64,000 bases of DNA from a virus (IMGVR_UViG_3300020558_000217:32001-96000); one strand, 5' to 3'. Shown: positions 1 through 64,000, numbered from the stretch's first letter. Numbers and translations: made by a program. Notes: generated by a model not told the origin, from the letters alone.

Positions 1-136
1 CGAATTCGCCGTTATAACCGATAAGCGGATTTTCGCTTTCGCAACCAGCCCAGGTCTGGCGCTCAACGGCGTCTAGCGGCTTAAACTCGGTCTTAGCGAT
101 AAGAGAGAACAGTTCAGCTTGAGTCGGGTAGTTCAT
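1..136 (-). CDS. Hypothetical early protein, runs off the window (MNYPTQAELFSLIAKTEFKPLDAVERQTWAGCESENPLIG...)
   Basis: ATG at 136 preceded by AAGGAG RBS and a minus-strand promoter; open frame to the window edge; not in the ORF track. Confidence 0.75.
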   Translation of the reverse strand, partial: MNYPTQAELFSLIAKTEFKPLDAVERQTWAGCESENPLIGYNGEF

Positions 137-168
137 AGTTTTCTCCTTAGTTTCAACCTTATATTCTT

Positions 169-313
169 ATATTACCCTAAACCTAGAAAAAAGCAAGCGG
201 TATCTGAGCCATACGGGCACTTTTTTTTTAAAAAAAATTGGTTTACTTTCGAACGTAAACTTGATCGCTACAGCCCAGATACCGCTTGCCTTTTTTCTCG
301 AAACGGGTATACT
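169..313. promoter_or_regulatory. Divergent early promoter pair 1
   Basis: Minus strand: TTGCTT(196-191)-N16-TAATAT(174-169). Plus strand: TTGCCT(286-291)-N16-TATACT(308-313). Inverted CAGATACCGCTTGC copies flank a T/A palindrome at about 222-237. Confidence 0.75.
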
Positions 314-340
314 AAAAACTATAAACTGAAAGGAACTAAA

Positions 341-553
341 ATGGCTCTAATTAATATCAAAGGGGATACGTATATCAACACGGATTATATTGTATTAATA
401 ACCCCTGTTGAACATAACCAAACGAGTAACGTATATTATTATAAAATCCTAATTGATCACCAATTCGAGGAAGTATATATTCCTTTTTCGACTAAAGACG
501 AGGCAATAACTGATAAACATCGCCTGATTAATCTTATGGCAGGAGAGAAATAA
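341..553 (+). CDS. Hypothetical protein (70 aa)
   Basis: AAGGA RBS before ATG 341, downstream of a promoter; the longer ORF-track start at 119 overlaps the promoters. Confidence 0.7.
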   Translation: MALINIKGDTYINTDYIVLITPVEHNQTSNVYYYKILIDHQFEEVYIPFSTKDEAITDKHRLINLMAGEK

Positions 554-554
554 A

Positions 555-820
555 ATGGATAGAATTACACTTATTCCGTGTGAAAAGGCTGAAGCGGTTA
601 GAGACGCCTATACTAAAATTATGAAAGACTCCGGGTATCATATTATGAAGGTAAAAGAATAATGACCTACGTTCTAATCGCTCTTTTATATTATAAGGCG
701 GCAATTACGGCGGAGTTTAATTCGCTAGACAAATGTAAGGCGGCTGGTGAAGCCCTTATTCGTGTATACCCGGATAAGTATCACCAGTCTATGATTCATT
801 ACGTTTGTGTGGAGAAATAA
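555..820 (+). CDS. Two translationally coupled small ORFs (555-662, 35 aa; 662-820, 52 aa)
   Basis: AGGAG RBS and TAATG overlap; read by hand. Confidence 0.55.
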
Positions 821-821
821 A

Positions 822-1043
822 ATGACTATAATATGGAAAGCCGAATTAGATAACAAATATGATTGTAAGGTAGTTAGAATAAGAGATTACGTCGGTCTAT
901 TAACCGTAATTGATATTGATACTAAAGAAAAAATAATAGACGAGGAGGTTGATCTAACCTATAACGCTATAGTTGGCGCTGATATAATGGATATTAGTCT
1001 CTGGGAAGAGAAAATATTAAGCGTAATTGATGGGGGTTTTTAA
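822..1043 (+). CDS. Hypothetical protein (MTIIWKAELDNKYDC...)
   Basis: GGAG RBS before ATG 822. Confidence 0.7.
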   Translation: MTIIWKAELDNKYDCKVVRIRDYVGLLTVIDIDTKEKIIDEEVDLTYNAIVGADIMDISLWEEKILSVIDGGF

Positions 1044-1194
1044 TCCCGTTTTAGAAATCGATGCGTTATTCGGTCCGAGTAATCTCGTTAATGCGAGTTA
1101 ATGTGTGCTGATGCTCGTTGGTGTGTGTCGGTGTTGAACTTTATTATCAACCACACAACATCAGCAATTCTTAGTGAATTACTTTATTAATTAA

Positions 1195-1401
1195 TTACCT
1201 CCGAATTCTATTATATCGGGGGCAATTTTTATAATAGTTTAAAGGTTTATTATTATAAATTTCTAATTCGGTCGCTAAAACGGGGATCATCATTTCATTT
1301 TCTCCGTGATATATTAAACCTATCGGGCCGAATTTATTAACCCATGAATTAATAAAAGCCCAATTATTTGAACCTTTAAAGGGGAAATAAATCGCTTTCA
1401 T
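1195..1401 (-). CDS. Hypothetical protein (68 aa, MKAIYFPFKG...)
   Basis: GAAGGAG RBS and its own minus-strand promoter. Confidence 0.7.
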   Translation of the reverse strand: MKAIYFPFKGSNNWAFINSWVNKFGPIGLIYHGENEMMIPVLATELEIYNNKPLNYYKNCPRYNRIRR

Positions 1402-1426
1402 GGAGTTCTCCTTCAGTTTAGACCTT

Positions 1427-1518
1427 ATATTACCCCAAAGGCAATAAAAAGTCAATAGAAATATTTGATCGTTACAGCACAGTTTCCGCTTGACTTTTTC
1501 TTCGGGATCAGGTATAGT
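1427..1518. promoter_or_regulatory. Divergent early promoter pair 2
   Basis: Minus strand: TTGACT(1455-1450)-N17-TAATAT(1432-1427). Plus strand: TTGACT(1490-1495)-N17-TATAGT(1513-1518). Confidence 0.75.
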
Positions 1519-1596
1519 ATTAGGGAAGGCGGGAGGGAGGAGGCCACCAGCAGTTTACGTAAACGAAAAAAAGATCAGTTTACTATTACTTTTCGC

Positions 1597-1625
1597 TTGA
1601 CGAATTCTCAGAGAGTGGGTATAAT
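1597..1625 (+). promoter_or_regulatory. Early sigma70-type promoter
   Basis: TTGACG-N17-TATAAT. Confidence 0.85.
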
Positions 1626-1658
1626 CATATATGTAAGGTTGAAATAAAGGATTCGAAG

Positions 1659-1835
1659 ATGACTGTAGCTGAACTGATCGCTAAACTCCAAACTCTCCCC
1701 CAGGACTACGAAGTCGAAATGGGTATGAACCAGGAGTATCAGGAAGCGGTTACTGAGGATATGGTTGTTATAGAGGAATATCGTGGTCGTCGATATGTTA
1801 TTATTGATGACTGTGCTCGTTACAGAGGAGAATAA
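1659..1835 (+). CDS. Hypothetical protein (58 aa, MTVAELIAKLQTLPQDYEV...)
   Basis: AAAGGA RBS downstream of a promoter; common small phage protein N-terminus; below the ORF-track cutoff. Confidence 0.75.
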   Translation: MTVAELIAKLQTLPQDYEVEMGMNQEYQEAVTEDMVVIEEYRGRRYVIIDDCARYRGE

Positions 1836-2290
1836 TATGAGACTCAATAGACTTGACACTGATACGCTGGTCCAATTGACTGCTCTGGGTATTGTGACGT
1901 TTGGATTAGCATTAGGGCTGGCACTGATTGCTTATCTCGATGGAGGAATGTGATATGGTAGTATATGTTAATCATCTGATGATATACGCTGATCTCGGTG
2001 TGTTTGGTCATGTTGTGGCATATGCTGCTAATAGTGATCATCAATCTTATTGGGTTGTTCCTGGAACGTTGGAGGATTGATATGATTAAGACGTATGATC
2101 TCTATCTTTATTTCAACGGGTATTCGAAAGAGTATCATAATATATCTCGCGTGGCAGTCAAGTACTATATTGACTGGTATAAAGAGAGTGCTGCATTCTT
2201 CGGGTATGACGTGCAGGATCATGAATCGTTGGTAAGTAACTGAAAACACTAGGTAAAGTCATTTTTCTTCAGAAATTTGACTTTAGGGGC

Positions 2291-2319
2291 TTGACGAATA
2301 TCGAAATCCGAGGTATACT
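2291..2319 (+). promoter_or_regulatory. Early sigma70-type promoter
   Basis: TTGACG-N17-TATACT. Confidence 0.85.
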
Positions 2320-2344
2320 GGTAATATAGTGAGACAGGAGATAG

Positions 2345-2842
2345 ATGATGGCTACGAAGACTGAAATCGTGATTCGCATTATGAAGGATAACCAGGGCAA
2401 GGCGATGGCCGATGTCCTCCCGTTGCTGATGGCTGAGTTCGGCTGGACTGAGAAGAACGCTCGTGCAGCGTATGCTCTCCGTGTTAAGGCTGATCCTTCG
2501 CTCGGCACTGTCCAGAAGGCTGCTCGTGCTGCTGCTCCGGCCAAGGCTGCTAAGGGACCGAAGCTGGTTAAGGTGCCGAAGCCCAAGGTGCAGGGCGATA
2601 AGCCGAAGGTTACTGACAAGACTGTCGAGGAACTGCAGGATATCCGTAACAAGAATCTTGCTCGTCTCAAGGCTGTCGGTCGTAAGTATATGAAGGGACA
2701 GTATGCCGAGCCGGAAGCAGCTGGTGTTCCGAACTTCGATGCGGATGAAGCTCGCCAGTATGTCGAGGATGTCACGAATGATCTCGAGTCCTTCAAGTCT
2801 CCTCGCTTTCTGAATATGGACCAGGTTAAGGCCCTGGTCTAA
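2345..2842 (+). CDS. Basic hypothetical protein with an Ala/Lys/Pro-rich (histone-like) linker
   Basis: AGGAG RBS; biased codon usage; KAARAAAPAKAAKGPKLVKVPKPK segment. Confidence 0.85.
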   Translation: MMATKTEIVIRIMKDNQGKAMADVLPLLMAEFGWTEKNARAAYALRVKADPSLGTVQKAARAAAPAKAAKGPKLVKVPKPKVQGDKPKVTDKTVEELQDIRNKNLARLKAVGRKYMKGQYAEPEAAGVPNFDADEARQYVEDVTNDLESFKSPRFLNMDQVKALV

Positions 2843-2928
2843 TCTCTCCGAGTGCTGGCCCTTGATCCAGTGGCTCAGAGTTGGGTGGATTGTCAGTGAC
2901 TGGGTCGACGAGAGCCGACGATCCACCC

Positions 2929-3091
2929 ATTATACTCTATTTTTAAAAAAAGTCAATATTTAAGTCGTTTACGTTCGTCCATCGTTGTCTCCGCGGAGCT
3001 CCAGGTGGCGTTTACGTAAACGACATTTTTTTAAAATATTTGGCGTTACAGCACAGATATCGCTTGCCTTTTCCCGAGAATAGGGTATACT
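2929..3091. promoter_or_regulatory. Divergent promoter pair 3 with a central palindrome CGTTTACGTAAACG (3009-3022)
   Basis: Minus strand: TTGACT(2956-2951)-N16-TATAAT(2934-2929). Plus strand: TTGCCT(3064-3069)-N16-TATACT(3086-3091). Confidence 0.7.
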
Positions 3092-3117
3092 GGTAATATG
3101 GTGATGGAGGATTAATC

Positions 3118-3318
3118 ATGGAAGTCTACGTTCTGCTCGGACACATCGAATATGAAGATACGATGCTCCTGGGCGTTTATCACACGCAAGAGGATGCTGA
3201 GTTTCACAAGGAAGTGTATATCAACAAACAGGGTATACTCGCATTCGATAGCTACTCGATCGAAAGTCGAGTGATCGGTGCTCGTGCCTTTGGTGAATAT
3301 GATCAGGAGGCTGTATAA
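3118..3318 (+). CDS. Hypothetical phage protein (MEVYVLLG...)
   Basis: GGAGG RBS downstream of a promoter. Confidence 0.75.
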   Translation: MEVYVLLGHIEYEDTMLLGVYHTQEDAEFHKEVYINKQGILAFDSYSIESRVIGARAFGEYDQEAV

Positions 3319-3613
3319 TGTATAATATCCCAGTTCACATCATTGCCCAGATCAACAACTGGGCTGAGCATCAGCTGATTTGGCACGGTGTTTGTGTGTG
3401 GTTATATTCCGATCTTATCTCTAATGCGGAGAACCGTTAATGGCTCAGGACAAGTTTCGTAAGATCATAACTGGATCTAAAGCATACGTAGCCCGTGTCG
3501 CGAAAGAGTGGCAGTTCTATGGCTATGTTGTAGTTAAGTCCAAGCTGTGGAGCGATGGTAAGTATACTATCGTCATGGAGAAGCGGCCCGAGTCAGTTTT
3601 TTAAAAATATCGC

Positions 3614-3642
3614 TTGCCTTTTTTCCGGATCCGGGGTATACT
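3614..3642 (+). promoter_or_regulatory. Early promoter
   Basis: TTGCCT-N17-TATACT with the shared CGCTTG...GGTATACTG context. Confidence 0.75.
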
Positions 3643-3759
3643 GAGAATAGTTGATAACGCTAGTCGCTGGAGAACTGAGATGGCTGACTTCGACTTTGCT
3701 GTATTTACCCGTGAGACCGAAATCATATGGCTTGGACATATCCTGTGGGAGCACTACCT

Positions 3760-3945
3760 ATGACAGCGATCGCGACTGAGGACCAAATCGAACGTATCGT
3801 CGAACGTCAAATGGACAAACTCGACCTACAGTATACCAAGGGTATGCTGACCAACGACGAGTATAACCAAGAGGTGCTTGAGCTTGACCGTTGGGCGAGA
3901 GATCAACATCGACTATCTCGAGCTCGGCAGTATAGAGAATGGTAG
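3760..3945 (+). CDS. Hypothetical protein (MTAIATEDQIERIV...)
   Basis: ORF track; GGGAG RBS favours ATG 3760. Confidence 0.6.
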   Translation: MTAIATEDQIERIVERQMDKLDLQYTKGMLTNDEYNQEVLELDRWARDQHRLSRARQYREW

Positions 3946-4023
3946 CCCATGTGAATCACTATTCTCTCTGGAGAGCTCTCATGCACTCTCAGAAAAATAA
4001 TATCGCCACCGAGAAGATTTTGC

Positions 4024-4052
4024 TTGACATTGGGCGCTTTTGGTGGTATGAT
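4024..4052 (+). promoter_or_regulatory. Early promoter
   Basis: TTGACA-N17-TATGAT. Confidence 0.75.
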
Positions 4053-4085
4053 GGATACGATGGGTTTCAAACGGATCACTAGGAG

Positions 4086-4196
4086 ATGAAGATGGAATAT
4101 ATGGCTCTGTTCGTGCTTGGTATTGCCTATGGATTTTGGATCCAGTTGTATGTGGATGTGATTCGGTATCGTCGAAAGATGTTTTCACGTAAGTAG
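4086..4196 (+). CDS. Small membrane protein (hydrophobic helix, basic tail)
   Basis: AGGAG RBS; MKMEYMALFVLGIAYGFWIQLYVDVIRYRRKMFSRK; the start could be 4092. Confidence 0.55.
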   Translation: MKMEYMALFVLGIAYGFWIQLYVDVIRYRRKMFSRK

Positions 4197-4384
4197 GAAG
4201 ACATCGAAAAAACGGTCGCACCTTTAGAAAAATCGGGTTTTTGTGGGCGGGGGACCCTAAGCGTTGCATTTATTCCACACACAACCACACGCCTTAAAGT
4301 TCGTCCATAGACTCTCTAAAGGTCACGATGACTTCTAAAAAAATCCGCAACAAAATTTTCACACTTTTAAAGTTCGAGGATAAC

Positions 4385-4606
4385 ATGTCAGTAATCAAGT
4401 GTAAAGTTACTCAGCCATATATTGAACGTTCTCTGTCTGGCGATTTCACATGGCATGTGTATAATGAAAAGACAGGGCATATCGTGGCCTCTACCTATAA
4501 TGAGGAAATGGCGGGAACCATTCTCTTTGCTATAATAGAATCTGGTTATTATAAAGATGAATATGCAATTACCGAATCATGGAAATCACCGGAGCCATTG
4601 GTATGA
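4385..4606 (+). CDS. Hypothetical protein
   Basis: GAGGA RBS before the MSVIKC start; ORF track 4328-4606. Confidence 0.6.
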   Translation: MSVIKCKVTQPYIERSLSGDFTWHVYNEKTGHIVASTYNEEMAGTILFAIIESGYYKDEYAITESWKSPEPLV

Positions 4607-4718
4607 TTGATTTTCTCTGGACCTATGTCTTATGGCCACTGGGTCTCCTGTTGGTTGCGCTTTTGTTCGCTTCGGTGTTCTTTGGTAAAAATGACGATGA
4701 TAGGAATGTGGGGTAATT

Positions 4719-4988
4719 ATGACCAACGAAGAACTTGTGGAACGTCTTCGTAGTGAGACATGTTCTAAGGCTGATATAGAAGAAGCTGCTAATCGAATAG
4801 AAAAGATGAACTACTTTCTTCGACACAATGCTTTTGCCGAAAAGCAATTTGGTGTATACTTCATTTGTGGTGCAGCAGGCGAGAAAGATAAGAATGGTGT
4901 TCCTGAAGAGGTGTATATCTGTCCTGCTTATGGATCAGATGTATCATATGTGTTTACTCGTGGCGGAACATTCGCACCGGAGTGGTAA
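4719..4988 (+). CDS. Hypothetical protein, paralog of 6253-6510
   Basis: Shared C-G...G-x-P-E-E-V-x-I-C-P-A-[YF]-G motif. Confidence 0.75.
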   Translation: MTNEELVERLRSETCSKADIEEAANRIEKMNYFLRHNAFAEKQFGVYFICGAAGEKDKNGVPEEVYICPAYGSDVSYVFTRGGTFAPEW

Positions 4989-5198
4989 ATGACTGATAAT
5001 ACAAATTCAAAACTATTCAAAGAGTTTCATAAACAATATGAACATGCGGATTTTGTAGATGAGCTCCTAAAGCATTTACGTCAAGGATTACGATATCTCG
5101 ATATGCGCCAAACTCATTATATGGACTTCCCCATGGATAAGGAAATGTATACGTTTTTGATCGATCTGATAGAAGAGAAATATGGAAATGAACATTGA
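4989..5198 (+). CDS. Hypothetical protein
   Basis: ORF abuts the upstream gene; GGAG RBS. Confidence 0.65.
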   Translation: MTDNTNSKLFKEFHKQYEHADFVDELLKHLRQGLRYLDMRQTHYMDFPMDKEMYTFLIDLIEEKYGNEH

Positions 5199-5327
5199 TA
5201 TATATTGTTAATGTATCATTGCTCGCTAGATCCAATCGTGAGTATTGGTGCTGTGAATATGTTATCACTTACATCGGCTCCGCTGATTGCCCTGCTAGTG
5301 ACTCCGAATTACGTATAGGTGAAATAG

Positions 5328-5540
5328 ATGGTTGCTCTTAAATTTATGATCATATGCTTGGTGGCTTTGACAGTGGGTTTGTTCATTGGGTTTAATATCG
5401 AAATGTTTTCAGGTCCCACTCCATCTGAAGTTTATATGAAGGCATGTCGTGATGCTGGTGGTATTCCAGTTATCGTGGCAAGAGGATCTAATGTCTGTAT
5501 CAATCCTGGTGCTGTCATAAAGGATATGGGTAATGACTGA
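5328..5540 (+). CDS. Small membrane-anchored protein
   Basis: N-terminal hydrophobic helix; two downstream Cys. Confidence 0.65.
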   Translation: MVALKFMIICLVALTVGLFIGFNIEMFSGPTPSEVYMKACRDAGGIPVIVARGSNVCINPGAVIKDMGND

Positions 5541-5721
5541 TTATACTAAACTCAGCGATGAAGAACTTTCAGTTCAGTTTGAAATTCTCTGGGCCAGGTA
5601 TATGTATTACCAGGCTGCTGAAGGTAATTGGAATCAAGAAACAGAGGCTCGTGGTAGAGCTACTAAGCAATACTGGGAATGTTTAGCAGAATGCAAGGAA
5701 CGTGGGCTTGAGGTGTATTAG
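5533..5721 (+). CDS. Hypothetical protein
   Basis: ORF overlapping the upstream stop; AAGGA RBS. Confidence 0.65.
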   Translation: MTDYTKLSDEELSVQFEILWARYMYYQAAEGNWNQETEARGRATKQYWECLAECKERGLEVY

Positions 5722-5974
5722 AAAATATAACATAAGCTCAATGCTTAATCCTCTGATCGCCATGCCGAAAGGAGCGAAGATACTCAAACTTGCGAATAAA
5801 AAGTCAAACCCCTTTATTTGGGCAGAGGTGGATACTTCGAAACCGATTGTAAAAAGATTAGTTCGAACTTTTGAGACTGACCAAGAATTGCCAGATGAGC
5901 CAGGTCTCTACTTGGGCACTGTGGAGGTTCTTGGTATGATCTTTCATTGTTTCGATGGTGGAGAGCGAATGTAG
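5702..5974 (+). CDS. Conserved small phage protein (MPKGAKIL...IWAEVD...YLGTV...FHCF)
   Basis: Recognisable phage hypothetical family pattern; start uncertain. Confidence 0.65.
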   Translation: MGLRCIRKYNISSMLNPLIAMPKGAKILKLANKKSNPFIWAEVDTSKPIVKRLVRTFETDQELPDEPGLYLGTVEVLGMIFHCFDGGERM

Positions 5975-5984
5975 ACCGTCTCTA

Positions 5985-5992
5985 TATAAATA
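5985..5992 (+). promoter_or_regulatory. T4-type late promoter
   Basis: TATAAATA in the intergenic gap before 6019. Confidence 0.65.
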
Positions 5993-6018
5993 CCTTGTCT
6001 TAGTATAAGGAGATAATT

Positions 6019-6246
6019 ATGACTGTTAGTAAAAAAGAAATTGTAGAACGTATTGATGCTCTAAAGAAATGGCAAGAACTTAATTCGGAAAAAATTAATT
6101 CTGAACCGTTCGTTGAAGGATATAATTCTGCTGTTAACTCTGAAATTCTATTTCTTACTGAGCAATTAGGAGCTATACTAGAAGTATCTGAAGATGTGGT
6201 AGAAACGAAACGTCCTTCTAGATCGAGAAAGACTCCTACTCAATAA
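6019..6246 (+). CDS. Hypothetical protein
   Basis: AAGGAG RBS. Confidence 0.7.
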   Translation: MTVSKKEIVERIDALKKWQELNSEKINSEPFVEGYNSAVNSEILFLTEQLGAILEVSEDVVETKRPSRSRKTPTQ

Positions 6247-6252
6247 AAAGGA

Positions 6253-6510
6253 TTGATTATGAGCGAAAAATTGACAAATGATGAAAGAAAAAAATACATA
6301 GACCATATTGAAACGCTTCAAGAAGAAAATGCATTCATGAAAAAGGTTCTAAAACACATTTTTCCCGAAAAATCTGATGCATACTATCTTTGCGGAGAAA
6401 AAGGTGATAAAAATGAGCTTGGGCTTCCGGAAGAAGTTGTAATTTGTCCTGCGTTTGGTAAACAAGAACTAGTTACATACAAAAGGCAAGAAGGAGAAAC
6501 CAATGGCTAA
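6253..6510 (+). CDS. Hypothetical protein, paralog of 4719-4988 (likely start 6259)
   Basis: YYLCGEKGDKNELGLPEEVVICPAFG motif. Confidence 0.75.
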   Translation: MIMSEKLTNDERKKYIDHIETLQEENAFMKKVLKHIFPEKSDAYYLCGEKGDKNELGLPEEVVICPAFGKQELVTYKRQEGETNG

Positions 6511-6691
6511 GGAAAAAAAGTATACTCAGTCGAAGGTTTTTGAGTTTAAACCCGCTGAAAACATCACCGAAGCCGAAATTATTGAATTATCCGAGCTAAT
6601 TCGCATCGGAGTAAGCGGAGAGATCCTAGATAAGGCCTCTCCAAACCTAAAAAAGCACTTTTTTGAGGTAAAAGACAAAAAAGCTGCGTAA
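6503..6691 (+). CDS. Hypothetical protein
   Basis: AAGGAG RBS. Confidence 0.7.
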   Translation: MAKEKKYTQSKVFEFKPAENITEAEIIELSELIRIGVSGEILDKASPNLKKHFFEVKDKKAA

Positions 6692-6708
6692 TTAGTGGAG
6701 TATTTGTA

Positions 6709-6864
6709 ATGAAATTGATTGCTGCGATCGTTTATATGTGCATTGCTGGTGTTTGCACCGAACAGCACGTCGAAATCGAGCCCAAAGCATGCAAAATTGG
6801 CACTCTTCATGGTAAAGTAATGGGAACTGACGCCAAATTTGGTGTTCGATGCCAGGGATCATAG
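6709..6864 (+). CDS. Small Cys-rich, probably exported protein (51 aa)
   Basis: GGAG RBS; MKLIAAIVYMCIAGVC..., 4 Cys; read by hand. Confidence 0.6.
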   Translation: MKLIAAIVYMCIAGVCTEQHVEIEPKACKIGTLHGKVMGTDAKFGVRCQGS

Positions 6865-6866
6865 TC

Positions 6867-7187
6867 ATGAGTGCTAAAATTATCCCCTTTCCTAAAACGC
6901 AAAAGCAGTTAGAAGTAGAAACTATGAAAGACTTTGTTAATAAAGCAAAGACTGTGATTGCTCAATCTATTGCTGAAGACATGAAGCGTTATGATGTCCC
7001 TAATGTTTTTGGTGTTCCGGTTGAAGATCCAAAAACTCGTGGCCAATACCAGAATATTTTAAAACAGTTTTTAGATCCTGAAGATTATATGGATATTCTT
7101 TGTGGAATTATGGACCGAGATCATTATGATGCGCTTGAGCGTCCTCTTCAAAAGATTATCGATGCATACTATTCGTTCCCAAAATGA
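6867..7187 (+). CDS. Hypothetical protein (MSAKIIPFPK...)
   Basis: Typical phage N-terminal IIPFP motif. Confidence 0.7.
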   Translation: MSAKIIPFPKTQKQLEVETMKDFVNKAKTVIAQSIAEDMKRYDVPNVFGVPVEDPKTRGQYQNILKQFLDPEDYMDILCGIMDRDHYDALERPLQKIIDAYYSFPK

Positions 7188-7571
7188 GTGAAAGAAAAAG
7201 AGTTTTTCTAGAAACTCTGTTCATTTTTGGGTTTATAACAATTCCCTATTTGGATGCAATATATATAACACCAGGTATTAAAGAATCTGGTATTCGTATG
7301 GAAATCCAGTGCCACGATGACCCTAAAAATTGTTGGATTCAAAACAAGGACAAACGACATGCATGATTGGCAGTATACTAATCAGTTTTTTCTCGAAGGC
7401 AGAAATCATTATGATTCGGGTGGATCAATTAAAGATTGTCCATATAACTATTTAATAGTAGATCAGAGTAACGAAAAACTCGTGCAGTCTGAACATTATC
7501 GAGAAAGAGAGTGGTATGCTGGGTTCCATCAAGCATTTTTAGATTCTCTCGAAGCCAAAAAAATCGCTTGA
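7184..7571 (+). CDS. Two small hypothetical proteins (7184-7366 membrane protein; about 7359-7571)
   Basis: ORF track; overlapping start/stop arrangement. Confidence 0.55.
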
Positions 7572-7596
7572 CTTTTTAAAAATACCGAGCTATACT
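7568..7596 (+). promoter_or_regulatory. Early promoter
   Basis: TTGACT-N17-TATACT. Confidence 0.85.
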
Positions 7597-7630
7597 ATGT
7601 TTATGATGGTTGATGTGAAGGAGATGTGTT

Positions 7631-8608
7631 ATGGCTCACGAAATTGAATTTGTTGATGGTATCGCTCAAATGGCATATGCTGGGGCTGTTCCTTGGCATG
7701 GTCTAGGCGTAAAGGTTCCGGCTGATCTTACGCCGGAACAGATGCTCGAGGCTGCTGGTTTGGACTGGGTGGTGCAGAAGTTTCCGACTTTTGCTATTCT
7801 CGACGAAAATGATCCGGATAGCGTAATCGAGACAAAGCAGTCTGCTCTTGTTCGTATGAAGGATAAGAAGCTGCTCGATGTCGTCTCTGACGATTGGAAC
7901 CCTGTTCAGAACGCCGAGGCTTTCGACTTCTTCAACGAATTCGTTATGGCTGGCGATATGGAGATGCATACTGCTGGCTCTCTGAAGGGCGGACAGATCG
8001 TTTGGGGTCTTGCCAAGGTTAAGGAGTCATTTGAACTCTTTAAGGGCGATCAGATCGATTCCTATCTTCTGTTCTCTAATTTCCATAAGTATGGGTTTTC
8101 TACAGACGTTCGGTTCACTCCGATCCGTGTAGTTTGTAATAATACTCTTACCTTGTCTCTCAGCTCGTCGGTAGAACGGATGGCTAAGATTTCTCACCGT
8201 AAGCAGTTTAATCCTGCTAACGTAAAGGATATGCTTGGTATTGCTACCGATAAGCTGCAGAAGTATAAGGAGATGGCTCAGTTTCTTGGGTCTAAGAAGG
8301 CTAAGACCGAGTCAATTGTCGAATACTTTGAGCGTATCTTTCCGCTTGCTGGTGCGACTACCGAAGATAAGGCAGAAGGTAAGCGTTCGAAGAATGCCAA
8401 TATTGCTCTTGGTATTCTTGATACGCAGCCTGGTAGCGAGTATGCTCAGGGAAGCTGGTGGCAGCCGTTTAATGCTGTTACTTTTATGACCGATCATGTT
8501 CTCGGTCGTTCAGCTGACACTCGTCTCCAGTCTGCTTGGTATGGTTACAACAAGGGTCTAAAGACAAAGGCTCTTGAACTCGCTGTTGAGATGGCCGAAG
8601 CCGCTTGA
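7631..8608 (+). CDS. DUF932/DUF945-family (TIGR03299 phage/plasmid-like) protein
   Basis: PWHGLG, PVQNAEAF, TAGSLKGG, TPIRVVCNNTL motifs. Confidence 0.9.
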   Translation: MAHEIEFVDGIAQMAYAGAVPWHGLGVKVPADLTPEQMLEAAGLDWVVQKFPTFAILDENDPDSVIETKQSALVRMKDKKLLDVVSDDWNPVQNAEAFDFFNEFVMAGDMEMHTAGSLKGGQIVWGLAKVKESFELFKGDQIDSYLLFSNFHKYGFSTDVRFTPIRVVCNNTLTLSLSSSVERMAKISHRKQFNPANVKDMLGIATDKLQKYKEMAQFLGSKKAKTESIVEYFERIFPLAGATTEDKAEGKRSKNANIALGILDTQPGSEYAQGSWWQPFNAVTFMTDHVLGRSADTRLQSAWYGYNKGLKTKALELAVEMAEAA

Positions 8609-8633
8609 CTTTTAATAAAAACTAAGTTATAAT
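8605..8633 (+). promoter_or_regulatory. Early promoter
   Basis: TTGACT-N17-TATAAT. Confidence 0.85.
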
Positions 8634-8655
8634 TCTATATAACTTGGAGGATAAC

Positions 8656-9786
8656 ATGGCTCGTCGCGCTGCTCTTATTAAACGTAAACCGAAGATTACT
8701 CGCACGACTCGTTCGGAGCAGTATATCATTAATAAGAAGCATCTGGGCGACGAGCCAATTTTCACGAAGCCTCTTACAAAGGTAGATTACATCTACGCTC
8801 TGAATTGGTATAACTATATGTGCACCAATACAGAGGCCAAAGAATATATTGTAGAATATCTTAAAAATCTTGGCCGTGTGCTCGAGGCTAAACAGTTCAA
8901 GTCTGTTCCTGACAATCTTGTGCCGACAACTGTGGCATGGATTTGTCGTATGTTGTCTAAAGGATATAAACTTCCTACTGATACCGCTGAATATATCAAT
9001 CAACGCATCAAAGAAACATATAAATACATTCAGGAACCCAAGGAAGAAAGTAGTAAGCCGACGGTTTCTATTCAAGATCGCATGCGCGAGCGTACACACG
9101 ATATTCTCGGTGAAATTGAGGGAATGATAGACGACTACATCTACAATAATGTAGAATTTTCTCTTTATGAGTGGCTGCAGTCTAATAACATTCCTGCCGC
9201 CTATGCTACTTCTATCATCTCCAAATTTACCCCAGTCTTAGACGAATTGCTGCAAGCATATGAGGGTAAATGTGAACAACTCAAAGAAGGTTATCGTCAT
9301 CTCAAGAAAACCGAGATCAAAAATCTCGTCACATTCTACAATACTCTCATCGAAGATGCAGAGAGATATTGTTCGAACACGAAAAAAGTTAAGAAAGCTC
9401 GTAAGCCAAGAACGATCTCGGTCGAAAAGAAAGTCAAGAATCTCAAGTTCCAAAAGGAAGATGCAACTTACAAACTTGCTTCGGTTAGTCCAGAGAAAAT
9501 TATTGGTGCGCAGGAATTGTGGACGTTTAATTCGAAATACAAAACTGTCACGGTATTGCGTGCGATCGATCGTGGCGGGTTACAAATTAAGGGAACTAGC
9601 ATTACAAACTTTGACGAAGTTAATTCTATTACGAGATCTTTGGGGCGTAAAGACCCGAACGAAGTGGTCAAGCGCATACTTGAGGGTGGAAAACTTGTTC
9701 TCCGAAAAGTCCTTGACGATTTCAAGACGGAAAAGCCTCTTGCGTATCGCATCAACGAAAACACTATCCTGTTGAGGATTATATAA
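8656..9786 (+). CDS. Conserved T4-like phage hypothetical protein
   Basis: GGAGG RBS before ATG 8656; ALNWYNY, IIGAQELWTFNSKYK, RINENTILLR motifs seen in T4-like phages. Confidence 0.8.
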   Translation: MARRAALIKRKPKITRTTRSEQYIINKKHLGDEPIFTKPLTKVDYIYALNWYNYMCTNTEAKEYIVEYLKNLGRVLEAKQFKSVPDNLVPTTVAWICRMLSKGYKLPTDTAEYINQRIKETYKYIQEPKEESSKPTVSIQDRMRERTHDILGEIEGMIDDYIYNNVEFSLYEWLQSNNIPAAYATSIISKFTPVLDELLQAYEGKCEQLKEGYRHLKKTEIKNLVTFYNTLIEDAERYCSNTKKVKKARKPRTISVEKKVKNLKFQKEDATYKLASVSPEKIIGAQELWTFNSKYKTVTVLRAIDRGGLQIKGTSITNFDEVNSITRSLGRKDPNEVVKRILEGGKLVLRKVLDDFKTEKPLAYRINENTILLRII

Positions 9787-9974
9787 TGAGCGATCTTAAC
9801 GAAGACAAAGTCTATGACTTGATTGTTGTAGCAAGATTCCTGCTATGGTATCAGAAGGAAAATCCTGATGCTGTGTGGGGAGGAGAAAAGATTGAAGAAG
9901 TAATTGATTCTTTCTCCAGTTTAACTGGATTCGATATTGCTTTGTTACAGAATATCGCATCCTTTCAAAAGTAA
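9786..9974 (+). CDS. Hypothetical protein
   Basis: TAATG coupling to the upstream gene. Confidence 0.65.
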   Translation: MSDLNEDKVYDLIVVARFLLWYQKENPDAVWGGEKIEEVIDSFSSLTGFDIALLQNIASFQK

Positions 9975-9985
9975 AGGAAAATAAG

Positions 9986-10180
9986 ATGAACAAGATTATC
10001 TTATCAACCGTTGCTGCCATGCTTATGGGTGGTAGTGCATTTGCTGGCGACGTTATTGCGCCTCCAGTTTCAAAGTATGTAGAAGAAACTCCTCTGCCTC
10101 CAAAGCGTCCTACCAATTTTGGTAAGACTGACAATCAGAAGGTTGCACAGAAGGTTCAGGAAGTAACCACAAGGAAGTAA
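9986..10180 (+). CDS. Small secreted protein
   Basis: Sec signal MNKIILSTVAAMLMGGSAFA. Confidence 0.75.
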   Translation: MNKIILSTVAAMLMGGSAFAGDVIAPPVSKYVEETPLPPKRPTNFGKTDNQKVAQKVQEVTTRK

Positions 10181-10182
10181 TT

Positions 10183-10533
10183 ATGAAGAATATCATGTAT
10201 AGCGTGATGGTTGCTTCAATGTTATCTGGCTCTGCTGCTAGAGCAGAGCCAGAATTGAAGTGCTATGAAAATAAAGATTTCATGAAGATGATCGACGATA
10301 AGAATCTTTCTACCATTTATAATGGTTTCAAGGATGATAACCGAGTTTCTGAGATCATGATGTCGAAGGAAAGATATATCTACGTTGTAGAATATGACAA
10401 GGCGACTGATGGTAATGCTTTTGCTGCCAAGCAATATTGCGTTACAACAATACTAAAAAACGTAACATTCAATGAATCTGCTATTGAATATCTTTACCAG
10501 CTTCTGGAAAAAGTGAGAGGACAAAAGACATGA
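10183..10533 (+). CDS. Secreted protein
   Basis: Sec signal ending ARA; two Cys. Confidence 0.75.
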   Translation: MKNIMYSVMVASMLSGSAARAEPELKCYENKDFMKMIDDKNLSTIYNGFKDDNRVSEIMMSKERYIYVVEYDKATDGNAFAAKQYCVTTILKNVTFNESAIEYLYQLLEKVRGQKT

Positions 10534-10814
10534 GTATTCTTGGACCAGATGGTGGTTTAACTTTTAGTGTTACAGGTAAACAGAATAAAGATCCAATCAC
10601 TGACATTCGAATGGTAATGTTTCCTAAGATGATGGTTCATCCAGAAACTAAACAGATGGTAATGGTTCCTATGCAGGATCTTCAATATCAACGTCAGGGT
10701 TCTACAGAATGGTTTTCAGTGGCCATTCACGAAACTGATAAACACGATTTTAACCCGGAGTATAAAAATGAAGAAGTATCTACTAGTAATTCTAGCGGGG
10801 TTATCCTTTCTTAG
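10530..10814 (+). CDS. Hypothetical protein
   Basis: ATGA overlap; GAGG RBS. Confidence 0.7.
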   Translation: MSILGPDGGLTFSVTGKQNKDPITDIRMVMFPKMMVHPETKQMVMVPMQDLQYQRQGSTEWFSVAIHETDKHDFNPEYKNEEVSTSNSSGVILS

Positions 10815-10890
10815 TTTGGTTGGCTGTTCAGTACTCGGAACAGTCGTCAAGTGCTCTGTACGGGATAGTAGTAATAGACCGTGCCAGTGA
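10768..10890 (+). CDS. Small lipoprotein (40 aa; lipobox LVGC)
   Basis: GGAG RBS; MKKYLLVILAGLSFLSLVGCSVLGTVVKCSVRDSSNRPCQ; missed by the ORF track. Confidence 0.7.
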   Translation: MKKYLLVILAGLSFLSLVGCSVLGTVVKCSVRDSSNRPCQ

Positions 10891-10907
10891 AGGGCCAGAG
10901 GGAATAC

Positions 10908-11222
10908 ATGGACCGGAAATCGAAGATTTTGAAAATTCTGTTGACAAGTAGCGTTTTTACGCTATACTATATGAATATGGCAATGGCAGCGGATGATATA
11001 TCATGTGATAAGAAGACTAGCGATAGCCATATCATCCACTGTAAAACAAAAAAGGTGATGGATGTTTCGTTGGTTTCTATTAACGGCGGTGAGTGTAACT
11101 CTCCTGCATTCCACTGGCATGGTAGCGGTGAGTTTTCCATTCCAGGAACTAAAGAATGTGGCTACGTTGGAGCAGTCACATTATCAATCGACGGTCACAA
11201 TAAAACCTTCGCCCCATTATAA
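10908..11222 (+). CDS. Secreted Cys-containing protein
   Basis: Signal-like N-terminus ending AMA-A; 4 Cys; start uncertain. Confidence 0.6.
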   Translation: MDRKSKILKILLTSSVFTLYYMNMAMAADDISCDKKTSDSHIIHCKTKKVMDVSLVSINGGECNSPAFHWHGSGEFSIPGTKECGYVGAVTLSIDGHNKTFAPL

Positions 11223-11225
11223 ATA
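11218..11225 (+). promoter_or_regulatory. T4-type late promoter directly upstream of the tmRNA
   Basis: TATAAATA. Confidence 0.7.
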
Positions 11226-11229
11226 GAAT

Positions 11230-11560
11230 TGCCGAGGTCGTTGAGAGACGAAACATAGGTTTCTTGGACGTGGGTGCGATTCCCACCGCCTCCACCATAG
11301 ATACATTAGGAAAGACAATGTTTTAGAAAAGTTCTAGCACCAAGTGAGTTCTAAAACATAAGAAGATCATTGCTTCAGCTTGCCGACTAGACTAGTGTAT
11401 CTATGATGGGGGCGAACAGGTTCGACGGGATACAGTAAGGTCGTAAGGAGACCAAAGGCAAGTATAGGTGCTAACGATAACTTTGCACCATTTGACTTCG
11501 CTCTAGCAGCGTAAGTTCATTGGGTTCTGCAAGTCTTACCTCGAAACAGAAAAGACTTGC
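11230..11560 (+). ncRNA. ssrA: Circularly permuted (two-piece) tmRNA; tag ANDNFAPFDFALAA
   Basis: The acceptor piece with T-arm ends CGCCTCC-A-CCA (11287-11297) and precedes the 5' piece GGGGGCG (11408-11414), giving a G3:U70 pair. The intervening segment is closed by CATAGATACATTAG/CTAGTGTATCTATG. Tag ORF 11470-11514; 3' hairpin 11529-11560. Confidence 0.92.
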
Positions 11561-11585
11561 CTTTCTGATTATACCATAGTATAAT
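11557..11585 (+). promoter_or_regulatory. Promoter for the tRNA
   Basis: TTGCCT-N17-TATAAT. Confidence 0.7.
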
Positions 11586-11594
11586 ACTAATAAT

Positions 11595-11671
11595 GGCTCC
11601 GTAGCTCAGCAGGATAGAGCAACAGACTTCTAATCTGTGGGTCGAACGTTCGAATCGTTCCGGAGTCGCCA
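11595..11671 (+). tRNA. tRNA-Arg(UCU)
   Basis: Cloverleaf; anticodon stem ACAGA/TCTGT with loop CTTCTAA; GTTCGAATC T-loop; encoded CCA. Confidence 0.95.
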
Positions 11672-11816
11672 TTTCTTAGGAGAACTAAAATGTCAAGACA
11701 CAATCATTGGTTTTGGAATAGTTCTTTCGTCAATGTTGTCCATCAAAAATTACTACACTTAACTTCATACATCTGGAAGAAGCAGAATCACAACCACTAA
11801 AATCGGAGATTATATT

Positions 11817-12011
11817 ATGGCTTATAGAGACGAACCTGGAATTGTCTATTATGTGACATGTCTGTTGATCTTTGGTTTTGCACTATATGGTTGGATTTCG
11901 AATATCCTTATCCTTTGGAATTCGTTTGATTCTCCTCTGACAGCTAAGATGATTGTTCGTATTGCTGGTATTTTTGTAACTCCTCTAGGAATTATTCTAG
12001 GATATATCTAA
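11817..12011 (+). CDS. Small membrane protein (2 TM)
   Basis: Two hydrophobic helices; GGAG RBS. Confidence 0.75.
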   Translation: MAYRDEPGIVYYVTCLLIFGFALYGWISNILILWNSFDSPLTAKMIVRIAGIFVTPLGIILGYI

Positions 12012-12023
12012 AAGGAATGTGGC

Positions 12024-12221
12024 TTGAAAAACTCTCGTCCTTCTTCGCTTTCGCAGATTTATAATCTGAAACATGCATTTGAATATGAACTGAATAATGT
12101 GTTAGCCTTTGAAGATAGACAGGAGTTTTTTAGAGTCATAAATTACTTTGAACAGAGAATTTCAGAATTGAAAGAAGAAGAAAAGCAATGCTTAAGAATT
12201 CAGTCTTCGTTGAAGAAGTAG
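12024..12221 (+). CDS. Hypothetical protein
   Basis: ORF track; AAGGA RBS. Confidence 0.55.
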   Translation: MKNSRPSSLSQIYNLKHAFEYELNNVLAFEDRQEFFRVINYFEQRISELKEEEKQCLRIQSSLKK

Positions 12222-12406
12222 AAAAACTGTGTCGAGATAAGAATATCGAATATATTGATGCTGTTGTCTTTTGGTGCGAAAAAAATAATCTAGAAATAGA
12301 GACTGCTGCTTATTGGATAAAAAAAGATCCAGTTATGAGATCTAAAATTCAACTAGAAGCCGAAAACCTTAATGTGCTTAAACGAGGAGCAAGATTGCCC
12401 ATATAA
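12188..12406 (+). CDS. gp33: Late transcription coactivator gp33
   Basis: YIDAVVFWCEKNNLEIE...KIQLEAENLN...LPI; upstream of gp59 and gp32. Confidence 0.88.
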   Translation: MLKNSVFVEEVEKLCRDKNIEYIDAVVFWCEKNNLEIETAAYWIKKDPVMRSKIQLEAENLNVLKRGARLPI

Positions 12407-12437
12407 ATATTAGGTTCAGCCATTGTTGGAGGCGTCT

Positions 12438-12941
12438 ATGCGTATAAAAACAATCGGTCGACCATCGCATGTATCCTTGGGGATAGTTAAAAAGGCAGCT
12501 TATTTTTATGGTAAATATCTAATCGGGGGTGGAAAGCTATTTAATAATATCCGTTTGACTGTTCAGTTTGAACACTTCAATAAAAATGACGGAGATTATG
12601 CATACTGCGATTGGACAGACGACAATAACAGTTGCAGAGAGTTTTTAATAGGTATTGACCATGCTTTGAGCAAAAAAGAAACTTTGCTTGCTCTTGCTCA
12701 TGAAATGGTTCATCTTAAGCAATATGCGAGAGGTGAAATGAAAGATATCTGGCGTCCGGTTAGAATGGTAAAGTGGCAGGGCGAAAGATACTTGCATGAA
12801 GAAATGGATTACTGGGAGTGCCCCTGGGAAATTGAAGCGTATGGTCGTGAAAAGGGTCTATACTTCAAATTTCTAACATATTTACAGTATGGAGAGCCTG
12901 AAGAATTATGTCAGCGTTCGAAGCATATAAAGAGTACATAG
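12438..12941 (+). CDS. Zinc metallopeptidase-like protein (HExxH)
   Basis: LAHEMVHLKQY and PWEIEAY motifs; TATAAATA at 12402-12409; GGAGG RBS. Confidence 0.8.
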   Translation: MRIKTIGRPSHVSLGIVKKAAYFYGKYLIGGGKLFNNIRLTVQFEHFNKNDGDYAYCDWTDDNNSCREFLIGIDHALSKKETLLALAHEMVHLKQYARGEMKDIWRPVRMVKWQGERYLHEEMDYWECPWEIEAYGREKGLYFKFLTYLQYGEPEELCQRSKHIKST

Positions 12942-13483
12942 CCCTTAAAAATCATTTCACCAAAGCTGATTATGACTACATTAAATACAACGGAAAGACA
13001 GGAATAAAACATGCTTCCTTTGAGAAGCGAAAAGACAAGATTTTCTTTGAGAAACTTTCAAAGATTGAGAATTATCACGAGTTTCTTATTGCTAATCTTA
13101 GTAATAATCCTAAACTCTGGATTCGTGATCTAGCGTATTCAGAATCCGCTCAATTAACATATCAAAATTGGAAAAAGAGAAATCAGTCTCTTACATACAA
13201 TTTTAAAAACGATTTCAAAAAAATATTAGAAGAACCAGGAGGGCAGCAACATCCAGCCGCCCTTCGATTATATCTTGGTAACCAGATCAGTTTGGAGTCT
13301 CTTTGTATCTTTATTAAAATGACAAAGGCGATCGATCAATGGGACTCTAAACTTGAATATGACCCGATATGGGAAGATATCCGATTGAGGGTTGTAAAAT
13401 ATACTTCATTCATCAAATTTGATTATGAGAAAGTTAAGCAGACAATGCTTGACATTATGAATGATATGGAGTATACTAAATAA
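12908..13483 (+). CDS. gp59: Helicase loader gp59
   Basis: YIALKNHFT..YDYIKYNGK, FEKRKDKIFFEKL motifs; synteny. Confidence 0.9.
   Translation: MSAFEAYKEYIALKNHFTKADYDYIKYNGKTGIKHASFEKRKDKIFFEKLSKIENYHEFLIANLSNNPKLWIRDLAYSESAQLTYQNWKKRNQSLTYNFKNDFKKILEEPGGQQHPAALRLYLGNQISLESLCIFIKMTKAIDQWDSKLEYDPIWEDIRLRVVKYTSFIKFDYEKVKQTMLDIMNDMEYTK
13449..13477 (+). promoter_or_regulatory. Early promoter for gp32
   Basis: TTGACA-N17-TATACT. Confidence 0.8.
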
Positions 13484-13544
13484 TGGCGGGCGATACAAAT
13501 GCCCAACATACAATTGTTATACACTGTAATACGGAGAAATATAC

Positions 13545-14450
13545 ATGGTAGATTTTAAGTCCCTCAAAGCAGCTTCAGGTAAGAAGTCTCTAGAATCCCT
13601 AACATCAGAGCTTAATAAGCTATCAGGCGGCGAAGGCAAGGGTGCCGATGATCGTTTCTGGGCGCCAACAGTCGATAAGGCTGGTAATGGTTATGCTGTT
13701 ATTAGGTTTCTTCCTCCACCAGCTAACGAAGACGTTCCTTTCGTTCGTATCTTTGATCATGGTTTCCAGGGTCCAGGTGGATGGTATATTGAGAATTCTC
13801 TGACCACTCTTGGTAAGAATGACCCAGTTTCAGAATATAATTCTAAGTTGTGGAACTCCGGTATTGAGGCCAACAAGGAAATTGCTCGTAAGCAGAAGCG
13901 TCGCCTTCACTTCATCAGCAATATCTACGTTGTCAGCGATTCTGGCAATCCTGCTAATGAGGGTAAAGTTTTTCTTTACAAGTACGGTAAGAAGATCTTT
14001 GACAAGCTCAAGGAAGCGATGGAGCCACAGTTTGCGGATGAAGAGGCTGTAAATCCTTTTGATCTTTGGGCTGGTGCTAACTTCAAGTTGAAGATTCGTA
14101 ATCTCGAGGGTTATCGCAATTACGATAAGTCTGAGTTTGATAAACCAAGTCCACTTCTTAAGGATGACGAAGAGCTAGAAAAGGTTTGGAAGAGCGAACA
14201 TTCACTTCAGGAATTTCTTGCTCCATCTAACTTCAAATCTTATGAAGAACTTCAGACTCGTTTGTCTAAGGTTCTTGCTGAAGACTCTGCTCCTGCAAAG
14301 CGTAAGGCAGCGGAGAACACTGAAGTTCCATGGCAGGAAGAAGAGTCTGCTCCTACCTTTAAGGCGACTCATGCGCCAAAGTATTCATCTGATGATGAAG
14401 ATGATGATGATGAGTCATTGGAGTTTTTTAAGAAACTTGCTAACGACTAA
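13545..14450 (+). CDS. gp32: Single-stranded DNA-binding protein gp32
   Basis: DKAGNGYAVIRFLP, WYIENSLTT, YKYGKKIFDK, RNYDKSEF motifs; acidic C-tail. Confidence 0.97.
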   Translation: MVDFKSLKAASGKKSLESLTSELNKLSGGEGKGADDRFWAPTVDKAGNGYAVIRFLPPPANEDVPFVRIFDHGFQGPGGWYIENSLTTLGKNDPVSEYNSKLWNSGIEANKEIARKQKRRLHFISNIYVVSDSGNPANEGKVFLYKYGKKIFDKLKEAMEPQFADEEAVNPFDLWAGANFKLKIRNLEGYRNYDKSEFDKPSPLLKDDEELEKVWKSEHSLQEFLAPSNFKSYEELQTRLSKVLAEDSAPAKRKAAENTEVPWQEEESAPTFKATHAPKYSSDDEDDDDESLEFFKKLAND

Positions 14451-14454
14451 AATG

Positions 14455-14484
14455 AAGAGGGAGCCAAATTGGCTCCCTTTTTTA
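14455..14484. terminator. Rho-independent terminator between convergent genes
   Basis: AGGGAGCCA-AAT-TGGCTCCCT hairpin followed by a T-run. Confidence 0.85.
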
Positions 14485-16491
14485 TTAACCCCAAGACATA
14501 TTCTTTTTATAATTTTTCATCTCTTCATAATGATTACCGCCAAGCATACTAGCCCAATCTGGCCATTCAATATCTCCTGGCATATTATAAGCAAACCCTG
14601 ATTGATTTGTAGCAGTCATTCTATTTGGTTCTACATTAACTTGAGGATTAAAGAAAGAACCTTGAGCTTCTTGTATTGTTTGTTCTGTTGCTTGAGATGT
14701 TACTGCTGCTTGATTGAGCATTTGAGCGTTTAATGCAGGCATCGATGGCGTTGAAACTAATTCAGATTGAATAGCAGATGTAATCATTGGTAGAAGCATA
14801 CCAACTATACCACCAATTCCTCCTCCCATCATTCCTGGCATCATACCCATCATTTGACCCATCATATTTGCGCCAGCTGGAGGAGCTGAGATACCCGAAG
14901 ATATGGGTGCTTGTGCTACTGGTTCTGCAGCCGCCATAGGTGATGCTGCAGGAGGTGCCATAGATGTCGTAGTTCCTACTGCTGGTGTTGCACCTTGTAA
15001 TGCTCTTTGTTCTGGGGTTCCTGCTACTTGATACGTATCTGGAACCGATGGCGCACCACCTTTTGGTATTTCAGCATGTAAATGGTTATTATGACCAGCT
15101 GCTGCGTATGGTCCGCTTTCTCTCCAATAAACTTTATATCCAAGTCTAGTCAATTGTTCGGCTAATTGATCGAACTTGGCTCCCATAACAGGATCTCTCG
15201 CTTCAACATTACCTTCTCCGAAATTGATGTCAATTGCTCTACCTTCATAATGAGCTTTGCCTTTATGAACTGGTTTTACACCACCAAATTGTGGATGTTC
15301 AGAAATGCGCATTCCCATTTTTTCTAGAGCATGTCCAAGAGCTACTACGTCTCCTGCAGGCAAAGAAGCGCCAACTTGTTCGCCATGGCCATGACCTTCA
15401 TGAGCTACGCCGCTAATTGGCCCATGGCCGCCTTCTTTACCTATACGTTCTGTACGAGGATCGTTGGCAGAAGGAATGACTTCAGGCGTTGATACTGGGG
15501 TGGCTGTTGGAGTGGATGTTGGGGTGGTGCCACCAGAAGGCGTAGAAGTTGTTTTATTGTCTTGCGGCGAACTTTTAGCTAACGCTGCAGCATTAGCCAT
15601 CCTTTGGCCTAAATGTTGATGCGTTGATCTTTCGTAACCATAATCGATTGCTCTTGCTGCTTCTATTGCTGTAGAAGCAGATTTAAGCATTTGACCAGCA
15701 CGTTTTTCAGTATTCATTAATTCCCATTGAACGAACTCTAACTGTTGTTTAAAGTTAGATTGTCTAATAGGAATTCCCATTACTTGTTGGAACTTAGCTT
15801 GTCTATCTGGATGCCATTGAGCAATTCCGTATGCTTGACCGTTATCACCCACAGCATTAGTTCTTAAACTTTTTCCTGATTCTACTTGGAGATTGCCGAC
15901 AATGCCAGCTGCCTGTTCTTTTGACCAACCTTTTGATTGGAAGAAAGACATTGCTTCTGAAGAGCTTCCAGATTCACCAACCCCTGGACCTATTGCACCG
16001 CCACCACCAGCGGTTGAAAGCGCTGCCATTCCTCCACCAGCAACTGCAGCGCCAATACCTAATGTGGCTAATTGTTTTGCGAAATCCGAACTTAGATTAG
16101 TAATACTTCCTAGCAAACCACTGCTGCTAGTATTCATGATATTGCGATTTAGACTTTCAATATCACCACTAAGAGTACGAGTGTTTCTGGTTACATTACT
16201 AATTTCAGTGCGCATAGAATTTTGAATTTCTAAAGACTCTCTGAATAGAGAATTTAGGCTATCAATTTTATTGCCTGTTTGCTGAGACTCTGAAACCATC
16301 TCTTCAAGCACATTATGAAGATCCGCAATATCTTCTCTTTGTGATTTGAAGGTTGTAGAAATATCTTTGACAATTCTACTTAAATTGGCATTACTAGCAT
16401 TGGCTGCTTGACGAAACTCGCCTGCAGTCTCCATGCCGGCATTTCTAATGCCTCTAGTTATCGCCGATAATTCTTCTGCTTCTATGGCCAT
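14485..16491 (-). CDS. Tail/baseplate-hub protein with coiled coil, phage-tail-lysozyme domain and M15-like peptidase domain
   Basis: QAAGIVGNLQVES...AYGIAQWH...QQLEFVQWEL (Phage_lysozyme2-like); H-x6-D (HYEGRAID) and HLH zinc-peptidase motifs; follows gp51. Confidence 0.75.
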   Translation of the reverse strand: MAIEAEELSAITRGIRNAGMETAGEFRQAANASNANLSRIVKDISTTFKSQREDIADLHNVLEEMVSESQQTGNKIDSLNSLFRESLEIQNSMRTEISNVTRNTRTLSGDIESLNRNIMNTSSSGLLGSITNLSSDFAKQLATLGIGAAVAGGGMAALSTAGGGGAIGPGVGESGSSSEAMSFFQSKGWSKEQAAGIVGNLQVESGKSLRTNAVGDNGQAYGIAQWHPDRQAKFQQVMGIPIRQSNFKQQLEFVQWELMNTEKRAGQMLKSASTAIEAARAIDYGYERSTHQHLGQRMANAAALAKSSPQDNKTTSTPSGGTTPTSTPTATPVSTPEVIPSANDPRTERIGKEGGHGPISGVAHEGHGHGEQVGASLPAGDVVALGHALEKMGMRISEHPQFGGVKPVHKGKAHYEGRAIDINFGEGNVEARDPVMGAKFDQLAEQLTRLGYKVYWRESGPYAAAGHNNHLHAEIPKGGAPSVPDTYQVAGTPEQRALQGATPAVGTTTSMAPPAASPMAAAEPVAQAPISSGISAPPAGANMMGQMMGMMPGMMGGGIGGIVGMLLPMITSAIQSELVSTPSMPALNAQMLNQAAVTSQATEQTIQEAQGSFFNPQVNVEPNRMTATNQSGFAYNMPGDIEWPDWASMLGGNHYEEMKNYKKNMSWG

Positions 16492-16494
16492 TTG

Positions 16495-16677
16495 TTATCC
16501 GTTAGTTTTCTTTTTAGCTTCTTCTACTTCTTTCAAGTAGTTGACTAGCATTTGAACATATATGTCTCTCTCAAAGGGCATCATAGATTCTATTTCACTA
16601 ATTGAGTATTTATGGTGCTGAGCCAAAGAAAATACAGTCGCATAATAGTTAGATAGCGTATTATGACTCAGCGCCAC
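16495..16677 (-). CDS. gp51: Baseplate hub assembly protein gp51
   Basis: NYY...FSLAQHHKYSISEIESMMPFERDIYV. Confidence 0.88.
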   Translation of the reverse strand: MALSHNTLSNYYATVFSLAQHHKYSISEIESMMPFERDIYVQMLVNYLKEVEEAKKKTNG

Positions 16678-17378
16678 GTAAAAAAATCATTTAACGAAGA
16701 CAACACGATTTCCCGATCGTTCCCAAGTTCGTTTTGGTATAAAATCTTATATTCCATTCTGGGAACATTTAATAGAAAGTTTTGAACTTGTTCAAATGTC
16801 TTGATATTTAAATTTTCAAGAAACTCGTTCAATTCTTCTCTTTTATAATCTTTACATTCATAAATCTGATCTTCAAAATAGATAGATTCGATACATCTGA
16901 TAATTAGCTCAAACATATAATCTTTTTCTAGATTTAGAAAATCTTTGTCATCGTATAACGCAGCTGAAGGATATTTCATGATTATCCCTGACTGCGGAGT
17001 TATCTTAATCTTGTTTTCCATTTTTTTGGGATAGTTGACTTTAACTTCTTCTAAATTGATTTCGAAGTCATATACTTTTTTATCCTCTGAATCTCTATAT
17101 GATACCTTTACTATGTTATCAACTGATACTGATCTTAATTTTAAGAAAATGTATTCAAGATCAAATAATGCTAGTTTGCTAACATCTAATTTTGGGTCAA
17201 CGGAACAATTATTGACTACCTGTTTAATAGCAGAAAGGATGTCAGCTGAATTATCGCTTTCCTTTGCCATCAACAATAATTTTTCTTCTTTGACTAAAAA
17301 AGGTCTAAACTGAAAGTCTTTTTTCAGAGATGGTACATTTATTTTATATACAGGATAATCAATTTTCGGTAATGACAT
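16668..17378 (-). CDS. gp26: Baseplate hub subunit gp26
   Basis: MSLPKI...FRPFLVKEEKLLL...FDLEYIFLKLRSVSV. Confidence 0.92.
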   Translation of the reverse strand: MSLPKIDYPVYKINVPSLKKDFQFRPFLVKEEKLLLMAKESDNSADILSAIKQVVNNCSVDPKLDVSKLALFDLEYIFLKLRSVSVDNIVKVSYRDSEDKKVYDFEINLEEVKVNYPKKMENKIKITPQSGIIMKYPSAALYDDKDFLNLEKDYMFELIIRCIESIYFEDQIYECKDYKREELNEFLENLNIKTFEQVQNFLLNVPRMEYKILYQNELGNDREIVLSSLNDFFTWR

Positions 17379-17393
17379 TAATATACTCCATTA

Positions 17394-18059
17394 TTAAATT
17401 GTCACAGAGCTCCTTGCAGTCCCTGATGATAGATTAGTTCTTTGTTGTGAATTAGTTGGCTGTATTGAAGAGTTTTCTATTGTATATTCTGTGTAAGCAA
17501 TAGAGACATTGATTTTTAGAAGATTTGAATCGCCCCAAGAGAGAGGAAATTCTCTGATAGCTGTAGGAAAGGCGTCAAAAAGATTTATTTTTTGAACTAT
17601 GTTACCATAATGGTCGTAAATGAAAATAACCATAGTGGTGGCATAGTTTTCTTTATAATCTGCAGTATAATTTGGCGTAGAATTATTTGCAGTTGAACCG
17701 TTATATTGAAAAATAGCTCTAGTCCATTGATACCAATATTGCCAAAATTCGCAATAATGATCGCCAAGCATAGAAATAGATACTTCTTGAAATTGAGCGC
17801 TTATTGGCATTTTTTGAGTTGGACCTATACCAAATCGATTAATATCCGCTGTCATTATAGAAATACCAGGAGCTCTTACTTGATCTATTCTGAACTCCAT
17901 GTTTTTAGCAATTTTATAAATGGCTGTAGGAGTGCCCTGATTACTAAGAACAGCGTTTGACAAAACTCGAGGAGTTTGTATCAAAACTGAGAATGCATTA
18001 TTGTCTAGATAGCCAAAATCTCTTAAATTTGTTTGATAGGCGTTTATGTTAAATGGCAT
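17394..18059 (-). CDS. gp54: Tail tube initiator gp54-like (tube fold)
   Basis: DAFPTAI motif; synteny between gp2 and gp26. Confidence 0.65.
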   Translation of the reverse strand: MPFNINAYQTNLRDFGYLDNNAFSVLIQTPRVLSNAVLSNQGTPTAIYKIAKNMEFRIDQVRAPGISIMTADINRFGIGPTQKMPISAQFQEVSISMLGDHYCEFWQYWYQWTRAIFQYNGSTANNSTPNYTADYKENYATTMVIFIYDHYGNIVQKINLFDAFPTAIREFPLSWGDSNLLKINVSIAYTEYTIENSSIQPTNSQQRTNLSSGTARSSVTI

Positions 18060-18067
18060 TTTTCTTC

Positions 18068-18643
18068 CTAGTAAGGTGGTGAACCAGCATATCTTCTATT
18101 ACTATTAATTTTCCATCTTTGAAGCGGTAACACAGCAGCCTTTTCCCAGTCAGAAGGGTCAACTTCATGAAAAGAACTTCTAACGTGCGAAAAAAGATAT
18201 CTTTTTATGCAACCTTCAACGCCTTTTAATTGATTAGAGTAACCTTTTAAAAACTCATAAGATATACTTAATCTCTTATTCTTATTATATTTATTTTCAT
18301 CGGTCAAATCTATCAGAGAATTTAATATTTTAATTCTGGCCAAAGGAGGTAGGTAATGAAGATTGATTCCTAAAAAACCATCTAGATACATTTCAACTGG
18401 TAGGGTCAGTGGAAACATATCGTAAAACGGTAAAGTGTTTTTGTATTTGGGATCATAAAGATAAAGAAACATTCCGCCTATAAAAGGCATAGATGATTTT
18501 CTAAAAATTTTATTAGGATCAGCTTTTGTTTTATTTGCCTTCAGATCTTCGACAGAGGAAGAAAACCAATCTTGGGCTGTAGTTGATTTGTCTGCTATAG
18601 CCCTGGAACTGGCTTTCAGAAGATCATTAAAAGTATTTGGCAT
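18068..18643 (-). CDS. gp2: DNA end protector gp2
   Basis: YDPKYK..LPFYD.FPL, GFLGINLHYLPP, CIKRYL..HVRS. Confidence 0.93.
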   Translation of the reverse strand: MPNTFNDLLKASSRAIADKSTTAQDWFSSSVEDLKANKTKADPNKIFRKSSMPFIGGMFLYLYDPKYKNTLPFYDMFPLTLPVEMYLDGFLGINLHYLPPLARIKILNSLIDLTDENKYNKNKRLSISYEFLKGYSNQLKGVEGCIKRYLFSHVRSSFHEVDPSDWEKAAVLPLQRWKINSNRRYAGSPPY

Positions 18644-19089
18644 TAAAACATGAGTCCTAGCTCTTTTTCAGTTATGATTTCAAATTCATAACCTCTGTCT
18701 CTACAAAATTCTCTGGCAGCTTTCCATTTTGCTGAATTTACACCCCAAGTCATAACTTCATTAACATATTTCCGAGACTTTCTTTTACCTTCAGTAATAG
18801 TTGGAGGTAAAGTCTGGGCATAAGGTTTTATTTCAATTACTATAGTTTTGGTACCTTCTTTAGTTTTTTTCCTGACTACAAAATCAGGATAATACCTATG
18901 GACTCTATTGTCCACTGGAGATCTATAAGGAATTATAGTCTCTTCGCTCTGCCACCAAATAACGTCTGGATCTTTATCCAGCCTAGCCATATACACAAAT
19001 TCCCATCTACTTCTGTAGACAATATTTGAAGAATCGCCTTTGTATTTATCAGGGTTTATGGGTTTAAAGTAACCTTTATATGTTGCCAT
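18643..19089 (-). CDS. gp4: Head completion nuclease gp4
   Basis: NPDKYKGD, YRSRWE, HRYYPDF, IEIKP, NSAKWKAA. Confidence 0.95.
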   Translation of the reverse strand: MATYKGYFKPINPDKYKGDSSNIVYRSRWEFVYMARLDKDPDVIWWQSEETIIPYRSPVDNRVHRYYPDFVVRKKTKEGTKTIVIEIKPYAQTLPPTITEGKRKSRKYVNEVMTWGVNSAKWKAAREFCRDRGYEFEIITEKELGLMF

Positions 19090-19151
19090 CTTGATACAGT
19101 TTAAATAAATAAAGTAAAGTAGTAATATTTATTACAAGATTAAGGGATACT

Positions 19152-19913
19152 ATGGCTCTAACACAGAACTTTCCGCAGCCGCCCGGAAGATTTAACAGAC
19201 AATCAAGAACATTTCCTGAAGACTTAATTCAGTCTAATAGAGGATTTTACACGAATATCAGTCTTGTTAATTATGAATACAGTCTAGTATCAAACGGTTT
19301 AGGAGCTATCTCTTATGGTGGCGGATTCAAACTACCAATCCCTAGAAGATTAAATGATAATGAAGTTATTTTATGGGAAGAATGGAGCGGCATTAATGCA
19401 ATTCAACAAGGATTAACTACACTTGGTTCTTATCTACCTGGAGCTAATCAATTAAATACTCTTGCTAATGCTGGTCTTGCTGGCATAGAAATAGGTGGAA
19501 TGTTTGGCACCGGCGTGCCAGGTATTTCTCAAGGAGGAGAAACTGTTAGTCCATTTATGTATATGATGTATAAAAGGCCCGGATTCAAAGAATTCACGTT
19601 AAGCTGGACTTTGGCGCCAAATACCGAAAGCGAATCTGATACATTATTGAGTATAATAAAAGAATGTAAAAAGGCTGCATTACCTAGTATTGGTAGTGCT
19701 TGGGGGTTACAAAAGTATCCTAAAATCGCTCTGGTCTCATTTAAGCCAGAAAAGTATCTGTTTAAACTGAAGCCATGTGCGATCATTTCAGTGCAAGTAG
19801 ATTATAATGGTTCTGGTACTCCATCTTTCTTTAAAAGCGGCGCACCAACAATAATAAATCTAACATTACAATTGAAAGAAATCCAACTTTGGACTTCTGA
19901 AGAAATTACATAA
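19152..19913 (+). CDS. gp48: Baseplate tail-tube cap gp48
   Basis: FKEFTLSWTLAP..ESES, LTLQLKEI; divergent from gp4. Confidence 0.8.
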   Translation: MALTQNFPQPPGRFNRQSRTFPEDLIQSNRGFYTNISLVNYEYSLVSNGLGAISYGGGFKLPIPRRLNDNEVILWEEWSGINAIQQGLTTLGSYLPGANQLNTLANAGLAGIEIGGMFGTGVPGISQGGETVSPFMYMMYKRPGFKEFTLSWTLAPNTESESDTLLSIIKECKKAALPSIGSAWGLQKYPKIALVSFKPEKYLFKLKPCAIISVQVDYNGSGTPSFFKSGAPTIINLTLQLKEIQLWTSEEIT

Positions 19914-19924
19914 AAGAGCAAGAA

Positions 19925-20800
19925 ATGCCACAAAGATATTTCGACAAATTTCCTGTAATCACCTATGCCAATAATCAGGCTATAGATATTACTAGACGTG
20001 TCACAGTTTTAGATAAAATTGAAAACATACCATTTGTGTATTATCCTTATGAGATTACTGATAACGAGAGACCAGATCAACTAAGTGCTAGATATTACGA
20101 AGATCAGTATAAAAGCTGGATCATTTACATTGTTAATAAAATAGTAGATCCATATTATGAGTGGTATTTACACGAAAGAGAAATGGTTGATTTTCTAGAT
20201 AAGAAATATGGTTCGTATTATAACGCTCAAACTAAAGTCAAACATTATATGAACAATTGGGCGGACAGCGATCAAATAACAATTGGTGGATACAATGCGT
20301 TGACCGTTGGACAACAAAGGTATTGGGAGCCTGTAATCGGTACCAATGGCAAAACTATGTCATATAAAAGAAAACAAATAGACTGGAAAACTAATACAAA
20401 TAAAATTGTACAATATAATGTTAGTAATACCTCATTTATCAAAGACGAAATTTGTTATATCAATTTTGATACTGAAAACTATGGTAGAGGTCAGGTATTA
20501 TCAGTATCTAATAATTTAGTTTCTATATGTCATGTCAGTGGAGTCTATAAAAATAGCGCAGAAGTTTCTATAACTTCAAACAGCTATATCTATGGTTCTG
20601 AAAGTTCAGTGAATACAGTCTTTACTACTTCAACTGTAGTTTCTTCAAATATACCTGTGGATGAAGAAATATATTGGAAGCCAATTACTTATTTGCAATA
20701 TGAAGAGGATAAAAATGAATTTAATAAAACTATCAGAATTTTGGATAGTAGATTGAAACAAGTAGCAGTTGACAACTTAACAGATTTATTGAGCGAATAA
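19925..20800 (+). CDS. gp53: Baseplate wedge protein gp53
   Basis: YFDKFP, ERPDQLSARYY...WII...N.IVDPYYEW. Confidence 0.88.
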   Translation: MPQRYFDKFPVITYANNQAIDITRRVTVLDKIENIPFVYYPYEITDNERPDQLSARYYEDQYKSWIIYIVNKIVDPYYEWYLHEREMVDFLDKKYGSYYNAQTKVKHYMNNWADSDQITIGGYNALTVGQQRYWEPVIGTNGKTMSYKRKQIDWKTNTNKIVQYNVSNTSFIKDEICYINFDTENYGRGQVLSVSNNLVSICHVSGVYKNSAEVSITSNSYIYGSESSVNTVFTTSTVVSSNIPVDEEIYWKPITYLQYEEDKNEFNKTIRILDSRLKQVAVDNLTDLLSE

Positions 20801-20801
20801 C

Positions 20802-22058
20802 ATGGCTGCTGGCGATATTAAGATATCCAATGTTAAAATAGGAAATATGGAACTAACCAAGGACAAAAAGGTCTCATTGGTTGGATTCAACGTATATGAA
20901 GATATATTGAACCCATATGGTCCTGTTGGAGAGGTCAGAGTTATGGACCCATCCGATTCATTGGGCCAAAACAGAATCAACGGTTCTTATGATCAGGACG
21001 TTGAAATAAGATTTTCAGGAGATGATAGTATTTTTAGTGCCGGTGGCGGTGGCAATTTCAAATTCAAAATGTTCCAAAATAAAAATCTTAACGACCAATC
21101 ACAAAACAATTTCGGTTCAGGTCACCACAAACAATATGATATTAGGTGTGTTTCTCCAGAATTTTTAAATGCTCAGGGTAATCATATTGAAAAAAGTTTC
21201 AAAGGCAAAACAAGCGAAGTTGTTGAACATATCCTTAAAGAAGGATTTAAGACCAAAAGAAAAATAGAAAAAGCTGACACTAAAGGAAATCGTAGAATTG
21301 TTATTCCTAAAATGCATCCTTTAGATGCATTGAAAAAAATGAACACGGAACATGTTTCAGAGAAATATGAATCTTCTACATTTGCTCTTTTTCAACAGGG
21401 AGACAGTAATGGTGAACACAAATATGTATTCAAAACATTTGAAGAATTATTCGAGAAGTCTCCAGTAGTCAAATTAAGACAAACTACAAATCTAAATTTT
21501 TCTAAGGCAAATCAACAAGACAGACAAAATTCTATAATGTGGTTTAAACCATCAAAGAACTTTGATGCTGGCCCAAGAGCATTGGATAAAACCGAAGAGT
21601 ATGCTGTAGATTTAACAACTCATAAGGTTGTTGCAACAAACACACAAAAACGAAATAAATTTAAGTTTGCTGACAATCAAGGAGTTTATGACAGTTCTCC
21701 TTCTTATGCTAAATCTGCTCCTGTAAGATATATACATGATAAAGCGAATAACAAAGATAAACATACAACTTCTGAGGCCAAAACAAAAAGAGCAGCATTT
21801 TTGGCTCATTTAGCGCAGAACTCAGCAGAATTAGAAGTTTACTATAACCCTAAAATTACTTTAGGATCTATGGTTGAACTGGACATACCTAAGAAATCTA
21901 ATAGCAATTGGGAAGAAGGTGAATCTCAGTTTAATGGAAAATGTCTAGTGGTTGCTATAAGAACAAAGTATAGGGTTGCGGCAGAACCACCAAACTGCAC
22001 AATGATATTAAGAGTTGTTAAGGCGTCGTTCAAACGTGGCGGTGGAGGTCAGGGATAA
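20802..22058 (+). CDS. Baseplate hub protein (gp27-like)
   Basis: Position between gp53 and gp5; VYEDIL and GKCLVVAI hub-like patterns. Confidence 0.6.
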   Translation: MAAGDIKISNVKIGNMELTKDKKVSLVGFNVYEDILNPYGPVGEVRVMDPSDSLGQNRINGSYDQDVEIRFSGDDSIFSAGGGGNFKFKMFQNKNLNDQSQNNFGSGHHKQYDIRCVSPEFLNAQGNHIEKSFKGKTSEVVEHILKEGFKTKRKIEKADTKGNRRIVIPKMHPLDALKKMNTEHVSEKYESSTFALFQQGDSNGEHKYVFKTFEELFEKSPVVKLRQTTNLNFSKANQQDRQNSIMWFKPSKNFDAGPRALDKTEEYAVDLTTHKVVATNTQKRNKFKFADNQGVYDSSPSYAKSAPVRYIHDKANNKDKHTTSEAKTKRAAFLAHLAQNSAELEVYYNPKITLGSMVELDIPKKSNSNWEEGESQFNGKCLVVAIRTKYRVAAEPPNCTMILRVVKASFKRGGGGQG

Positions 22059-22465
22059 TGTTTTATATTGCAGAAGTTAGAAATTTTGAAGATGATCCTA
22101 CTAAATCAGGTCGTGTTAAAGTCAGAATTTATAACGAACATAATGATGAACAAGCAATCAAAGACGAAGAACTTCCATGGGCTATGGTAGTACAACCTAT
22201 AACATCAGCTGCAACGTCAAGAATTGGAGTTTCGCCTTCAGGATTAAAAGTGGGCTCTAGAGTATTAGTTACATATTTACCTCATGATACTGCTATGCAA
22301 TATCCTATTGTTCTTGGTTCTTTGGCTCGTGGTGATATGCCAGAGGGTCACGAAGATAGTAATGGCGGCGTAGGTCAACAATCACAAGAAGCTCAAAGAA
22401 ATTCTGGAGGTAAAATTAAGAAACCTGGTATTGATAATCCTGCTTGGACAAGGAAAAGTAATTAA
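22058..22465 (+). CDS. gp5: gp5 N-terminal OB-fold domain as a stand-alone protein
   Basis: DDPTKSGRVKVRI...LPWAMVVQPITSA...PIVLGSL. Confidence 0.85.
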   Translation: MFYIAEVRNFEDDPTKSGRVKVRIYNEHNDEQAIKDEELPWAMVVQPITSAATSRIGVSPSGLKVGSRVLVTYLPHDTAMQYPIVLGSLARGDMPEGHEDSNGGVGQQSQEAQRNSGGKIKKPGIDNPAWTRKSN

Positions 22466-23940
22466 TGGCAGAAAAGGCTTTTGAGAACAATAACAAAACA
22501 GTTAGTCCGAATCATCAGACATTAGGTGGTAAAAAACCTAAGATTAATGCTGAAGTAAAATATGCTGACGCTCCTGCAGTAAAGCCAGATGATTCTAAAA
22601 CATTATCTGACGCTCGAGATAAATTTGCTCCAAATGCGGATAAGCCAACTTCTGCTTCGGCTGATAAAGGTCAAACTGATCTACCTCAATTGATGAAAAA
22701 GGTTGATCCGCAAGGAAAAGCGCAAGTTTTGCCTCAAATGTATCAGCAATTAATGCAGATGTCAAATATTTTAGGCATGGGCAGCGGCATGATGGGCGGC
22801 ATGGGCGCTGGTGGTTCAGGACAAAATACACCACAAGGTATTCTACAAAATAGTGACCCAATACCTGCAGGTATAGTTACTGTAATTAACGATTCGTTTA
22901 CTGGCGCTCTTGCAATTTTGTCTCTCAGATATGGGTTTGAGAGAGTCATTTTGGTATTTACTACTTTATTAGATAAAGGCGGTATAGATAGAATTGATGA
23001 TAGGTTTCAGGATATCGTTAAGAATGGTATAGCAAATTTAATTAAAGTTGCTTTGTATTATGGGCCATTGAATATTCCTGTTTCAGTTTATGATGAAACA
23101 ATTTATGGCGACATTGTACCAGAACCTTTAGTTTCTTTAAGTAATGTGCCAGATGGATACAATAAACAATATTATGAAATTGCTGACGATCCATATCCCG
23201 GATACATAGAATGGTTATCACCAGACAAAACTGAAAAAGTTTATACCAGGAGACCGCCTGGTTCGTTTGTTTACACAACGCCAAATGAAGAGACATATTC
23301 AGTTTCTGAATTAGAAATCGCTGCCGATCTTAAGCCATACATTCAGATACAAATACCACAGCCATTATTGACGACTGATATATTAAATGAGATATTGGCC
23401 AAACAAGTTGTCAATGTAGAGGAAAATATTACCAACAATAATATTGGTAACAACTCAAGTCAAAATAATAATAGCAGTGGTGGTGGGAATATGGGAGGTC
23501 AATTGCAATCTCTTATGCAAATGTTGCTCTCACAACAGCTACCAAAATCTGTATTGAATCAAGGCGATGTACAAAAAACAATGAATCAATTTACTAAAGA
23601 TATGTCATTCAATAATCAGTTGTTTGAATTAGGTAACCAAGCTATGGGCGGAGGAATGGGCGGCGGTCTCGGTTCTCTAGGTAACATGGGTGGTATTTCA
23701 AATATCATGAGCGGTTTCAATTCCGGTGGCGGTGGTATTTCAGGAGTGCTCGGTAATCTTGGTGGTGGTAATTTATTAGGAAGTTTTGGTGGTTTTGGTG
23801 GTGGATCAGGCGGAGGTGGCGGAGGTGCTGGTAGTGGATTCCCTGGCGCTTCTGGTGGCGGATTTTATACTGGTGGAGATGTTACTGATACTGGTAAGAA
23901 AAATATTGCTCAGATGTTAACATTATTAGGTATAAGTTAA
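22465..23940 (+). CDS. Unknown Gly/Met-rich virion protein between the gp5 halves
   Basis: TAATG coupling on both sides; no recognisable lysozyme motif. Confidence 0.75.
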   Translation: MAEKAFENNNKTVSPNHQTLGGKKPKINAEVKYADAPAVKPDDSKTLSDARDKFAPNADKPTSASADKGQTDLPQLMKKVDPQGKAQVLPQMYQQLMQMSNILGMGSGMMGGMGAGGSGQNTPQGILQNSDPIPAGIVTVINDSFTGALAILSLRYGFERVILVFTTLLDKGGIDRIDDRFQDIVKNGIANLIKVALYYGPLNIPVSVYDETIYGDIVPEPLVSLSNVPDGYNKQYYEIADDPYPGYIEWLSPDKTEKVYTRRPPGSFVYTTPNEETYSVSELEIAADLKPYIQIQIPQPLLTTDILNEILAKQVVNVEENITNNNIGNNSSQNNNSSGGGNMGGQLQSLMQMLLSQQLPKSVLNQGDVQKTMNQFTKDMSFNNQLFELGNQAMGGGMGGGLGSLGNMGGISNIMSGFNSGGGGISGVLGNLGGGNLLGSFGGFGGGSGGGGGGAGSGFPGASGGGFYTGGDVTDTGKKNIAQMLTLLGIS

Positions 23941-24758
23941 TGGTAGATCATAATAAAAAAGTTCCAAAATCAGCACTAGACGAAAACGAGATTGAACCAA
24001 AATATGGTTATGTTCATGGAGAATGGGACGCACTTGGCGGACACCATTTAGTATATCGTAATCCAGAAGAACACGAAAAATCATATTCAGAGTCATTAAC
24101 TCCCAGTGGAAGTTACCAGATAACTCATCATGATCAAAAGAAAAAAGAGATACACACAGCAGTAAATCCTGGAGAACATAGAGCTTATGTTGGTGGTGGT
24201 AAATCAATTCAAGTAGACGGTCATTTCGATCACAATGGTGAAAAAACTGGTAGAATGGAACACGGTGATGATTTTGGTCAAACTACTGGTAAAAATTACT
24301 ATAGAGGAACTGGCAAAAAAGAATTCAAAATGTCTGGAGATTCCAGATATAATGGTGTTCAAAAAGGTTCGGCTCCTGTTCATTGTAATGTTGATGCAGG
24401 AACAAATAGAAATAGAGTGAAAGGCGATAGGTTTCACGCCACAGAAGGCGATTATGTTTCTATGGGCGAGAAGAAAAAAATTGAAGTCTTTCAAAAAGAC
24501 GTTTCAATGTATGCAGGTGCCAATCATGATGTATTCGTTAAAGAAAAAGGTAAAATAGAAACAGGTAGCACGATGTTAGTGCAGACCGGATCTACAGCTA
24601 CTGTAAATTCTGCCTCTGACGCTCTTGTTAAAGCAGCAACAGAAATTACAGTGGATGCTGGTTCTAAGATAACTTTAAAAGTCGGTGGTTCTAGTATTGT
24701 CATTGAAAGCGGTTCTATTACTATCAAGTCCGCAAGTATTAAGTTTGAACAAGGTTAA
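23940..24758 (+). CDS. gp5 C-terminal spike (beta-helix) protein
   Basis: PKYGYVH N-terminus; VgrG-like ending KITLKVGGSSIVIESGSITIK; followed by PAAR. Confidence 0.75.
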   Translation: MVDHNKKVPKSALDENEIEPKYGYVHGEWDALGGHHLVYRNPEEHEKSYSESLTPSGSYQITHHDQKKKEIHTAVNPGEHRAYVGGGKSIQVDGHFDHNGEKTGRMEHGDDFGQTTGKNYYRGTGKKEFKMSGDSRYNGVQKGSAPVHCNVDAGTNRNRVKGDRFHATEGDYVSMGEKKKIEVFQKDVSMYAGANHDVFVKEKGKIETGSTMLVQTGSTATVNSASDALVKAATEITVDAGSKITLKVGGSSIVIESGSITIKSASIKFEQG

Positions 24759-24766
24759 ATAGTTAG

Positions 24767-25054
24767 ATGGCTCAAGCACATAGACAAGACGATCAGAGAT
24801 CTTGTGGGGCTACTACAATAGTTAGTGGTCAAAGTTTTGTTACTATTGACGGTAAATTATGGGCTGTAGAGAATGATCAAAATACTCATGGCGCTGGCGG
24901 TTTGATTGCTAGTAAATCGTATATTACGATTGGTGGTAAAAAGATTATAGTTGTGAATGATAGTGCTAATCAAGATAATTTATGTCCAACGGCTGGAGGA
25001 GAACATTGTAATCCAAAGGCTTCATCCGGAAGTAGCTTAGTAGACGTAGGATAA
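24767..25054 (+). CDS. PAAR-like spike tip (gp5.4)
   Basis: HRQDD.RSCGA...H...C..H pattern; follows the spike gene. Confidence 0.85.
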   Translation: MAQAHRQDDQRSCGATTIVSGQSFVTIDGKLWAVENDQNTHGAGGLIASKSYITIGGKKIIVVNDSANQDNLCPTAGGEHCNPKASSGSSLVDVG

Positions 25055-25056
25055 AA

Positions 25057-25485
25057 ATGGCATTAACAAGAGCAGATACCTTCACAGGTTCTAAAAAACA
25101 AATTGAATATTTTTCAGACTTTTTGACTAGTTTTGCAAAAACACCAATTGGAAATCAATTGGCTAGAGTAACAAACGAACAAGCTGTCGTGCAGTCTTTG
25201 AAAAATCTTATAAGAACAAATTTGGGCGAAAGATTGTTTCAGCCTACAGTTGGTTCTGACGTTATGGCAACTTTATTTGAGTTGAACACAGACGAGGCTA
25301 GGGATTCATTAGAATTATTCATCAATAACACTGTTGAGAACAATGAACCTAGAGTCAATCTAGTACAAACCATAGTGAATACCGATAATATTAATGAAAA
25401 TCAAATTGAGATAACTTTGATTTATAACTTAATAAATAATCCAACAGAGTTAACTCTTAATTTAGTACTAAAAAGAGTCCGATAA
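25057..25485 (+). CDS. gp25: Baseplate wedge subunit gp25
   Basis: SLKNLIRTNLGERLFQPTVGS, EPRV. Confidence 0.93.
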   Translation: MALTRADTFTGSKKQIEYFSDFLTSFAKTPIGNQLARVTNEQAVVQSLKNLIRTNLGERLFQPTVGSDVMATLFELNTDEARDSLELFINNTVENNEPRVNLVQTIVNTDNINENQIEITLIYNLINNPTELTLNLVLKRVR

Positions 25486-27300
25486 ATGGCAAATAGTTCA
25501 CTCAATCTTTCGTCTCTAGATTTTGACACCCTTAAAGATAATTTTAAGGAATTTCTAAAAACACAATCAGCATTCAAAGATTATAATTTTGATGGTTCGA
25601 ATATTAACGTTCTCCTAGACGTTATGTCTTATAATTCATATTTAAATTCGTTTTATTTAAATATGATTGCATCAGAGATGTTCTTAGATTCAGCTCAAAA
25701 AATAGACTCTGTTATTTCTCATGCAAAAGAATTAAATTACACGCCCAGAAGTTCTCATTCTGCTGTTGCTAATATCACTTTTACTGTGGAAACTAGCGGA
25801 TTTACATCAAATAAATTAACGATTCCCAAAGGGACCAGATTCACTGGTTTTAATTCTAACGGAACATATACCTTCGTTACAGATCTTTCACAGACTTTTG
25901 TTTCTTCTAATAATACTTATTTGGTAGAAAACATCCAAATAAATGAAGGCACATATTTTACTGATTCTTTTGTTTTAGATTACGAAATTGAAAATCAAAG
26001 ATTTATACTTTCTAACGAAAACATTGATATTGAAAGTATTACAGTAAATGTCTCGGAAAATGGAGTTAATACTGATTACACTTTTGCAACCACTTTGTTT
26101 GGTTTAAGTGACGCCTCTACCGTTTATTTTATTCAGGCAGTCGAAGGCGGTAGATATGAAATTAGATTTGGTGATGGATTATTTGGAAAAAAACCAATAA
26201 ACGGAGCTACGGTTGTTGTTGAATATATTGTAACAAATGGTTCAGATGGTAATGGTGTTGAAAATTTTGCATTAACAGATAATCTTGGTCCTGGTAATGG
26301 CGGCGAAGCTACTGCTTCGGAAATCACAGTTATTACTAGTTCTATACAAGGCGCAAATCAAGAAACTATAGAAGACATAAAATTTAATGCTCCTAGATAT
26401 TTTGCCGCTCAACAAAGAGCAGTTTCTATAGATGATTATTACTCACTAGTGCGTGCCAAATTTGGTGGAGCTGTTGACGATGTTATTATCTATGGTGGGC
26501 AAGATTTAGAACCAAAACTATACGGAAGAGTTATTGTTTCAGTAAAACCAACCGCATCTGTTACTGCATCTTCATTATTAAAAAATGATATCGTAAATTA
26601 TTTACAAGATTTTATCGCTCTACCAAATAGAGTCATAGTAACTGATCCTGATTATTTTTATATTGATGTATCTTCTACAGTTCAATTTAATTCTAAACTG
26701 ACAACAAAATATTCTACTGAAATTAAAAGTATGATATTGGATGGTATTATTAATTTTAGTAGAGATCATTTAGAAAAATTTGGCAACGATTTTAGATATA
26801 GCAGATTCGTTACTCGTATCGATTCATTAGATCAGAGTATAACAAGTAATGATACACGAGTAAAAATAATCAAAAGATTGACCCCTAAATTATTATTTGC
26901 TACTTCTTTTGATGTCCGTTTCAATAATGGAGCTGAACAAGAAGGTTTATATGATGGTGTAGCATATCCAGATCAAAGAGTTTTAACTAGCACAGGATTT
27001 TCATACGTTGACGAAGAAGATAATATCTATCCTAACTGTTATTTAGAAGACGACGCTCTTGGTAATGTATTAGTATATACGTTTTTGAAAGGTATCAAAA
27101 CTATCTTAAAAACAAATATTGGAATCATAAATTATGAAACTGGTGCAGTATCGATAACCAATCTTAAAACTTCTTATTATAATAGTTACATAGAGTTATC
27201 TTTAACTACTAAAAATAAAGATATCATTGCATCTAAAAACATGGTTCTTTTAATTGACCCTGTTGACGTTAACATAGACATCATAGAAACAATAAGATAA
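25486..27300 (+). CDS. gp6: Baseplate wedge subunit gp6
   Basis: LDFDTLK, DYNFDGSNINVLLDV, EMFLDSAQ, FGDGLFGK, QQRAVSIDDY. Confidence 0.95.
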   Translation: MANSSLNLSSLDFDTLKDNFKEFLKTQSAFKDYNFDGSNINVLLDVMSYNSYLNSFYLNMIASEMFLDSAQKIDSVISHAKELNYTPRSSHSAVANITFTVETSGFTSNKLTIPKGTRFTGFNSNGTYTFVTDLSQTFVSSNNTYLVENIQINEGTYFTDSFVLDYEIENQRFILSNENIDIESITVNVSENGVNTDYTFATTLFGLSDASTVYFIQAVEGGRYEIRFGDGLFGKKPINGATVVVEYIVTNGSDGNGVENFALTDNLGPGNGGEATASEITVITSSIQGANQETIEDIKFNAPRYFAAQQRAVSIDDYYSLVRAKFGGAVDDVIIYGGQDLEPKLYGRVIVSVKPTASVTASSLLKNDIVNYLQDFIALPNRVIVTDPDYFYIDVSSTVQFNSKLTTKYSTEIKSMILDGIINFSRDHLEKFGNDFRYSRFVTRIDSLDQSITSNDTRVKIIKRLTPKLLFATSFDVRFNNGAEQEGLYDGVAYPDQRVLTSTGFSYVDEEDNIYPNCYLEDDALGNVLVYTFLKGIKTILKTNIGIINYETGAVSITNLKTSYYNSYIELSLTTKNKDIIASKNMVLLIDPVDVNIDIIETIR

Positions 27301-27301
27301 A

Positions 27302-30300
27302 ATGGATCCAAAAATAGAAAAAACGATATCTAATTTCGTTCAGAATCAGTTTCCGCAATTCTATCAAGAGGAAGGCGAAAATTTTATTCTGTTTGTCAAA
27401 ACATATTTTGAATGGATGGAAACTGAAGGTCAGCCTATCAGAGAGGCTAGACAATTATTTGAATATAGAGATATTGATACAACTATTGAAAGATTTTTAG
27501 AATATTTTCAGAAAAAATATTTATACGGAATACCATTCAACATTATTGCCAATAAAAGATTTTTGTTAAAACATATACTTAATGTATATCGTTCTAAAGG
27601 TACAATACAAGGTTATAAACTATTATTCAGATTGATATATAATGAAGACGTAGACGTTTATCTGCCCGGTAAAGATGTTCTTAGGGTATCTGATGGTAAA
27701 TGGGTGGAACCAAAATATTTGGAATTATCTTGGAGTCCAATTTTAGATTCGTTAATTGGTAAAACAATATATGGAGTATCTTCTGGAACTTCGGCTGTAG
27801 TTGAACGAATTGTAAAAGAACGTTTTAACAAAGACGAAATATATGTAATGTATATTAATGATGTTGGTCCCAAAGGCGGAGATTTCATCGTTTCTGAAAA
27901 AATTGTTGATAACCAATTCAAATCTAATTCTGAATTGGTTAGTTTATCGCCTACAGTTTTGGGTTCTTTGGACAGACTTGATGTTTTCAATAGTGGTAAC
28001 TCGTTTAATGTTGGCGACGTTCTTAAAATTGCATACAAAGATTTAGATACAAATGAAATAGATTCATTTGGCGATCAAGGTTTGATTGTAGTTACTTCAC
28101 TATTTCGTGGATTCGGATCGCTCAACTTTAACATCAGAAATGGTGGTTTCGGGTTTACTGCTAATGCTGCTATTTTCTTATATAAAAACATACTAGATCA
28201 AACTGGTCAGGGCGCAAGTTTTAATATTAAAATAGCCGACGTTAGAAGATTAACATATAATACAGATCTATTTTTAGATTTTATGGATCTTCAATTAGAC
28301 GAAATATACGGTTTCAGTAAATATCAAAACGCAAATTCGGCTTCTACACTGGACGAATGTTTTTCCTACGATACAAATGATTTTGGTAGAATAGCGGCGC
28401 TAACAAACGTTTTAACTGGTAATGGTTATATTGCTCCTGCTAATGTTTTTATTCGTTCTACTTATAGATCTAAAAATATTCCGGGAAGATTGACTTGGTA
28501 CAACAGTAACGATTTTATTAACGCTTACTCCACGGACGTCTATGTTAATACCTCATTTATCAGTAATAACGTTATTCTTATAGCAAACGCTGTTAAACAT
28601 TATGATACAAACGCATACGTAGATTATATTGTACCAGCAGGAAATACTGCTATTAATGGTTTGACTGCTAATACAAGATATTATGTGAAAACTACTAATA
28701 CGTTAGGTATTACATTAAGCGCCACTCAAGGCGGAACGACTTTAAATATTAATACAGCTGTCACTAGTAATACCACTGAAAGACATTCTTTCATAACAAA
28801 GGCTCTTACAAAAAGTTTTTTTGCTAACACTACCTCTGTAAATAATGCAAGCTATTCTATCCTAGTAACAGATGCTAATACTTATTTTTACCCAGACGAT
28901 TATGTATATTATCTTGTCCCTGCAGGCAATACTGGGTTACTTGGTATTACACCAAATAGTTTTTATTATGTAGAAAGCTCGAACTCTACAGCTATAACAT
29001 TGAGCGATACATTCACAGGCAATTCAGATCCAATTGAAATTGCAACAGATGTTATATTGGCTGGAGAAACGCATTATCTATTAAATGACACTACTAGAAA
29101 TATTTACCCATACGTAAACGGTTATTCTACACAAGTTTATGCTAATACATTTTCAATTAATAATACTAGTTATGCAATCAAAATAGCAAACGCTGATATA
29201 TATTTTTCTGTTAATGATAGAGTTTATTATGACGTTCCTGTTGGTAATACCGCCATAGCTAATTTAAGAGCAAATTCTGTTGTTTACATCAAAACTTCTA
29301 ATTCGTCAGCAATTACTCTGAGTAACACTGCTGGCGGTCCAGTAATGCAAATTTACACCAGTTCTTCTGGAGCAGCAGAAACACATACTATTAAAACTGC
29401 TAAATTTAGTAAATATTTCGCAAATGATGACGTTATATATCTACAATCAGACAGCACAAATGCTAATACTTTGGAATTGGCAGTTATTAGAAATATAATA
29501 AGCGATGTATCGATACAGCTGTACGGGTTCACTAACAGCAGCTCTACGAGTAATTCTCTTTATGGAAGAGCTGTTGTTATTATGCCTTCTCAGTTTGATG
29601 TTTCAGAGTTTACAGGCAGAAATAAAATTACAGGTAATTCTGATATTTTCAGTATTCTTTCTTATACATATAGTACCTTAGATTATACCAATTTAGCTAA
29701 TATTATGAAAAGGCTAGATGGTACCATAAATGGTATAAATGATAATATCGAAGCTCTAAATTCTAGTGGTAATAATATTGTAGAAAATGTTTCAGCGATC
29801 AATTCTGGTAAGGCTTATGTTGAAGGCGAATCAGTACGAGCTTATCGTTATGGTATTTTGCAAGTACCCACTGTTGCAAAAGGTGGAACAGGTTATGTCA
29901 ATGGTGACACAATCATATTCAGCGGCGGTGTTACTGAAACACCTGCCAGAGGCTCAATTCTGACAAATTCTCAAGGCAATGTAGTTTCTGTTAATACAGC
30001 AGAAGGAGCTTGGTATGGCGGTGTAGGTTATAATTCACTACCAGAAATAAGTATTAGATCAGCGAATAATTTAGCAAATGGCGCCGTTTTAACCACAAAT
30101 TATATCCCATTTGATACAGCCAATGAAATCAGAGGATTAGTGAGAAAAAGCGGAATAGGTAGAGGATTGGGTTATTGGGCGACTACTGATGGACTTTTGA
30201 ATTCGGATAAGGTCATTCAAGATAGTTATTATTATCAGGATTATTCTTATGAATTGAGAACTGCACTTAGTCTAGAAACATACAAAGACGTATTTTACTC

Positions 30301-30622
30301 TACTTTTCACACAGCAGGTTCGGCTCTGTTTGGTAAATATGAATTACAACCTTTTGTGATGGCAAGTAACATAGAGTTAAATATCGATACTCTCGCTAAT
30401 ACGGCTTGGCCGCTTTGGCTAACTTGTGATATCGCAGACCCAAGAATTAGAGCGGACGTGTATCTTGAAGAACTCGCCAACGGGTATCCGCTCCCTGGCG
30501 TTATACTTACTGTAGACCAATTCACATTTTCTAATAATTATTTTGGATGTGATATAAATACAGTATACGCTGACAGCACAGAAATAACTTCTGACAGATT
30601 CTCAGAAGATTTACCAACATAA
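27302..30622 (+). CDS. gp7: Baseplate wedge initiator gp7-like, with three internal repeats of about 95 aa
   Basis: YRSKGT..GYKLLFR and QDSYYYQDYSYE...H.AG motifs; lies between gp6 and gp8. Confidence 0.8.
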   Translation: MDPKIEKTISNFVQNQFPQFYQEEGENFILFVKTYFEWMETEGQPIREARQLFEYRDIDTTIERFLEYFQKKYLYGIPFNIIANKRFLLKHILNVYRSKGTIQGYKLLFRLIYNEDVDVYLPGKDVLRVSDGKWVEPKYLELSWSPILDSLIGKTIYGVSSGTSAVVERIVKERFNKDEIYVMYINDVGPKGGDFIVSEKIVDNQFKSNSELVSLSPTVLGSLDRLDVFNSGNSFNVGDVLKIAYKDLDTNEIDSFGDQGLIVVTSLFRGFGSLNFNIRNGGFGFTANAAIFLYKNILDQTGQGASFNIKIADVRRLTYNTDLFLDFMDLQLDEIYGFSKYQNANSASTLDECFSYDTNDFGRIAALTNVLTGNGYIAPANVFIRSTYRSKNIPGRLTWYNSNDFINAYSTDVYVNTSFISNNVILIANAVKHYDTNAYVDYIVPAGNTAINGLTANTRYYVKTTNTLGITLSATQGGTTLNINTAVTSNTTERHSFITKALTKSFFANTTSVNNASYSILVTDANTYFYPDDYVYYLVPAGNTGLLGITPNSFYYVESSNSTAITLSDTFTGNSDPIEIATDVILAGETHYLLNDTTRNIYPYVNGYSTQVYANTFSINNTSYAIKIANADIYFSVNDRVYYDVPVGNTAIANLRANSVVYIKTSNSSAITLSNTAGGPVMQIYTSSSGAAETHTIKTAKFSKYFANDDVIYLQSDSTNANTLELAVIRNIISDVSIQLYGFTNSSSTSNSLYGRAVVIMPSQFDVSEFTGRNKITGNSDIFSILSYTYSTLDYTNLANIMKRLDGTINGINDNIEALNSSGNNIVENVSAINSGKAYVEGESVRAYRYGILQVPTVAKGGTGYVNGDTIIFSGGVTETPARGSILTNSQGNVVSVNTAEGAWYGGVGYNSLPEISIRSANNLANGAVLTTNYIPFDTANEIRGLVRKSGIGRGLGYWATTDGLLNSDKVIQDSYYYQDYSYELRTALSLETYKDVFYSTFHTAGSALFGKYELQPFVMASNIELNIDTLANTAWPLWLTCDIADPRIRADVYLEELANGYPLPGVILTVDQFTFSNNYFGCDINTVYADSTEITSDRFSEDLPT

Positions 30623-30643
30623 TTTAGTCATAGGGGATTTAAA

Positions 30644-31228
30644 TTGGCAAGACAAGTAGTAAACGTCGGAAACGACCCAAATGATGGAACTGGAACTCCT
30701 CTTAGAGATGCCATGGTTATCATTAATGATAATTTTTTGGAGCTTTATACTAATCCGGTTGTGAATACTTCAATAACAGTCGGCAATTCTTCAGTAAACA
30801 CTGTTGTGAACTCTACATCTATAGTTTTCGGTAATAACTCTTCTGTCATTAGGATTGGAAACACTTCAATCAATGCTATCGCCAACAGTTCAGGATTCTT
30901 TACAGGGAATGGAACTGTCACAGCAAATTCTATCAGTGTTTCCTCTAATACTATAAATGTTGGATCGTTCACAGCTGCAGCTAATGGGTACACATTTTTA
31001 CCAAACGGTTTCAAATTAAATTATGGTTATGTATTTTGTAATTCTAGCGTAGGCAATGCTACTTTTTCGTCAGCGTTTGCGACAGCGTGTTATGTAGTTA
31101 CGGCCACTTCTAATACAGCAGCAGTTACATATGAACCTGCTGTAGTCGGAACTAATACTACCGTGGCTATTATCAGAACATCAAATACAACAGCCGTAAA
31201 CGTTTATTATATGGCTATAGGAAGATAA
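30644..31228 (+). CDS. gp9/gp10-like baseplate-fibre connector
   Basis: NVG..PNDGTGTPLRDAM..INDNF.ELY N-terminal motif; TTG start. Confidence 0.7.
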   Translation: MARQVVNVGNDPNDGTGTPLRDAMVIINDNFLELYTNPVVNTSITVGNSSVNTVVNSTSIVFGNNSSVIRIGNTSINAIANSSGFFTGNGTVTANSISVSSNTINVGSFTAAANGYTFLPNGFKLNYGYVFCNSSVGNATFSSAFATACYVVTATSNTAAVTYEPAVVGTNTTVAIIRTSNTTAVNVYYMAIGR

Positions 31229-31237
31229 GGCGAATAA

Positions 31238-32773
31238 ATGACAGGAGTATTACAACCTTCTTATAGAAAGGCTCTAATTGATGAAATGTTTGATAACATA
31301 AGATCAAACACTTCATATTATTATGCAGTCGCCTCTAATCCTATATTAAGAGTTGGGCCCCTTCCTAATACTACCCCAGACGACTATAATACTAAATTTG
31401 AAACTGATTGGTTAATGTTATTTGGTAAAAAATTATCAATAACCAATTTTGCTCCATTAGTTGATAATAATCTATGGGCGAATGGTTTTGTCTACAAAAT
31501 GTATGATAATAACGATGTAGATTTATATTCAAACAATAAATTTTATGTTATAAGTCCTCCAGAATTTGATGGTGGAACTTATAACATCTTTAAATGTATG
31601 GACAATGCCAATAATTCTCCTTCTACAGTAAAACCAGCAATAGTACAAGTAACTTCTTTTCAAACTGATGATGGTTATGTTTGGAGATATGTAACTTCTA
31701 TTCCATATAGACTTTATAAAATGTTTGCTACAGACACATATGCACCAGTTTATGCAAACAGTGTTACTACTTTATATGCTAATCAATACTGCGGCGTCGA
31801 AAAGGTAGTCATTACTAATACTGGCTCTGGATACGTAGGATACCATGATGGAACTATCTTATCAGCTAACAGCACAGTTATTCAGGTAGGCAATACAGCA
31901 AGTAATGCTTCGGGTATCTATAACAACAGCGCAATTTATATCTATAATGTCACTTTAACAACTTCTCAAATATTTCAAATATCAGATTATGTATCTAACA
32001 GCGTTGGAAAGTGGGTGCTTTTGAATGGAGAGGCTAATACTACAAATATTATCCCAGAAGCTACTCAATATAAAATTTCACCAAGAGTTGTTTTTACTAC
32101 AGATGGCGGTACACAGCCAGTAGCATATAGCGTTGTTAATACTACTACTAATTCTATTAGTAATATAGTTATGCTTGATATCGGCGCTGATATATCATGG
32201 GCAAACGTTTCTATAGTATCCGCTGTTGGTTCTGGTGCGAATGTATATGCTATAGTTCCGCCACCAGGCGGTCACGGTTCTGACCCAGTCTCAGAATTGA
32301 ATGTAAAGGCATTGGGCGTTAATTTTCATTTTGCCAACAGCGAAGGTAATACAGTATCTGACGATTTATTATATAACAAAATTGGTATAATTAAAAACCC
32401 TTACGGTCTACATGCTAATGGCGCTAAAAGTAATACCGCTTACATATCTACAACGTTTAGTCAAACATTAGACGCTAATTTATTGAATCCAGTATTATTT
32501 ACTGTTGGTGATAGAATCTATGGAAATACTAGCAATGCTTATGGTATAGTGGCCTTTGCTAATACATCTAGGATAAAAGTAGTAGGCGATAAAACTTTTG
32601 TTAATGGAGAATTTGTATTTTCTAGCGATTCAGTTTTGAGTTCAGAAATTGATATTATTGATAACGGTAGTATTTACGTTAAAGACGTAAAACCATTATA
32701 TGTCCAAGATATAAATAACGTAAATAGGTCTAATTCTCAAACAGAATCTTTTAAGCTGATCATTGAGATTTAA
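31238..32773 (+). CDS. gp8: Baseplate wedge subunit gp8
   Basis: FKCMDN...STVKP, DGYVWRY, PPGGHGSDPVSEL. Confidence 0.85.
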   Translation: MTGVLQPSYRKALIDEMFDNIRSNTSYYYAVASNPILRVGPLPNTTPDDYNTKFETDWLMLFGKKLSITNFAPLVDNNLWANGFVYKMYDNNDVDLYSNNKFYVISPPEFDGGTYNIFKCMDNANNSPSTVKPAIVQVTSFQTDDGYVWRYVTSIPYRLYKMFATDTYAPVYANSVTTLYANQYCGVEKVVITNTGSGYVGYHDGTILSANSTVIQVGNTASNASGIYNNSAIYIYNVTLTTSQIFQISDYVSNSVGKWVLLNGEANTTNIIPEATQYKISPRVVFTTDGGTQPVAYSVVNTTTNSISNIVMLDIGADISWANVSIVSAVGSGANVYAIVPPPGGHGSDPVSELNVKALGVNFHFANSEGNTVSDDLLYNKIGIIKNPYGLHANGAKSNTAYISTTFSQTLDANLLNPVLFTVGDRIYGNTSNAYGIVAFANTSRIKVVGDKTFVNGEFVFSSDSVLSSEIDIIDNGSIYVKDVKPLYVQDINNVNRSNSQTESFKLIIEI

Positions 32774-32788
32774 TAACGGGAACTCATA

Positions 32789-35700
32789 ATGTCATTAGAT
32801 ATAGATTTAAACGTTGCTCCTTACTACGATGACTATAACGAAAATAAAAATTATCATAGAATTCTTTTTAGACCATCAGTAGCGGTGCAAGCAAGAGAAT
32901 TAACTCAGCTTCAAACAATTCTTCAAAAACAGATAGAGCGTTTTGGAAATTGGGCATTTAGGAGCGGAGATATAGTATCTGGTTGTAATATCTCTGATAT
33001 TCCATCTCTTTCATATGTAAGACTTATGGATTTCGCTTCTAATGGATCAGCTAATACTGCAACATTAGATGTCACAGAATATATTAATGCAGTCGCTACT
33101 AGCGTAACTAGTAATCTAAGAGCAAAAGTTTTATATGCTAATGCAGGTTTTAGTACCAATTATCCTGATACAAATATTTTATATTTAAGATATCTTAATA
33201 CTGGAACTGGAGGGGAAAAAGTATTCTCTAATGGTGAACTCCTTACCTTTGTTCAAGTTTCAGAAGCAGGAAATACAGATTTAGCTAATGTATATTCTTG
33301 GGCTAATACTCTAGCTAATACTGTAACAACTGGAAATGCTCATGGTGTTACTGTTTCTGAAGGTATCATTTTTATCAATGGCAATTTCGTAAGAGTAGAG
33401 AACGAAACTTTCGGATTAGTTAATAATTTTGGAACTTATGCCGGCAATAACGTCATAGGGTTCGAATTAGTTGAACAAATTATTACTGAAACACAAGACA
33501 ACACTTTGTTGGATAATGCTCTAGGTTATTCTAACGAAAATGCGCCAGGAGCTCATCGTCTAAAAGTTTCGCCAATCATACTTTCTTTGACCGAAGAACA
33601 AGCGGCGCTAACCGAGAAATTCAATCCGATTGCTTCATACAATTATGGCACTCTGGTAATCAAATACTCAGAATCTTCTAATTTGTATTCTATAGTAGGC
33701 GATGTTATTGCTAAAAGAACTTATGAAGAATCTGGGAATTATGTAGTAAATCCTTTTGCTGTTGATACAGTAACAAATGTTTTGGACAACAACGTTGATA
33801 TAGCGCCTTCTTCTGCTAATAATGTTCTTGCTAGAGTAAGCGCAGGAATTGGTTATTCTCAGGGTAAAAGAGTTGAGCTTCTTAAAACAGCATATATCGA
33901 TATGCGTCGTGGCGTAGATACACAGACATTAAGTTCTCAACAGATCAGTTTCAATTATGGCAGTTATTTTATTTTAAATGAAGTATCAGGAACTTTTGAA
34001 TTTAATAAATCACAAACTGTTACTTTGTATGACAAACCACAACAGTCAGTAACTAATAGAACTTATGCTGGCACATCGCCTACGGGTAATAATATCGGAA
34101 CAGCAACAGTAAAATGTTATAGTTTTAATTCTGGTGTACCAGGAAGCGCATCTGCAACTTATTTGCTTCATATATTCAACATATCTCTAAATGCAGGGTA
34201 TAACAGTACTCAAATAAAATCTGTTTATTATAATGGTTCTAAAAAAGGAGTTGCTGATGTTTATTCTGTAGGATTGTTAGAAGATCAGTTCAAAAGACAA
34301 CTTTATTCTTTTGGTTTTTCTGGAATAAAAAACATTAGAGATCAAAGTAATAACGTCCAGACTAATTATATTTACAGAAATAAAGCCTCTGGAACTATGA
34401 CTACCACAGGTAATGCGACTATAACATTAACTTATTCTGCGCCTGGAGGCACAGATATACTTCCTTATGGTATAGGTATACTATCAGATGCTACTGCTTC
34501 TGAGTTTACTGTGGTTGCTACTGCTAATGTTGATTCTGCGGTATTAACAGGCACAGTCAGCGTAAATACAACATCAGTTAACGTTGTAGGAACTTCAACA
34601 ACGTTCACCAATAGATTTTATGTTGGAGACAACATAAAGGTAGGCACTGATATAAGAACAGTTATTTCAGTGTCAAATGCTACGTTTTTGACTGTCGATG
34701 CTCCATTTGGTGCGACTAACGCTTCTGCGAATTATTACAAATCTTACATTAGTGGTAAAAACATTCCAATTTCTAGAACCTTCAGTTCTGGTCCTTCAAG
34801 TTTTATACAGGTAACAAACAGTACATCATTTACTATAAGTTCAGGTCAAATTCCTAGTTCATCTTTGAGTGTTGACATATTTTATAATACCCAAAGAAAT
34901 GTTGCATTACCCGCTAAAAAGGTAATCAAGAGAGATGTGTTTGTTAAAATTAACACAGCTTCTAATCCAAAAGGACCATGGTGTTTAGGATTTAGCGATA
35001 TTTTTAAAGTAAATAAAATTTACGGATCTTCAAATGGAACTTATACAACAAACGGTGTAGATTTAACTACTAGCTTTACTTATGATACAGGTCAAAGAGA
35101 CACTCATTACGATTTGGGTTATTTGTATTCTAAGGGCTCATATAGTTCATCATCCTTCCCTAATATTTTAGTTCAACTTGACTATTTTGCTGTAAATACT
35201 GCACCAGGAGTAGGCTTCTTTTCAGTAGAATCTTATCCCGTCGATGATGCAAATACTGCAAACACTAATGCGATACAGACCAAAGATATTCCACTTTATG
35301 TTGACGAAAATGGCGCTAAGTTACCTCTTAGAGATTTCATAGATTTCAGAACTCCTTGTGCAATCACAGCTAACGACACAGGTACAGTTGATACATCTAA
35401 TTCTACTCAAGTTACTACAGCTATAAGTTATGCATCAGTCAATCCTGCTTCGACTTTGACTTTAAGCACCGGCGATGCTACATCAGGTTTGAACGTCCCT
35501 GCTTATGGTAAAAATCTAGAAGCGGATTATACTAGATACCTACCTAGAAAAGATTTAATCCTAATAACTCCAGATAATGTTCTTAAAGTTAAAGAAGGCG
35601 TTTCTAGCCAGAGTCCACAAACTCCTCTATGGCCAGATAATGCTATGGTTCTTTCTGTATTGAATATACCACCATATCCTTCTCTTTCTTCAGATCAACT

Positions 35701-36628
35701 TGATTCGTTTTATCCTATAAATCAAAACTCTAAAAATTTGATTAGAGATACATCAACAGCAATATCTGGAAGTATAGTTAGTAACCGTAGATATACTATG
35801 AAAGATATTGGTACTCTAGACCAAAGAATTACTAATTTAGAATATTATACGCAATTAACTCTGTTAGAAAAAGCTGCTAAGGATTTGTCAGTAACAGACG
35901 CAAATGGTCTTGATAGATTCAAAAACGGAATTTTCGTAGATCCTTTTTCTGATTTTTCTCTTGGGGATGTTTCCAGCACAGAGTATTCTATAGCTATTGA
36001 TTCAGCCAAAGGAGTGGCAAGGCCAAGAATCATAAGAGAAGTTTTTAATATTAATTTTAATAGTTCTAGTTCTATAAACACAAGAAAAACAGGCAGATTA
36101 ATTACCATCGATTATGTCGAAGTACCATTTATTCAACAATATTATGCTACTAAGTATCGTAGTTCTGCTCTTGTTGCATACGCTTGGAATGGAACTCTAT
36201 TATTAATTCCACCATTCGATAATAATAGCGATATTCATAATACTGGTTCTATAAATATTACTATAGATAACACCAAACCTTGGAAAGATTTCGCAGCTAG
36301 TCCTTTTGGCTCTTCTTATGGAGAATGGAGAACAACTACTACTACAACCTCTGATACAGTTATAACTGGAACGCAGAATATAATTAATAGAGATATAGGA
36401 TCATTGGGCGTTGCAGGAGCTGGTAGAGAAATTGCTGGCCCTAGAAGATTTAATGTCGGTTCAGGATCTTGGAATGGCACCGTTGATCTGTTGACAGAAT
36501 CTGGTAGAGAATTAGCTTTGTCATTGGCGGCACAAGAATTGGGTGTTAACGTAGACGTCATCAGAGGTCATCTAACTGTGGTGTACGATGAGGGTATACC
36601 AGGCTATGAAAGAACATTCAATTTTTAA
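32789..36628 (+). CDS. VrlC-like large virion protein, N-terminal part
   Basis: PYYDDY..KNYHRILFRPS.AVQARELTQLQ, APGAHRLK, RTYEESGNY, RYTMKDIG.L..RI.NLEYYT, DRFKNGIFVDPF. Confidence 0.85.
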   Translation: MSLDIDLNVAPYYDDYNENKNYHRILFRPSVAVQARELTQLQTILQKQIERFGNWAFRSGDIVSGCNISDIPSLSYVRLMDFASNGSANTATLDVTEYINAVATSVTSNLRAKVLYANAGFSTNYPDTNILYLRYLNTGTGGEKVFSNGELLTFVQVSEAGNTDLANVYSWANTLANTVTTGNAHGVTVSEGIIFINGNFVRVENETFGLVNNFGTYAGNNVIGFELVEQIITETQDNTLLDNALGYSNENAPGAHRLKVSPIILSLTEEQAALTEKFNPIASYNYGTLVIKYSESSNLYSIVGDVIAKRTYEESGNYVVNPFAVDTVTNVLDNNVDIAPSSANNVLARVSAGIGYSQGKRVELLKTAYIDMRRGVDTQTLSSQQISFNYGSYFILNEVSGTFEFNKSQTVTLYDKPQQSVTNRTYAGTSPTGNNIGTATVKCYSFNSGVPGSASATYLLHIFNISLNAGYNSTQIKSVYYNGSKKGVADVYSVGLLEDQFKRQLYSFGFSGIKNIRDQSNNVQTNYIYRNKASGTMTTTGNATITLTYSAPGGTDILPYGIGILSDATASEFTVVATANVDSAVLTGTVSVNTTSVNVVGTSTTFTNRFYVGDNIKVGTDIRTVISVSNATFLTVDAPFGATNASANYYKSYISGKNIPISRTFSSGPSSFIQVTNSTSFTISSGQIPSSSLSVDIFYNTQRNVALPAKKVIKRDVFVKINTASNPKGPWCLGFSDIFKVNKIYGSSNGTYTTNGVDLTTSFTYDTGQRDTHYDLGYLYSKGSYSSSSFPNILVQLDYFAVNTAPGVGFFSVESYPVDDANTANTNAIQTKDIPLYVDENGAKLPLRDFIDFRTPCAITANDTGTVDTSNSTQVTTAISYASVNPASTLTLSTGDATSGLNVPAYGKNLEADYTRYLPRKDLILITPDNVLKVKEGVSSQSPQTPLWPDNAMVLSVLNIPPYPSLSSDQLDSFYPINQNSKNLIRDTSTAISGSIVSNRRYTMKDIGTLDQRITNLEYYTQLTLLEKAAKDLSVTDANGLDRFKNGIFVDPFSDFSLGDVSSTEYSIAIDSAKGVARPRIIREVFNINFNSSSSINTRKTGRLITIDYVEVPFIQQYYATKYRSSALVAYAWNGTLLLIPPFDNNSDIHNTGSINITIDNTKPWKDFAASPFGSSYGEWRTTTTTTSDTVITGTQNIINRDIGSLGVAGAGREIAGPRRFNVGSGSWNGTVDLLTESGRELALSLAAQELGVNVDVIRGHLTVVYDEGIPGYERTFNF

Positions 36629-36650
36629 TGAATTGATCTAGGAGATAAAA

Positions 36651-39356
36651 TTGGCAGCAACTAGTACAACCACTACCACTTCAATAAATAATTCTGTAAG
36701 ATCAGGCACGCAACTAGTAGTAGATTCTATTTCTAGTACTCAAACGGTTGGTTCTTTTGCCACTGATATTTCATTACAACCATATATAAACAGCCGAATT
36801 ATTTCTTTCTTAGCGTTTAATATGAGACCTAATGAAAGAATGCATATATTTTTCGATAGTATTAACGTTGATGAATATTGCGCTCCAGCAGTGATTGACG
36901 CCAATAACAAATACGTATTACCTGCATCACTAGATAGTTCAGATTCAACTCAAATTGCTAAAAATGGTGATTGGGGTACACCAATATTTTCTGATTCTTT
37001 AGGTGTAGTAGCAGGGCAATTTTATATTCCTGCTGGTAAATTTAAAACTGGAGACAGGCTTGTTCAAATTACAGATGTAGACAGTTTAGTACTAGGAGGC
37101 TCTGCCTTTACTACTATGTCTTCTGCATATTTTACAGCGTCAAATCTTAATGTTACTAAACAAGCAATAACTTTGACTACTGTAAACCCTGAATTGAGAT
37201 CTATTCCTATTGAAGAATCAGTAGTAACCACGTCTACAAATGTTGTTATCAGAGAATTACCAGACATAATTAATGTAAGAGCTAATGCTTGGGAACCTAT
37301 AGCACAAGCGTTGACCATAAACACACCTCAAAACGAATCTGGCATTTTTGCAACTTCTTTAGAACTTTATTTTAAACAGAAAGCGCAAACCTCTGAACAC
37401 GGCGTGACAGTTTACCTGTGCGAGATAGATAACGGTTATCCTAATGGTAACGCTGTTCTTCCTTTTTCTAGAGTGCATTTACCATATAGTAATATCAACA
37501 TAAGCAACACTTCTACAGTTTCTACCAAGTTCACTTTTGAAGCTCCTGTGTTTTTGGCTAATAAAACAACTTATGCATTTGTTGTAAAGCCAGACGCAAA
37601 TGATCCAGATTATTTTGTCTGGAGCGCAAATCTAGGCGACATCGACGTATCAACTGGATTTCAAGTTTCCAGCCAGCCAGCCATAGGAACAGCTTTTTAT
37701 GGAGCTACTGAAACACAATGGACAGCTCTTCAGACAGAATATATTAAGTTCAAACTTAACAGAGCAAGTTTTCAGTATAATTCTGCTAATGCGGTTTTTA
37801 ATAATTCTAATACTGAATATTTGACTGTTTTCAATTTAGGTTATAGTAATACTTCTGTAGGTATAGTACCAGGAGATATAGTTTTTAACTCGACCAATTC
37901 TTTGTCTAACTCTTCTGGAGGAACAGTTAATACTTCCATTAGAGCAACAGTTAATTATTATGATAGCGTTAGAGGAATTTTGTATTGCGAATCATCTACT
38001 GGTAATTTCGTTTCCAACACTTTTGTGCAAGTTCACAGATTCGCTAACAATTCATTATCTTCTTCGCCGAACAATGTCACTTTAATAGCGTATGCTAATA
38101 CTTCTTCTCTTTATAATCCTGGCGTTAATGCTCTTGTTCCTCAATTTGCTACTATTTCGCCTCCAGGAACAACTTTGAATTTCACATATACAGGAACTAA
38201 TAACACATATTCTATAGATTCCGAAGAGTATAAAGTTAATCCTGGTTATGAAACTGAATTTTACGATTATGAAAGAATTGTTGTTTCTAAATCAAATGAA
38301 ATGGCCTCTATGAGCGGTAACAAATCTGTTACCATAAAAGGGAATATGACTACAGATACTGAATATTTGTCTCCTGTGATCGATACGGCCAGGCAACAAG
38401 AACTAGTAATTAAAAATGATATTGATCCTGTAGAAATCAAATATAATGAATTTTTCAATTCAGGTAACACGAAGTCAAAATATGTATCTCAAATAGTCAC
38501 ATTGGCTGACGGTCAAGATGCAGAAGATTTACAAGTTCTATTAACTGCATTCAAGCCTGTGGGTTCATCTATTCAAGTATGGGCTAAATTTCTAAACAAA
38601 GAAGATCCTCGACCTATGAGTCAGCAAACATGGACTCCTTTGTTAAACGATTCAATTGATGTTTATTCTGACCCTAGTAATCCAAACGATTTCAGAGAAT
38701 TGAAGTATTCACTAGGAAGTTATTACAGTAAAATTATAAGAACAGGAACTATTACATGTTCTAATACTAGCAACACTATTGCCGGTAATGGTACTTTGTT
38801 TACAACAGAACTAGAACCTGGATGGTATATTAATACTAAAACTTCTAAGGATATTCTTTTACAAGAAAGAACTAGAAAAATAGTATCTATTACTAATAGT
38901 ACTAGTGTTGTATTAGATAGCCCATTTTTTGGTAATTATACCAATGAACCTTATTATCTAGTTGCGCCTCCAACTACTGCTTGGTTGTCTACAGAGGCCT
39001 CTGTTCAATTAACAGGAAACGTTAGCACATATACTACAAACAACAGCATAGTTGGTAACGGAACTTTGTTCGCAACTGAGTTACTGCCAGGTAATATAAT
39101 TAATGTTGCTGGTGATTCTCAAACAATACTTTCTATCACTAATTCAACATTTTTGACAGTAGGCACGCCATGGTCGTCAAACAATTCAGGAGCTAATGCT
39201 TATGTTATAAGTGCTCCAGGCGTAACTTATCTTAATGAAAATTTGAATCTATATTCTTCGTTCAATAGATTTCAATTAAAAATTATACTTCAATCTAATG
39301 ACACTTCTAAGGTTCCGATTATGGATGATCTTAGAGTTCTAGCTTTGCAGATGTGA
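36651..39356 (+). CDS. VrlC-like large virion protein, C-terminal part
   Basis: AGGAG RBS with TTG start; EPIAQ, LELYFKQK, LSPVID, DLRVLALQ motifs. Confidence 0.8.
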   Translation: MAATSTTTTTSINNSVRSGTQLVVDSISSTQTVGSFATDISLQPYINSRIISFLAFNMRPNERMHIFFDSINVDEYCAPAVIDANNKYVLPASLDSSDSTQIAKNGDWGTPIFSDSLGVVAGQFYIPAGKFKTGDRLVQITDVDSLVLGGSAFTTMSSAYFTASNLNVTKQAITLTTVNPELRSIPIEESVVTTSTNVVIRELPDIINVRANAWEPIAQALTINTPQNESGIFATSLELYFKQKAQTSEHGVTVYLCEIDNGYPNGNAVLPFSRVHLPYSNINISNTSTVSTKFTFEAPVFLANKTTYAFVVKPDANDPDYFVWSANLGDIDVSTGFQVSSQPAIGTAFYGATETQWTALQTEYIKFKLNRASFQYNSANAVFNNSNTEYLTVFNLGYSNTSVGIVPGDIVFNSTNSLSNSSGGTVNTSIRATVNYYDSVRGILYCESSTGNFVSNTFVQVHRFANNSLSSSPNNVTLIAYANTSSLYNPGVNALVPQFATISPPGTTLNFTYTGTNNTYSIDSEEYKVNPGYETEFYDYERIVVSKSNEMASMSGNKSVTIKGNMTTDTEYLSPVIDTARQQELVIKNDIDPVEIKYNEFFNSGNTKSKYVSQIVTLADGQDAEDLQVLLTAFKPVGSSIQVWAKFLNKEDPRPMSQQTWTPLLNDSIDVYSDPSNPNDFRELKYSLGSYYSKIIRTGTITCSNTSNTIAGNGTLFTTELEPGWYINTKTSKDILLQERTRKIVSITNSTSVVLDSPFFGNYTNEPYYLVAPPTTAWLSTEASVQLTGNVSTYTTNNSIVGNGTLFATELLPGNIINVAGDSQTILSITNSTFLTVGTPWSSNNSGANAYVISAPGVTYLNENLNLYSSFNRFQLKIILQSNDTSKVPIMDDLRVLALQM

Positions 39357-39360
39357 TAAA

Positions 39361-39576
39361 ATGAATAATAAATATTACAGAACAGATTTTGAAGGTTTAG
39401 TAAAAGATCCGCATAGCGGAGCAGTTTTGAACGTGGATAATAATAAATTGGAAGCATATAAAAAACAGAAAGCTGCTTTCATGTTAAATGTTGAAAATAA
39501 TGAAAGAATCAATAAAGTCGAAAAAGATCTTAACGAAATTAAAGAAATGTTAAATCAACTCTTAAAAAGAAGTTAA
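39361..39576 (+). CDS. Conserved small T4-like protein (LVKD..SGAVLN...EIKEML)
   Basis: Typically follows VrlC-like genes. Confidence 0.75.
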   Translation: MNNKYYRTDFEGLVKDPHSGAVLNVDNNKLEAYKKQKAAFMLNVENNERINKVEKDLNEIKEMLNQLLKRS

Positions 39577-39579
39577 TAA

Positions 39580-42500
39580 ATGACAGTAAATGTTTCCAAC
39601 GTAGGCACAAATAATACTTTTGATTTTTGGCGCAATAGAACCAATGAAATGGCTTACACTTTTTCAGTGTTGGCTGTCACTGCCAATGGTTCTAATGCAG
39701 CTGTAGGTAATGCTGCGATTACTGGTAAATTTACTGCCGATTCTTTAGTTATTAATACAACTGCTCAAGTTAATAACGCTCTATTGGTTGGTAATAATAC
39801 TGTAGATGCTTTTAATTTCACGTTAGTTAATACGTCAGCAATATCTGTAGGTAACTCTACAGTAAATTCTTTCTTGGATTTCAACTCTCTCAATACATAT
39901 GCTGTTTATGTTGGTTCTAACGTTGTTGTTAATACCAATCAGTTGTTTATTACCAGTTCCACAGGTGGAAATACTACGAACGTAATAGCCAACAGCTCAA
40001 CTCTACTTTTCAGATCTAACACAACAGTAAATACAATAGCCAATTCTACATTAGTTCAGATTACTAATGGCGCTGCATTAGCTGTATTGAATTTCAATTC
40101 TTTATCTATTGGAAATTCTTTAGTAAATAGTACATCTATTTCTATGGTTGGTTCCAACAGCCTTTTTGCTAACACTGAAGCAGTGACTGTTGGATCTAAT
40201 GTGTTCATGAACACATCAACAATTGTAATCGGTAATACTTTTACAAATGTATTATCTAACTCTAGTTCAATTCTTGTTGGTAACACAACAATAAACACTT
40301 TCGCTAATTCTTCATTAGTAAAAGTTGCTAACTCTACAATTTCGGCTAATATTGAACCGCATAGATTAATTGTAGGAACTTCAATAGTCAATAGCACAAT
40401 TATTACAACTGGCGCTGGTGGTTTAGTTGCAAATACCACAGCCATTACAGTCGGTTCTAATGTTGTAGCTAACACCTCACAATTTATTATTAGTGTATCT
40501 ACTTCTAACGTTTTGGTCAATGCCATAGCTGTGGATATTGGTAATACTACTGTAAATTCTCTGGCTAATGCTACTTTAATTAGAATAGCTAATTCTACAG
40601 GTTCTGCTAATCTTAATCCTATAAGTCTAACTATTGGAACTTCGCTAGTTAATAGCACCATTATTACAACTGGATCCAACAGTCTTATAGCTAATACTAG
40701 TACTGTAAGAGTTGCTGCTAATATTCAGATTAATACTTCTTCTTATTTCGTAGGCAATAGCACTTTATATTCAGATCAAAGTATTAATAGATTCATTATT
40801 GCTAATAATTCAGGATCGGCAAATCTAGATCCAATAAGTCTGACCGTTGGAACTTCTTTAGTAAACAGCACAGTTATCACAACTGGAGCTAGTGGGTTTA
40901 CTGCCAATACTACTGCTATGCAGGTTACAACTGCAACAATTGGCAACTCTTCAGGTTTTTGGACAACGGGAACAGTTAATGCAGCGATTCATTCAGTAGG
41001 AACATCAACTATCGCTAATAGTTCTGGTGTTTATACTACAGTAGTTAATGCAGCGATTCATTCAGTTGGAACTTCTACGATTGCTAATGCTACTGGTGTT
41101 TATACTGGTATTGTTAATGCGGCAGTTCATTCTGTTGGAACTTCCACAATCGCTAATGCTACTGGCGTTTACGCTACAATTGTAAACGCCGCAACATTAA
41201 GTGTTGGAACTTCTACGATTGCTAATGCTACTGGCGTATATACTGGCATTGTTAATGGTTCTAGTATTACAGTAGGAACATCAACAATTGCTAATGCTAC
41301 TGGTGTATATACTGGCATTGTTAATGGTTCTAGTATCACTGTTGGAACCTCTACAATTGCAAATTCTACTGGTGTTTATACTCCTATCATTAACGCAGCA
41401 GTTCATTCTGTTGGAACTTCCACAATCGCCAATAGTTCTGGCGTTTACGCTCCTGTTGTTAACGCATCTACAATTAGCGTCGGAACTTCTTTTGTATCTA
41501 ACTCTTCAGTGCTGAATCATACCGGAACGGCGAACATTTCAGGTAATGTTCAATTTAGTGGAACATATGCCAACGTGTCTGGTAATATGTTCGTCAGAGG
41601 CGATCTAGCAGTTTCTGGTAATATTAGTTATACTGGTATTTCTACAGCTGACCTTGTACCAGCAGTTGGTGACATTTATAGTCTAGGTAATACAACATTC
41701 AAATGGTCAACTCTTTGGTCTCAGTTTGCAAACGTAGCTCAAAGCATTACAGTAGGTAATACTTCTTTTATTAACGCTTCTGGCGCTTATGTTACTACAA
41801 TTAATGCAGCAGTACATTCTGTAGGAACATCAACTATCGCTAATTCTACTGGCGTTTATACTCCTATTATTAATGCAGCCTCTCATACAGTTGGAACTTC
41901 TACTATAGCCAACTCCACTGGCGTTTACACTGGCGTTGTTAATGGTTCTAGTATTACTGTCGGAACATCAACTATAGCCAACTCCACTGGTGTTTACACT
42001 GGCGTTGTCAATGGATCCAGCGTTACAGTTGGTACTTCTACAATCGCTAATTCTACTGGAGTTTACACTGGCGTTGTTAATGCTTCTACTCTCAGCGTTG
42101 GATCTATTTTTACTGCAAATGCTCTTGGTATTAATACTACAGCAGTTGATGCTTCGGTTGAAGTTGTAGTTGGTAATTCAACAGTTAATGTTATCGTAAG
42201 TAACACTTCTGTTAGAATATCGAATTCTACTACAAATGTTTCTATAACTAATCCTAATACTACTGCTATTTCATCAGGCCAATATTTCTTGAATGCTAAT
42301 GGACAATGGAGTCTAGTAGTTACTGGACCTGTAACCAATGGCACTATTATTACTACCGGAACAAGCGCTCAAGAAATTGATGCCTATTCTATGGTTTCAT
42401 TCCCAGCTGCTGAATATATAATCAGCGTTGTTGATAATGTAGCCAACAATCGTTATATGTCAAAAATATTAACAACCCACGACAGAGCAACTGGATATAT

Positions 42501-42642
42501 GACAGAATTTGCTACTATAACAACAAACACAAACGTAGGAACATTTAGTTTCATAGCACCAAATGTATCACACGTTTCACTAAGATTTACTCCAGTATCT
42601 ACTAACACTACAGTCAAATATGTCAGGACAATAGTAACGTAA
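39580..42642 (+). CDS. Long fibre-like virion protein with 23-aa tandem repeats
   Basis: TFDFWRNRTN N-terminus; very N/S/T/V-rich beta repeats. Confidence 0.8.
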   Translation: MTVNVSNVGTNNTFDFWRNRTNEMAYTFSVLAVTANGSNAAVGNAAITGKFTADSLVINTTAQVNNALLVGNNTVDAFNFTLVNTSAISVGNSTVNSFLDFNSLNTYAVYVGSNVVVNTNQLFITSSTGGNTTNVIANSSTLLFRSNTTVNTIANSTLVQITNGAALAVLNFNSLSIGNSLVNSTSISMVGSNSLFANTEAVTVGSNVFMNTSTIVIGNTFTNVLSNSSSILVGNTTINTFANSSLVKVANSTISANIEPHRLIVGTSIVNSTIITTGAGGLVANTTAITVGSNVVANTSQFIISVSTSNVLVNAIAVDIGNTTVNSLANATLIRIANSTGSANLNPISLTIGTSLVNSTIITTGSNSLIANTSTVRVAANIQINTSSYFVGNSTLYSDQSINRFIIANNSGSANLDPISLTVGTSLVNSTVITTGASGFTANTTAMQVTTATIGNSSGFWTTGTVNAAIHSVGTSTIANSSGVYTTVVNAAIHSVGTSTIANATGVYTGIVNAAVHSVGTSTIANATGVYATIVNAATLSVGTSTIANATGVYTGIVNGSSITVGTSTIANATGVYTGIVNGSSITVGTSTIANSTGVYTPIINAAVHSVGTSTIANSSGVYAPVVNASTISVGTSFVSNSSVLNHTGTANISGNVQFSGTYANVSGNMFVRGDLAVSGNISYTGISTADLVPAVGDIYSLGNTTFKWSTLWSQFANVAQSITVGNTSFINASGAYVTTINAAVHSVGTSTIANSTGVYTPIINAASHTVGTSTIANSTGVYTGVVNGSSITVGTSTIANSTGVYTGVVNGSSVTVGTSTIANSTGVYTGVVNASTLSVGSIFTANALGINTTAVDASVEVVVGNSTVNVIVSNTSVRISNSTTNVSITNPNTTAISSGQYFLNANGQWSLVVTGPVTNGTIITTGTSAQEIDAYSMVSFPAAEYIISVVDNVANNRYMSKILTTHDRATGYMTEFATITTNTNVGTFSFIAPNVSHVSLRFTPVSTNTTVKYVRTIVT
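40978..41460 (+). repeat. 69-bp (23-aa) tandem repeat x7
   Basis: N[AG][AS]xxxVGTSTIAN[SA][ST]GVYxxxx units. Confidence 0.9.
41803..42078 (+). repeat. 69-bp (23-aa) tandem repeat x4
   Basis: Same unit as 40978-41460. Confidence 0.9.
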
Positions 42643-42971
42643 TGGCCACTAAAGCTAACTTAGTAATAGATCAAGGAACAACCTTTTCGACCGATTTAAC
42701 ATTGACGGACGAAAACGGAGACGCTTTGAATCTGAATGGCTATTCAGCAAACTCTCAAGTTAGAAAATGGTACTCATCTTCTAATGCTGCTGCAGTTTTC
42801 TCAACTTCTATAAATGTAGTTTCTAGCATTGTTACAATATCATTAACAGCCAACCAAACTAGTAATCTAGTTGCTGGTAGATATGTCTACGATGTAGAAC
42901 TTAATGATGGTTCTACAACTTCTAGAATTGTTGAGGGTATTATTACAGTCACACCTCAAGTCACGAGATAA
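42642..42971 (+). CDS. Small virion structural protein
   Basis: NLVIDQGTTF...GRYVYDVEL...RIVEGIITVTPQVT family. Confidence 0.75.
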   Translation: MATKANLVIDQGTTFSTDLTLTDENGDALNLNGYSANSQVRKWYSSSNAAAVFSTSINVVSSIVTISLTANQTSNLVAGRYVYDVELNDGSTTSRIVEGIITVTPQVTR

Positions 42972-42973
42972 AA

Positions 42974-43249
42974 ATGGTAAACGTCGTAGTAGGTAGAAGA
43001 AGGGATATTCGCGTTTCCGCTAATGCAACAAGCGGAATCATAGACACAACAGTGCCTGTTACTATTAAAAATACGCCTACTTTATCAAGCATGGAATCTA
43101 CACAAAGATTAGATAGTTTGCTGGATGTCATTTCTAGCGGAGAAACTAATGGGGCGGTTCCTGTTTATGATTCTTCTATTGACAAATATGTAGTTCAAAA
43201 ATTGAATTTAACTGATGTAGATGGCGGGTTAGATGGCGGGACGTTTTAA
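42974..43249 (+). CDS. Small fibre-associated protein (ends LDGGTF)
   Basis: C-terminal DGG.F motif shared with 43285-45258. Confidence 0.7.
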   Translation: MVNVVVGRRRDIRVSANATSGIIDTTVPVTIKNTPTLSSMESTQRLDSLLDVISSGETNGAVPVYDSSIDKYVVQKLNLTDVDGGLDGGTF

Positions 43250-43252
43250 AAA

Positions 43253-43260
43253 TATAAATA
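43253..43260 (+). promoter_or_regulatory. T4-type late promoter
   Basis: Intergenic TATAAATA. Confidence 0.75.
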
Positions 43261-43284
43261 TATAAAACAGGAGCAGTATTTTAA

Positions 43285-45258
43285 ATGTCCAATAAGATCC
43301 AAATTAAGAGATCTGTTTCTAATTCTACCGTTACAGGGTTATCCAACGGCGAACTAGCCTTTACTCAGGCCTCTAATACACTACACATAGGTCTTCCAGA
43401 CGGTTCTGGCGTTCTTCGTATTGGGGGCGCTCAATATCCAGGAACTCTTACTAATAGTCATGCTCTAGTAGCAAATTCTACTGGCGGTATTGATAAAGCA
43501 ATAGTAGCAAATTTAGTCCCTACTGGCATTTGGGCTAATGGTGCGGCTGGTTCCGCAGGGGATGTTCTTACCTCCAATGGTAGCGTAGTTTATTGGAAAG
43601 CTCCTTCCGCTGGAGTTGCAGGTTCAGACACTCAAGTGCAATTCAACGACGGCGGAAATCTTGCTGGCGATTCAGGTCTTACCTTTAATAAGACATCAGA
43701 CACTTTAACAGTTTCAAATAATATTATTATTTCTGGCGTAACGGTAAGTTCTAATACTACTACAGGGGCTTTGACTGTTGCCGGAGGCCTTGGTGTTGCG
43801 GGAAGAATTAATACTGGCGATTTAGCAGCTGGTAATGATTCGGTTTATTCTTCTCTTACAGGAACAACATTAGCCACAATTAACGTTTTTGCAACTTCAA
43901 CTGTTAACGCTGCAGTTCTCAGTGTTGGCGGTTGGGTTATTGCTAACAATGGCGGTGTTTATACTAGTGGTATAGTCAATGCTGATATTCTAGCTGTCGG
44001 AACTAATTTTAGAGCAAATACTACTCGTGTTACTGTTGGTTCTGGCGTAGGGTTTTCTGCTAACGGTTCTTTGGGTTCGGCAAATCAGGTTCTTCGATCA
44101 AACGGTACTAGCATTTATTGGGATGATGATGTTGGCGATATTTCGGCCATTACAGCTGGCAACGGTTTATCTGGCGGCGGAACCACAGGTGATATTACTG
44201 TTAGTTTACTAGCTAACAATGGTCTGATAGCCAATTCTTCAGGTTCGTTCGTAGATCCAGCAAATGGTGTTTATGTAGACGCTTCTGGTGTTGGCGTTCT
44301 TGCTAATAATGGTATTGTTTCTAACTCCTCTGGAACATTTGCTAAATCTGCAAATGGTACTAATGTCGATTCAGCAGGCATTAACGTTGTTGGTGGTACA
44401 GGCGTTACTGTTAACGCCAGTGGTGTGCATATCGGTCAGGCAGTAGGCACAACTTCTAGTGTAACATTTGCAAACGTAGTTACAACAGATCTTACTACTA
44501 GTGGAAATACAGTTCTAGGCGATTCTACTGCTGATACTCTTACAGTCGCAGCGCAAGTCAGTAGTAACGTTACTCCTTCAACTAATAACACATATCATTT
44601 AGGTAATAACACCCTTCGTTGGGCGCAAGTTCATGTCGCCAACGTTCATGGTGTTACTGGTACATTTGATGGCGACGTTCAAATTGCAGGCAGTCTCACC
44701 GTTTCAGGTAATGTTACCACCGTCAACGTAAGCTCTTTTGTTGTATCAGATCCTATGATCTATCTCGCTGGAAACAATTATGCCAGTGACGTCTTAGATA
44801 TTGGTTTTGCAGCCAATTATCATGATATTTCAACAAATACAAATCTACACACTGGTCTATTCCGTGATGCTTCTGATGGGGGCATCTATAAACTGTTTAC
44901 CGGTTCTGAGCAAGAACTATCTGGAAACAATACTGTAAATACTGCAGCTAATGGGTTTACATTAGCAATTCTACAGACTTATCTCCAATCTGGAGGATTG
45001 TATACCAATTCAACTTCAGCAAATTTAATTGCTAATTCATCATATACGGTTGGTATTGTTGCTAACACTCTGTCTCTATCTACTGCACTAGCTGGCACAT
45101 CAGGTGGTACAGGGTTGAATAACTATACAGCTGAAGATATCCTGGTTGCTAACTCGTCTAATGGATTCCGTAAACTAGCATTAGGAACTAGTGGTTATGT
45201 TCTTCAGTCCAACGGTAGTGCTATCGTATACGACGTGTTAGACGGAGGCAGTTTTTAA
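43285..45258 (+). CDS. Tail fibre-like protein
   Basis: IQIKRS...GELAF N-terminus; QVQFNDGG; ends LDGGSF. Confidence 0.8.
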   Translation: MSNKIQIKRSVSNSTVTGLSNGELAFTQASNTLHIGLPDGSGVLRIGGAQYPGTLTNSHALVANSTGGIDKAIVANLVPTGIWANGAAGSAGDVLTSNGSVVYWKAPSAGVAGSDTQVQFNDGGNLAGDSGLTFNKTSDTLTVSNNIIISGVTVSSNTTTGALTVAGGLGVAGRINTGDLAAGNDSVYSSLTGTTLATINVFATSTVNAAVLSVGGWVIANNGGVYTSGIVNADILAVGTNFRANTTRVTVGSGVGFSANGSLGSANQVLRSNGTSIYWDDDVGDISAITAGNGLSGGGTTGDITVSLLANNGLIANSSGSFVDPANGVYVDASGVGVLANNGIVSNSSGTFAKSANGTNVDSAGINVVGGTGVTVNASGVHIGQAVGTTSSVTFANVVTTDLTTSGNTVLGDSTADTLTVAAQVSSNVTPSTNNTYHLGNNTLRWAQVHVANVHGVTGTFDGDVQIAGSLTVSGNVTTVNVSSFVVSDPMIYLAGNNYASDVLDIGFAANYHDISTNTNLHTGLFRDASDGGIYKLFTGSEQELSGNNTVNTAANGFTLAILQTYLQSGGLYTNSTSANLIANSSYTVGIVANTLSLSTALAGTSGGTGLNNYTAEDILVANSSNGFRKLALGTSGYVLQSNGSAIVYDVLDGGSF

Positions 45259-45283
45259 TTTTCTTTGACAAAGGAATTATACT

Positions 45284-45784
45284 ATGGAAACTAATGAAGG
45301 TCAAGAAATTTATTTCAAACAATACATCCAGAGGCAGGAAAATCTGCTTCTGGATTTTATTCGTAAAAATACCGATTTAGAAATTAGAGTTTCTGCTCTA
45401 TCTTTCTCGTTAAAAGATATAACTTCCAAATACGAAGAATCTCAAAAACAAGTTTCAATACAAAACGATTTGATGCAACAAGCAGCAAACAGTGTAGAAA
45501 AACTTACTATTGAGAAAATGAATCTAGAGAAAAAAGAAACAGATAATAATAAAATAATAGAAGATTTGAAAAAGAATCTTCATGATTGTAAAGAAGAAAG
45601 AAAAAAGATTTTAAAAGATTTTGATGAATTTAAAAAATCTAATAAAAATTACGAAGATCTGAGTAAAGAATATGCTCGTCAAAACGAAGAAATGAATAAA
45701 GTATATTCTGAAAATAAACAATTAAAAGATAAAACTATAAATAAAACTAAACCTCAGGCAATATTGCCTCCGGATGAATTTTAA
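45284..45784 (+). CDS. Coiled-coil protein
   Basis: Heptad-rich K/E composition. Confidence 0.75.
   Translation: METNEGQEIYFKQYIQRQENLLLDFIRKNTDLEIRVSALSFSLKDITSKYEESQKQVSIQNDLMQQAANSVEKLTIEKMNLEKKETDNNKIIEDLKKNLHDCKEERKKILKDFDEFKKSNKNYEDLSKEYARQNEEMNKVYSENKQLKDKTINKTKPQAILPPDEF
45736..45743 (+). promoter_or_regulatory. Probable late promoter for 45822
   Basis: TATAAATA. Confidence 0.5.
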
Positions 45785-45821
45785 ATTTCTCAGTATATAC
45801 TGAGTTTCAGAGGAGCCTAGA

Positions 45822-46961
45822 ATGGCCAACACAGTTTTCAAACTGCGACGTTCATCAGTCGCAGGTAAAGTTCCTACCACAACAGATATTGCTATTGGCG
45901 AATTGGCAATAAATCTTACTGATAGAAAACTGTATTCTTCTGATGGTTCTAATACTTGGGAAATTGGAGCTAATCTTACATCTATAAGCGTTTCCGCTAA
46001 TTCTACAGTAAACAATATTATCATTTCTGGTGGAATATTTGCCAATGGTGGATTTGGTAATTCTGGGCAAGTTTTAACTTCTAATGGTTCAGCAACTTAT
46101 TGGACTAGTTCTAGCGGCGCAGGAACAGTAACACAAGTTAATACTGGAATTGGACTTACTGGAGGTCCAATCACATCTTCAGGAACTATAGAAGTTGTAG
46201 CCAATAGTGGCATAGTTGCTAACTCTTCAGGGGTGTTTGTTAAAGCTGGTAATAATGTTACTGTAAATTCAACTGGCGTTCATGTTATTGGCTCTGGTTA
46301 TGTCAGACAATCGTTTACCGGTAATGGTTCTAATACGATATTCACAATATCTGGAGGTTATACATCTAATAATCTTGATGTATATGTTAATGGTATTAGA
46401 TATAATAGTTCAGAAGTAGATGTGTCGTCGGGCACAACAATTACTTTTACAACAGCTCCTTTATCTGGCGCTTTGATTGAAGTTGTTGGTATAACTGCTG
46501 GCGTTCTGAATTATACAACCGTTAATACTGATTTAGCCTATACTTGGACAAATACGCACACTTTTAGTAATACAGTAACATTAAACGCTGTTTCAGCAAA
46601 CGGTTCTCTAGGCACCGCCAATCAGGTATTAACGACAAACGGTTCAGTTGTGTATTGGGCAAATGCTTCTGGTGGTAGCGGTGGCGGTTCTTGGATTCAA
46701 AAAACTTCTGGGTATACCGCCGTCAAAGGCGAATGGATCATGTGTGATACGAGCTCCGGAGCATTTACAGTTACATTACCAGCCTCTCCTAATACTAATG
46801 ATTATGTAAAAATAAACGTTGGGCCAGTGGCTTCAACAAATAATATAACAATTGGAAGAAATGGCTCTACAATTATGTCATTGAGCGAAAATATGACTAT
46901 AAATGACAATAATATTACAGTAGAGTTTGTTTATAATGGTTCAACTTGGAGAATAGCATAA
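45822..46961 (+). CDS. Tail fibre-like protein
   Basis: KLRRSSVAGKVP...GELAINLTDRKLY N-terminus; C-terminal DTSSGAFTVTLPASP domain of the kind seen in T4 gp34. Confidence 0.8.
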   Translation: MANTVFKLRRSSVAGKVPTTTDIAIGELAINLTDRKLYSSDGSNTWEIGANLTSISVSANSTVNNIIISGGIFANGGFGNSGQVLTSNGSATYWTSSSGAGTVTQVNTGIGLTGGPITSSGTIEVVANSGIVANSSGVFVKAGNNVTVNSTGVHVIGSGYVRQSFTGNGSNTIFTISGGYTSNNLDVYVNGIRYNSSEVDVSSGTTITFTTAPLSGALIEVVGITAGVLNYTTVNTDLAYTWTNTHTFSNTVTLNAVSANGSLGTANQVLTTNGSVVYWANASGGSGGGSWIQKTSGYTAVKGEWIMCDTSSGAFTVTLPASPNTNDYVKINVGPVASTNNITIGRNGSTIMSLSENMTINDNNITVEFVYNGSTWRIA

Positions 46962-48188
46962 ATGAGTAATTTTTCACAATTTATAGGTAAAGCATTCCCA
47001 ATAGGCGGAATACTTAATATGCCATATAGTTCAGATTTATATACTGCTGCTGATGGTACCCAATGGTACGCTTTAGTATCTACTGCTCCTTTTGATTATA
47101 CTTCAGATTATTCTTATTTACCAGATCACTTGACTTCGCCGCATCCTATATTTTATGGCCCGGAAAGCGGAGGACTTTGGTATGGACCTGTAGTTTCACA
47201 ATCTATTTCTATAGCATATAATCCTTCCGGACCTCTTTATGTTACTGCAACTTTTAATGGTAATGCTACTAATGGATTCAAATATTATACATCAACAAAT
47301 GGTTCAACATGGACAGAAAGAACATTTCCTAATTCTAAAACGTATCCTATTATACAGTATACAGCAGGAAAATTTATAGCAGTTTCGCCAAGTTCAACAA
47401 CAGATGGTATTATAACTTCTACTGATGGTATTAATTGGACTTCAGTTACAGGTGTGAGCATAGCAAATATCACAGATATTATATCTGATGGTACAGATGT
47501 AATTGTATTTCCATATAATAGTACAACGGCAGCATATTCTTCAGACGGTGGTTCTACTTGGGCTTCATCGACAATGGCTGCTAGTTCTGGCACTAGTAAT
47601 GCAATCAATACTAATGGTATAGGAAGTATTACATGGAACGCTGGCGCTGGATTATTTATAGCAATAACTTCTACAACAGGGCAATATCAAACATCAGCAA
47701 CAGGGGCTAATGGATCATGGACAGCCAGAACGCCAGCAACCTATAATGGTTACGCACAATTTACAAATTCAACAAGGTTTGCTTCAAACTCAACAACAAC
47801 AGTTGCAGTAGGTATAACTGGTTTTTTTGCAACTACAACTGATGGTTTAACTTGGAGTAATCATGGATTGATTTCGACCTCATTGGCTACTACTTCCGCT
47901 CCTCTTGCAGTGTATCATGATGGAACTAGATTTGTTGTTAGATTTTCTCAAAGAGTTTTTTATTCGACAGATGGTGTAACATGGACAGAAGGTAAACCAA
48001 TTGGAGGAGTATCAATTAATAGCCCAGTTTCAAGCGGTGTGATGTTTAGCTTTCTTACAAACAATTTTACATTGATTAATAAAATGTTAAAAATATCCGA
48101 TGTCACATTAACTACTCCACAAACAATTATTCCTGCTGCTGGACATTCTTTTTTTGCTGCCACCGTAAATTACGTAAGAATCAGATAA
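46962..48188 (+). CDS. Asp-box/BNR-repeat beta-propeller virion protein
   Basis: STNGSTW, STDGINW, SSDGGSTW, TTDGLTW, STDGVTW. Confidence 0.75.
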   Translation: MSNFSQFIGKAFPIGGILNMPYSSDLYTAADGTQWYALVSTAPFDYTSDYSYLPDHLTSPHPIFYGPESGGLWYGPVVSQSISIAYNPSGPLYVTATFNGNATNGFKYYTSTNGSTWTERTFPNSKTYPIIQYTAGKFIAVSPSSTTDGIITSTDGINWTSVTGVSIANITDIISDGTDVIVFPYNSTTAAYSSDGGSTWASSTMAASSGTSNAINTNGIGSITWNAGAGLFIAITSTTGQYQTSATGANGSWTARTPATYNGYAQFTNSTRFASNSTTTVAVGITGFFATTTDGLTWSNHGLISTSLATTSAPLAVYHDGTRFVVRFSQRVFYSTDGVTWTEGKPIGGVSINSPVSSGVMFSFLTNNFTLINKMLKISDVTLTTPQTIIPAAGHSFFAATVNYVRIR

Positions 48189-48212
48189 ATATATAAAAAG
48201 AGAGAGATTTAA

Positions 48213-49640
48213 ATGGCTCAAAGTCAAGAATTAGCAGAATTAGGGCAATATTTATCTGTAAATAGTACTTCTAATACCATTATTTTTAATGGTATTATTT
48301 CTGTTGCTAATGTATCTATGACTTCTGCCGGATTTACAGTTAATGGTTCAACAGTTGTTGTAAACTCTTCTGGTGTTACAACAACAGGATTTGTTAATGC
48401 TACTTCAAGTGTTAACTCTGCTTCGTATACGACTGGCGGAACAGGAACGAGTACTGGCGGATTTGTTGCTAATACCACTCGAATTTTTATTGGCAATAAT
48501 ACTGTTAATGCAGCTGTTAATACTACTGTTTTATATATTAGTGGTAATGTTATTGCTAATTCTACTGGCGCTAACAATGCATTCAATTTAGGCGGAACTG
48601 CTGCTTCTTCCTATCAGCTTAATTCTACTTTAAACGCTAATATTGCCAGTTACCTTCCAACATATACTGGTGTTGTTAATGGTTCTAGTCATACTGTAGG
48701 TTCTTCATTTATTGCTAATGCTACTGGTGTTTATCATACTGGCACAATGAACGCTGCCAGTCTTACAGTGGGAACTTCTACAATCGCTAATTCCACTGGC
48801 GTTTACACTGGTATTGTTAATGGTTCTAGTATTACAGTTGGAACTTCTTTCACTGCTAACTCTACTGTGGTTAACGCTGTCAGTTTAAGAGTAGCTAGTA
48901 GTTTCTTAGCCAATACTACAGGCGCTTATCATACTGGAACTATGAACGCTGCTAGTTTTACAGTAGGCACCTCAACAATTGCTAATGCTACTGGTGTTTA
49001 CACTGGAATAGTTAATGCTACAACGATCTCAACTGGTTCAGTAAACGTAATAAATGCTTCTGGTTTGACAACCTCGGCCAACGTTAATATATCAGCAACA
49101 GGCGAACTTATTATCACTGCTGGCGCTGGTATATCTGCTAATGGCGGATTTGGTACCGCTGGTCAAGTTTTAACTTCTAATGCATCTTCAATATATTGGT
49201 CAACAGTTGGCGGTGGTGCTACGCTAACTGCAAATAATACTGACACAGTTACATATTACTTACCTATGGCCAATACTACATCAGGCACTTGGTCTAATGC
49301 TGTAGTTTCAACCACCAAACTATACTTTGTTCCTTCAACTGGAACTTTGTCCGCTACGATATTCAATTCACTATCAGACGCTAATCAAAAGACAAATGTT
49401 CAGATTATTACCAGTGCTGTTAATACAGTCAGTAAAATGGAAGGTGTTTCGTTCAACTGGAAAGATTCTGGAGCAAAATCATATGGTGTTATTGCTCAAG
49501 AAATTGAAAAGATACTTCCGGATATTGTCAATGAAAACAATGGAACTAAGTCTGTCAATTATGATGCTATCATAGCGTTCCTTATTCAATCAGTCAAAGA
49601 ACTTTCTGAAAGGGTTGAGAGATTAGAGAATGACAAGTAA
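48213..49640 (+). CDS. Tail fibre with a C-terminal peptidase S74 chaperone
   Basis: SDANQKTNV...GVSFNWK...GVIAQEIEKILP...VNYDAII..LIQSVKEL; contains the 23-aa repeats. Confidence 0.88.
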   Translation: MAQSQELAELGQYLSVNSTSNTIIFNGIISVANVSMTSAGFTVNGSTVVVNSSGVTTTGFVNATSSVNSASYTTGGTGTSTGGFVANTTRIFIGNNTVNAAVNTTVLYISGNVIANSTGANNAFNLGGTAASSYQLNSTLNANIASYLPTYTGVVNGSSHTVGSSFIANATGVYHTGTMNAASLTVGTSTIANSTGVYTGIVNGSSITVGTSFTANSTVVNAVSLRVASSFLANTTGAYHTGTMNAASFTVGTSTIANATGVYTGIVNATTISTGSVNVINASGLTTSANVNISATGELIITAGAGISANGGFGTAGQVLTSNASSIYWSTVGGGATLTANNTDTVTYYLPMANTTSGTWSNAVVSTTKLYFVPSTGTLSATIFNSLSDANQKTNVQIITSAVNTVSKMEGVSFNWKDSGAKSYGVIAQEIEKILPDIVNENNGTKSVNYDAIIAFLIQSVKELSERVERLENDK

Positions 49641-50793
49641 TTATCTTGCCGATGATCCAATTTTAGGTAGCGTAGATTTAGACGATCTATTTGTCACTGA
49701 CGCTTGGTTAGTTGATCAGTTTGTTGGTAATCAGATGTGGGCGTTTGGGCAAAACAATTTTGGTCAATTAGGAGACAGAACAATAGTTCATCGTTCTTCA
49801 CCAGTTCAAGTAGGATCGCTAGTAAATTGGAGTCGTGTTGCTGCTGGTAGTGATCATATAGTATCAATAAAAACAGATGGCACTTTATGGGCATGGGGTT
49901 ACGGCGCTCAAGGTCAATTGGGTCTTGGTAATACTACTAGTCGTTCATCTCCAGTTCAAGTAGGTTCATTAACTAATTGGAAACAAGTGTCAGGCGGTTA
50001 TTATGAAACATTAGCAATTAAAACAGACGGCACTTTATGGGGATGGGGTTATAATTTTTATGGTCAATTAGGAGATGGAACGAGAGTTGATAAGTCTTCG
50101 CCTATTCAAGTTGGAACTTTGACTAATTGGAAACAAGTTGAAACCTCATTTGGATTTACAATAGCAATTAAAACAGATGGTACGTTATGGGCATGGGGAT
50201 TAAACGATTATGGTCAATTAGGTTTAGGAGATATAGTTCATCGATCATCGCCTATTCAAGTTGGATCATTAACCAACTGGAAACAAGTTTCAGTGGGTTA
50301 TTATAGCACATTTGCGATTAAGACTGACGGAACATTATGGGCATGGGGCAGAAATAATTTTGGGTTTCTAGGAATAGGTAATACCGCCCATCGTTCTTCT
50401 CCTACTCAAGTTGGATCATTGACTAATTGGAAACAGGTTTCTTCTGGACAATTTCATGTAGCAGCTATTAAAACTGATGGAACTTTGTGGAGTTGGGGAA
50501 ATAATGATTATGGTCAATTAGGCTCAGGGAATTCTACTGGTCGTTCTTCTCCTATACAAATAGGAACATTGACTAATTGGAAACAAGTTTCCTTAGCTAA
50601 ATTCAATTATCACACAACAGCAATCAAAACTGATGGTACATTATGGTCTTGGGGGCTTAATATTGAGGGTTACTTGGGTCATAATGATCTAGTTTGGAAG
50701 TCTTCTCCTGTGCAACTTGGTTCATTAACTAATTGGAAGGAAGTTGCTACTGCATTTAGATCAACTGTAGCAATAACTTACACTGAAATATAA
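49630..50793 (+). CDS. RCC1-repeat beta-propeller protein 1
   Basis: About 7 repeats of AIKTDGTLWAWG.N..GQLG.G...RSSPVQVG. Confidence 0.9.
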   Translation: MTSNYLADDPILGSVDLDDLFVTDAWLVDQFVGNQMWAFGQNNFGQLGDRTIVHRSSPVQVGSLVNWSRVAAGSDHIVSIKTDGTLWAWGYGAQGQLGLGNTTSRSSPVQVGSLTNWKQVSGGYYETLAIKTDGTLWGWGYNFYGQLGDGTRVDKSSPIQVGTLTNWKQVETSFGFTIAIKTDGTLWAWGLNDYGQLGLGDIVHRSSPIQVGSLTNWKQVSVGYYSTFAIKTDGTLWAWGRNNFGFLGIGNTAHRSSPTQVGSLTNWKQVSSGQFHVAAIKTDGTLWSWGNNDYGQLGSGNSTGRSSPIQIGTLTNWKQVSLAKFNYHTTAIKTDGTLWSWGLNIEGYLGHNDLVWKSSPVQLGSLTNWKEVATAFRSTVAITYTEI

Positions 50794-50805
50794 TAGAGGA
50801 ATAAA

Positions 50806-51459
50806 ATGACTGATTACGTTCTTGTAGAAAACAAACAAATAATTCATCTTGGTCCTATGGGTTGGAAGCCAAGAATGTTTCAATCTGAATTGAACGATCT
50901 TGAAGTAGATTTTACTGTTCCTACAGCAGAACCCGGATACATTCAGATCAATGAAAACTTTGAGATTATGCCTGTGAGTTTAGATACTCCAACGCATAAT
51001 CCATTGTTTGAAGAACTGGCAGGTCCATTTTGGACGTATGAAAATAATACTGCTATTGGTCATTACACTGTGCATGACGGTAATATAGATTCTATCAAAG
51101 GCAATTTAAAAAACATCGTCGCTGCTCTAAGATATAATAAAGAACAAACTCCGTTCAAATACACCATTCAAGGAACAGAAATTACTGTTGATGCGTCAAG
51201 AGAAAACAGAAATATCTTTGTTCAGAAATATCAATTTATGACTGACGCTGAAACTGTTGATTGGAAGTTTCCAGAAACATGGCTCACACTAACTAAGGCA
51301 GAACTCGGCGAATTAGTTGTGGCTGGTGCTACTCACATTCAGACACAATTTGATTGGGAAAAAGGATATGTTGATAGTATTGAAAGTTCTACAACTATTG
51401 ACAATCTAAGAAACATTTATAATGAATTGATACCTCCGCCTAATTACTCAGGGGTGTAG
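50806..51459 (+). CDS. Tail-fibre assembly-like protein (DUF4376-like C-terminus)
   Basis: RYNKE...VDWKF...WLTLT..EL...HIQ.QFDWE. Confidence 0.6.
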   Translation: MTDYVLVENKQIIHLGPMGWKPRMFQSELNDLEVDFTVPTAEPGYIQINENFEIMPVSLDTPTHNPLFEELAGPFWTYENNTAIGHYTVHDGNIDSIKGNLKNIVAALRYNKEQTPFKYTIQGTEITVDASRENRNIFVQKYQFMTDAETVDWKFPETWLTLTKAELGELVVAGATHIQTQFDWEKGYVDSIESSTTIDNLRNIYNELIPPPNYSGV

Positions 51460-51461
51460 TA

Positions 51462-52697
51462 ATGGCTGTTACTGGTCCTAACACAGGATTTACACTCACT
51501 GAATCAGGAGTAACGAGTGATCTTGGTAATAGGTATGTTTCTAAAGACTATCTACTTGATGTTTATCCCAATTTAGTTTCTCCAACAGGAAACAGAACTT
51601 CTCCTGGATTGTATGTTTGGGGATTTCAAACCAGTCCTAGTGGCGAGTATTTTTTGGGTCTAGGAGACAGTAATCATCGTTCTTCGCCAGTTCAACTTGG
51701 ATCGTTGAGTAATTGGAACATGGCTAGTTATGGCGATACTCATGTCATAGCTTTAAAAACAGATGGCACTTTATGGGGGTGGGGCGGTGATAGTGGATCA
51801 AGAGGAGCATTTGGTGTAGTTACTAATTTAGGTGGTACTTATTCAACGCCAATACAGTTAGGCGCTGATACAAACTGGAAATTTGTAAAAGCAGGAAGAT
51901 TATTGTCAGTAGGATTGAAAAATGATGGATCGATGTGGGCGACAGGTTATAACTTAGATGGTCAGTTAGGTTTCGGAACAGGAGGTGTAAATGTTTCTAG
52001 TTGGACTCAAATAGGCTCTGATACTAACTGGAAACAATTAGTGTATGGCGAGTATAGTGGTTACGCTTTAAAAAATAATGGTACATTATGGAGTTGGGGA
52101 TTTAATGGTAGTGGTCAATTAGGCCATGGTAATATAGTCCATCGTTCTTCTCCTACTCAAGTTGGTTCATTAACTAACTGGAAACAAGTTTCTGCTGGTC
52201 TTAGATATGGAATGGCAGTCAAAACAGATGGCACATTATGGGCATGGGGTCACAATAATGTAGGCCAATTAGGTTTAGGTGATCTTGTTCATCGTTCGTC
52301 TCCTGTTCAGGTTGGTTCATTGACCAATTGGAAAGAAGTTTCTTGCGGAGGATGGGCATGTTTTGCGATTAAAACAGATGGAACATTATGGGCTTGGGGT
52401 CATAATCCAGCGGGCGACTTAGGTTTAAACGATACTAATAGTCGTTCTTCCCCTGTTCAGGTTGGTTCATTGACCAATTGGAAACGTGTTTTTGGTGCCT
52501 GTGGTAAAGCAATTAAGACTGACGGAACATTGTGGGGATGGGGACGAAATTCCGAAGGAAATGTAGGAGTTGGTACTGCAACAGATAGATCATCACCTAT
52601 TCAAATAGGCACAGAAACAACTTGGAAATCTTGTAATTACGATGGTTATAACACTACTAGAATGACAACATTCGCAATCAAAGACGGATATTTTTAA
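51462..52697 (+). CDS. RCC1-repeat beta-propeller protein 2
   Basis: Same RCC1 repeat. Confidence 0.9.
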   Translation: MAVTGPNTGFTLTESGVTSDLGNRYVSKDYLLDVYPNLVSPTGNRTSPGLYVWGFQTSPSGEYFLGLGDSNHRSSPVQLGSLSNWNMASYGDTHVIALKTDGTLWGWGGDSGSRGAFGVVTNLGGTYSTPIQLGADTNWKFVKAGRLLSVGLKNDGSMWATGYNLDGQLGFGTGGVNVSSWTQIGSDTNWKQLVYGEYSGYALKNNGTLWSWGFNGSGQLGHGNIVHRSSPTQVGSLTNWKQVSAGLRYGMAVKTDGTLWAWGHNNVGQLGLGDLVHRSSPVQVGSLTNWKEVSCGGWACFAIKTDGTLWAWGHNPAGDLGLNDTNSRSSPVQVGSLTNWKRVFGACGKAIKTDGTLWGWGRNSEGNVGVGTATDRSSPIQIGTETTWKSCNYDGYNTTRMTTFAIKDGYF

Positions 52698-53888
52698 ATG
52701 CCAGCAATAGGATATAAATTTCCAATCTATAATTCTGATGGTAATGTATCAACTACAAGCGTTGATATGGGCGATATGTTTGTTTTTAAAGATCAGTTTT
52801 TGAATGCCGGATTATATGGGTGGGGAGACGATACTTATGGTCAAATAGGTGCAAATGTGGCAAATGATAGGCGTTCTTCGCCCGTTCAAATAGGCTCATT
52901 GACCAATTGGAAAGATATTACCAATGGGATTCAACATAATCATGCTATTAAAACTGATGGAACTTTGTGGAGTTGGGGTGCAAACTTTGCAGCACAATTA
53001 GGTGATGGAACAACTACTAATCGTTCATCTCCTGTTCAAATAGGAACAGGTACAAATTGGAAACAAATTTCTGCCGGTGGAAATTTTGTATTAGTTATCA
53101 AAACCGATGGCACTTTATGGGGATGGGGGGCCGCATCTTTTGGAAGATTAGGAGACGGAACAACCGTTACTAAGTCTTCGCCCGTTCAGATAGGAACAGA
53201 CACAAATTGGAAACAAGTTTCTGCTGGTTTTTTACATGGCGGAGCAATTAAAACCGACGGTACATTATGGACGTGGGGTTATAATGTTTTTGGCGCAGTA
53301 GGCGACGGAACAACTACTGATCGTTCATCTCCTGTTCAAATAGGAACAGGTACAAATTGGAAACAAGTTTCTGCCGGTTACACACACACTGGCGCTATTA
53401 AAACTGATGGTACTTTATGGGTGTGGGGAAACGGAGTTAATGGTAGATTAGGCAACGGAACAACTACTGATCGTTCATCTCCTGTTCAAGTAGGAACATT
53501 ATCAAATTGGAAACAAATTTCTAGTGGAGCAGCTCATACTGGCGCTATAAAAACTGATGGTACTTTATGGATGTGGGGTCTGAATAATGATGGACAATTA
53601 GGTGATGGCACTGTTGTTTCAAAATCCTCGCCAATACAAATAGGAACAGGCACAAATTGGAAACAAATTTGCTTATCTAAAACTGGATATTATACATTAG
53701 CAATCAAAACAGATGGCACATTGTGGGCGTGGGGAATAAACGCCAATATTTCTCCACATGGTAATCTAGGTTTAGGAGATATAGTTCATCGATCATCGCC
53801 TGTTCAGATAGGATCACTAACTAACTGGAAACAAGTTTCAGCAGGAGAAGTTAGCGCACACGCTATATCTGCACCAGAACTACCCTAA
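52698..53888 (+). CDS. RCC1-repeat beta-propeller protein 3
   Basis: Same RCC1 repeat. Confidence 0.9.
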   Translation: MPAIGYKFPIYNSDGNVSTTSVDMGDMFVFKDQFLNAGLYGWGDDTYGQIGANVANDRRSSPVQIGSLTNWKDITNGIQHNHAIKTDGTLWSWGANFAAQLGDGTTTNRSSPVQIGTGTNWKQISAGGNFVLVIKTDGTLWGWGAASFGRLGDGTTVTKSSPVQIGTDTNWKQVSAGFLHGGAIKTDGTLWTWGYNVFGAVGDGTTTDRSSPVQIGTGTNWKQVSAGYTHTGAIKTDGTLWVWGNGVNGRLGNGTTTDRSSPVQVGTLSNWKQISSGAAHTGAIKTDGTLWMWGLNNDGQLGDGTVVSKSSPIQIGTGTNWKQICLSKTGYYTLAIKTDGTLWAWGINANISPHGNLGLGDIVHRSSPVQIGSLTNWKQVSAGEVSAHAISAPELP

Positions 53889-53916
53889 ATAGTCTATATT
53901 AGATTATGAGGTCGTT

Positions 53917-55344
53917 ATGAAATCAGATGAAATTTGGCAGTCAATCACTGCTGGTCTTCCAAAAACACCATCACCATCAGAAACTATTCCGTTACCTGAA
54001 ATTTTAAGGGTTATGGAATATTGCTTAGACAATCGTGTAGAAAAATTTAACGCTGCTATTGACCTATTAGATTGTATTGCACCGCTAAGAAATGATATTG
54101 AGTTTCTTAACTTTAAAGCAATGGTCGAGTTCGTTGCAAAAAAGTATAATCGTTGCTTACAAACTTCTGAACAAATTTTAAATCACTATAAAGACACCAA
54201 CACATACTTTAACGCCGGGCGTGCAGCGTATAAAGCCAATCAACTAGAGAAATCATTAGAATATCTCACCAAATCATTAGAACTTGATCCAGAAAATGTT
54301 TCTGTTCTTCTTGATTACGCTGTCACCATTTGTACCATGGGAGACTTTGATGGTTCATTGGATATTATCAACAACATAGATAAATCAAAATATTCCGAAA
54401 GAGACCAGAAAGTAACTGACTTCAATAAAGGTTGGCATACTATTCGGAAAGGCGACTTCAAGAAAGGTATGGCTCTACTTAATATTGGTCGTGATCTTAA
54501 ACTATTAGGAACACATTCTGATAAGTATGATCAACCAGAATGGGATGGCACTACATATGAAGGTAAAACTATTCTTATTGTCGGCGAAGGTGGTATTGGT
54601 GACGAAGTAATCAATGCTCGTTTCTCTAAGATCATCAAAGAACGTGGTATGAAATGTATCATGTCTACGGTACATAACAATCAGTCTATGTTATCTTCCG
54701 TTAGAATGATTGACAAGGTGATTGACAATAAAGACATTCGTAAAGAAAAGTGGGACTACTGGGTTCCTTGTATGTCTCTGCCATATAAGTTAGGCATAGA
54801 CTCTAACGAAATACCAAATGAACCATATCTATTTGCTAAACCAGGATATGTTGTTAAGTGGAAGAACAGAATCAAATCTGATAAGAAACTTAACATTGGT
54901 ATTCGTTGGATGGGTAATCCATTATACGAACTAGAATTAGCCAGAACAATTCCTGTAGAATACTTTGACGAACTATCTAAGTATGACGTTCAACTTTGGT
55001 CGTTACAAAAAGATGACGGTGTTCCGTTTAGATTGCCAACTAATACTATAGACTTGGCATCAGGTTTTGAGAATTGGGATGATACGATGGGAGCCATTAT
55101 GAATATGGATCTTGTCATTACATCCTGCACCTCTGTTGCTCATGTTGCCGCTGCTCTTGGAAAACCTACATGGGTTGTAATGCCCTTACTTCCATATTAT
55201 ACTTGGGCAGACATGAAAAAAGAATCCTACTGGTATAAGAATGTATCTTGTTACCGTCAAAGAGTATGGCAAGATTGGTCTGCTCCATTTGATGAATTGA
55301 AGAAAGATTTAGAACATGAAATTAAACTTAGCAATTCCAATTAG
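53917..55344 (+). CDS. TPR-repeat + GT-B (GT9/heptosyltransferase-like) glycosyltransferase
   Basis: N-terminal TPR helices; WDG...GKTILIVGEGGIGDE; DLVITSCTSVAHVAAALGKPTWV. Confidence 0.85.
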   Translation: MKSDEIWQSITAGLPKTPSPSETIPLPEILRVMEYCLDNRVEKFNAAIDLLDCIAPLRNDIEFLNFKAMVEFVAKKYNRCLQTSEQILNHYKDTNTYFNAGRAAYKANQLEKSLEYLTKSLELDPENVSVLLDYAVTICTMGDFDGSLDIINNIDKSKYSERDQKVTDFNKGWHTIRKGDFKKGMALLNIGRDLKLLGTHSDKYDQPEWDGTTYEGKTILIVGEGGIGDEVINARFSKIIKERGMKCIMSTVHNNQSMLSSVRMIDKVIDNKDIRKEKWDYWVPCMSLPYKLGIDSNEIPNEPYLFAKPGYVVKWKNRIKSDKKLNIGIRWMGNPLYELELARTIPVEYFDELSKYDVQLWSLQKDDGVPFRLPTNTIDLASGFENWDDTMGAIMNMDLVITSCTSVAHVAAALGKPTWVVMPLLPYYTWADMKKESYWYKNVSCYRQRVWQDWSAPFDELKKDLEHEIKLSNSN

Positions 55345-56074
55345 AACTTCTGGTGTATATAACTTTTGGAACTCTGAAAGATATATCAGTAAAGATAAGG
55401 GTCTAATCACTAGAACCTGTATTAAAAGTCTTGCCGCTTCTATCGCTGCATCTCAAGTAAGGCCAATCATATCCATTCACGATGATAACTCTGACGATTA
55501 TACTCTTAACTCTATACACGAATCATTTCATGAATATGGATTAAAGTATGAGTTATATCACACAGAACCACAACAGAACTTTATATCGCAGTATGAATGG
55601 ACTATAGAACAAGATTTTGATTTTGTTTATAACATAGAAGATGATTACCTACATTATCCTGCTGCCATACATGATATGGTTGATATGATTGATTGTATGA
55701 ATCGGCTAAAACCTTATGACTATGCCATGTATCCATTCAACAATCCACACAGATACCAAAGTTTCGCTGCTTTGTATCCCTCATATATTGTAAAAGGAAC
55801 CTACCAGTATTGGCGTTCGCTATTGCATTCAACTCATACCTTTATGTGTTCTAAGAAGTGTTTTGTGGATAATATAGATATAATGAAAGACCAAGCATAC
55901 ACTTGGCATGTTGATGCTGCCGTTGAGGATGAAAGCATCAATAAAGTTTGGAGAAACCAGGAAACAATATTATTCTGTCCAATGAACTCTCTGGCGTTTC
56001 ATATGACAGACGTTACACAAAAGCCTGACTTTGATGATTGGCAGACATTATGGAGTTACTATGAAACACGGTAA
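55316..56074 (+). CDS. GT-A fold glycosyltransferase
   Basis: IHDDNSDD and YNIEDDYLH motifs. Confidence 0.75.
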   Translation: MKLNLAIPIRTSGVYNFWNSERYISKDKGLITRTCIKSLAASIAASQVRPIISIHDDNSDDYTLNSIHESFHEYGLKYELYHTEPQQNFISQYEWTIEQDFDFVYNIEDDYLHYPAAIHDMVDMIDCMNRLKPYDYAMYPFNNPHRYQSFAALYPSYIVKGTYQYWRSLLHSTHTFMCSKKCFVDNIDIMKDQAYTWHVDAAVEDESINKVWRNQETILFCPMNSLAFHMTDVTQKPDFDDWQTLWSYYETR

Positions 56075-56900
56075 GACAGCGGTATATACTATTCTCAAGA
56101 ATGAAAAGCAGTATATCGAAAAGTGGTTATATTACGCCGATCCTTTTGATTACAAGGTTTTACTTGACACCGGATCAGCTGATGGTTCATGGGAAATGTT
56201 GCAAGAGGCAGCAACAAAAGATCCAAAACTAATCATTGAACAAAAAACATTTACGCCTTGGCATTTCTCTAATGCTCGCAATCATAACATGACAATGATT
56301 CCGAATGATGTTATTTGGTGTCTTTCGCCAGACTTAGACGAATACTATTCTATCAATACACATGATCAAATCGAAAAGGTTATTGATCAGAATCCTAATG
56401 CGACTTCTATTACTTCTGATAGGTTGGATATCTACTCACATCATGTAAAGGTCGGACCACCATTTCTACTACCTACTAACAAAATTCATCTCAAGGATTA
56501 TTACAACTGGAAACAGCCGGTGTATGAATACATCAACTATATTGGGCCAGAAGGTTATGATGTTGAAGTTTATGATCCCTTGATTTGCCTTATTCACGAT
56601 CAGGATTTTCGTAAGAAAGAACGATCAGAATTATACATCAAACTTATGGAAGACGAATACGCTGTCAATCCCACAAACACTTGGGTTCTATGGTTTCTAA
56701 CATATCACTACTATAAGTCAAGGCAAATAGACAAATACATTCCCGCTGCTTGCGATTATATTACTTATCATGACAACATGTATGATAATAACTATAAGGG
56801 ACTTTTGAAGGATCTAACCAACTTATATTTCTTTGATAAAGATGTTACACCAGAGCAGAAAGAACAGATCAAATCAGTAATCAAGGGCAAGTCAATATGA
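56061..56900 (+). CDS. GT2-family glycosyltransferase (SunS-like architecture)
   Basis: YTILKNE, LDTGSADG, FSNARN, PDLDEY motifs; helical C-terminus; GGAG RBS before ATG 56061. Confidence 0.82.
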   Translation: MKHGKTAVYTILKNEKQYIEKWLYYADPFDYKVLLDTGSADGSWEMLQEAATKDPKLIIEQKTFTPWHFSNARNHNMTMIPNDVIWCLSPDLDEYYSINTHDQIEKVIDQNPNATSITSDRLDIYSHHVKVGPPFLLPTNKIHLKDYYNWKQPVYEYINYIGPEGYDVEVYDPLICLIHDQDFRKKERSELYIKLMEDEYAVNPTNTWVLWFLTYHYYKSRQIDKYIPAACDYITYHDNMYDNNYKGLLKDLTNLYFFDKDVTPEQKEQIKSVIKGKSI

Positions 56901-57565
56901 ATAATTTTAGATGGATAATTGAAAACCCTAACGATACTATTCAAAGTTCTTTAAAAGCAGGTCATTTTCACGAACAACGTGAAATGGAGATTATGAAAGA
57001 GTATTGTCCAAAGGGAGCGCATATACTGGACATTGGCGCTAATGTTGGTAATCATTCAGTGTATTTTAGTAAGTTCTTTGATGCTGAAATAATCTATGCT
57101 ATCGAACCATTGCCAGTGGCATACAAGATGTTGTTAGCCAATCTGTGTTTAAACTACTGTCATAATGTTAATGTTGATTATGTCGGCGTAGCATTAGGTC
57201 ATATGGAAACTCAAGGATTTCCGATGGAGATTTATCCTGACAATCTAGGATCAACCAGATTGTTTCATGAAGATAAAACCGATTTACCATTTCAGAAGTT
57301 TGATCCAGTCAATATCATTCCAGGTGATGTTCTATTTGCTGATAAAAGAGTTGATTTTATCAAGATGGATATTGAAGGAATGGAGATGGTTGCTCTTATG
57401 GGATTAAAAGAAACCATCGCCAGAAATAGACCTAATATGTTTGTTGAAGTCAGTATTGAAAACGTAGAAGATTTTCACCAGTGGATGGACGAAAATAACT
57501 ATAAAGTTGTTTGGAATGAGATAGAACCTAGAATTTTTGCTTCATATATTATCATTCCTCAGTAA
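56897..57565 (+). CDS. FkbM-family SAM-dependent methyltransferase
   Basis: LDIGANVGNHS and DFIKMDIEGME motifs. Confidence 0.92.
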   Translation: MNNFRWIIENPNDTIQSSLKAGHFHEQREMEIMKEYCPKGAHILDIGANVGNHSVYFSKFFDAEIIYAIEPLPVAYKMLLANLCLNYCHNVNVDYVGVALGHMETQGFPMEIYPDNLGSTRLFHEDKTDLPFQKFDPVNIIPGDVLFADKRVDFIKMDIEGMEMVALMGLKETIARNRPNMFVEVSIENVEDFHQWMDENNYKVVWNEIEPRIFASYIIIPQ

Positions 57566-58342
57566 ATATTCTTCTATGGAAAGAAACTTATGATCTATAA
57601 AATGATTCAATGAGCATGTGAAGTATTGATACTTATTCTCCAGATGTTTTGGAAAGGGAATGCACTCAATTGTAGCGCATTCTTTTTCAGCAACTAATTG
57701 AGCCACCCTTTCAAACGACCTAGCAACTCCTGTGCCGAGATCGTAAATACCAGAAGGTTTATCATAAAACATACAATCAATAACATCTTCTACCCAAATA
57801 AAGTCTCGCATACATGCGTTAGATTTTTCGAATAGTTTAATTGTTCCTGTTTCTCTTGCTTGTTTGGTGAATTTATAAACTGGACTTGCTTGGTCGCCTT
57901 TGTGGCTTTCGTGTTTGCCAAAAACATTAAAGAATCTATAACCTTGAATTTTAGAAAACTTATCTATATTATCTTCTACAAACCTATCAATAGTTGCTTT
58001 TGATAGAGCGTAATAATTCAAAGGGTTTATTTCTCTTCTATAATTTGTATTACCATACACTGCAGCAGACGAAGCGTATTTTACAGGAATTTGATAGTCT
58101 ATTGCATTATTAAGTAGTTTGATAGTATAGTCTATGTTATACTTGTGTATTTTATTAATATCAGTTTCAGTAGTGTCTGTAATAGCTCCAAGATGCCAAA
58201 TTTGCTTTATTTCTTCCCAATTTATACCCTCGTATAAATCGTCAAAACAATATTGTTTTTCTGAATAATAGATTCCTCCTTGTGGAAATCTTTGAAGTAA
58301 ATGTTGACCAATAAATCCGTCAGTCCCTGTTATTAAGATCAT
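57542..58342 (-). CDS. hldD: ADP-L-glycero-D-manno-heptose 6-epimerase
   Basis: TGTDGFIG, HLGAITDTTE, YASSAAVYG, PLNYYALSK, RFFNVFG.HE.HKG.QAS, RDFIWVED, KYQYFT. Confidence 0.9.
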   Translation of the reverse strand: MILITGTDGFIGQHLLQRFPQGGIYYSEKQYCFDDLYEGINWEEIKQIWHLGAITDTTETDINKIHKYNIDYTIKLLNNAIDYQIPVKYASSAAVYGNTNYRREINPLNYYALSKATIDRFVEDNIDKFSKIQGYRFFNVFGKHESHKGDQASPVYKFTKQARETGTIKLFEKSNACMRDFIWVEDVIDCMFYDKPSGIYDLGTGVARSFERVAQLVAEKECATIECIPFPKHLENKYQYFTCSLNHFIDHKFLSIEEYLLRNDNI

Positions 58343-58631
58343 TGAAAAAATCCTCTGAATTTATCGCCTTGTCGTCAATCCAAACATCATATGATGGTTT
58401 ATTGAAATTAAGGGAAGTATATTTAACGCCCCATTTTTTAAACTGTTCAATAGTCAAATCGCGCCAATCTTTGCCCGAACTCATTCCTCTTGCAGTCCAG
58501 TAATGTATTTCATAACCAACATCATACAAACTGTTAAGAGTCTCAATTCTTTTTTTGATAGGCAATGAATTAGCGTAATCGCTATTTTTTGAAATACAAA
58601 TAGTATTATCAATATCTACCAAATATTTCAT
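58320..58631 (-). CDS. Minimal HAD-family phosphatase (capsule-biosynthesis-phosphatase-like)
   Basis: DIDNT, WTARG, KP..D.WIDDKA motifs. Confidence 0.8.
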   Translation of the reverse strand: MKYLVDIDNTICISKNSDYANSLPIKKRIETLNSLYDVGYEIHYWTARGMSSGKDWRDLTIEQFKKWGVKYTSLNFNKPSYDVWIDDKAINSEDFFNDLNNRD

Positions 58632-58981
58632 TTTTGACTGTCTCCTGGCATTATTCTGAAATCATCGTTATCATAATGTGTAGTTGAGATTTCGAATACA
58701 ACAGAATCATCTTCAAGAGCTTCTAATTGATGTGGTTCTCCAGGTTCGTTTGTCCAAGTATCGCCTTCTTTTAAAATATTGTGTTGAATCGAAGCATCTT
58801 TAGTTTCTATCCAATGTATTTTAAATTTTCCTTTTTGAACATAAAACGTTTCATGTTTTTTTAAATGAAAATGCATAGATCCTTTAGAGCCAGCTTTATC
58901 ATATACTAATAACTTACCACAATATTTGTCGTTGTTTTCAATTATGAGTTCTCTACCCCATCCTTTATTGACAATCTGCAT
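58628..58981 (-). CDS. Cupin-fold sugar isomerase/epimerase-like protein
   Basis: KGWGRE, SMHFHLKKHETFYV, PH motifs. Confidence 0.8.
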   Translation of the reverse strand: MQIVNKGWGRELIIENNDKYCGKLLVYDKAGSKGSMHFHLKKHETFYVQKGKFKIHWIETKDASIQHNILKEGDTWTNEPGEPHQLEALEDDSVVFEISTTHYDNDDFRIMPGDSQK

Positions 58982-60119
58982 TTAAATGCTCCAAAGTTTT
59001 TGTAGTAGAGTAGCCCTTAACAAATGGTATTATTACGACCTTTGTTAAATCGTTACCTACAACTTCTTCAGGTTTATAGTCTCCGCCCTTTGTAATTATA
59101 TCTGGCTTCAATTTTTTTATTAATTCATAAGGAGTATCTTCGTTAAAAATAATAACTTCATCGACACAATCTAGAGCTTCTAGAACTGCTTTTCTGTCTT
59201 TCTGATTGTTTATAGGTCGTTGTTCGCCTTTTAATCTTTTGATTGATTCGTCTGAATTCAAACCCACTATCAATTTATATCCAAGTTTTCTAGACTCTTT
59301 TAGATATTCTATGTGGCCTCTATGTAGAATATCAAAACAACCATTAGTGAATACTACAGAGTTTTTAGCAATATTTTCTTTTGATAAAACATATGTTCCG
59401 AATTTAGTAACTGAAATACTGGCCAATCTCACAGCCTTTGAACAAGCATCATAAAGGTTGTTTCCGATACTAAGATAGTGAGTCATAGCTGCGATGAATA
59501 CATCTCCTGCGCCAGTAACATCAGAAACTGGATGTTTGTCTGTTGATATTTCTCCTTCGAAATCGTCAGAGGAAATATATACTCCATTCTCTCCCTTTGT
59601 GACTACAATAGATCCTATGTTGAATAATTTTCGAAGCTGAAAAGGCGTATTACCGAATCCATATTCTTCAAGTTCTTTTTGGTTCAATTTTATTATACTT
59701 GAATTTTTATAATTGTCAATAGGTTTTTTGGGATCTACTATAACTTTAGAACCTTTTTTAATAAAATTATCAACTATCAATTGGCTGTGATGTAAGAATC
59801 CTTTGTTATAATCAGAAAGAATCACATAATCCGGATTAACTGGAAAATCTATATCTTGATTTGGGATATATTCTTCTTCGTCAGAACGAAACATTATATG
59901 ATTATCGCATACGAATCTGGTCTTTTTGGAATTAAAAGAAGCAAAAATCTCAGTATCCGAACCAAGAGCTTGGAGATTCTCGTAGACATTTCCTGCACCG
60001 CCTGAACGAAATTCAGTAGTTTTAGATTTGAAAACAGGTATGGGAGACTCAGGCGATATACGGTCTACGGTGCCATATATATAAATATCTTCTATGTAAT
60101 CACCAATCACTGCGATCAT
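58965..60119 (-). CDS. hldE: Bifunctional heptose 7-phosphate kinase / heptose 1-phosphate adenylyltransferase
   Basis: RISPESPIPV, GGAGNV, SDYNKG, DVTGAGD (PfkB kinase) fused to FTNGCFDILHRGH, GLNSDES, KGGDY, STT (nucleotidyltransferase). Confidence 0.93.
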   Translation of the reverse strand: MIAVIGDYIEDIYIYGTVDRISPESPIPVFKSKTTEFRSGGAGNVYENLQALGSDTEIFASFNSKKTRFVCDNHIMFRSDEEEYIPNQDIDFPVNPDYVILSDYNKGFLHHSQLIVDNFIKKGSKVIVDPKKPIDNYKNSSIIKLNQKELEEYGFGNTPFQLRKLFNIGSIVVTKGENGVYISSDDFEGEISTDKHPVSDVTGAGDVFIAAMTHYLSIGNNLYDACSKAVRLASISVTKFGTYVLSKENIAKNSVVFTNGCFDILHRGHIEYLKESRKLGYKLIVGLNSDESIKRLKGEQRPINNQKDRKAVLEALDCVDEVIIFNEDTPYELIKKLKPDIITKGGDYKPEEVVGNDLTKVVIIPFVKGYSTTKTLEHLNADCQ

Positions 60120-60181
60120 ATTAACTCTCTTTGTTATGCCTAAATATATTAAAAACAAAGCCAACAAGGGGATAGGGAACC

Positions 60182-63100
60182 ATGGCAGATAAAGATTTCG
60201 TCGTAAAAAATGGTCTAGTTACCGGAACTAATAACGTCACAATAGGTAACTCAGTATATATAGTTGCCAATGGCAACGTCGGCGTTGGCACTGATACCCC
60301 TAATGCTCTGGTGACTATTGTAGGTCCAACCACTAACGCAACTAATTTAAATATTAATGGTTTGACAGTAACTTATAATAGTAACACGTTTAATAATTCT
60401 TCCAATGTAGGCGGAGCTGCTATTGGTGGATATAATGCTAACGGTTTTGGCGTTTTAGGTAGATCTGGTCCTGGTATAGGCGTTATTGGTGTTGCTAATG
60501 TTGGTGGTGGATATGGCGTTGGAGGTTACGCCCATTCAACGGCAGATTCTTTTTCGGTCGCAGGCTATTTTCTCAACCAAAGTAATGGTATTGGCGTTAG
60601 AGCAGCATCAGTTTCTGGTAGACCGTTCGTTGTTGCTAATGCCACAGTAGATATTATGACTGTGATTTCTAATGGTAATATTGGTATAGGAGATTCTTCT
60701 CCTGCAGTTAGATTAGTTGTTAATGGATCAATCAATGCTACTAGTATAAACGCTGCTTCTTATACAGTTGGAACATCATTCACTGCTAATTCTACTCTAG
60801 TAAACGTTGTTTCTTTATCAGTTTCTACTAACACATCTACCTTCGGTACAGCAGCCCGAATAGTTGCTAACGGCAACATCGGTATAGGAACTGCTACCCC
60901 TAATTCTCTAGTAACTATTGTAGGTCCGGCTGCTAATGCAACCAATTTAGATATTAATGGTTTGACAGTAACTTATAATAGTAACACATTCACTAATTCG
61001 GTAAATACTGGTGCTGCAGCTATTGGTGGATATAATGCTAACGGTTTTGGTGTTCTTGGTAAATCAGGGGCTGGTATAGGCGTTATTGGTGTTGCTAATG
61101 TTGGTGGCGGTCAAGGAGTTGCAGGTTACGCCCATTCAACGGCAGATTCTTCTTCAATTGCAGGATATTTCTTTAATCAAAGTAATGGTACTGGAGTCTA
61201 TGCTAGATCTTTTGGCGGTAGACCATTCGTTGCTGCTAGTAATACTGCAGAATATATGAGCATTTCAGCTAACGGTAATATTGGTATAGGAGATTCAACC
61301 CCTGCAGTTAGATTAGTTGTTAATGGATCAATCAATGCTACTAGTATAAACGCAGTTTCTCATACAGTTGGAACATCATTCACTGCCAATTCTACTCTAG
61401 TAAACGCTGTTTCGCTAGTAGTGTCAACTAACACTTCTACTTTTGGCACAGCAGCCCGAATAGTTGCCAATGGTAACATTGGCGTTGGTACTGCTACTCC
61501 TGGTGAAAAAATTACTGTCATTAGTACCGATAGTACAGGGGCTGCGGGATTTCAAACTTTATCTGGAACTGCGACAGCTCTGGGAGCTGCAGCTAATGCT
61601 GGCGTTGGAGCTTATATCCAATCTAGAACTGGTAGGCCATTAGTTGTTGCTAATAATACTACAGAATTTTTCCAAGTTGTTGCTAATGGCAACGTCGGCG
61701 TTGGCACTGCTACCCCTAATTCTCTAGTAACTATTGTAGGCCCAACCGCTAATGCTACTAACCTAGATATTAATGGTCTAACAGTTACCTATAATAGTAA
61801 CACATTCACCAGTTCTTCTAATGTAGGCGGAGCTGCTATTGGTGGGTATAACGCCAATGGTTTTGCTGTTCTTGGTAGATCTAGCGCTGGTATAGGTATT
61901 GTTGGAGTTGCTAACTCTGGTAGCGGTATTGCTATTGCAGGTTATGCTCATGCAACAACTAATTCTTCTGCGCATGCAGGTTTTTTCTTGAATTCAAGTA
62001 ATGGAATTGGCGTTAGAGCGGCGGTCTCAACAGGTGGTAGACCTTTCGTTGCTTCTAATGCTACTGTAGAATTTATGTCTGTTGAAGCTAATGGCAACAT
62101 TGGTTTCGGCAATTCATCGCCTAGATCTAAATTACATATAACCAGAAGTTCGGGCGCCAGCGCCGCTGGCGAAATATATTTGGATGAAGGTTTATATTGG
62201 TCCATGTTGAACAGTCGGTCGACCGTTGGCGCTTGGAATCCATTAGTACAAACTAATGATCATACTTTAATATATTCTGATGGTTCGGCTGATACTGGCG
62301 CTTTGGTCATTGGACCATGGTCTTCTGATAACAAAGGTATGCGTATCGCTAGTAATGGTAGCATTGGTATTGGTACTGCTACTCCTGGCGAAAGAATTAC
62401 TGTAATTAGCGCCGATGGTAGAGGAGCTGGATTTTTTCTATCCAATACAGGTAATGGTTTGAGTAGCAAAACTGAAAATGGTTTTGCTGGAATTATTGGT
62501 GTATCTAACTCTAGTTCATCATCTGTCGCTATTGCTGGTTACGCTAATACTGGATATGGTGGTTATTTTCAAACTTTCTTTGGGACGCAGACAGCTCTAG
62601 CAGCTGTAGCTAATGCTGGAGTTGCAGTTTACGCTCAATCCGGAACTGGTAGACCATTAGTTGTTGCTAATAATACTGTAGAATTTATGTCTGTTCAAGC
62701 TAATGGCGCTGTTTTATTTGCTGGCACTCATCATAATATATCCAGTCTCGGTGGAGTTTTTAGGACTGGCGCTGGCGATTATGGTGTTAGAATTTATCCA
62801 GGTGGCGGTAGTGATTCGAATACTGCTATATTACAATTCACAAACGCTGCTCAAAATACACAAACAGCCCAAATCGCAGTAAATTCTGCAGGTCTTTTTG
62901 TGGGTACTTCTGTTAGCACCTCTGTTTATTTTGTAGCCGGTGGTTCAGTAAAGGCCACATTAGATCCAAGTGGTAATTTCGTCGCCAATGGTAATATTAC
63001 TGCATTTGGCGCGACTTCCGACGAAAGATTGAAAGAAAATATTACACCATTTTCAAACACACTAGATAAAGTAAAAAGACTTCAAGGCGTTACTTATAAT

Positions 63101-63319
63101 TGGAAAAAAGGAACCGCTGAACGTGATTTTGCTGGTATCAATAATGATATTGGTTTGATTGCACAGAACGTCCAAGAAGTATTTCCAGATCTAGTTCGTG
63201 AAAGCGAAGACGGTTATCTTTCTTTGCGCGATAGAGGTTTGTTTGCAATTCTAATCGAAGCAATCAAAGAACAACAAAATCAAATTGATGAACTTAAAAA
63301 AATGTTGGAGAATAAATAA
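60182..63319 (+). CDS. Long tail fibre (gp37-like) with internal duplications and an S74 chaperone
   Basis: Repeated NGNVGIGT..P; SDERLKENI...IGLIAQ.V..VFP.LV...LIEAIKEQQ. Confidence 0.88.
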   Translation: MADKDFVVKNGLVTGTNNVTIGNSVYIVANGNVGVGTDTPNALVTIVGPTTNATNLNINGLTVTYNSNTFNNSSNVGGAAIGGYNANGFGVLGRSGPGIGVIGVANVGGGYGVGGYAHSTADSFSVAGYFLNQSNGIGVRAASVSGRPFVVANATVDIMTVISNGNIGIGDSSPAVRLVVNGSINATSINAASYTVGTSFTANSTLVNVVSLSVSTNTSTFGTAARIVANGNIGIGTATPNSLVTIVGPAANATNLDINGLTVTYNSNTFTNSVNTGAAAIGGYNANGFGVLGKSGAGIGVIGVANVGGGQGVAGYAHSTADSSSIAGYFFNQSNGTGVYARSFGGRPFVAASNTAEYMSISANGNIGIGDSTPAVRLVVNGSINATSINAVSHTVGTSFTANSTLVNAVSLVVSTNTSTFGTAARIVANGNIGVGTATPGEKITVISTDSTGAAGFQTLSGTATALGAAANAGVGAYIQSRTGRPLVVANNTTEFFQVVANGNVGVGTATPNSLVTIVGPTANATNLDINGLTVTYNSNTFTSSSNVGGAAIGGYNANGFAVLGRSSAGIGIVGVANSGSGIAIAGYAHATTNSSAHAGFFLNSSNGIGVRAAVSTGGRPFVASNATVEFMSVEANGNIGFGNSSPRSKLHITRSSGASAAGEIYLDEGLYWSMLNSRSTVGAWNPLVQTNDHTLIYSDGSADTGALVIGPWSSDNKGMRIASNGSIGIGTATPGERITVISADGRGAGFFLSNTGNGLSSKTENGFAGIIGVSNSSSSSVAIAGYANTGYGGYFQTFFGTQTALAAVANAGVAVYAQSGTGRPLVVANNTVEFMSVQANGAVLFAGTHHNISSLGGVFRTGAGDYGVRIYPGGGSDSNTAILQFTNAAQNTQTAQIAVNSAGLFVGTSVSTSVYFVAGGSVKATLDPSGNFVANGNITAFGATSDERLKENITPFSNTLDKVKRLQGVTYNWKKGTAERDFAGINNDIGLIAQNVQEVFPDLVRESEDGYLSLRDRGLFAILIEAIKEQQNQIDELKKMLENK
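60266..61465 (+). repeat. 600-bp (200-aa) tandem duplication, with a third partial copy at about 61682-62110
   Basis: For example TTTGACAGTAACTTATAATAGTAACAC at both 60361 and 60961. Confidence 0.88.
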
Positions 63320-64000
63320 TGCCAACACCGAGTACTGGCGCTATATCATTTTCTGACATTGCAAGTATTGTTTATAACAATGCAACAGCTCAAATAAGTT
63401 TAAATGATACTAATGTTAGAATTTTATTAGATGTTCCTACTAGTGCAGCGCAGATAAGTATGACAAATGCACGAGGCAAACCTGTAGCAGGAAGTAATAG
63501 TTACAGCACTCCTGGAACGTATACATTTCTAACTCTTCCATATCAAACATTAAATGTTGATGTCAGAGGTGCTGGTGGCGGCGGTGGAGGTGGCGGAACA
63601 TTTTTTTACCCATGCGGGTTTTTAGGCGATTGCCCTGGTTTGCCTGGCACAAATGGCGGAGAATCAAGATTTGTTTCTTCAACTCCAGTAATTGGAGGAG
63701 GCGGGTTTGGTGGAAATAGTGCACCGGGGTGCGGCGGAAGTGGTCCTGGGGGAGGAAACGGAACTGGTTCTGGTGGCACTAATCAAGGCGCAGGCGGCGG
63801 CGCTGGTGGCGCTGGAGGAGATCCAAATGGTGGATGCGGCGGCCTATCGGGTGGTACAGGAAATAGACAGACTAAATCTTGGACTTTCAATTCTACAGCG
63901 GGTCATCCTACTTGGTCAACAAGTTATCAGGTAGTAGTAGGTCAAGGCGGCGCTGGTGGTGGCGGAAATCCTACATGGGGCGGCGGCACCGGTGGAACAG
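63319..64000 (+). CDS. Glycine-rich distal adhesin (T-even gp38-like), truncated by the window end
   Basis: ATG overlaps the fibre stop (TAATG); MPTPSTGAISFSDIA... then GAGGGGGGGG and further Gly-rich motifs; open to the window end. Confidence 0.75.
   Translation, partial: MPTPSTGAISFSDIASIVYNNATAQISLNDTNVRILLDVPTSAAQISMTNARGKPVAGSNSYSTPGTYTFLTLPYQTLNVDVRGAGGGGGGGGTFFYPCGFLGDCPGLPGTNGGESRFVSSTPVIGGGGFGGNSAPGCGGSGPGGGNGTGSGGTNQGAGGGAGGAGGDPNGGCGGLSGGTGNRQTKSWTFNSTAGHPTWSTSYQVVVGQGGAGGGGNPTWGGGTGGT

Follow-up and report, generated by a model that had tools for sequence, protein, structure and literature searches.

The window analysed here, a stretch of 64,000 nucleotides from a T4-like freshwater phage, contains an island of eight genes (A to H) which, judged from its sequence, has about an even chance of being a late-expressed, soluble, cytoplasmic kit for glycosylating the phage's own RCC1 proteins, which would be tail components. 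Soluble machinery with phage proteins as its targets fits the data best, because A is fused to a TPR domain, no membrane segment was found in any island enzyme, and the genes are packed into a fibre operon; and since A nearly always accompanies RCC1 propeller genes, the decoration is probably directed at the phage's own tail proteins. A first-pass annotation of the same DNA had likewise proposed that the phage glycosylates its own proteins, with fibre and baseplate proteins as the substrates; the first part of that proposal remains the preferred reading, and in the second the sequon-rich fibres give way to the RCC1 propeller gene directly upstream, which is A's constant partner. The host is probably a methane-oxidising bacterium, a Gram-negative methanotroph, since the same record carries pmoC.

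All eight tightly packed ORFs described in the first-pass annotation are present where it placed them, its 24-bp convergent overlap is borne out by the plus- and minus-strand genes sharing 57542-57565, and the family assignments are strong matches on real ORFs, with chance ruled out. On the plus strand lie A (53917-55344), with a TPR domain (residues ~1-195) and a GT9-fold GT-B transferase domain (~200-475); B (55316-56074), a 252-aa glycosyltransferase whose GT-A fold and DxD motif (EDDY) agree with its earlier description; C (56031-56900, with the ATG at 56034 a possible start), a 289-aa glycosyltransferase; and D (56897-57565), an FkbM-family SAM methyltransferase as previously annotated (TIGR01444, 90 bits). 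The assignment of C to GT2 survives only as GT2-like, right at the threshold (PF13704, 27.4 against 27.5 bits); C also matches phrog_13126 (2.5e-27). The minus strand encodes E (57542-58342), F (58320-58631), G (58628-58981) and H (58965-60119); the ATG of H at 60119 has a Shine-Dalgarno-like GAGAG upstream, and its frame is open further, to a TTG at 60167.

The island does lie within the fibre module, flanked by tail-fibre, RCC1-repeat and DUF4376 genes, all on the plus strand. A tail-fibre protein (48213-49640), whose C-terminus is a Peptidase_S74 intramolecular chaperone, overlaps with its 3' end, by 11 bp, the start of RCC1a (49630-50793), a soluble 387-aa RCC1-repeat beta-propeller (PF00415, 4.7e-81; PF25390, 273 bits) and candidate substrate or partner of A. 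There follow a DUF4376 protein resembling tail-fibre proteins or assembly chaperones (50806-51459; PF14301, 4.8e-9; phrog_10508 'tail fiber protein') and two further RCC1-repeat propellers, RCC1b (51462-52697, 411 aa, by profile match) and RCC1c (52698-53888, 396 aa), the latter separated from A by 28 bp. Beyond the island, a 1045-aa tail-fibre protein with a Peptidase_S74 chaperone (60182-63319) diverges from genes E to H. Intergenic gaps are at most 37 bp throughout the packed run 45822-57565, which is preceded on the plus strand by a T4-type late-promoter-like motif, TATAAATA (45736-45743); a second copy lies at 60080-60087, by the 60182-63319 tail-fibre gene, and with 12 copies in the window against 9.3 expected, a count not above chance, the motif is a lead only.

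The description of A as a TPR protein with a GT9-like transferase is upheld by fold and fails by Pfam score. In the structure model residues 1-195 form an all-helical TPR domain, and the structure searches against GT9 and GT41 that the first-pass annotation had suggested place the two levels of the protein differently: the GT-B domain is closest to solved GT9 heptosyltransferases, the protein-modifying TibC among them, in keeping with CAZy GT9, and the whole chain is closest to OGT/SPY (top Foldseek matches XcOGT 2vsn and SPY 8dti, E ~1e-7), with the TPR or helical N-terminal domain and GT-B catalytic domain characteristic of GT41 (OGT/SPY/HMW1C). Against PF01075 (Glyco_transf_9), A scores 15.4 bits under a cut-off of 22, with an alignment confined to model positions 180-205; since the domain is present in homologues sharing 28-33% identity, A is a divergent GT9 relative. 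Its N-lobe is reduced to four strands, as in the BAHT enzymes TibC and AAH, which combine this feature with an N-terminal beta-barrel and a four-Cys iron finger (PMC4358343). The comparison with TibC, also suggested by the earlier annotation, nevertheless puts A outside the TibC/AAH family: it has neither the beta-barrel nor the iron finger, and we rejected BAHT membership on these grounds.

A is carried by at least 540 IMG/VR contigs and has the end of an RCC1 gene no more than 3 kb upstream in 66 of 75 viral loci (42/46 lineages), the distance being at most 300 bp in 53 of the loci. Among 50,697 phage records five carry A, four of which are also top RCC1 matches, and the best phage matches of RCC1c are records that also hold A (S-SRM01, BUCT-ZZ01 and AG-345-E08). 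Shared ancestry of T4-like phages could account for much of this viral synteny. The pair also occurs, in a different gene order, at 39 of 80 loci in cellular chromosomes, and in most of the cellular loci where A is at least ~32% identical; Bdellovibrionota and Patescibacteria carry it, with examples in Saccharibacteria and in B. bacteriovorus Bd16, whose RCC1 proteins bear Tat signals. No flagellin gene was found within 8 kb of A at the 80 cellular homologues, distant alphaproteobacterial ones included. The proposed co-occurrence of the island with sequon-rich fibres did not emerge, the 1020-aa repeat fibre having a homologue in none of 80 related loci, and the RCC1 proteins show no excess of N-X-S/T.

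These observations bear on a competing explanation that we consider unlikely, namely that the enzymes serve to make or alter a surface glycan of the host, be it LPS, capsule or another, during infection, blocking superinfection or keeping progeny from re-adsorbing to the debris of lysed cells. It is the published reading of the 'LPS genes' of P-SSM2 (PMC1079782) and of the glycosyltransferases and rfaE that pelagi- and cyanomyophages carry in their host-recognition cluster (PMC7029224), and it accords with the classical LPS-core functions of HldE/HldD products and of the GT9 fold, and with a probable host that is Gram-negative. However, such a pathway sits poorly with an enzyme set devoid of membrane segments and without a lipid-carrier priming transferase, flippase, polymerase or ligase, with the TPR protein-binding arm of A, and with genes placed inside a fibre operon rather than among the early genes; moreover, the tight A-RCC1 linkage extends to Bdellovibrionota and Patescibacteria, where superinfection exclusion would make no sense.

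The minus-strand genes form the hldE-cupin-HAD-hldD cassette recognised in the first-pass annotation. H resembles a bifunctional heptose-7-P kinase/heptose-1-P adenylyltransferase (HldE), being 34% identical to E. coli HldE end to end with both domains fused and the GAGD and HxGH motifs kept (NF008454, 296 bits, under the 521-bit equivalog cut-off). E is an SDR resembling ADP-glycero-manno-heptose 6-epimerase (HldD; 34% identity to the E. coli enzyme; TIGR02197, 207.6 bits, cut-off 274.6), which has the Ser/Tyr/Lys triad of HldD and keeps GxxGxxG, SSAA, YxxSK and HKG around a 24-residue deletion that shortens the NAD(P) loop. F is a 103-aa HAD phosphatase with a DIDNT motif, a candidate GmhB analogue, whose best family is the capsule phosphatase TIGR01689 (39.6 bits against a 162-bit cut-off), and G is a metal-binding cupin, a candidate non-orthologous phosphoheptose isomerase. 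No SIS_2 (GmhA) match was found in the 105.6-kb record, which is ~62% complete, or in the complete genomes of P-SSM2 and P-TIM68; a cupin stands in its place in the cassette. As a whole the cassette is the orthologue of one already known from cyanophage P-SSM2, F and G being 41-43% identical to PSSM2_311/312 (F 41% to PSSM2_311); our literature search found no paper describing it.

Heptose, which had been proposed as the partner pathway of A, turns out to be an accessory to it. A has the cassette no more than 10 kb away in 6 of 39 lineages, or in 13 of the 54 loci with enough downstream sequence to judge, and the cassette's distribution over the A tree is scattered (7 label changes for 8 rows). 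It is also present in marine cyanophages that have no A; P-SSM2, P-TIM68 and many further cyanophages carry it on its own. The query used found no heptose kinase in the genomes of A-bearing Patescibacteria, which are incomplete MAGs. Because of this, transfer of heptose by A is only one possibility among others. We take D13, K192 and D261 to be the catalytic or donor-binding residues of WaaC; D261 aligns with C404 of A, at an hhalign probability of just 4%, and C404 is the sole invariant Cys in 40 homologues, so the donor sugar of A may differ.

The same evidence favours a second, improbable alternative in which there are two independent modules: A to D would decorate RCC1 or fibre proteins with host-made, non-heptose donors, and the heptose cassette would be a mobile auxiliary metabolic unit in its own right, either supplying another acceptor or just boosting host ADP-heptose. 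Its location on the opposite strand, its sporadic presence beside A, its occurrence without A in cyanophages, the aligned Cys and the A-bearing Patescibacteria in which no heptose kinase was detected all agree with such a separation. Yet A is the sole GT9-fold enzyme in the island, and to our knowledge GT9-fold enzymes are the only fold family to use ADP-heptose; the cassette also adjoins tail-fibre genes in both the present phage and P-SSM2, and the 13 of 54 judgeable loci in which it lies near A count against full independence.

The remaining features of A concern its activity. The motifs EGGIGDE (containing D229) and ITSCTSVAH (containing C404) are invariant in the family, and we read D229 as sitting at the first strand-helix loop, equivalent to that of GT9 enzymes; basic residues of the C-lobe are invariant as well. 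In relatives, A-like domains are fused to sulfotransferase, FkbM (in P0168), SAM-methyltransferase and GT4 domains, which suggests that such enzymes act on one target. That A is a non-catalytic, chaperone-like assembly factor for RCC1 propellers, or that the target of the island is something other than protein, such as phage DNA, is very improbable: TPR proteins are often chaperones, A is under the Pfam GT9 cut-off and the T4 DNA glucosyltransferases also have GT-B folds, but 40 sequences at 34-74% identity all keep the candidate catalytic residues, the fusion partners are sulfo-, methyl- and glycosyltransferases, and the island stands in a structural module with no DNA-metabolism genes near.

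Gene identities, folds and linkage are established, and from them we infer every step of how glycosylation of the tail proteins would proceed. The TPR arm of A would bind the fresh products of the RCC1 propeller genes just upstream, perhaps along with neighbouring fibres, and the GT9-fold domain would attach the first sugar, making A the putative priming protein glycosyltransferase; B and C might then extend the glycan and D might O-methylate it. In the cassette, H would phosphorylate and adenylylate, F would remove the 7-phosphate and E would epimerise C6, with the cupin G probably replacing GmhA as sedoheptulose-7-P isomerase; the glycan would then include heptose, added by A or by another transferase.

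A wider joint reading is tentative and, taken whole, doubtful. It holds that RCC1 propellers and a dedicated TPR/GT9-fold transferase, with variable sulfo-, methyl- and glycosyltransferases, may constitute an undescribed adhesin-decoration system common to three groups that must attach to other cells, namely aquatic T4-like phages, predatory Bdellovibrionota and episymbiotic Patescibacteria; that the glycan of this phage may contain (methyl-)heptose, with the cupin replacing GmhA; and that the cyanophage 'LPS genes' may serve virion decoration. If true, the receptor-binding apparatus of many aquatic phages is glycosylated by the phages themselves, which would bear on host range, on the stability of virions and on escape from glycan-directed defences; the default view of the past 20 years, that phage 'LPS genes' modify the host surface, would be overturned, beta-propellers would be a new substrate class for cytoplasmic GT9-type protein glycosyltransferases, and the attachment biology of phage, Bdellovibrio and CPR would be linked. 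The question can be tested directly in cultured phages, S-SRM01 and BUCT-ZZ01 having the A-RCC1 pair and P-SSM2 the heptose cassette.

Among characterised systems, WaaC and WaaF (CAZy GT9; PDB 2H1H, 1PSW, 3TOV) differ from A in having no TPR domain, a lipid A-Kdo acceptor at the membrane and a longer N-lobe, in addition to an Asp (D261 of WaaC) where A is aligned to have its invariant Cys. The mycobacteriophage system of Freeman et al. 2023 reportedly concerns Gram-positive-type hosts, capsid and tail-tube targets and unrelated enzymes. It resembles the system proposed here in that the phage supplies glycosyltransferases for modifying its own virion proteins (cited in PMC12582341). TibC and AAH (PMC4358343; PDB 4RAP/4RB4) are closer, being soluble cytoplasmic GT9-type GT-B enzymes encoded next to an adhesin that is O-glycosylated before export; TibC shares the four-stranded reduced N-lobe, and its D110 would align with the acidic residue following the first strand of A. 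Unlike TibC, A has a TPR arm where TibC has its beta-barrel, lacks the beta-hairpin thumb as well as the iron finger, and has beta-propellers as its putative substrate rather than the beta-helix of TibC/AAH. In FlmG of Caulobacter crescentus, an N-terminal TPR domain binds the protein substrate and a GT-B domain glycosylates it, with the sugar supplied by co-encoded enzymes (PMC7591256); A is likened to this soluble two-part protein by architecture, whereas the donor of FlmG is pseudaminic acid and its substrate flagellin. The P-SSM2 cassette (PSSM2_309-313; PMC1079782) comprises the same five functions, namely kinase, nucleotidyltransferase, small HAD, cupin and epimerase, and likewise adjoins a tail-fibre gene; in the present phage a single protein combines kinase and nucleotidyltransferase, like bacterial HldE, and the cassette is joined by the RCC1/TPR-GT9 module that P-SSM2 lacks.

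Gene A (53917-55344, plus strand), which encodes a TPR protein with a GT9-fold transferase domain, is repeatedly found beside genes for RCC1-repeat beta-propellers, three of which lie upstream of it in the window (49630-50793, 51462-52697 and 52698-53888). At E ≤ 1e-5 the A family comprises 647 proteins, and in IMG/VR it is present in at least 540 stretches. We tabulated 80 viral neighbourhoods, limiting the RCC1 count to the 75 loci with enough upstream sequence and defining lineages after 90% dereplication. In 66 of these 75 loci (42/46 lineages), the distance from the end of an upstream RCC1-repeat gene to A is no more than 3 kb, and the gap is shorter than 300 bp in 53 viral loci. At some IMG/VR loci the upstream protein is an array of more than 3,000 aa with many propellers, ending directly upstream of A (L034:249-9827, L031 and L073), and in a collection of phage isolates the A-bearing records double as the best RCC1 matches. 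Our literature search found no published description of this pairing of RCC1 with a TPR-GT9 protein; matches for RCC1 among cyanophage papers were spurious, “RCC” there denoting the Roscoff Culture Collection.

The pairing also occurs in cellular genomes. A GTDB scan showed that Patescibacteria and Bdellovibrionota encode members of the A family, one such gene lying on the complete chromosome of B. bacteriovorus Bd16; RCC1 adjoins A in 39 of 80 GTDB loci, among them most of those in which A is at least ~32% identical, and no RCC1 neighbours were seen at the more distant alphaproteobacterial homologues. For these distant homologues a link to flagellin, such as the Caulobacter flagellin glycosyltransferase FlmG might have, was considered and rejected, there being no flagellin gene within 8 kb. 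The gene order in Bd16 is a secreted 1038-aa protein, a short A, a methyltransferase-like protein and two RCC1 proteins of ~1,080 aa (L113:9607-12882 and 13022-16243), each of which contains three propellers and has a twin-arginine signal (SRRAFL); these are predicted to be folded propellers exported by the Tat route in this predator. On a Saccharibacteria contig, four RCC1 genes flank a single 642-aa protein (L091:7989-9917) composed of an A-like GT domain and a fused sulfotransferase. PilX2, a Saccharibacteria pilus protein, bears an RCC1 propeller (PMC11623550), consistent with such propellers serving as adhesins.

Pfam recognised only TPRs in A, and a PDB sequence search with A returned only TPR proteins. 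Its AF2 model (pLDDT 93.9, pTM 0.90) consists of a TPR solenoid (residues ~1-195) followed by a GT-B domain, and a whole-chain Foldseek search favoured OGT and SPY by overall architecture. The match to PF01075 is weak and confined to a C-terminal motif, ITSCTSVAH..AAALGKP, which was also the only part aligned when the A-family profile was compared with the LPS heptosyltransferase WaaC of E. coli; in that alignment, of 4% probability, the position of WaaC D261 is taken by an invariant Cys in A. Pfam assigns Glyco_transf_9 to larger homologues of A that share 28-33% identity with it in the GT domain. The first-pass annotation had proposed comparison with GT9, TibC and GT41: the affinity to GT9 held, the catalytic domain of A appearing nearer to it than to GT41, whereas that to TibC did not, as this autotransporter heptosyltransferase has a beta-barrel and a four-Cys iron finger and A has neither. 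A is a divergent GT9-fold enzyme and not an autotransporter heptosyltransferase. A precedent for its TPR arm is FlmG, whose TPR domain has been found experimentally to capture the protein substrate (PMC7591256).

The eight open reading frames described previously are all present where they had been placed, as is the 24-bp convergent overlap (57542-57565). A is followed on the plus strand by a GT-A enzyme, B (55316-56074), by C (56031-56900), which is GT2-like only at the Pfam threshold and has a strong PHROG match, and by D (56897-57565), which clearly belongs to the FkbM methyltransferase family, as had been claimed. PDB sequence searches with B and C gave no match, and none of 50,697 phage records matched the island by megablast. 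TATAAATA motifs occur at 43253, 45736 and 60080 (plus strand), 25-95 bp 5' of the structural gene starts at 43285, 45822 and 60182; their count over the whole window shows no excess over chance, and a sigma-70 promoter and terminator scan was uninformative, giving the same counts as shuffled sequence.

Counted over 39 lineages, the genes downstream of A include a sulfotransferase in 22, a SAM-methyltransferase-like protein of 200 aa in 17, a B-like GT-A enzyme in 16, FkbM and GT25 in 12 each, and HldE in only 6; T4 neck genes, gp15 and terminase come after the island in related viral loci. A-like domains also occur fused to sulfo-, methyl- and glycosyltransferase domains, which argues that these enzymes share one target. 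The TPR arm, the lack of membrane segments and the tight packing of the genes behind a late-promoter-like motif point to a soluble machine working on proteins made concurrently, with the RCC1 propellers as the conserved candidate substrate. A published alternative, that such genes remodel host LPS (PMC7029224, PMC1079782), accounts poorly for the RCC1 linkage and for the cellular occurrences, and we regard it as less likely.

Another reading considered is that an HMW1C-like enzyme N-glycosylates N-X-S/T sequons. The 1020-aa fibre (39580-42642) carries 69-bp (23-aa) tandem repeats at 40975-41490 and 41824-42083 (a related 72-bp repeat lies at 48666-48867 in the fibre at 48213) and contains 67 sequons against 36.9 expected (z 6.4, the repeats not being independent). 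This excess is confined to the tandem-repeat fibre and is absent from the RCC1 proteins. Co-occurrence of the island with sequon-rich fibres in relatives, raised by the first-pass annotation, was not borne out, as none of the 80 related loci encodes a homologue of the 1020-aa fibre. Because the fibre that holds the excess is not conserved alongside A, and because the catalytic domain of A appears to lie on the GT9 side, we rejected HMW1C-like N-glycosylation as the leading idea. DNA modification is an unlikely role for the island.

The minus-strand genes match a predicted ADP-heptose pathway, in keeping with the earlier claim that the phage makes its own nucleotide-heptose. H (58965-60119) shares 34% identity with E. 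coli HldE across both domains and retains GAGD and HxGH; E (57542-58342) matches E. coli HldD at 34% identity and retains GxxGxxG, the Ser/Tyr/Lys motifs and HKG, its dinucleotide-binding region being shortened by a 24-residue deletion. F (58320-58631) is a 103-aa HAD protein with a DxDxT motif, and G (58628-58981) a metal cupin with a His/His/Glu/His ligand set. Identity of F and G to their counterparts in cyanophage P-SSM2, PSSM2_311 and PSSM2_312, is 41-43%, by which measure the cassette is an already known cyanomyophage cluster. The P-SSM2 cassette also adjoins a tail-fibre gene, whose product does not resemble the fibre at 60182. Marine cyanophages in the isolate collection carry the cassette without A, and on a quick tree the cassette does not track the A clades (the 8 labelled rows require 7 changes, which does not improve on shuffles). 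In five A-bearing cellular genomes, an HldE query found a split enzyme in Bd16 and, in the Patescibacteria, only generic nucleotidyltransferase matches. We favour reading the cassette as a mobile supply module, with A as one possible heptosyltransferase.

This virus record (~62% complete) encodes no SIS-type GmhA, nor do the genomes of P-SSM2 and P-TIM68, which are complete, and phage cassettes lacking that gene consistently include the cupin. The cupin family forms phage-only clusters with weak similarity to lyxose- and mannose-6-P-isomerases, is fused to a nucleotidyltransferase in some cassettes and is labelled “cysteine dioxygenase” in RefSeq/PHROG; G is a reasonable candidate for a non-orthologous phosphoheptose isomerase. 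That name is currently given in phage records to the small HAD family (F; L167:5116-5460; phrog_1238, PSSM2_311), for which it looks wrong, since the DxDxT motif and a TIGR01689 match indicate a phosphatase. A transketolase-like gene (L168:2790-3935) lies directly 5' of the P-TIM68 cassette, where sedoheptulose-7-P supply would fit.

The IMG/VR virus record (105.6 kb, ~62% complete; the window is bases 32001-96000) belongs to a T4-like myovirus encoding baseplate wedge proteins, those of gp6 type included, as well as a tape-measure-like protein; its closest gp6 relatives, in Caulobacter phage Cr30, Pelagibacter phage HTVC008M and Sinorhizobium phages, are only 35-37% identical. The same record carries pmoC (G000:C1:17588-18310, ~13.7 kb before the window start; PF04896, E 5.7e-110), and small contigs with A and RCC1, probably pieces of similar phages, have been binned into Methylobacter and Methylovulum MAGs (L123, L129). 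Together, these observations make a methanotroph the likely host.
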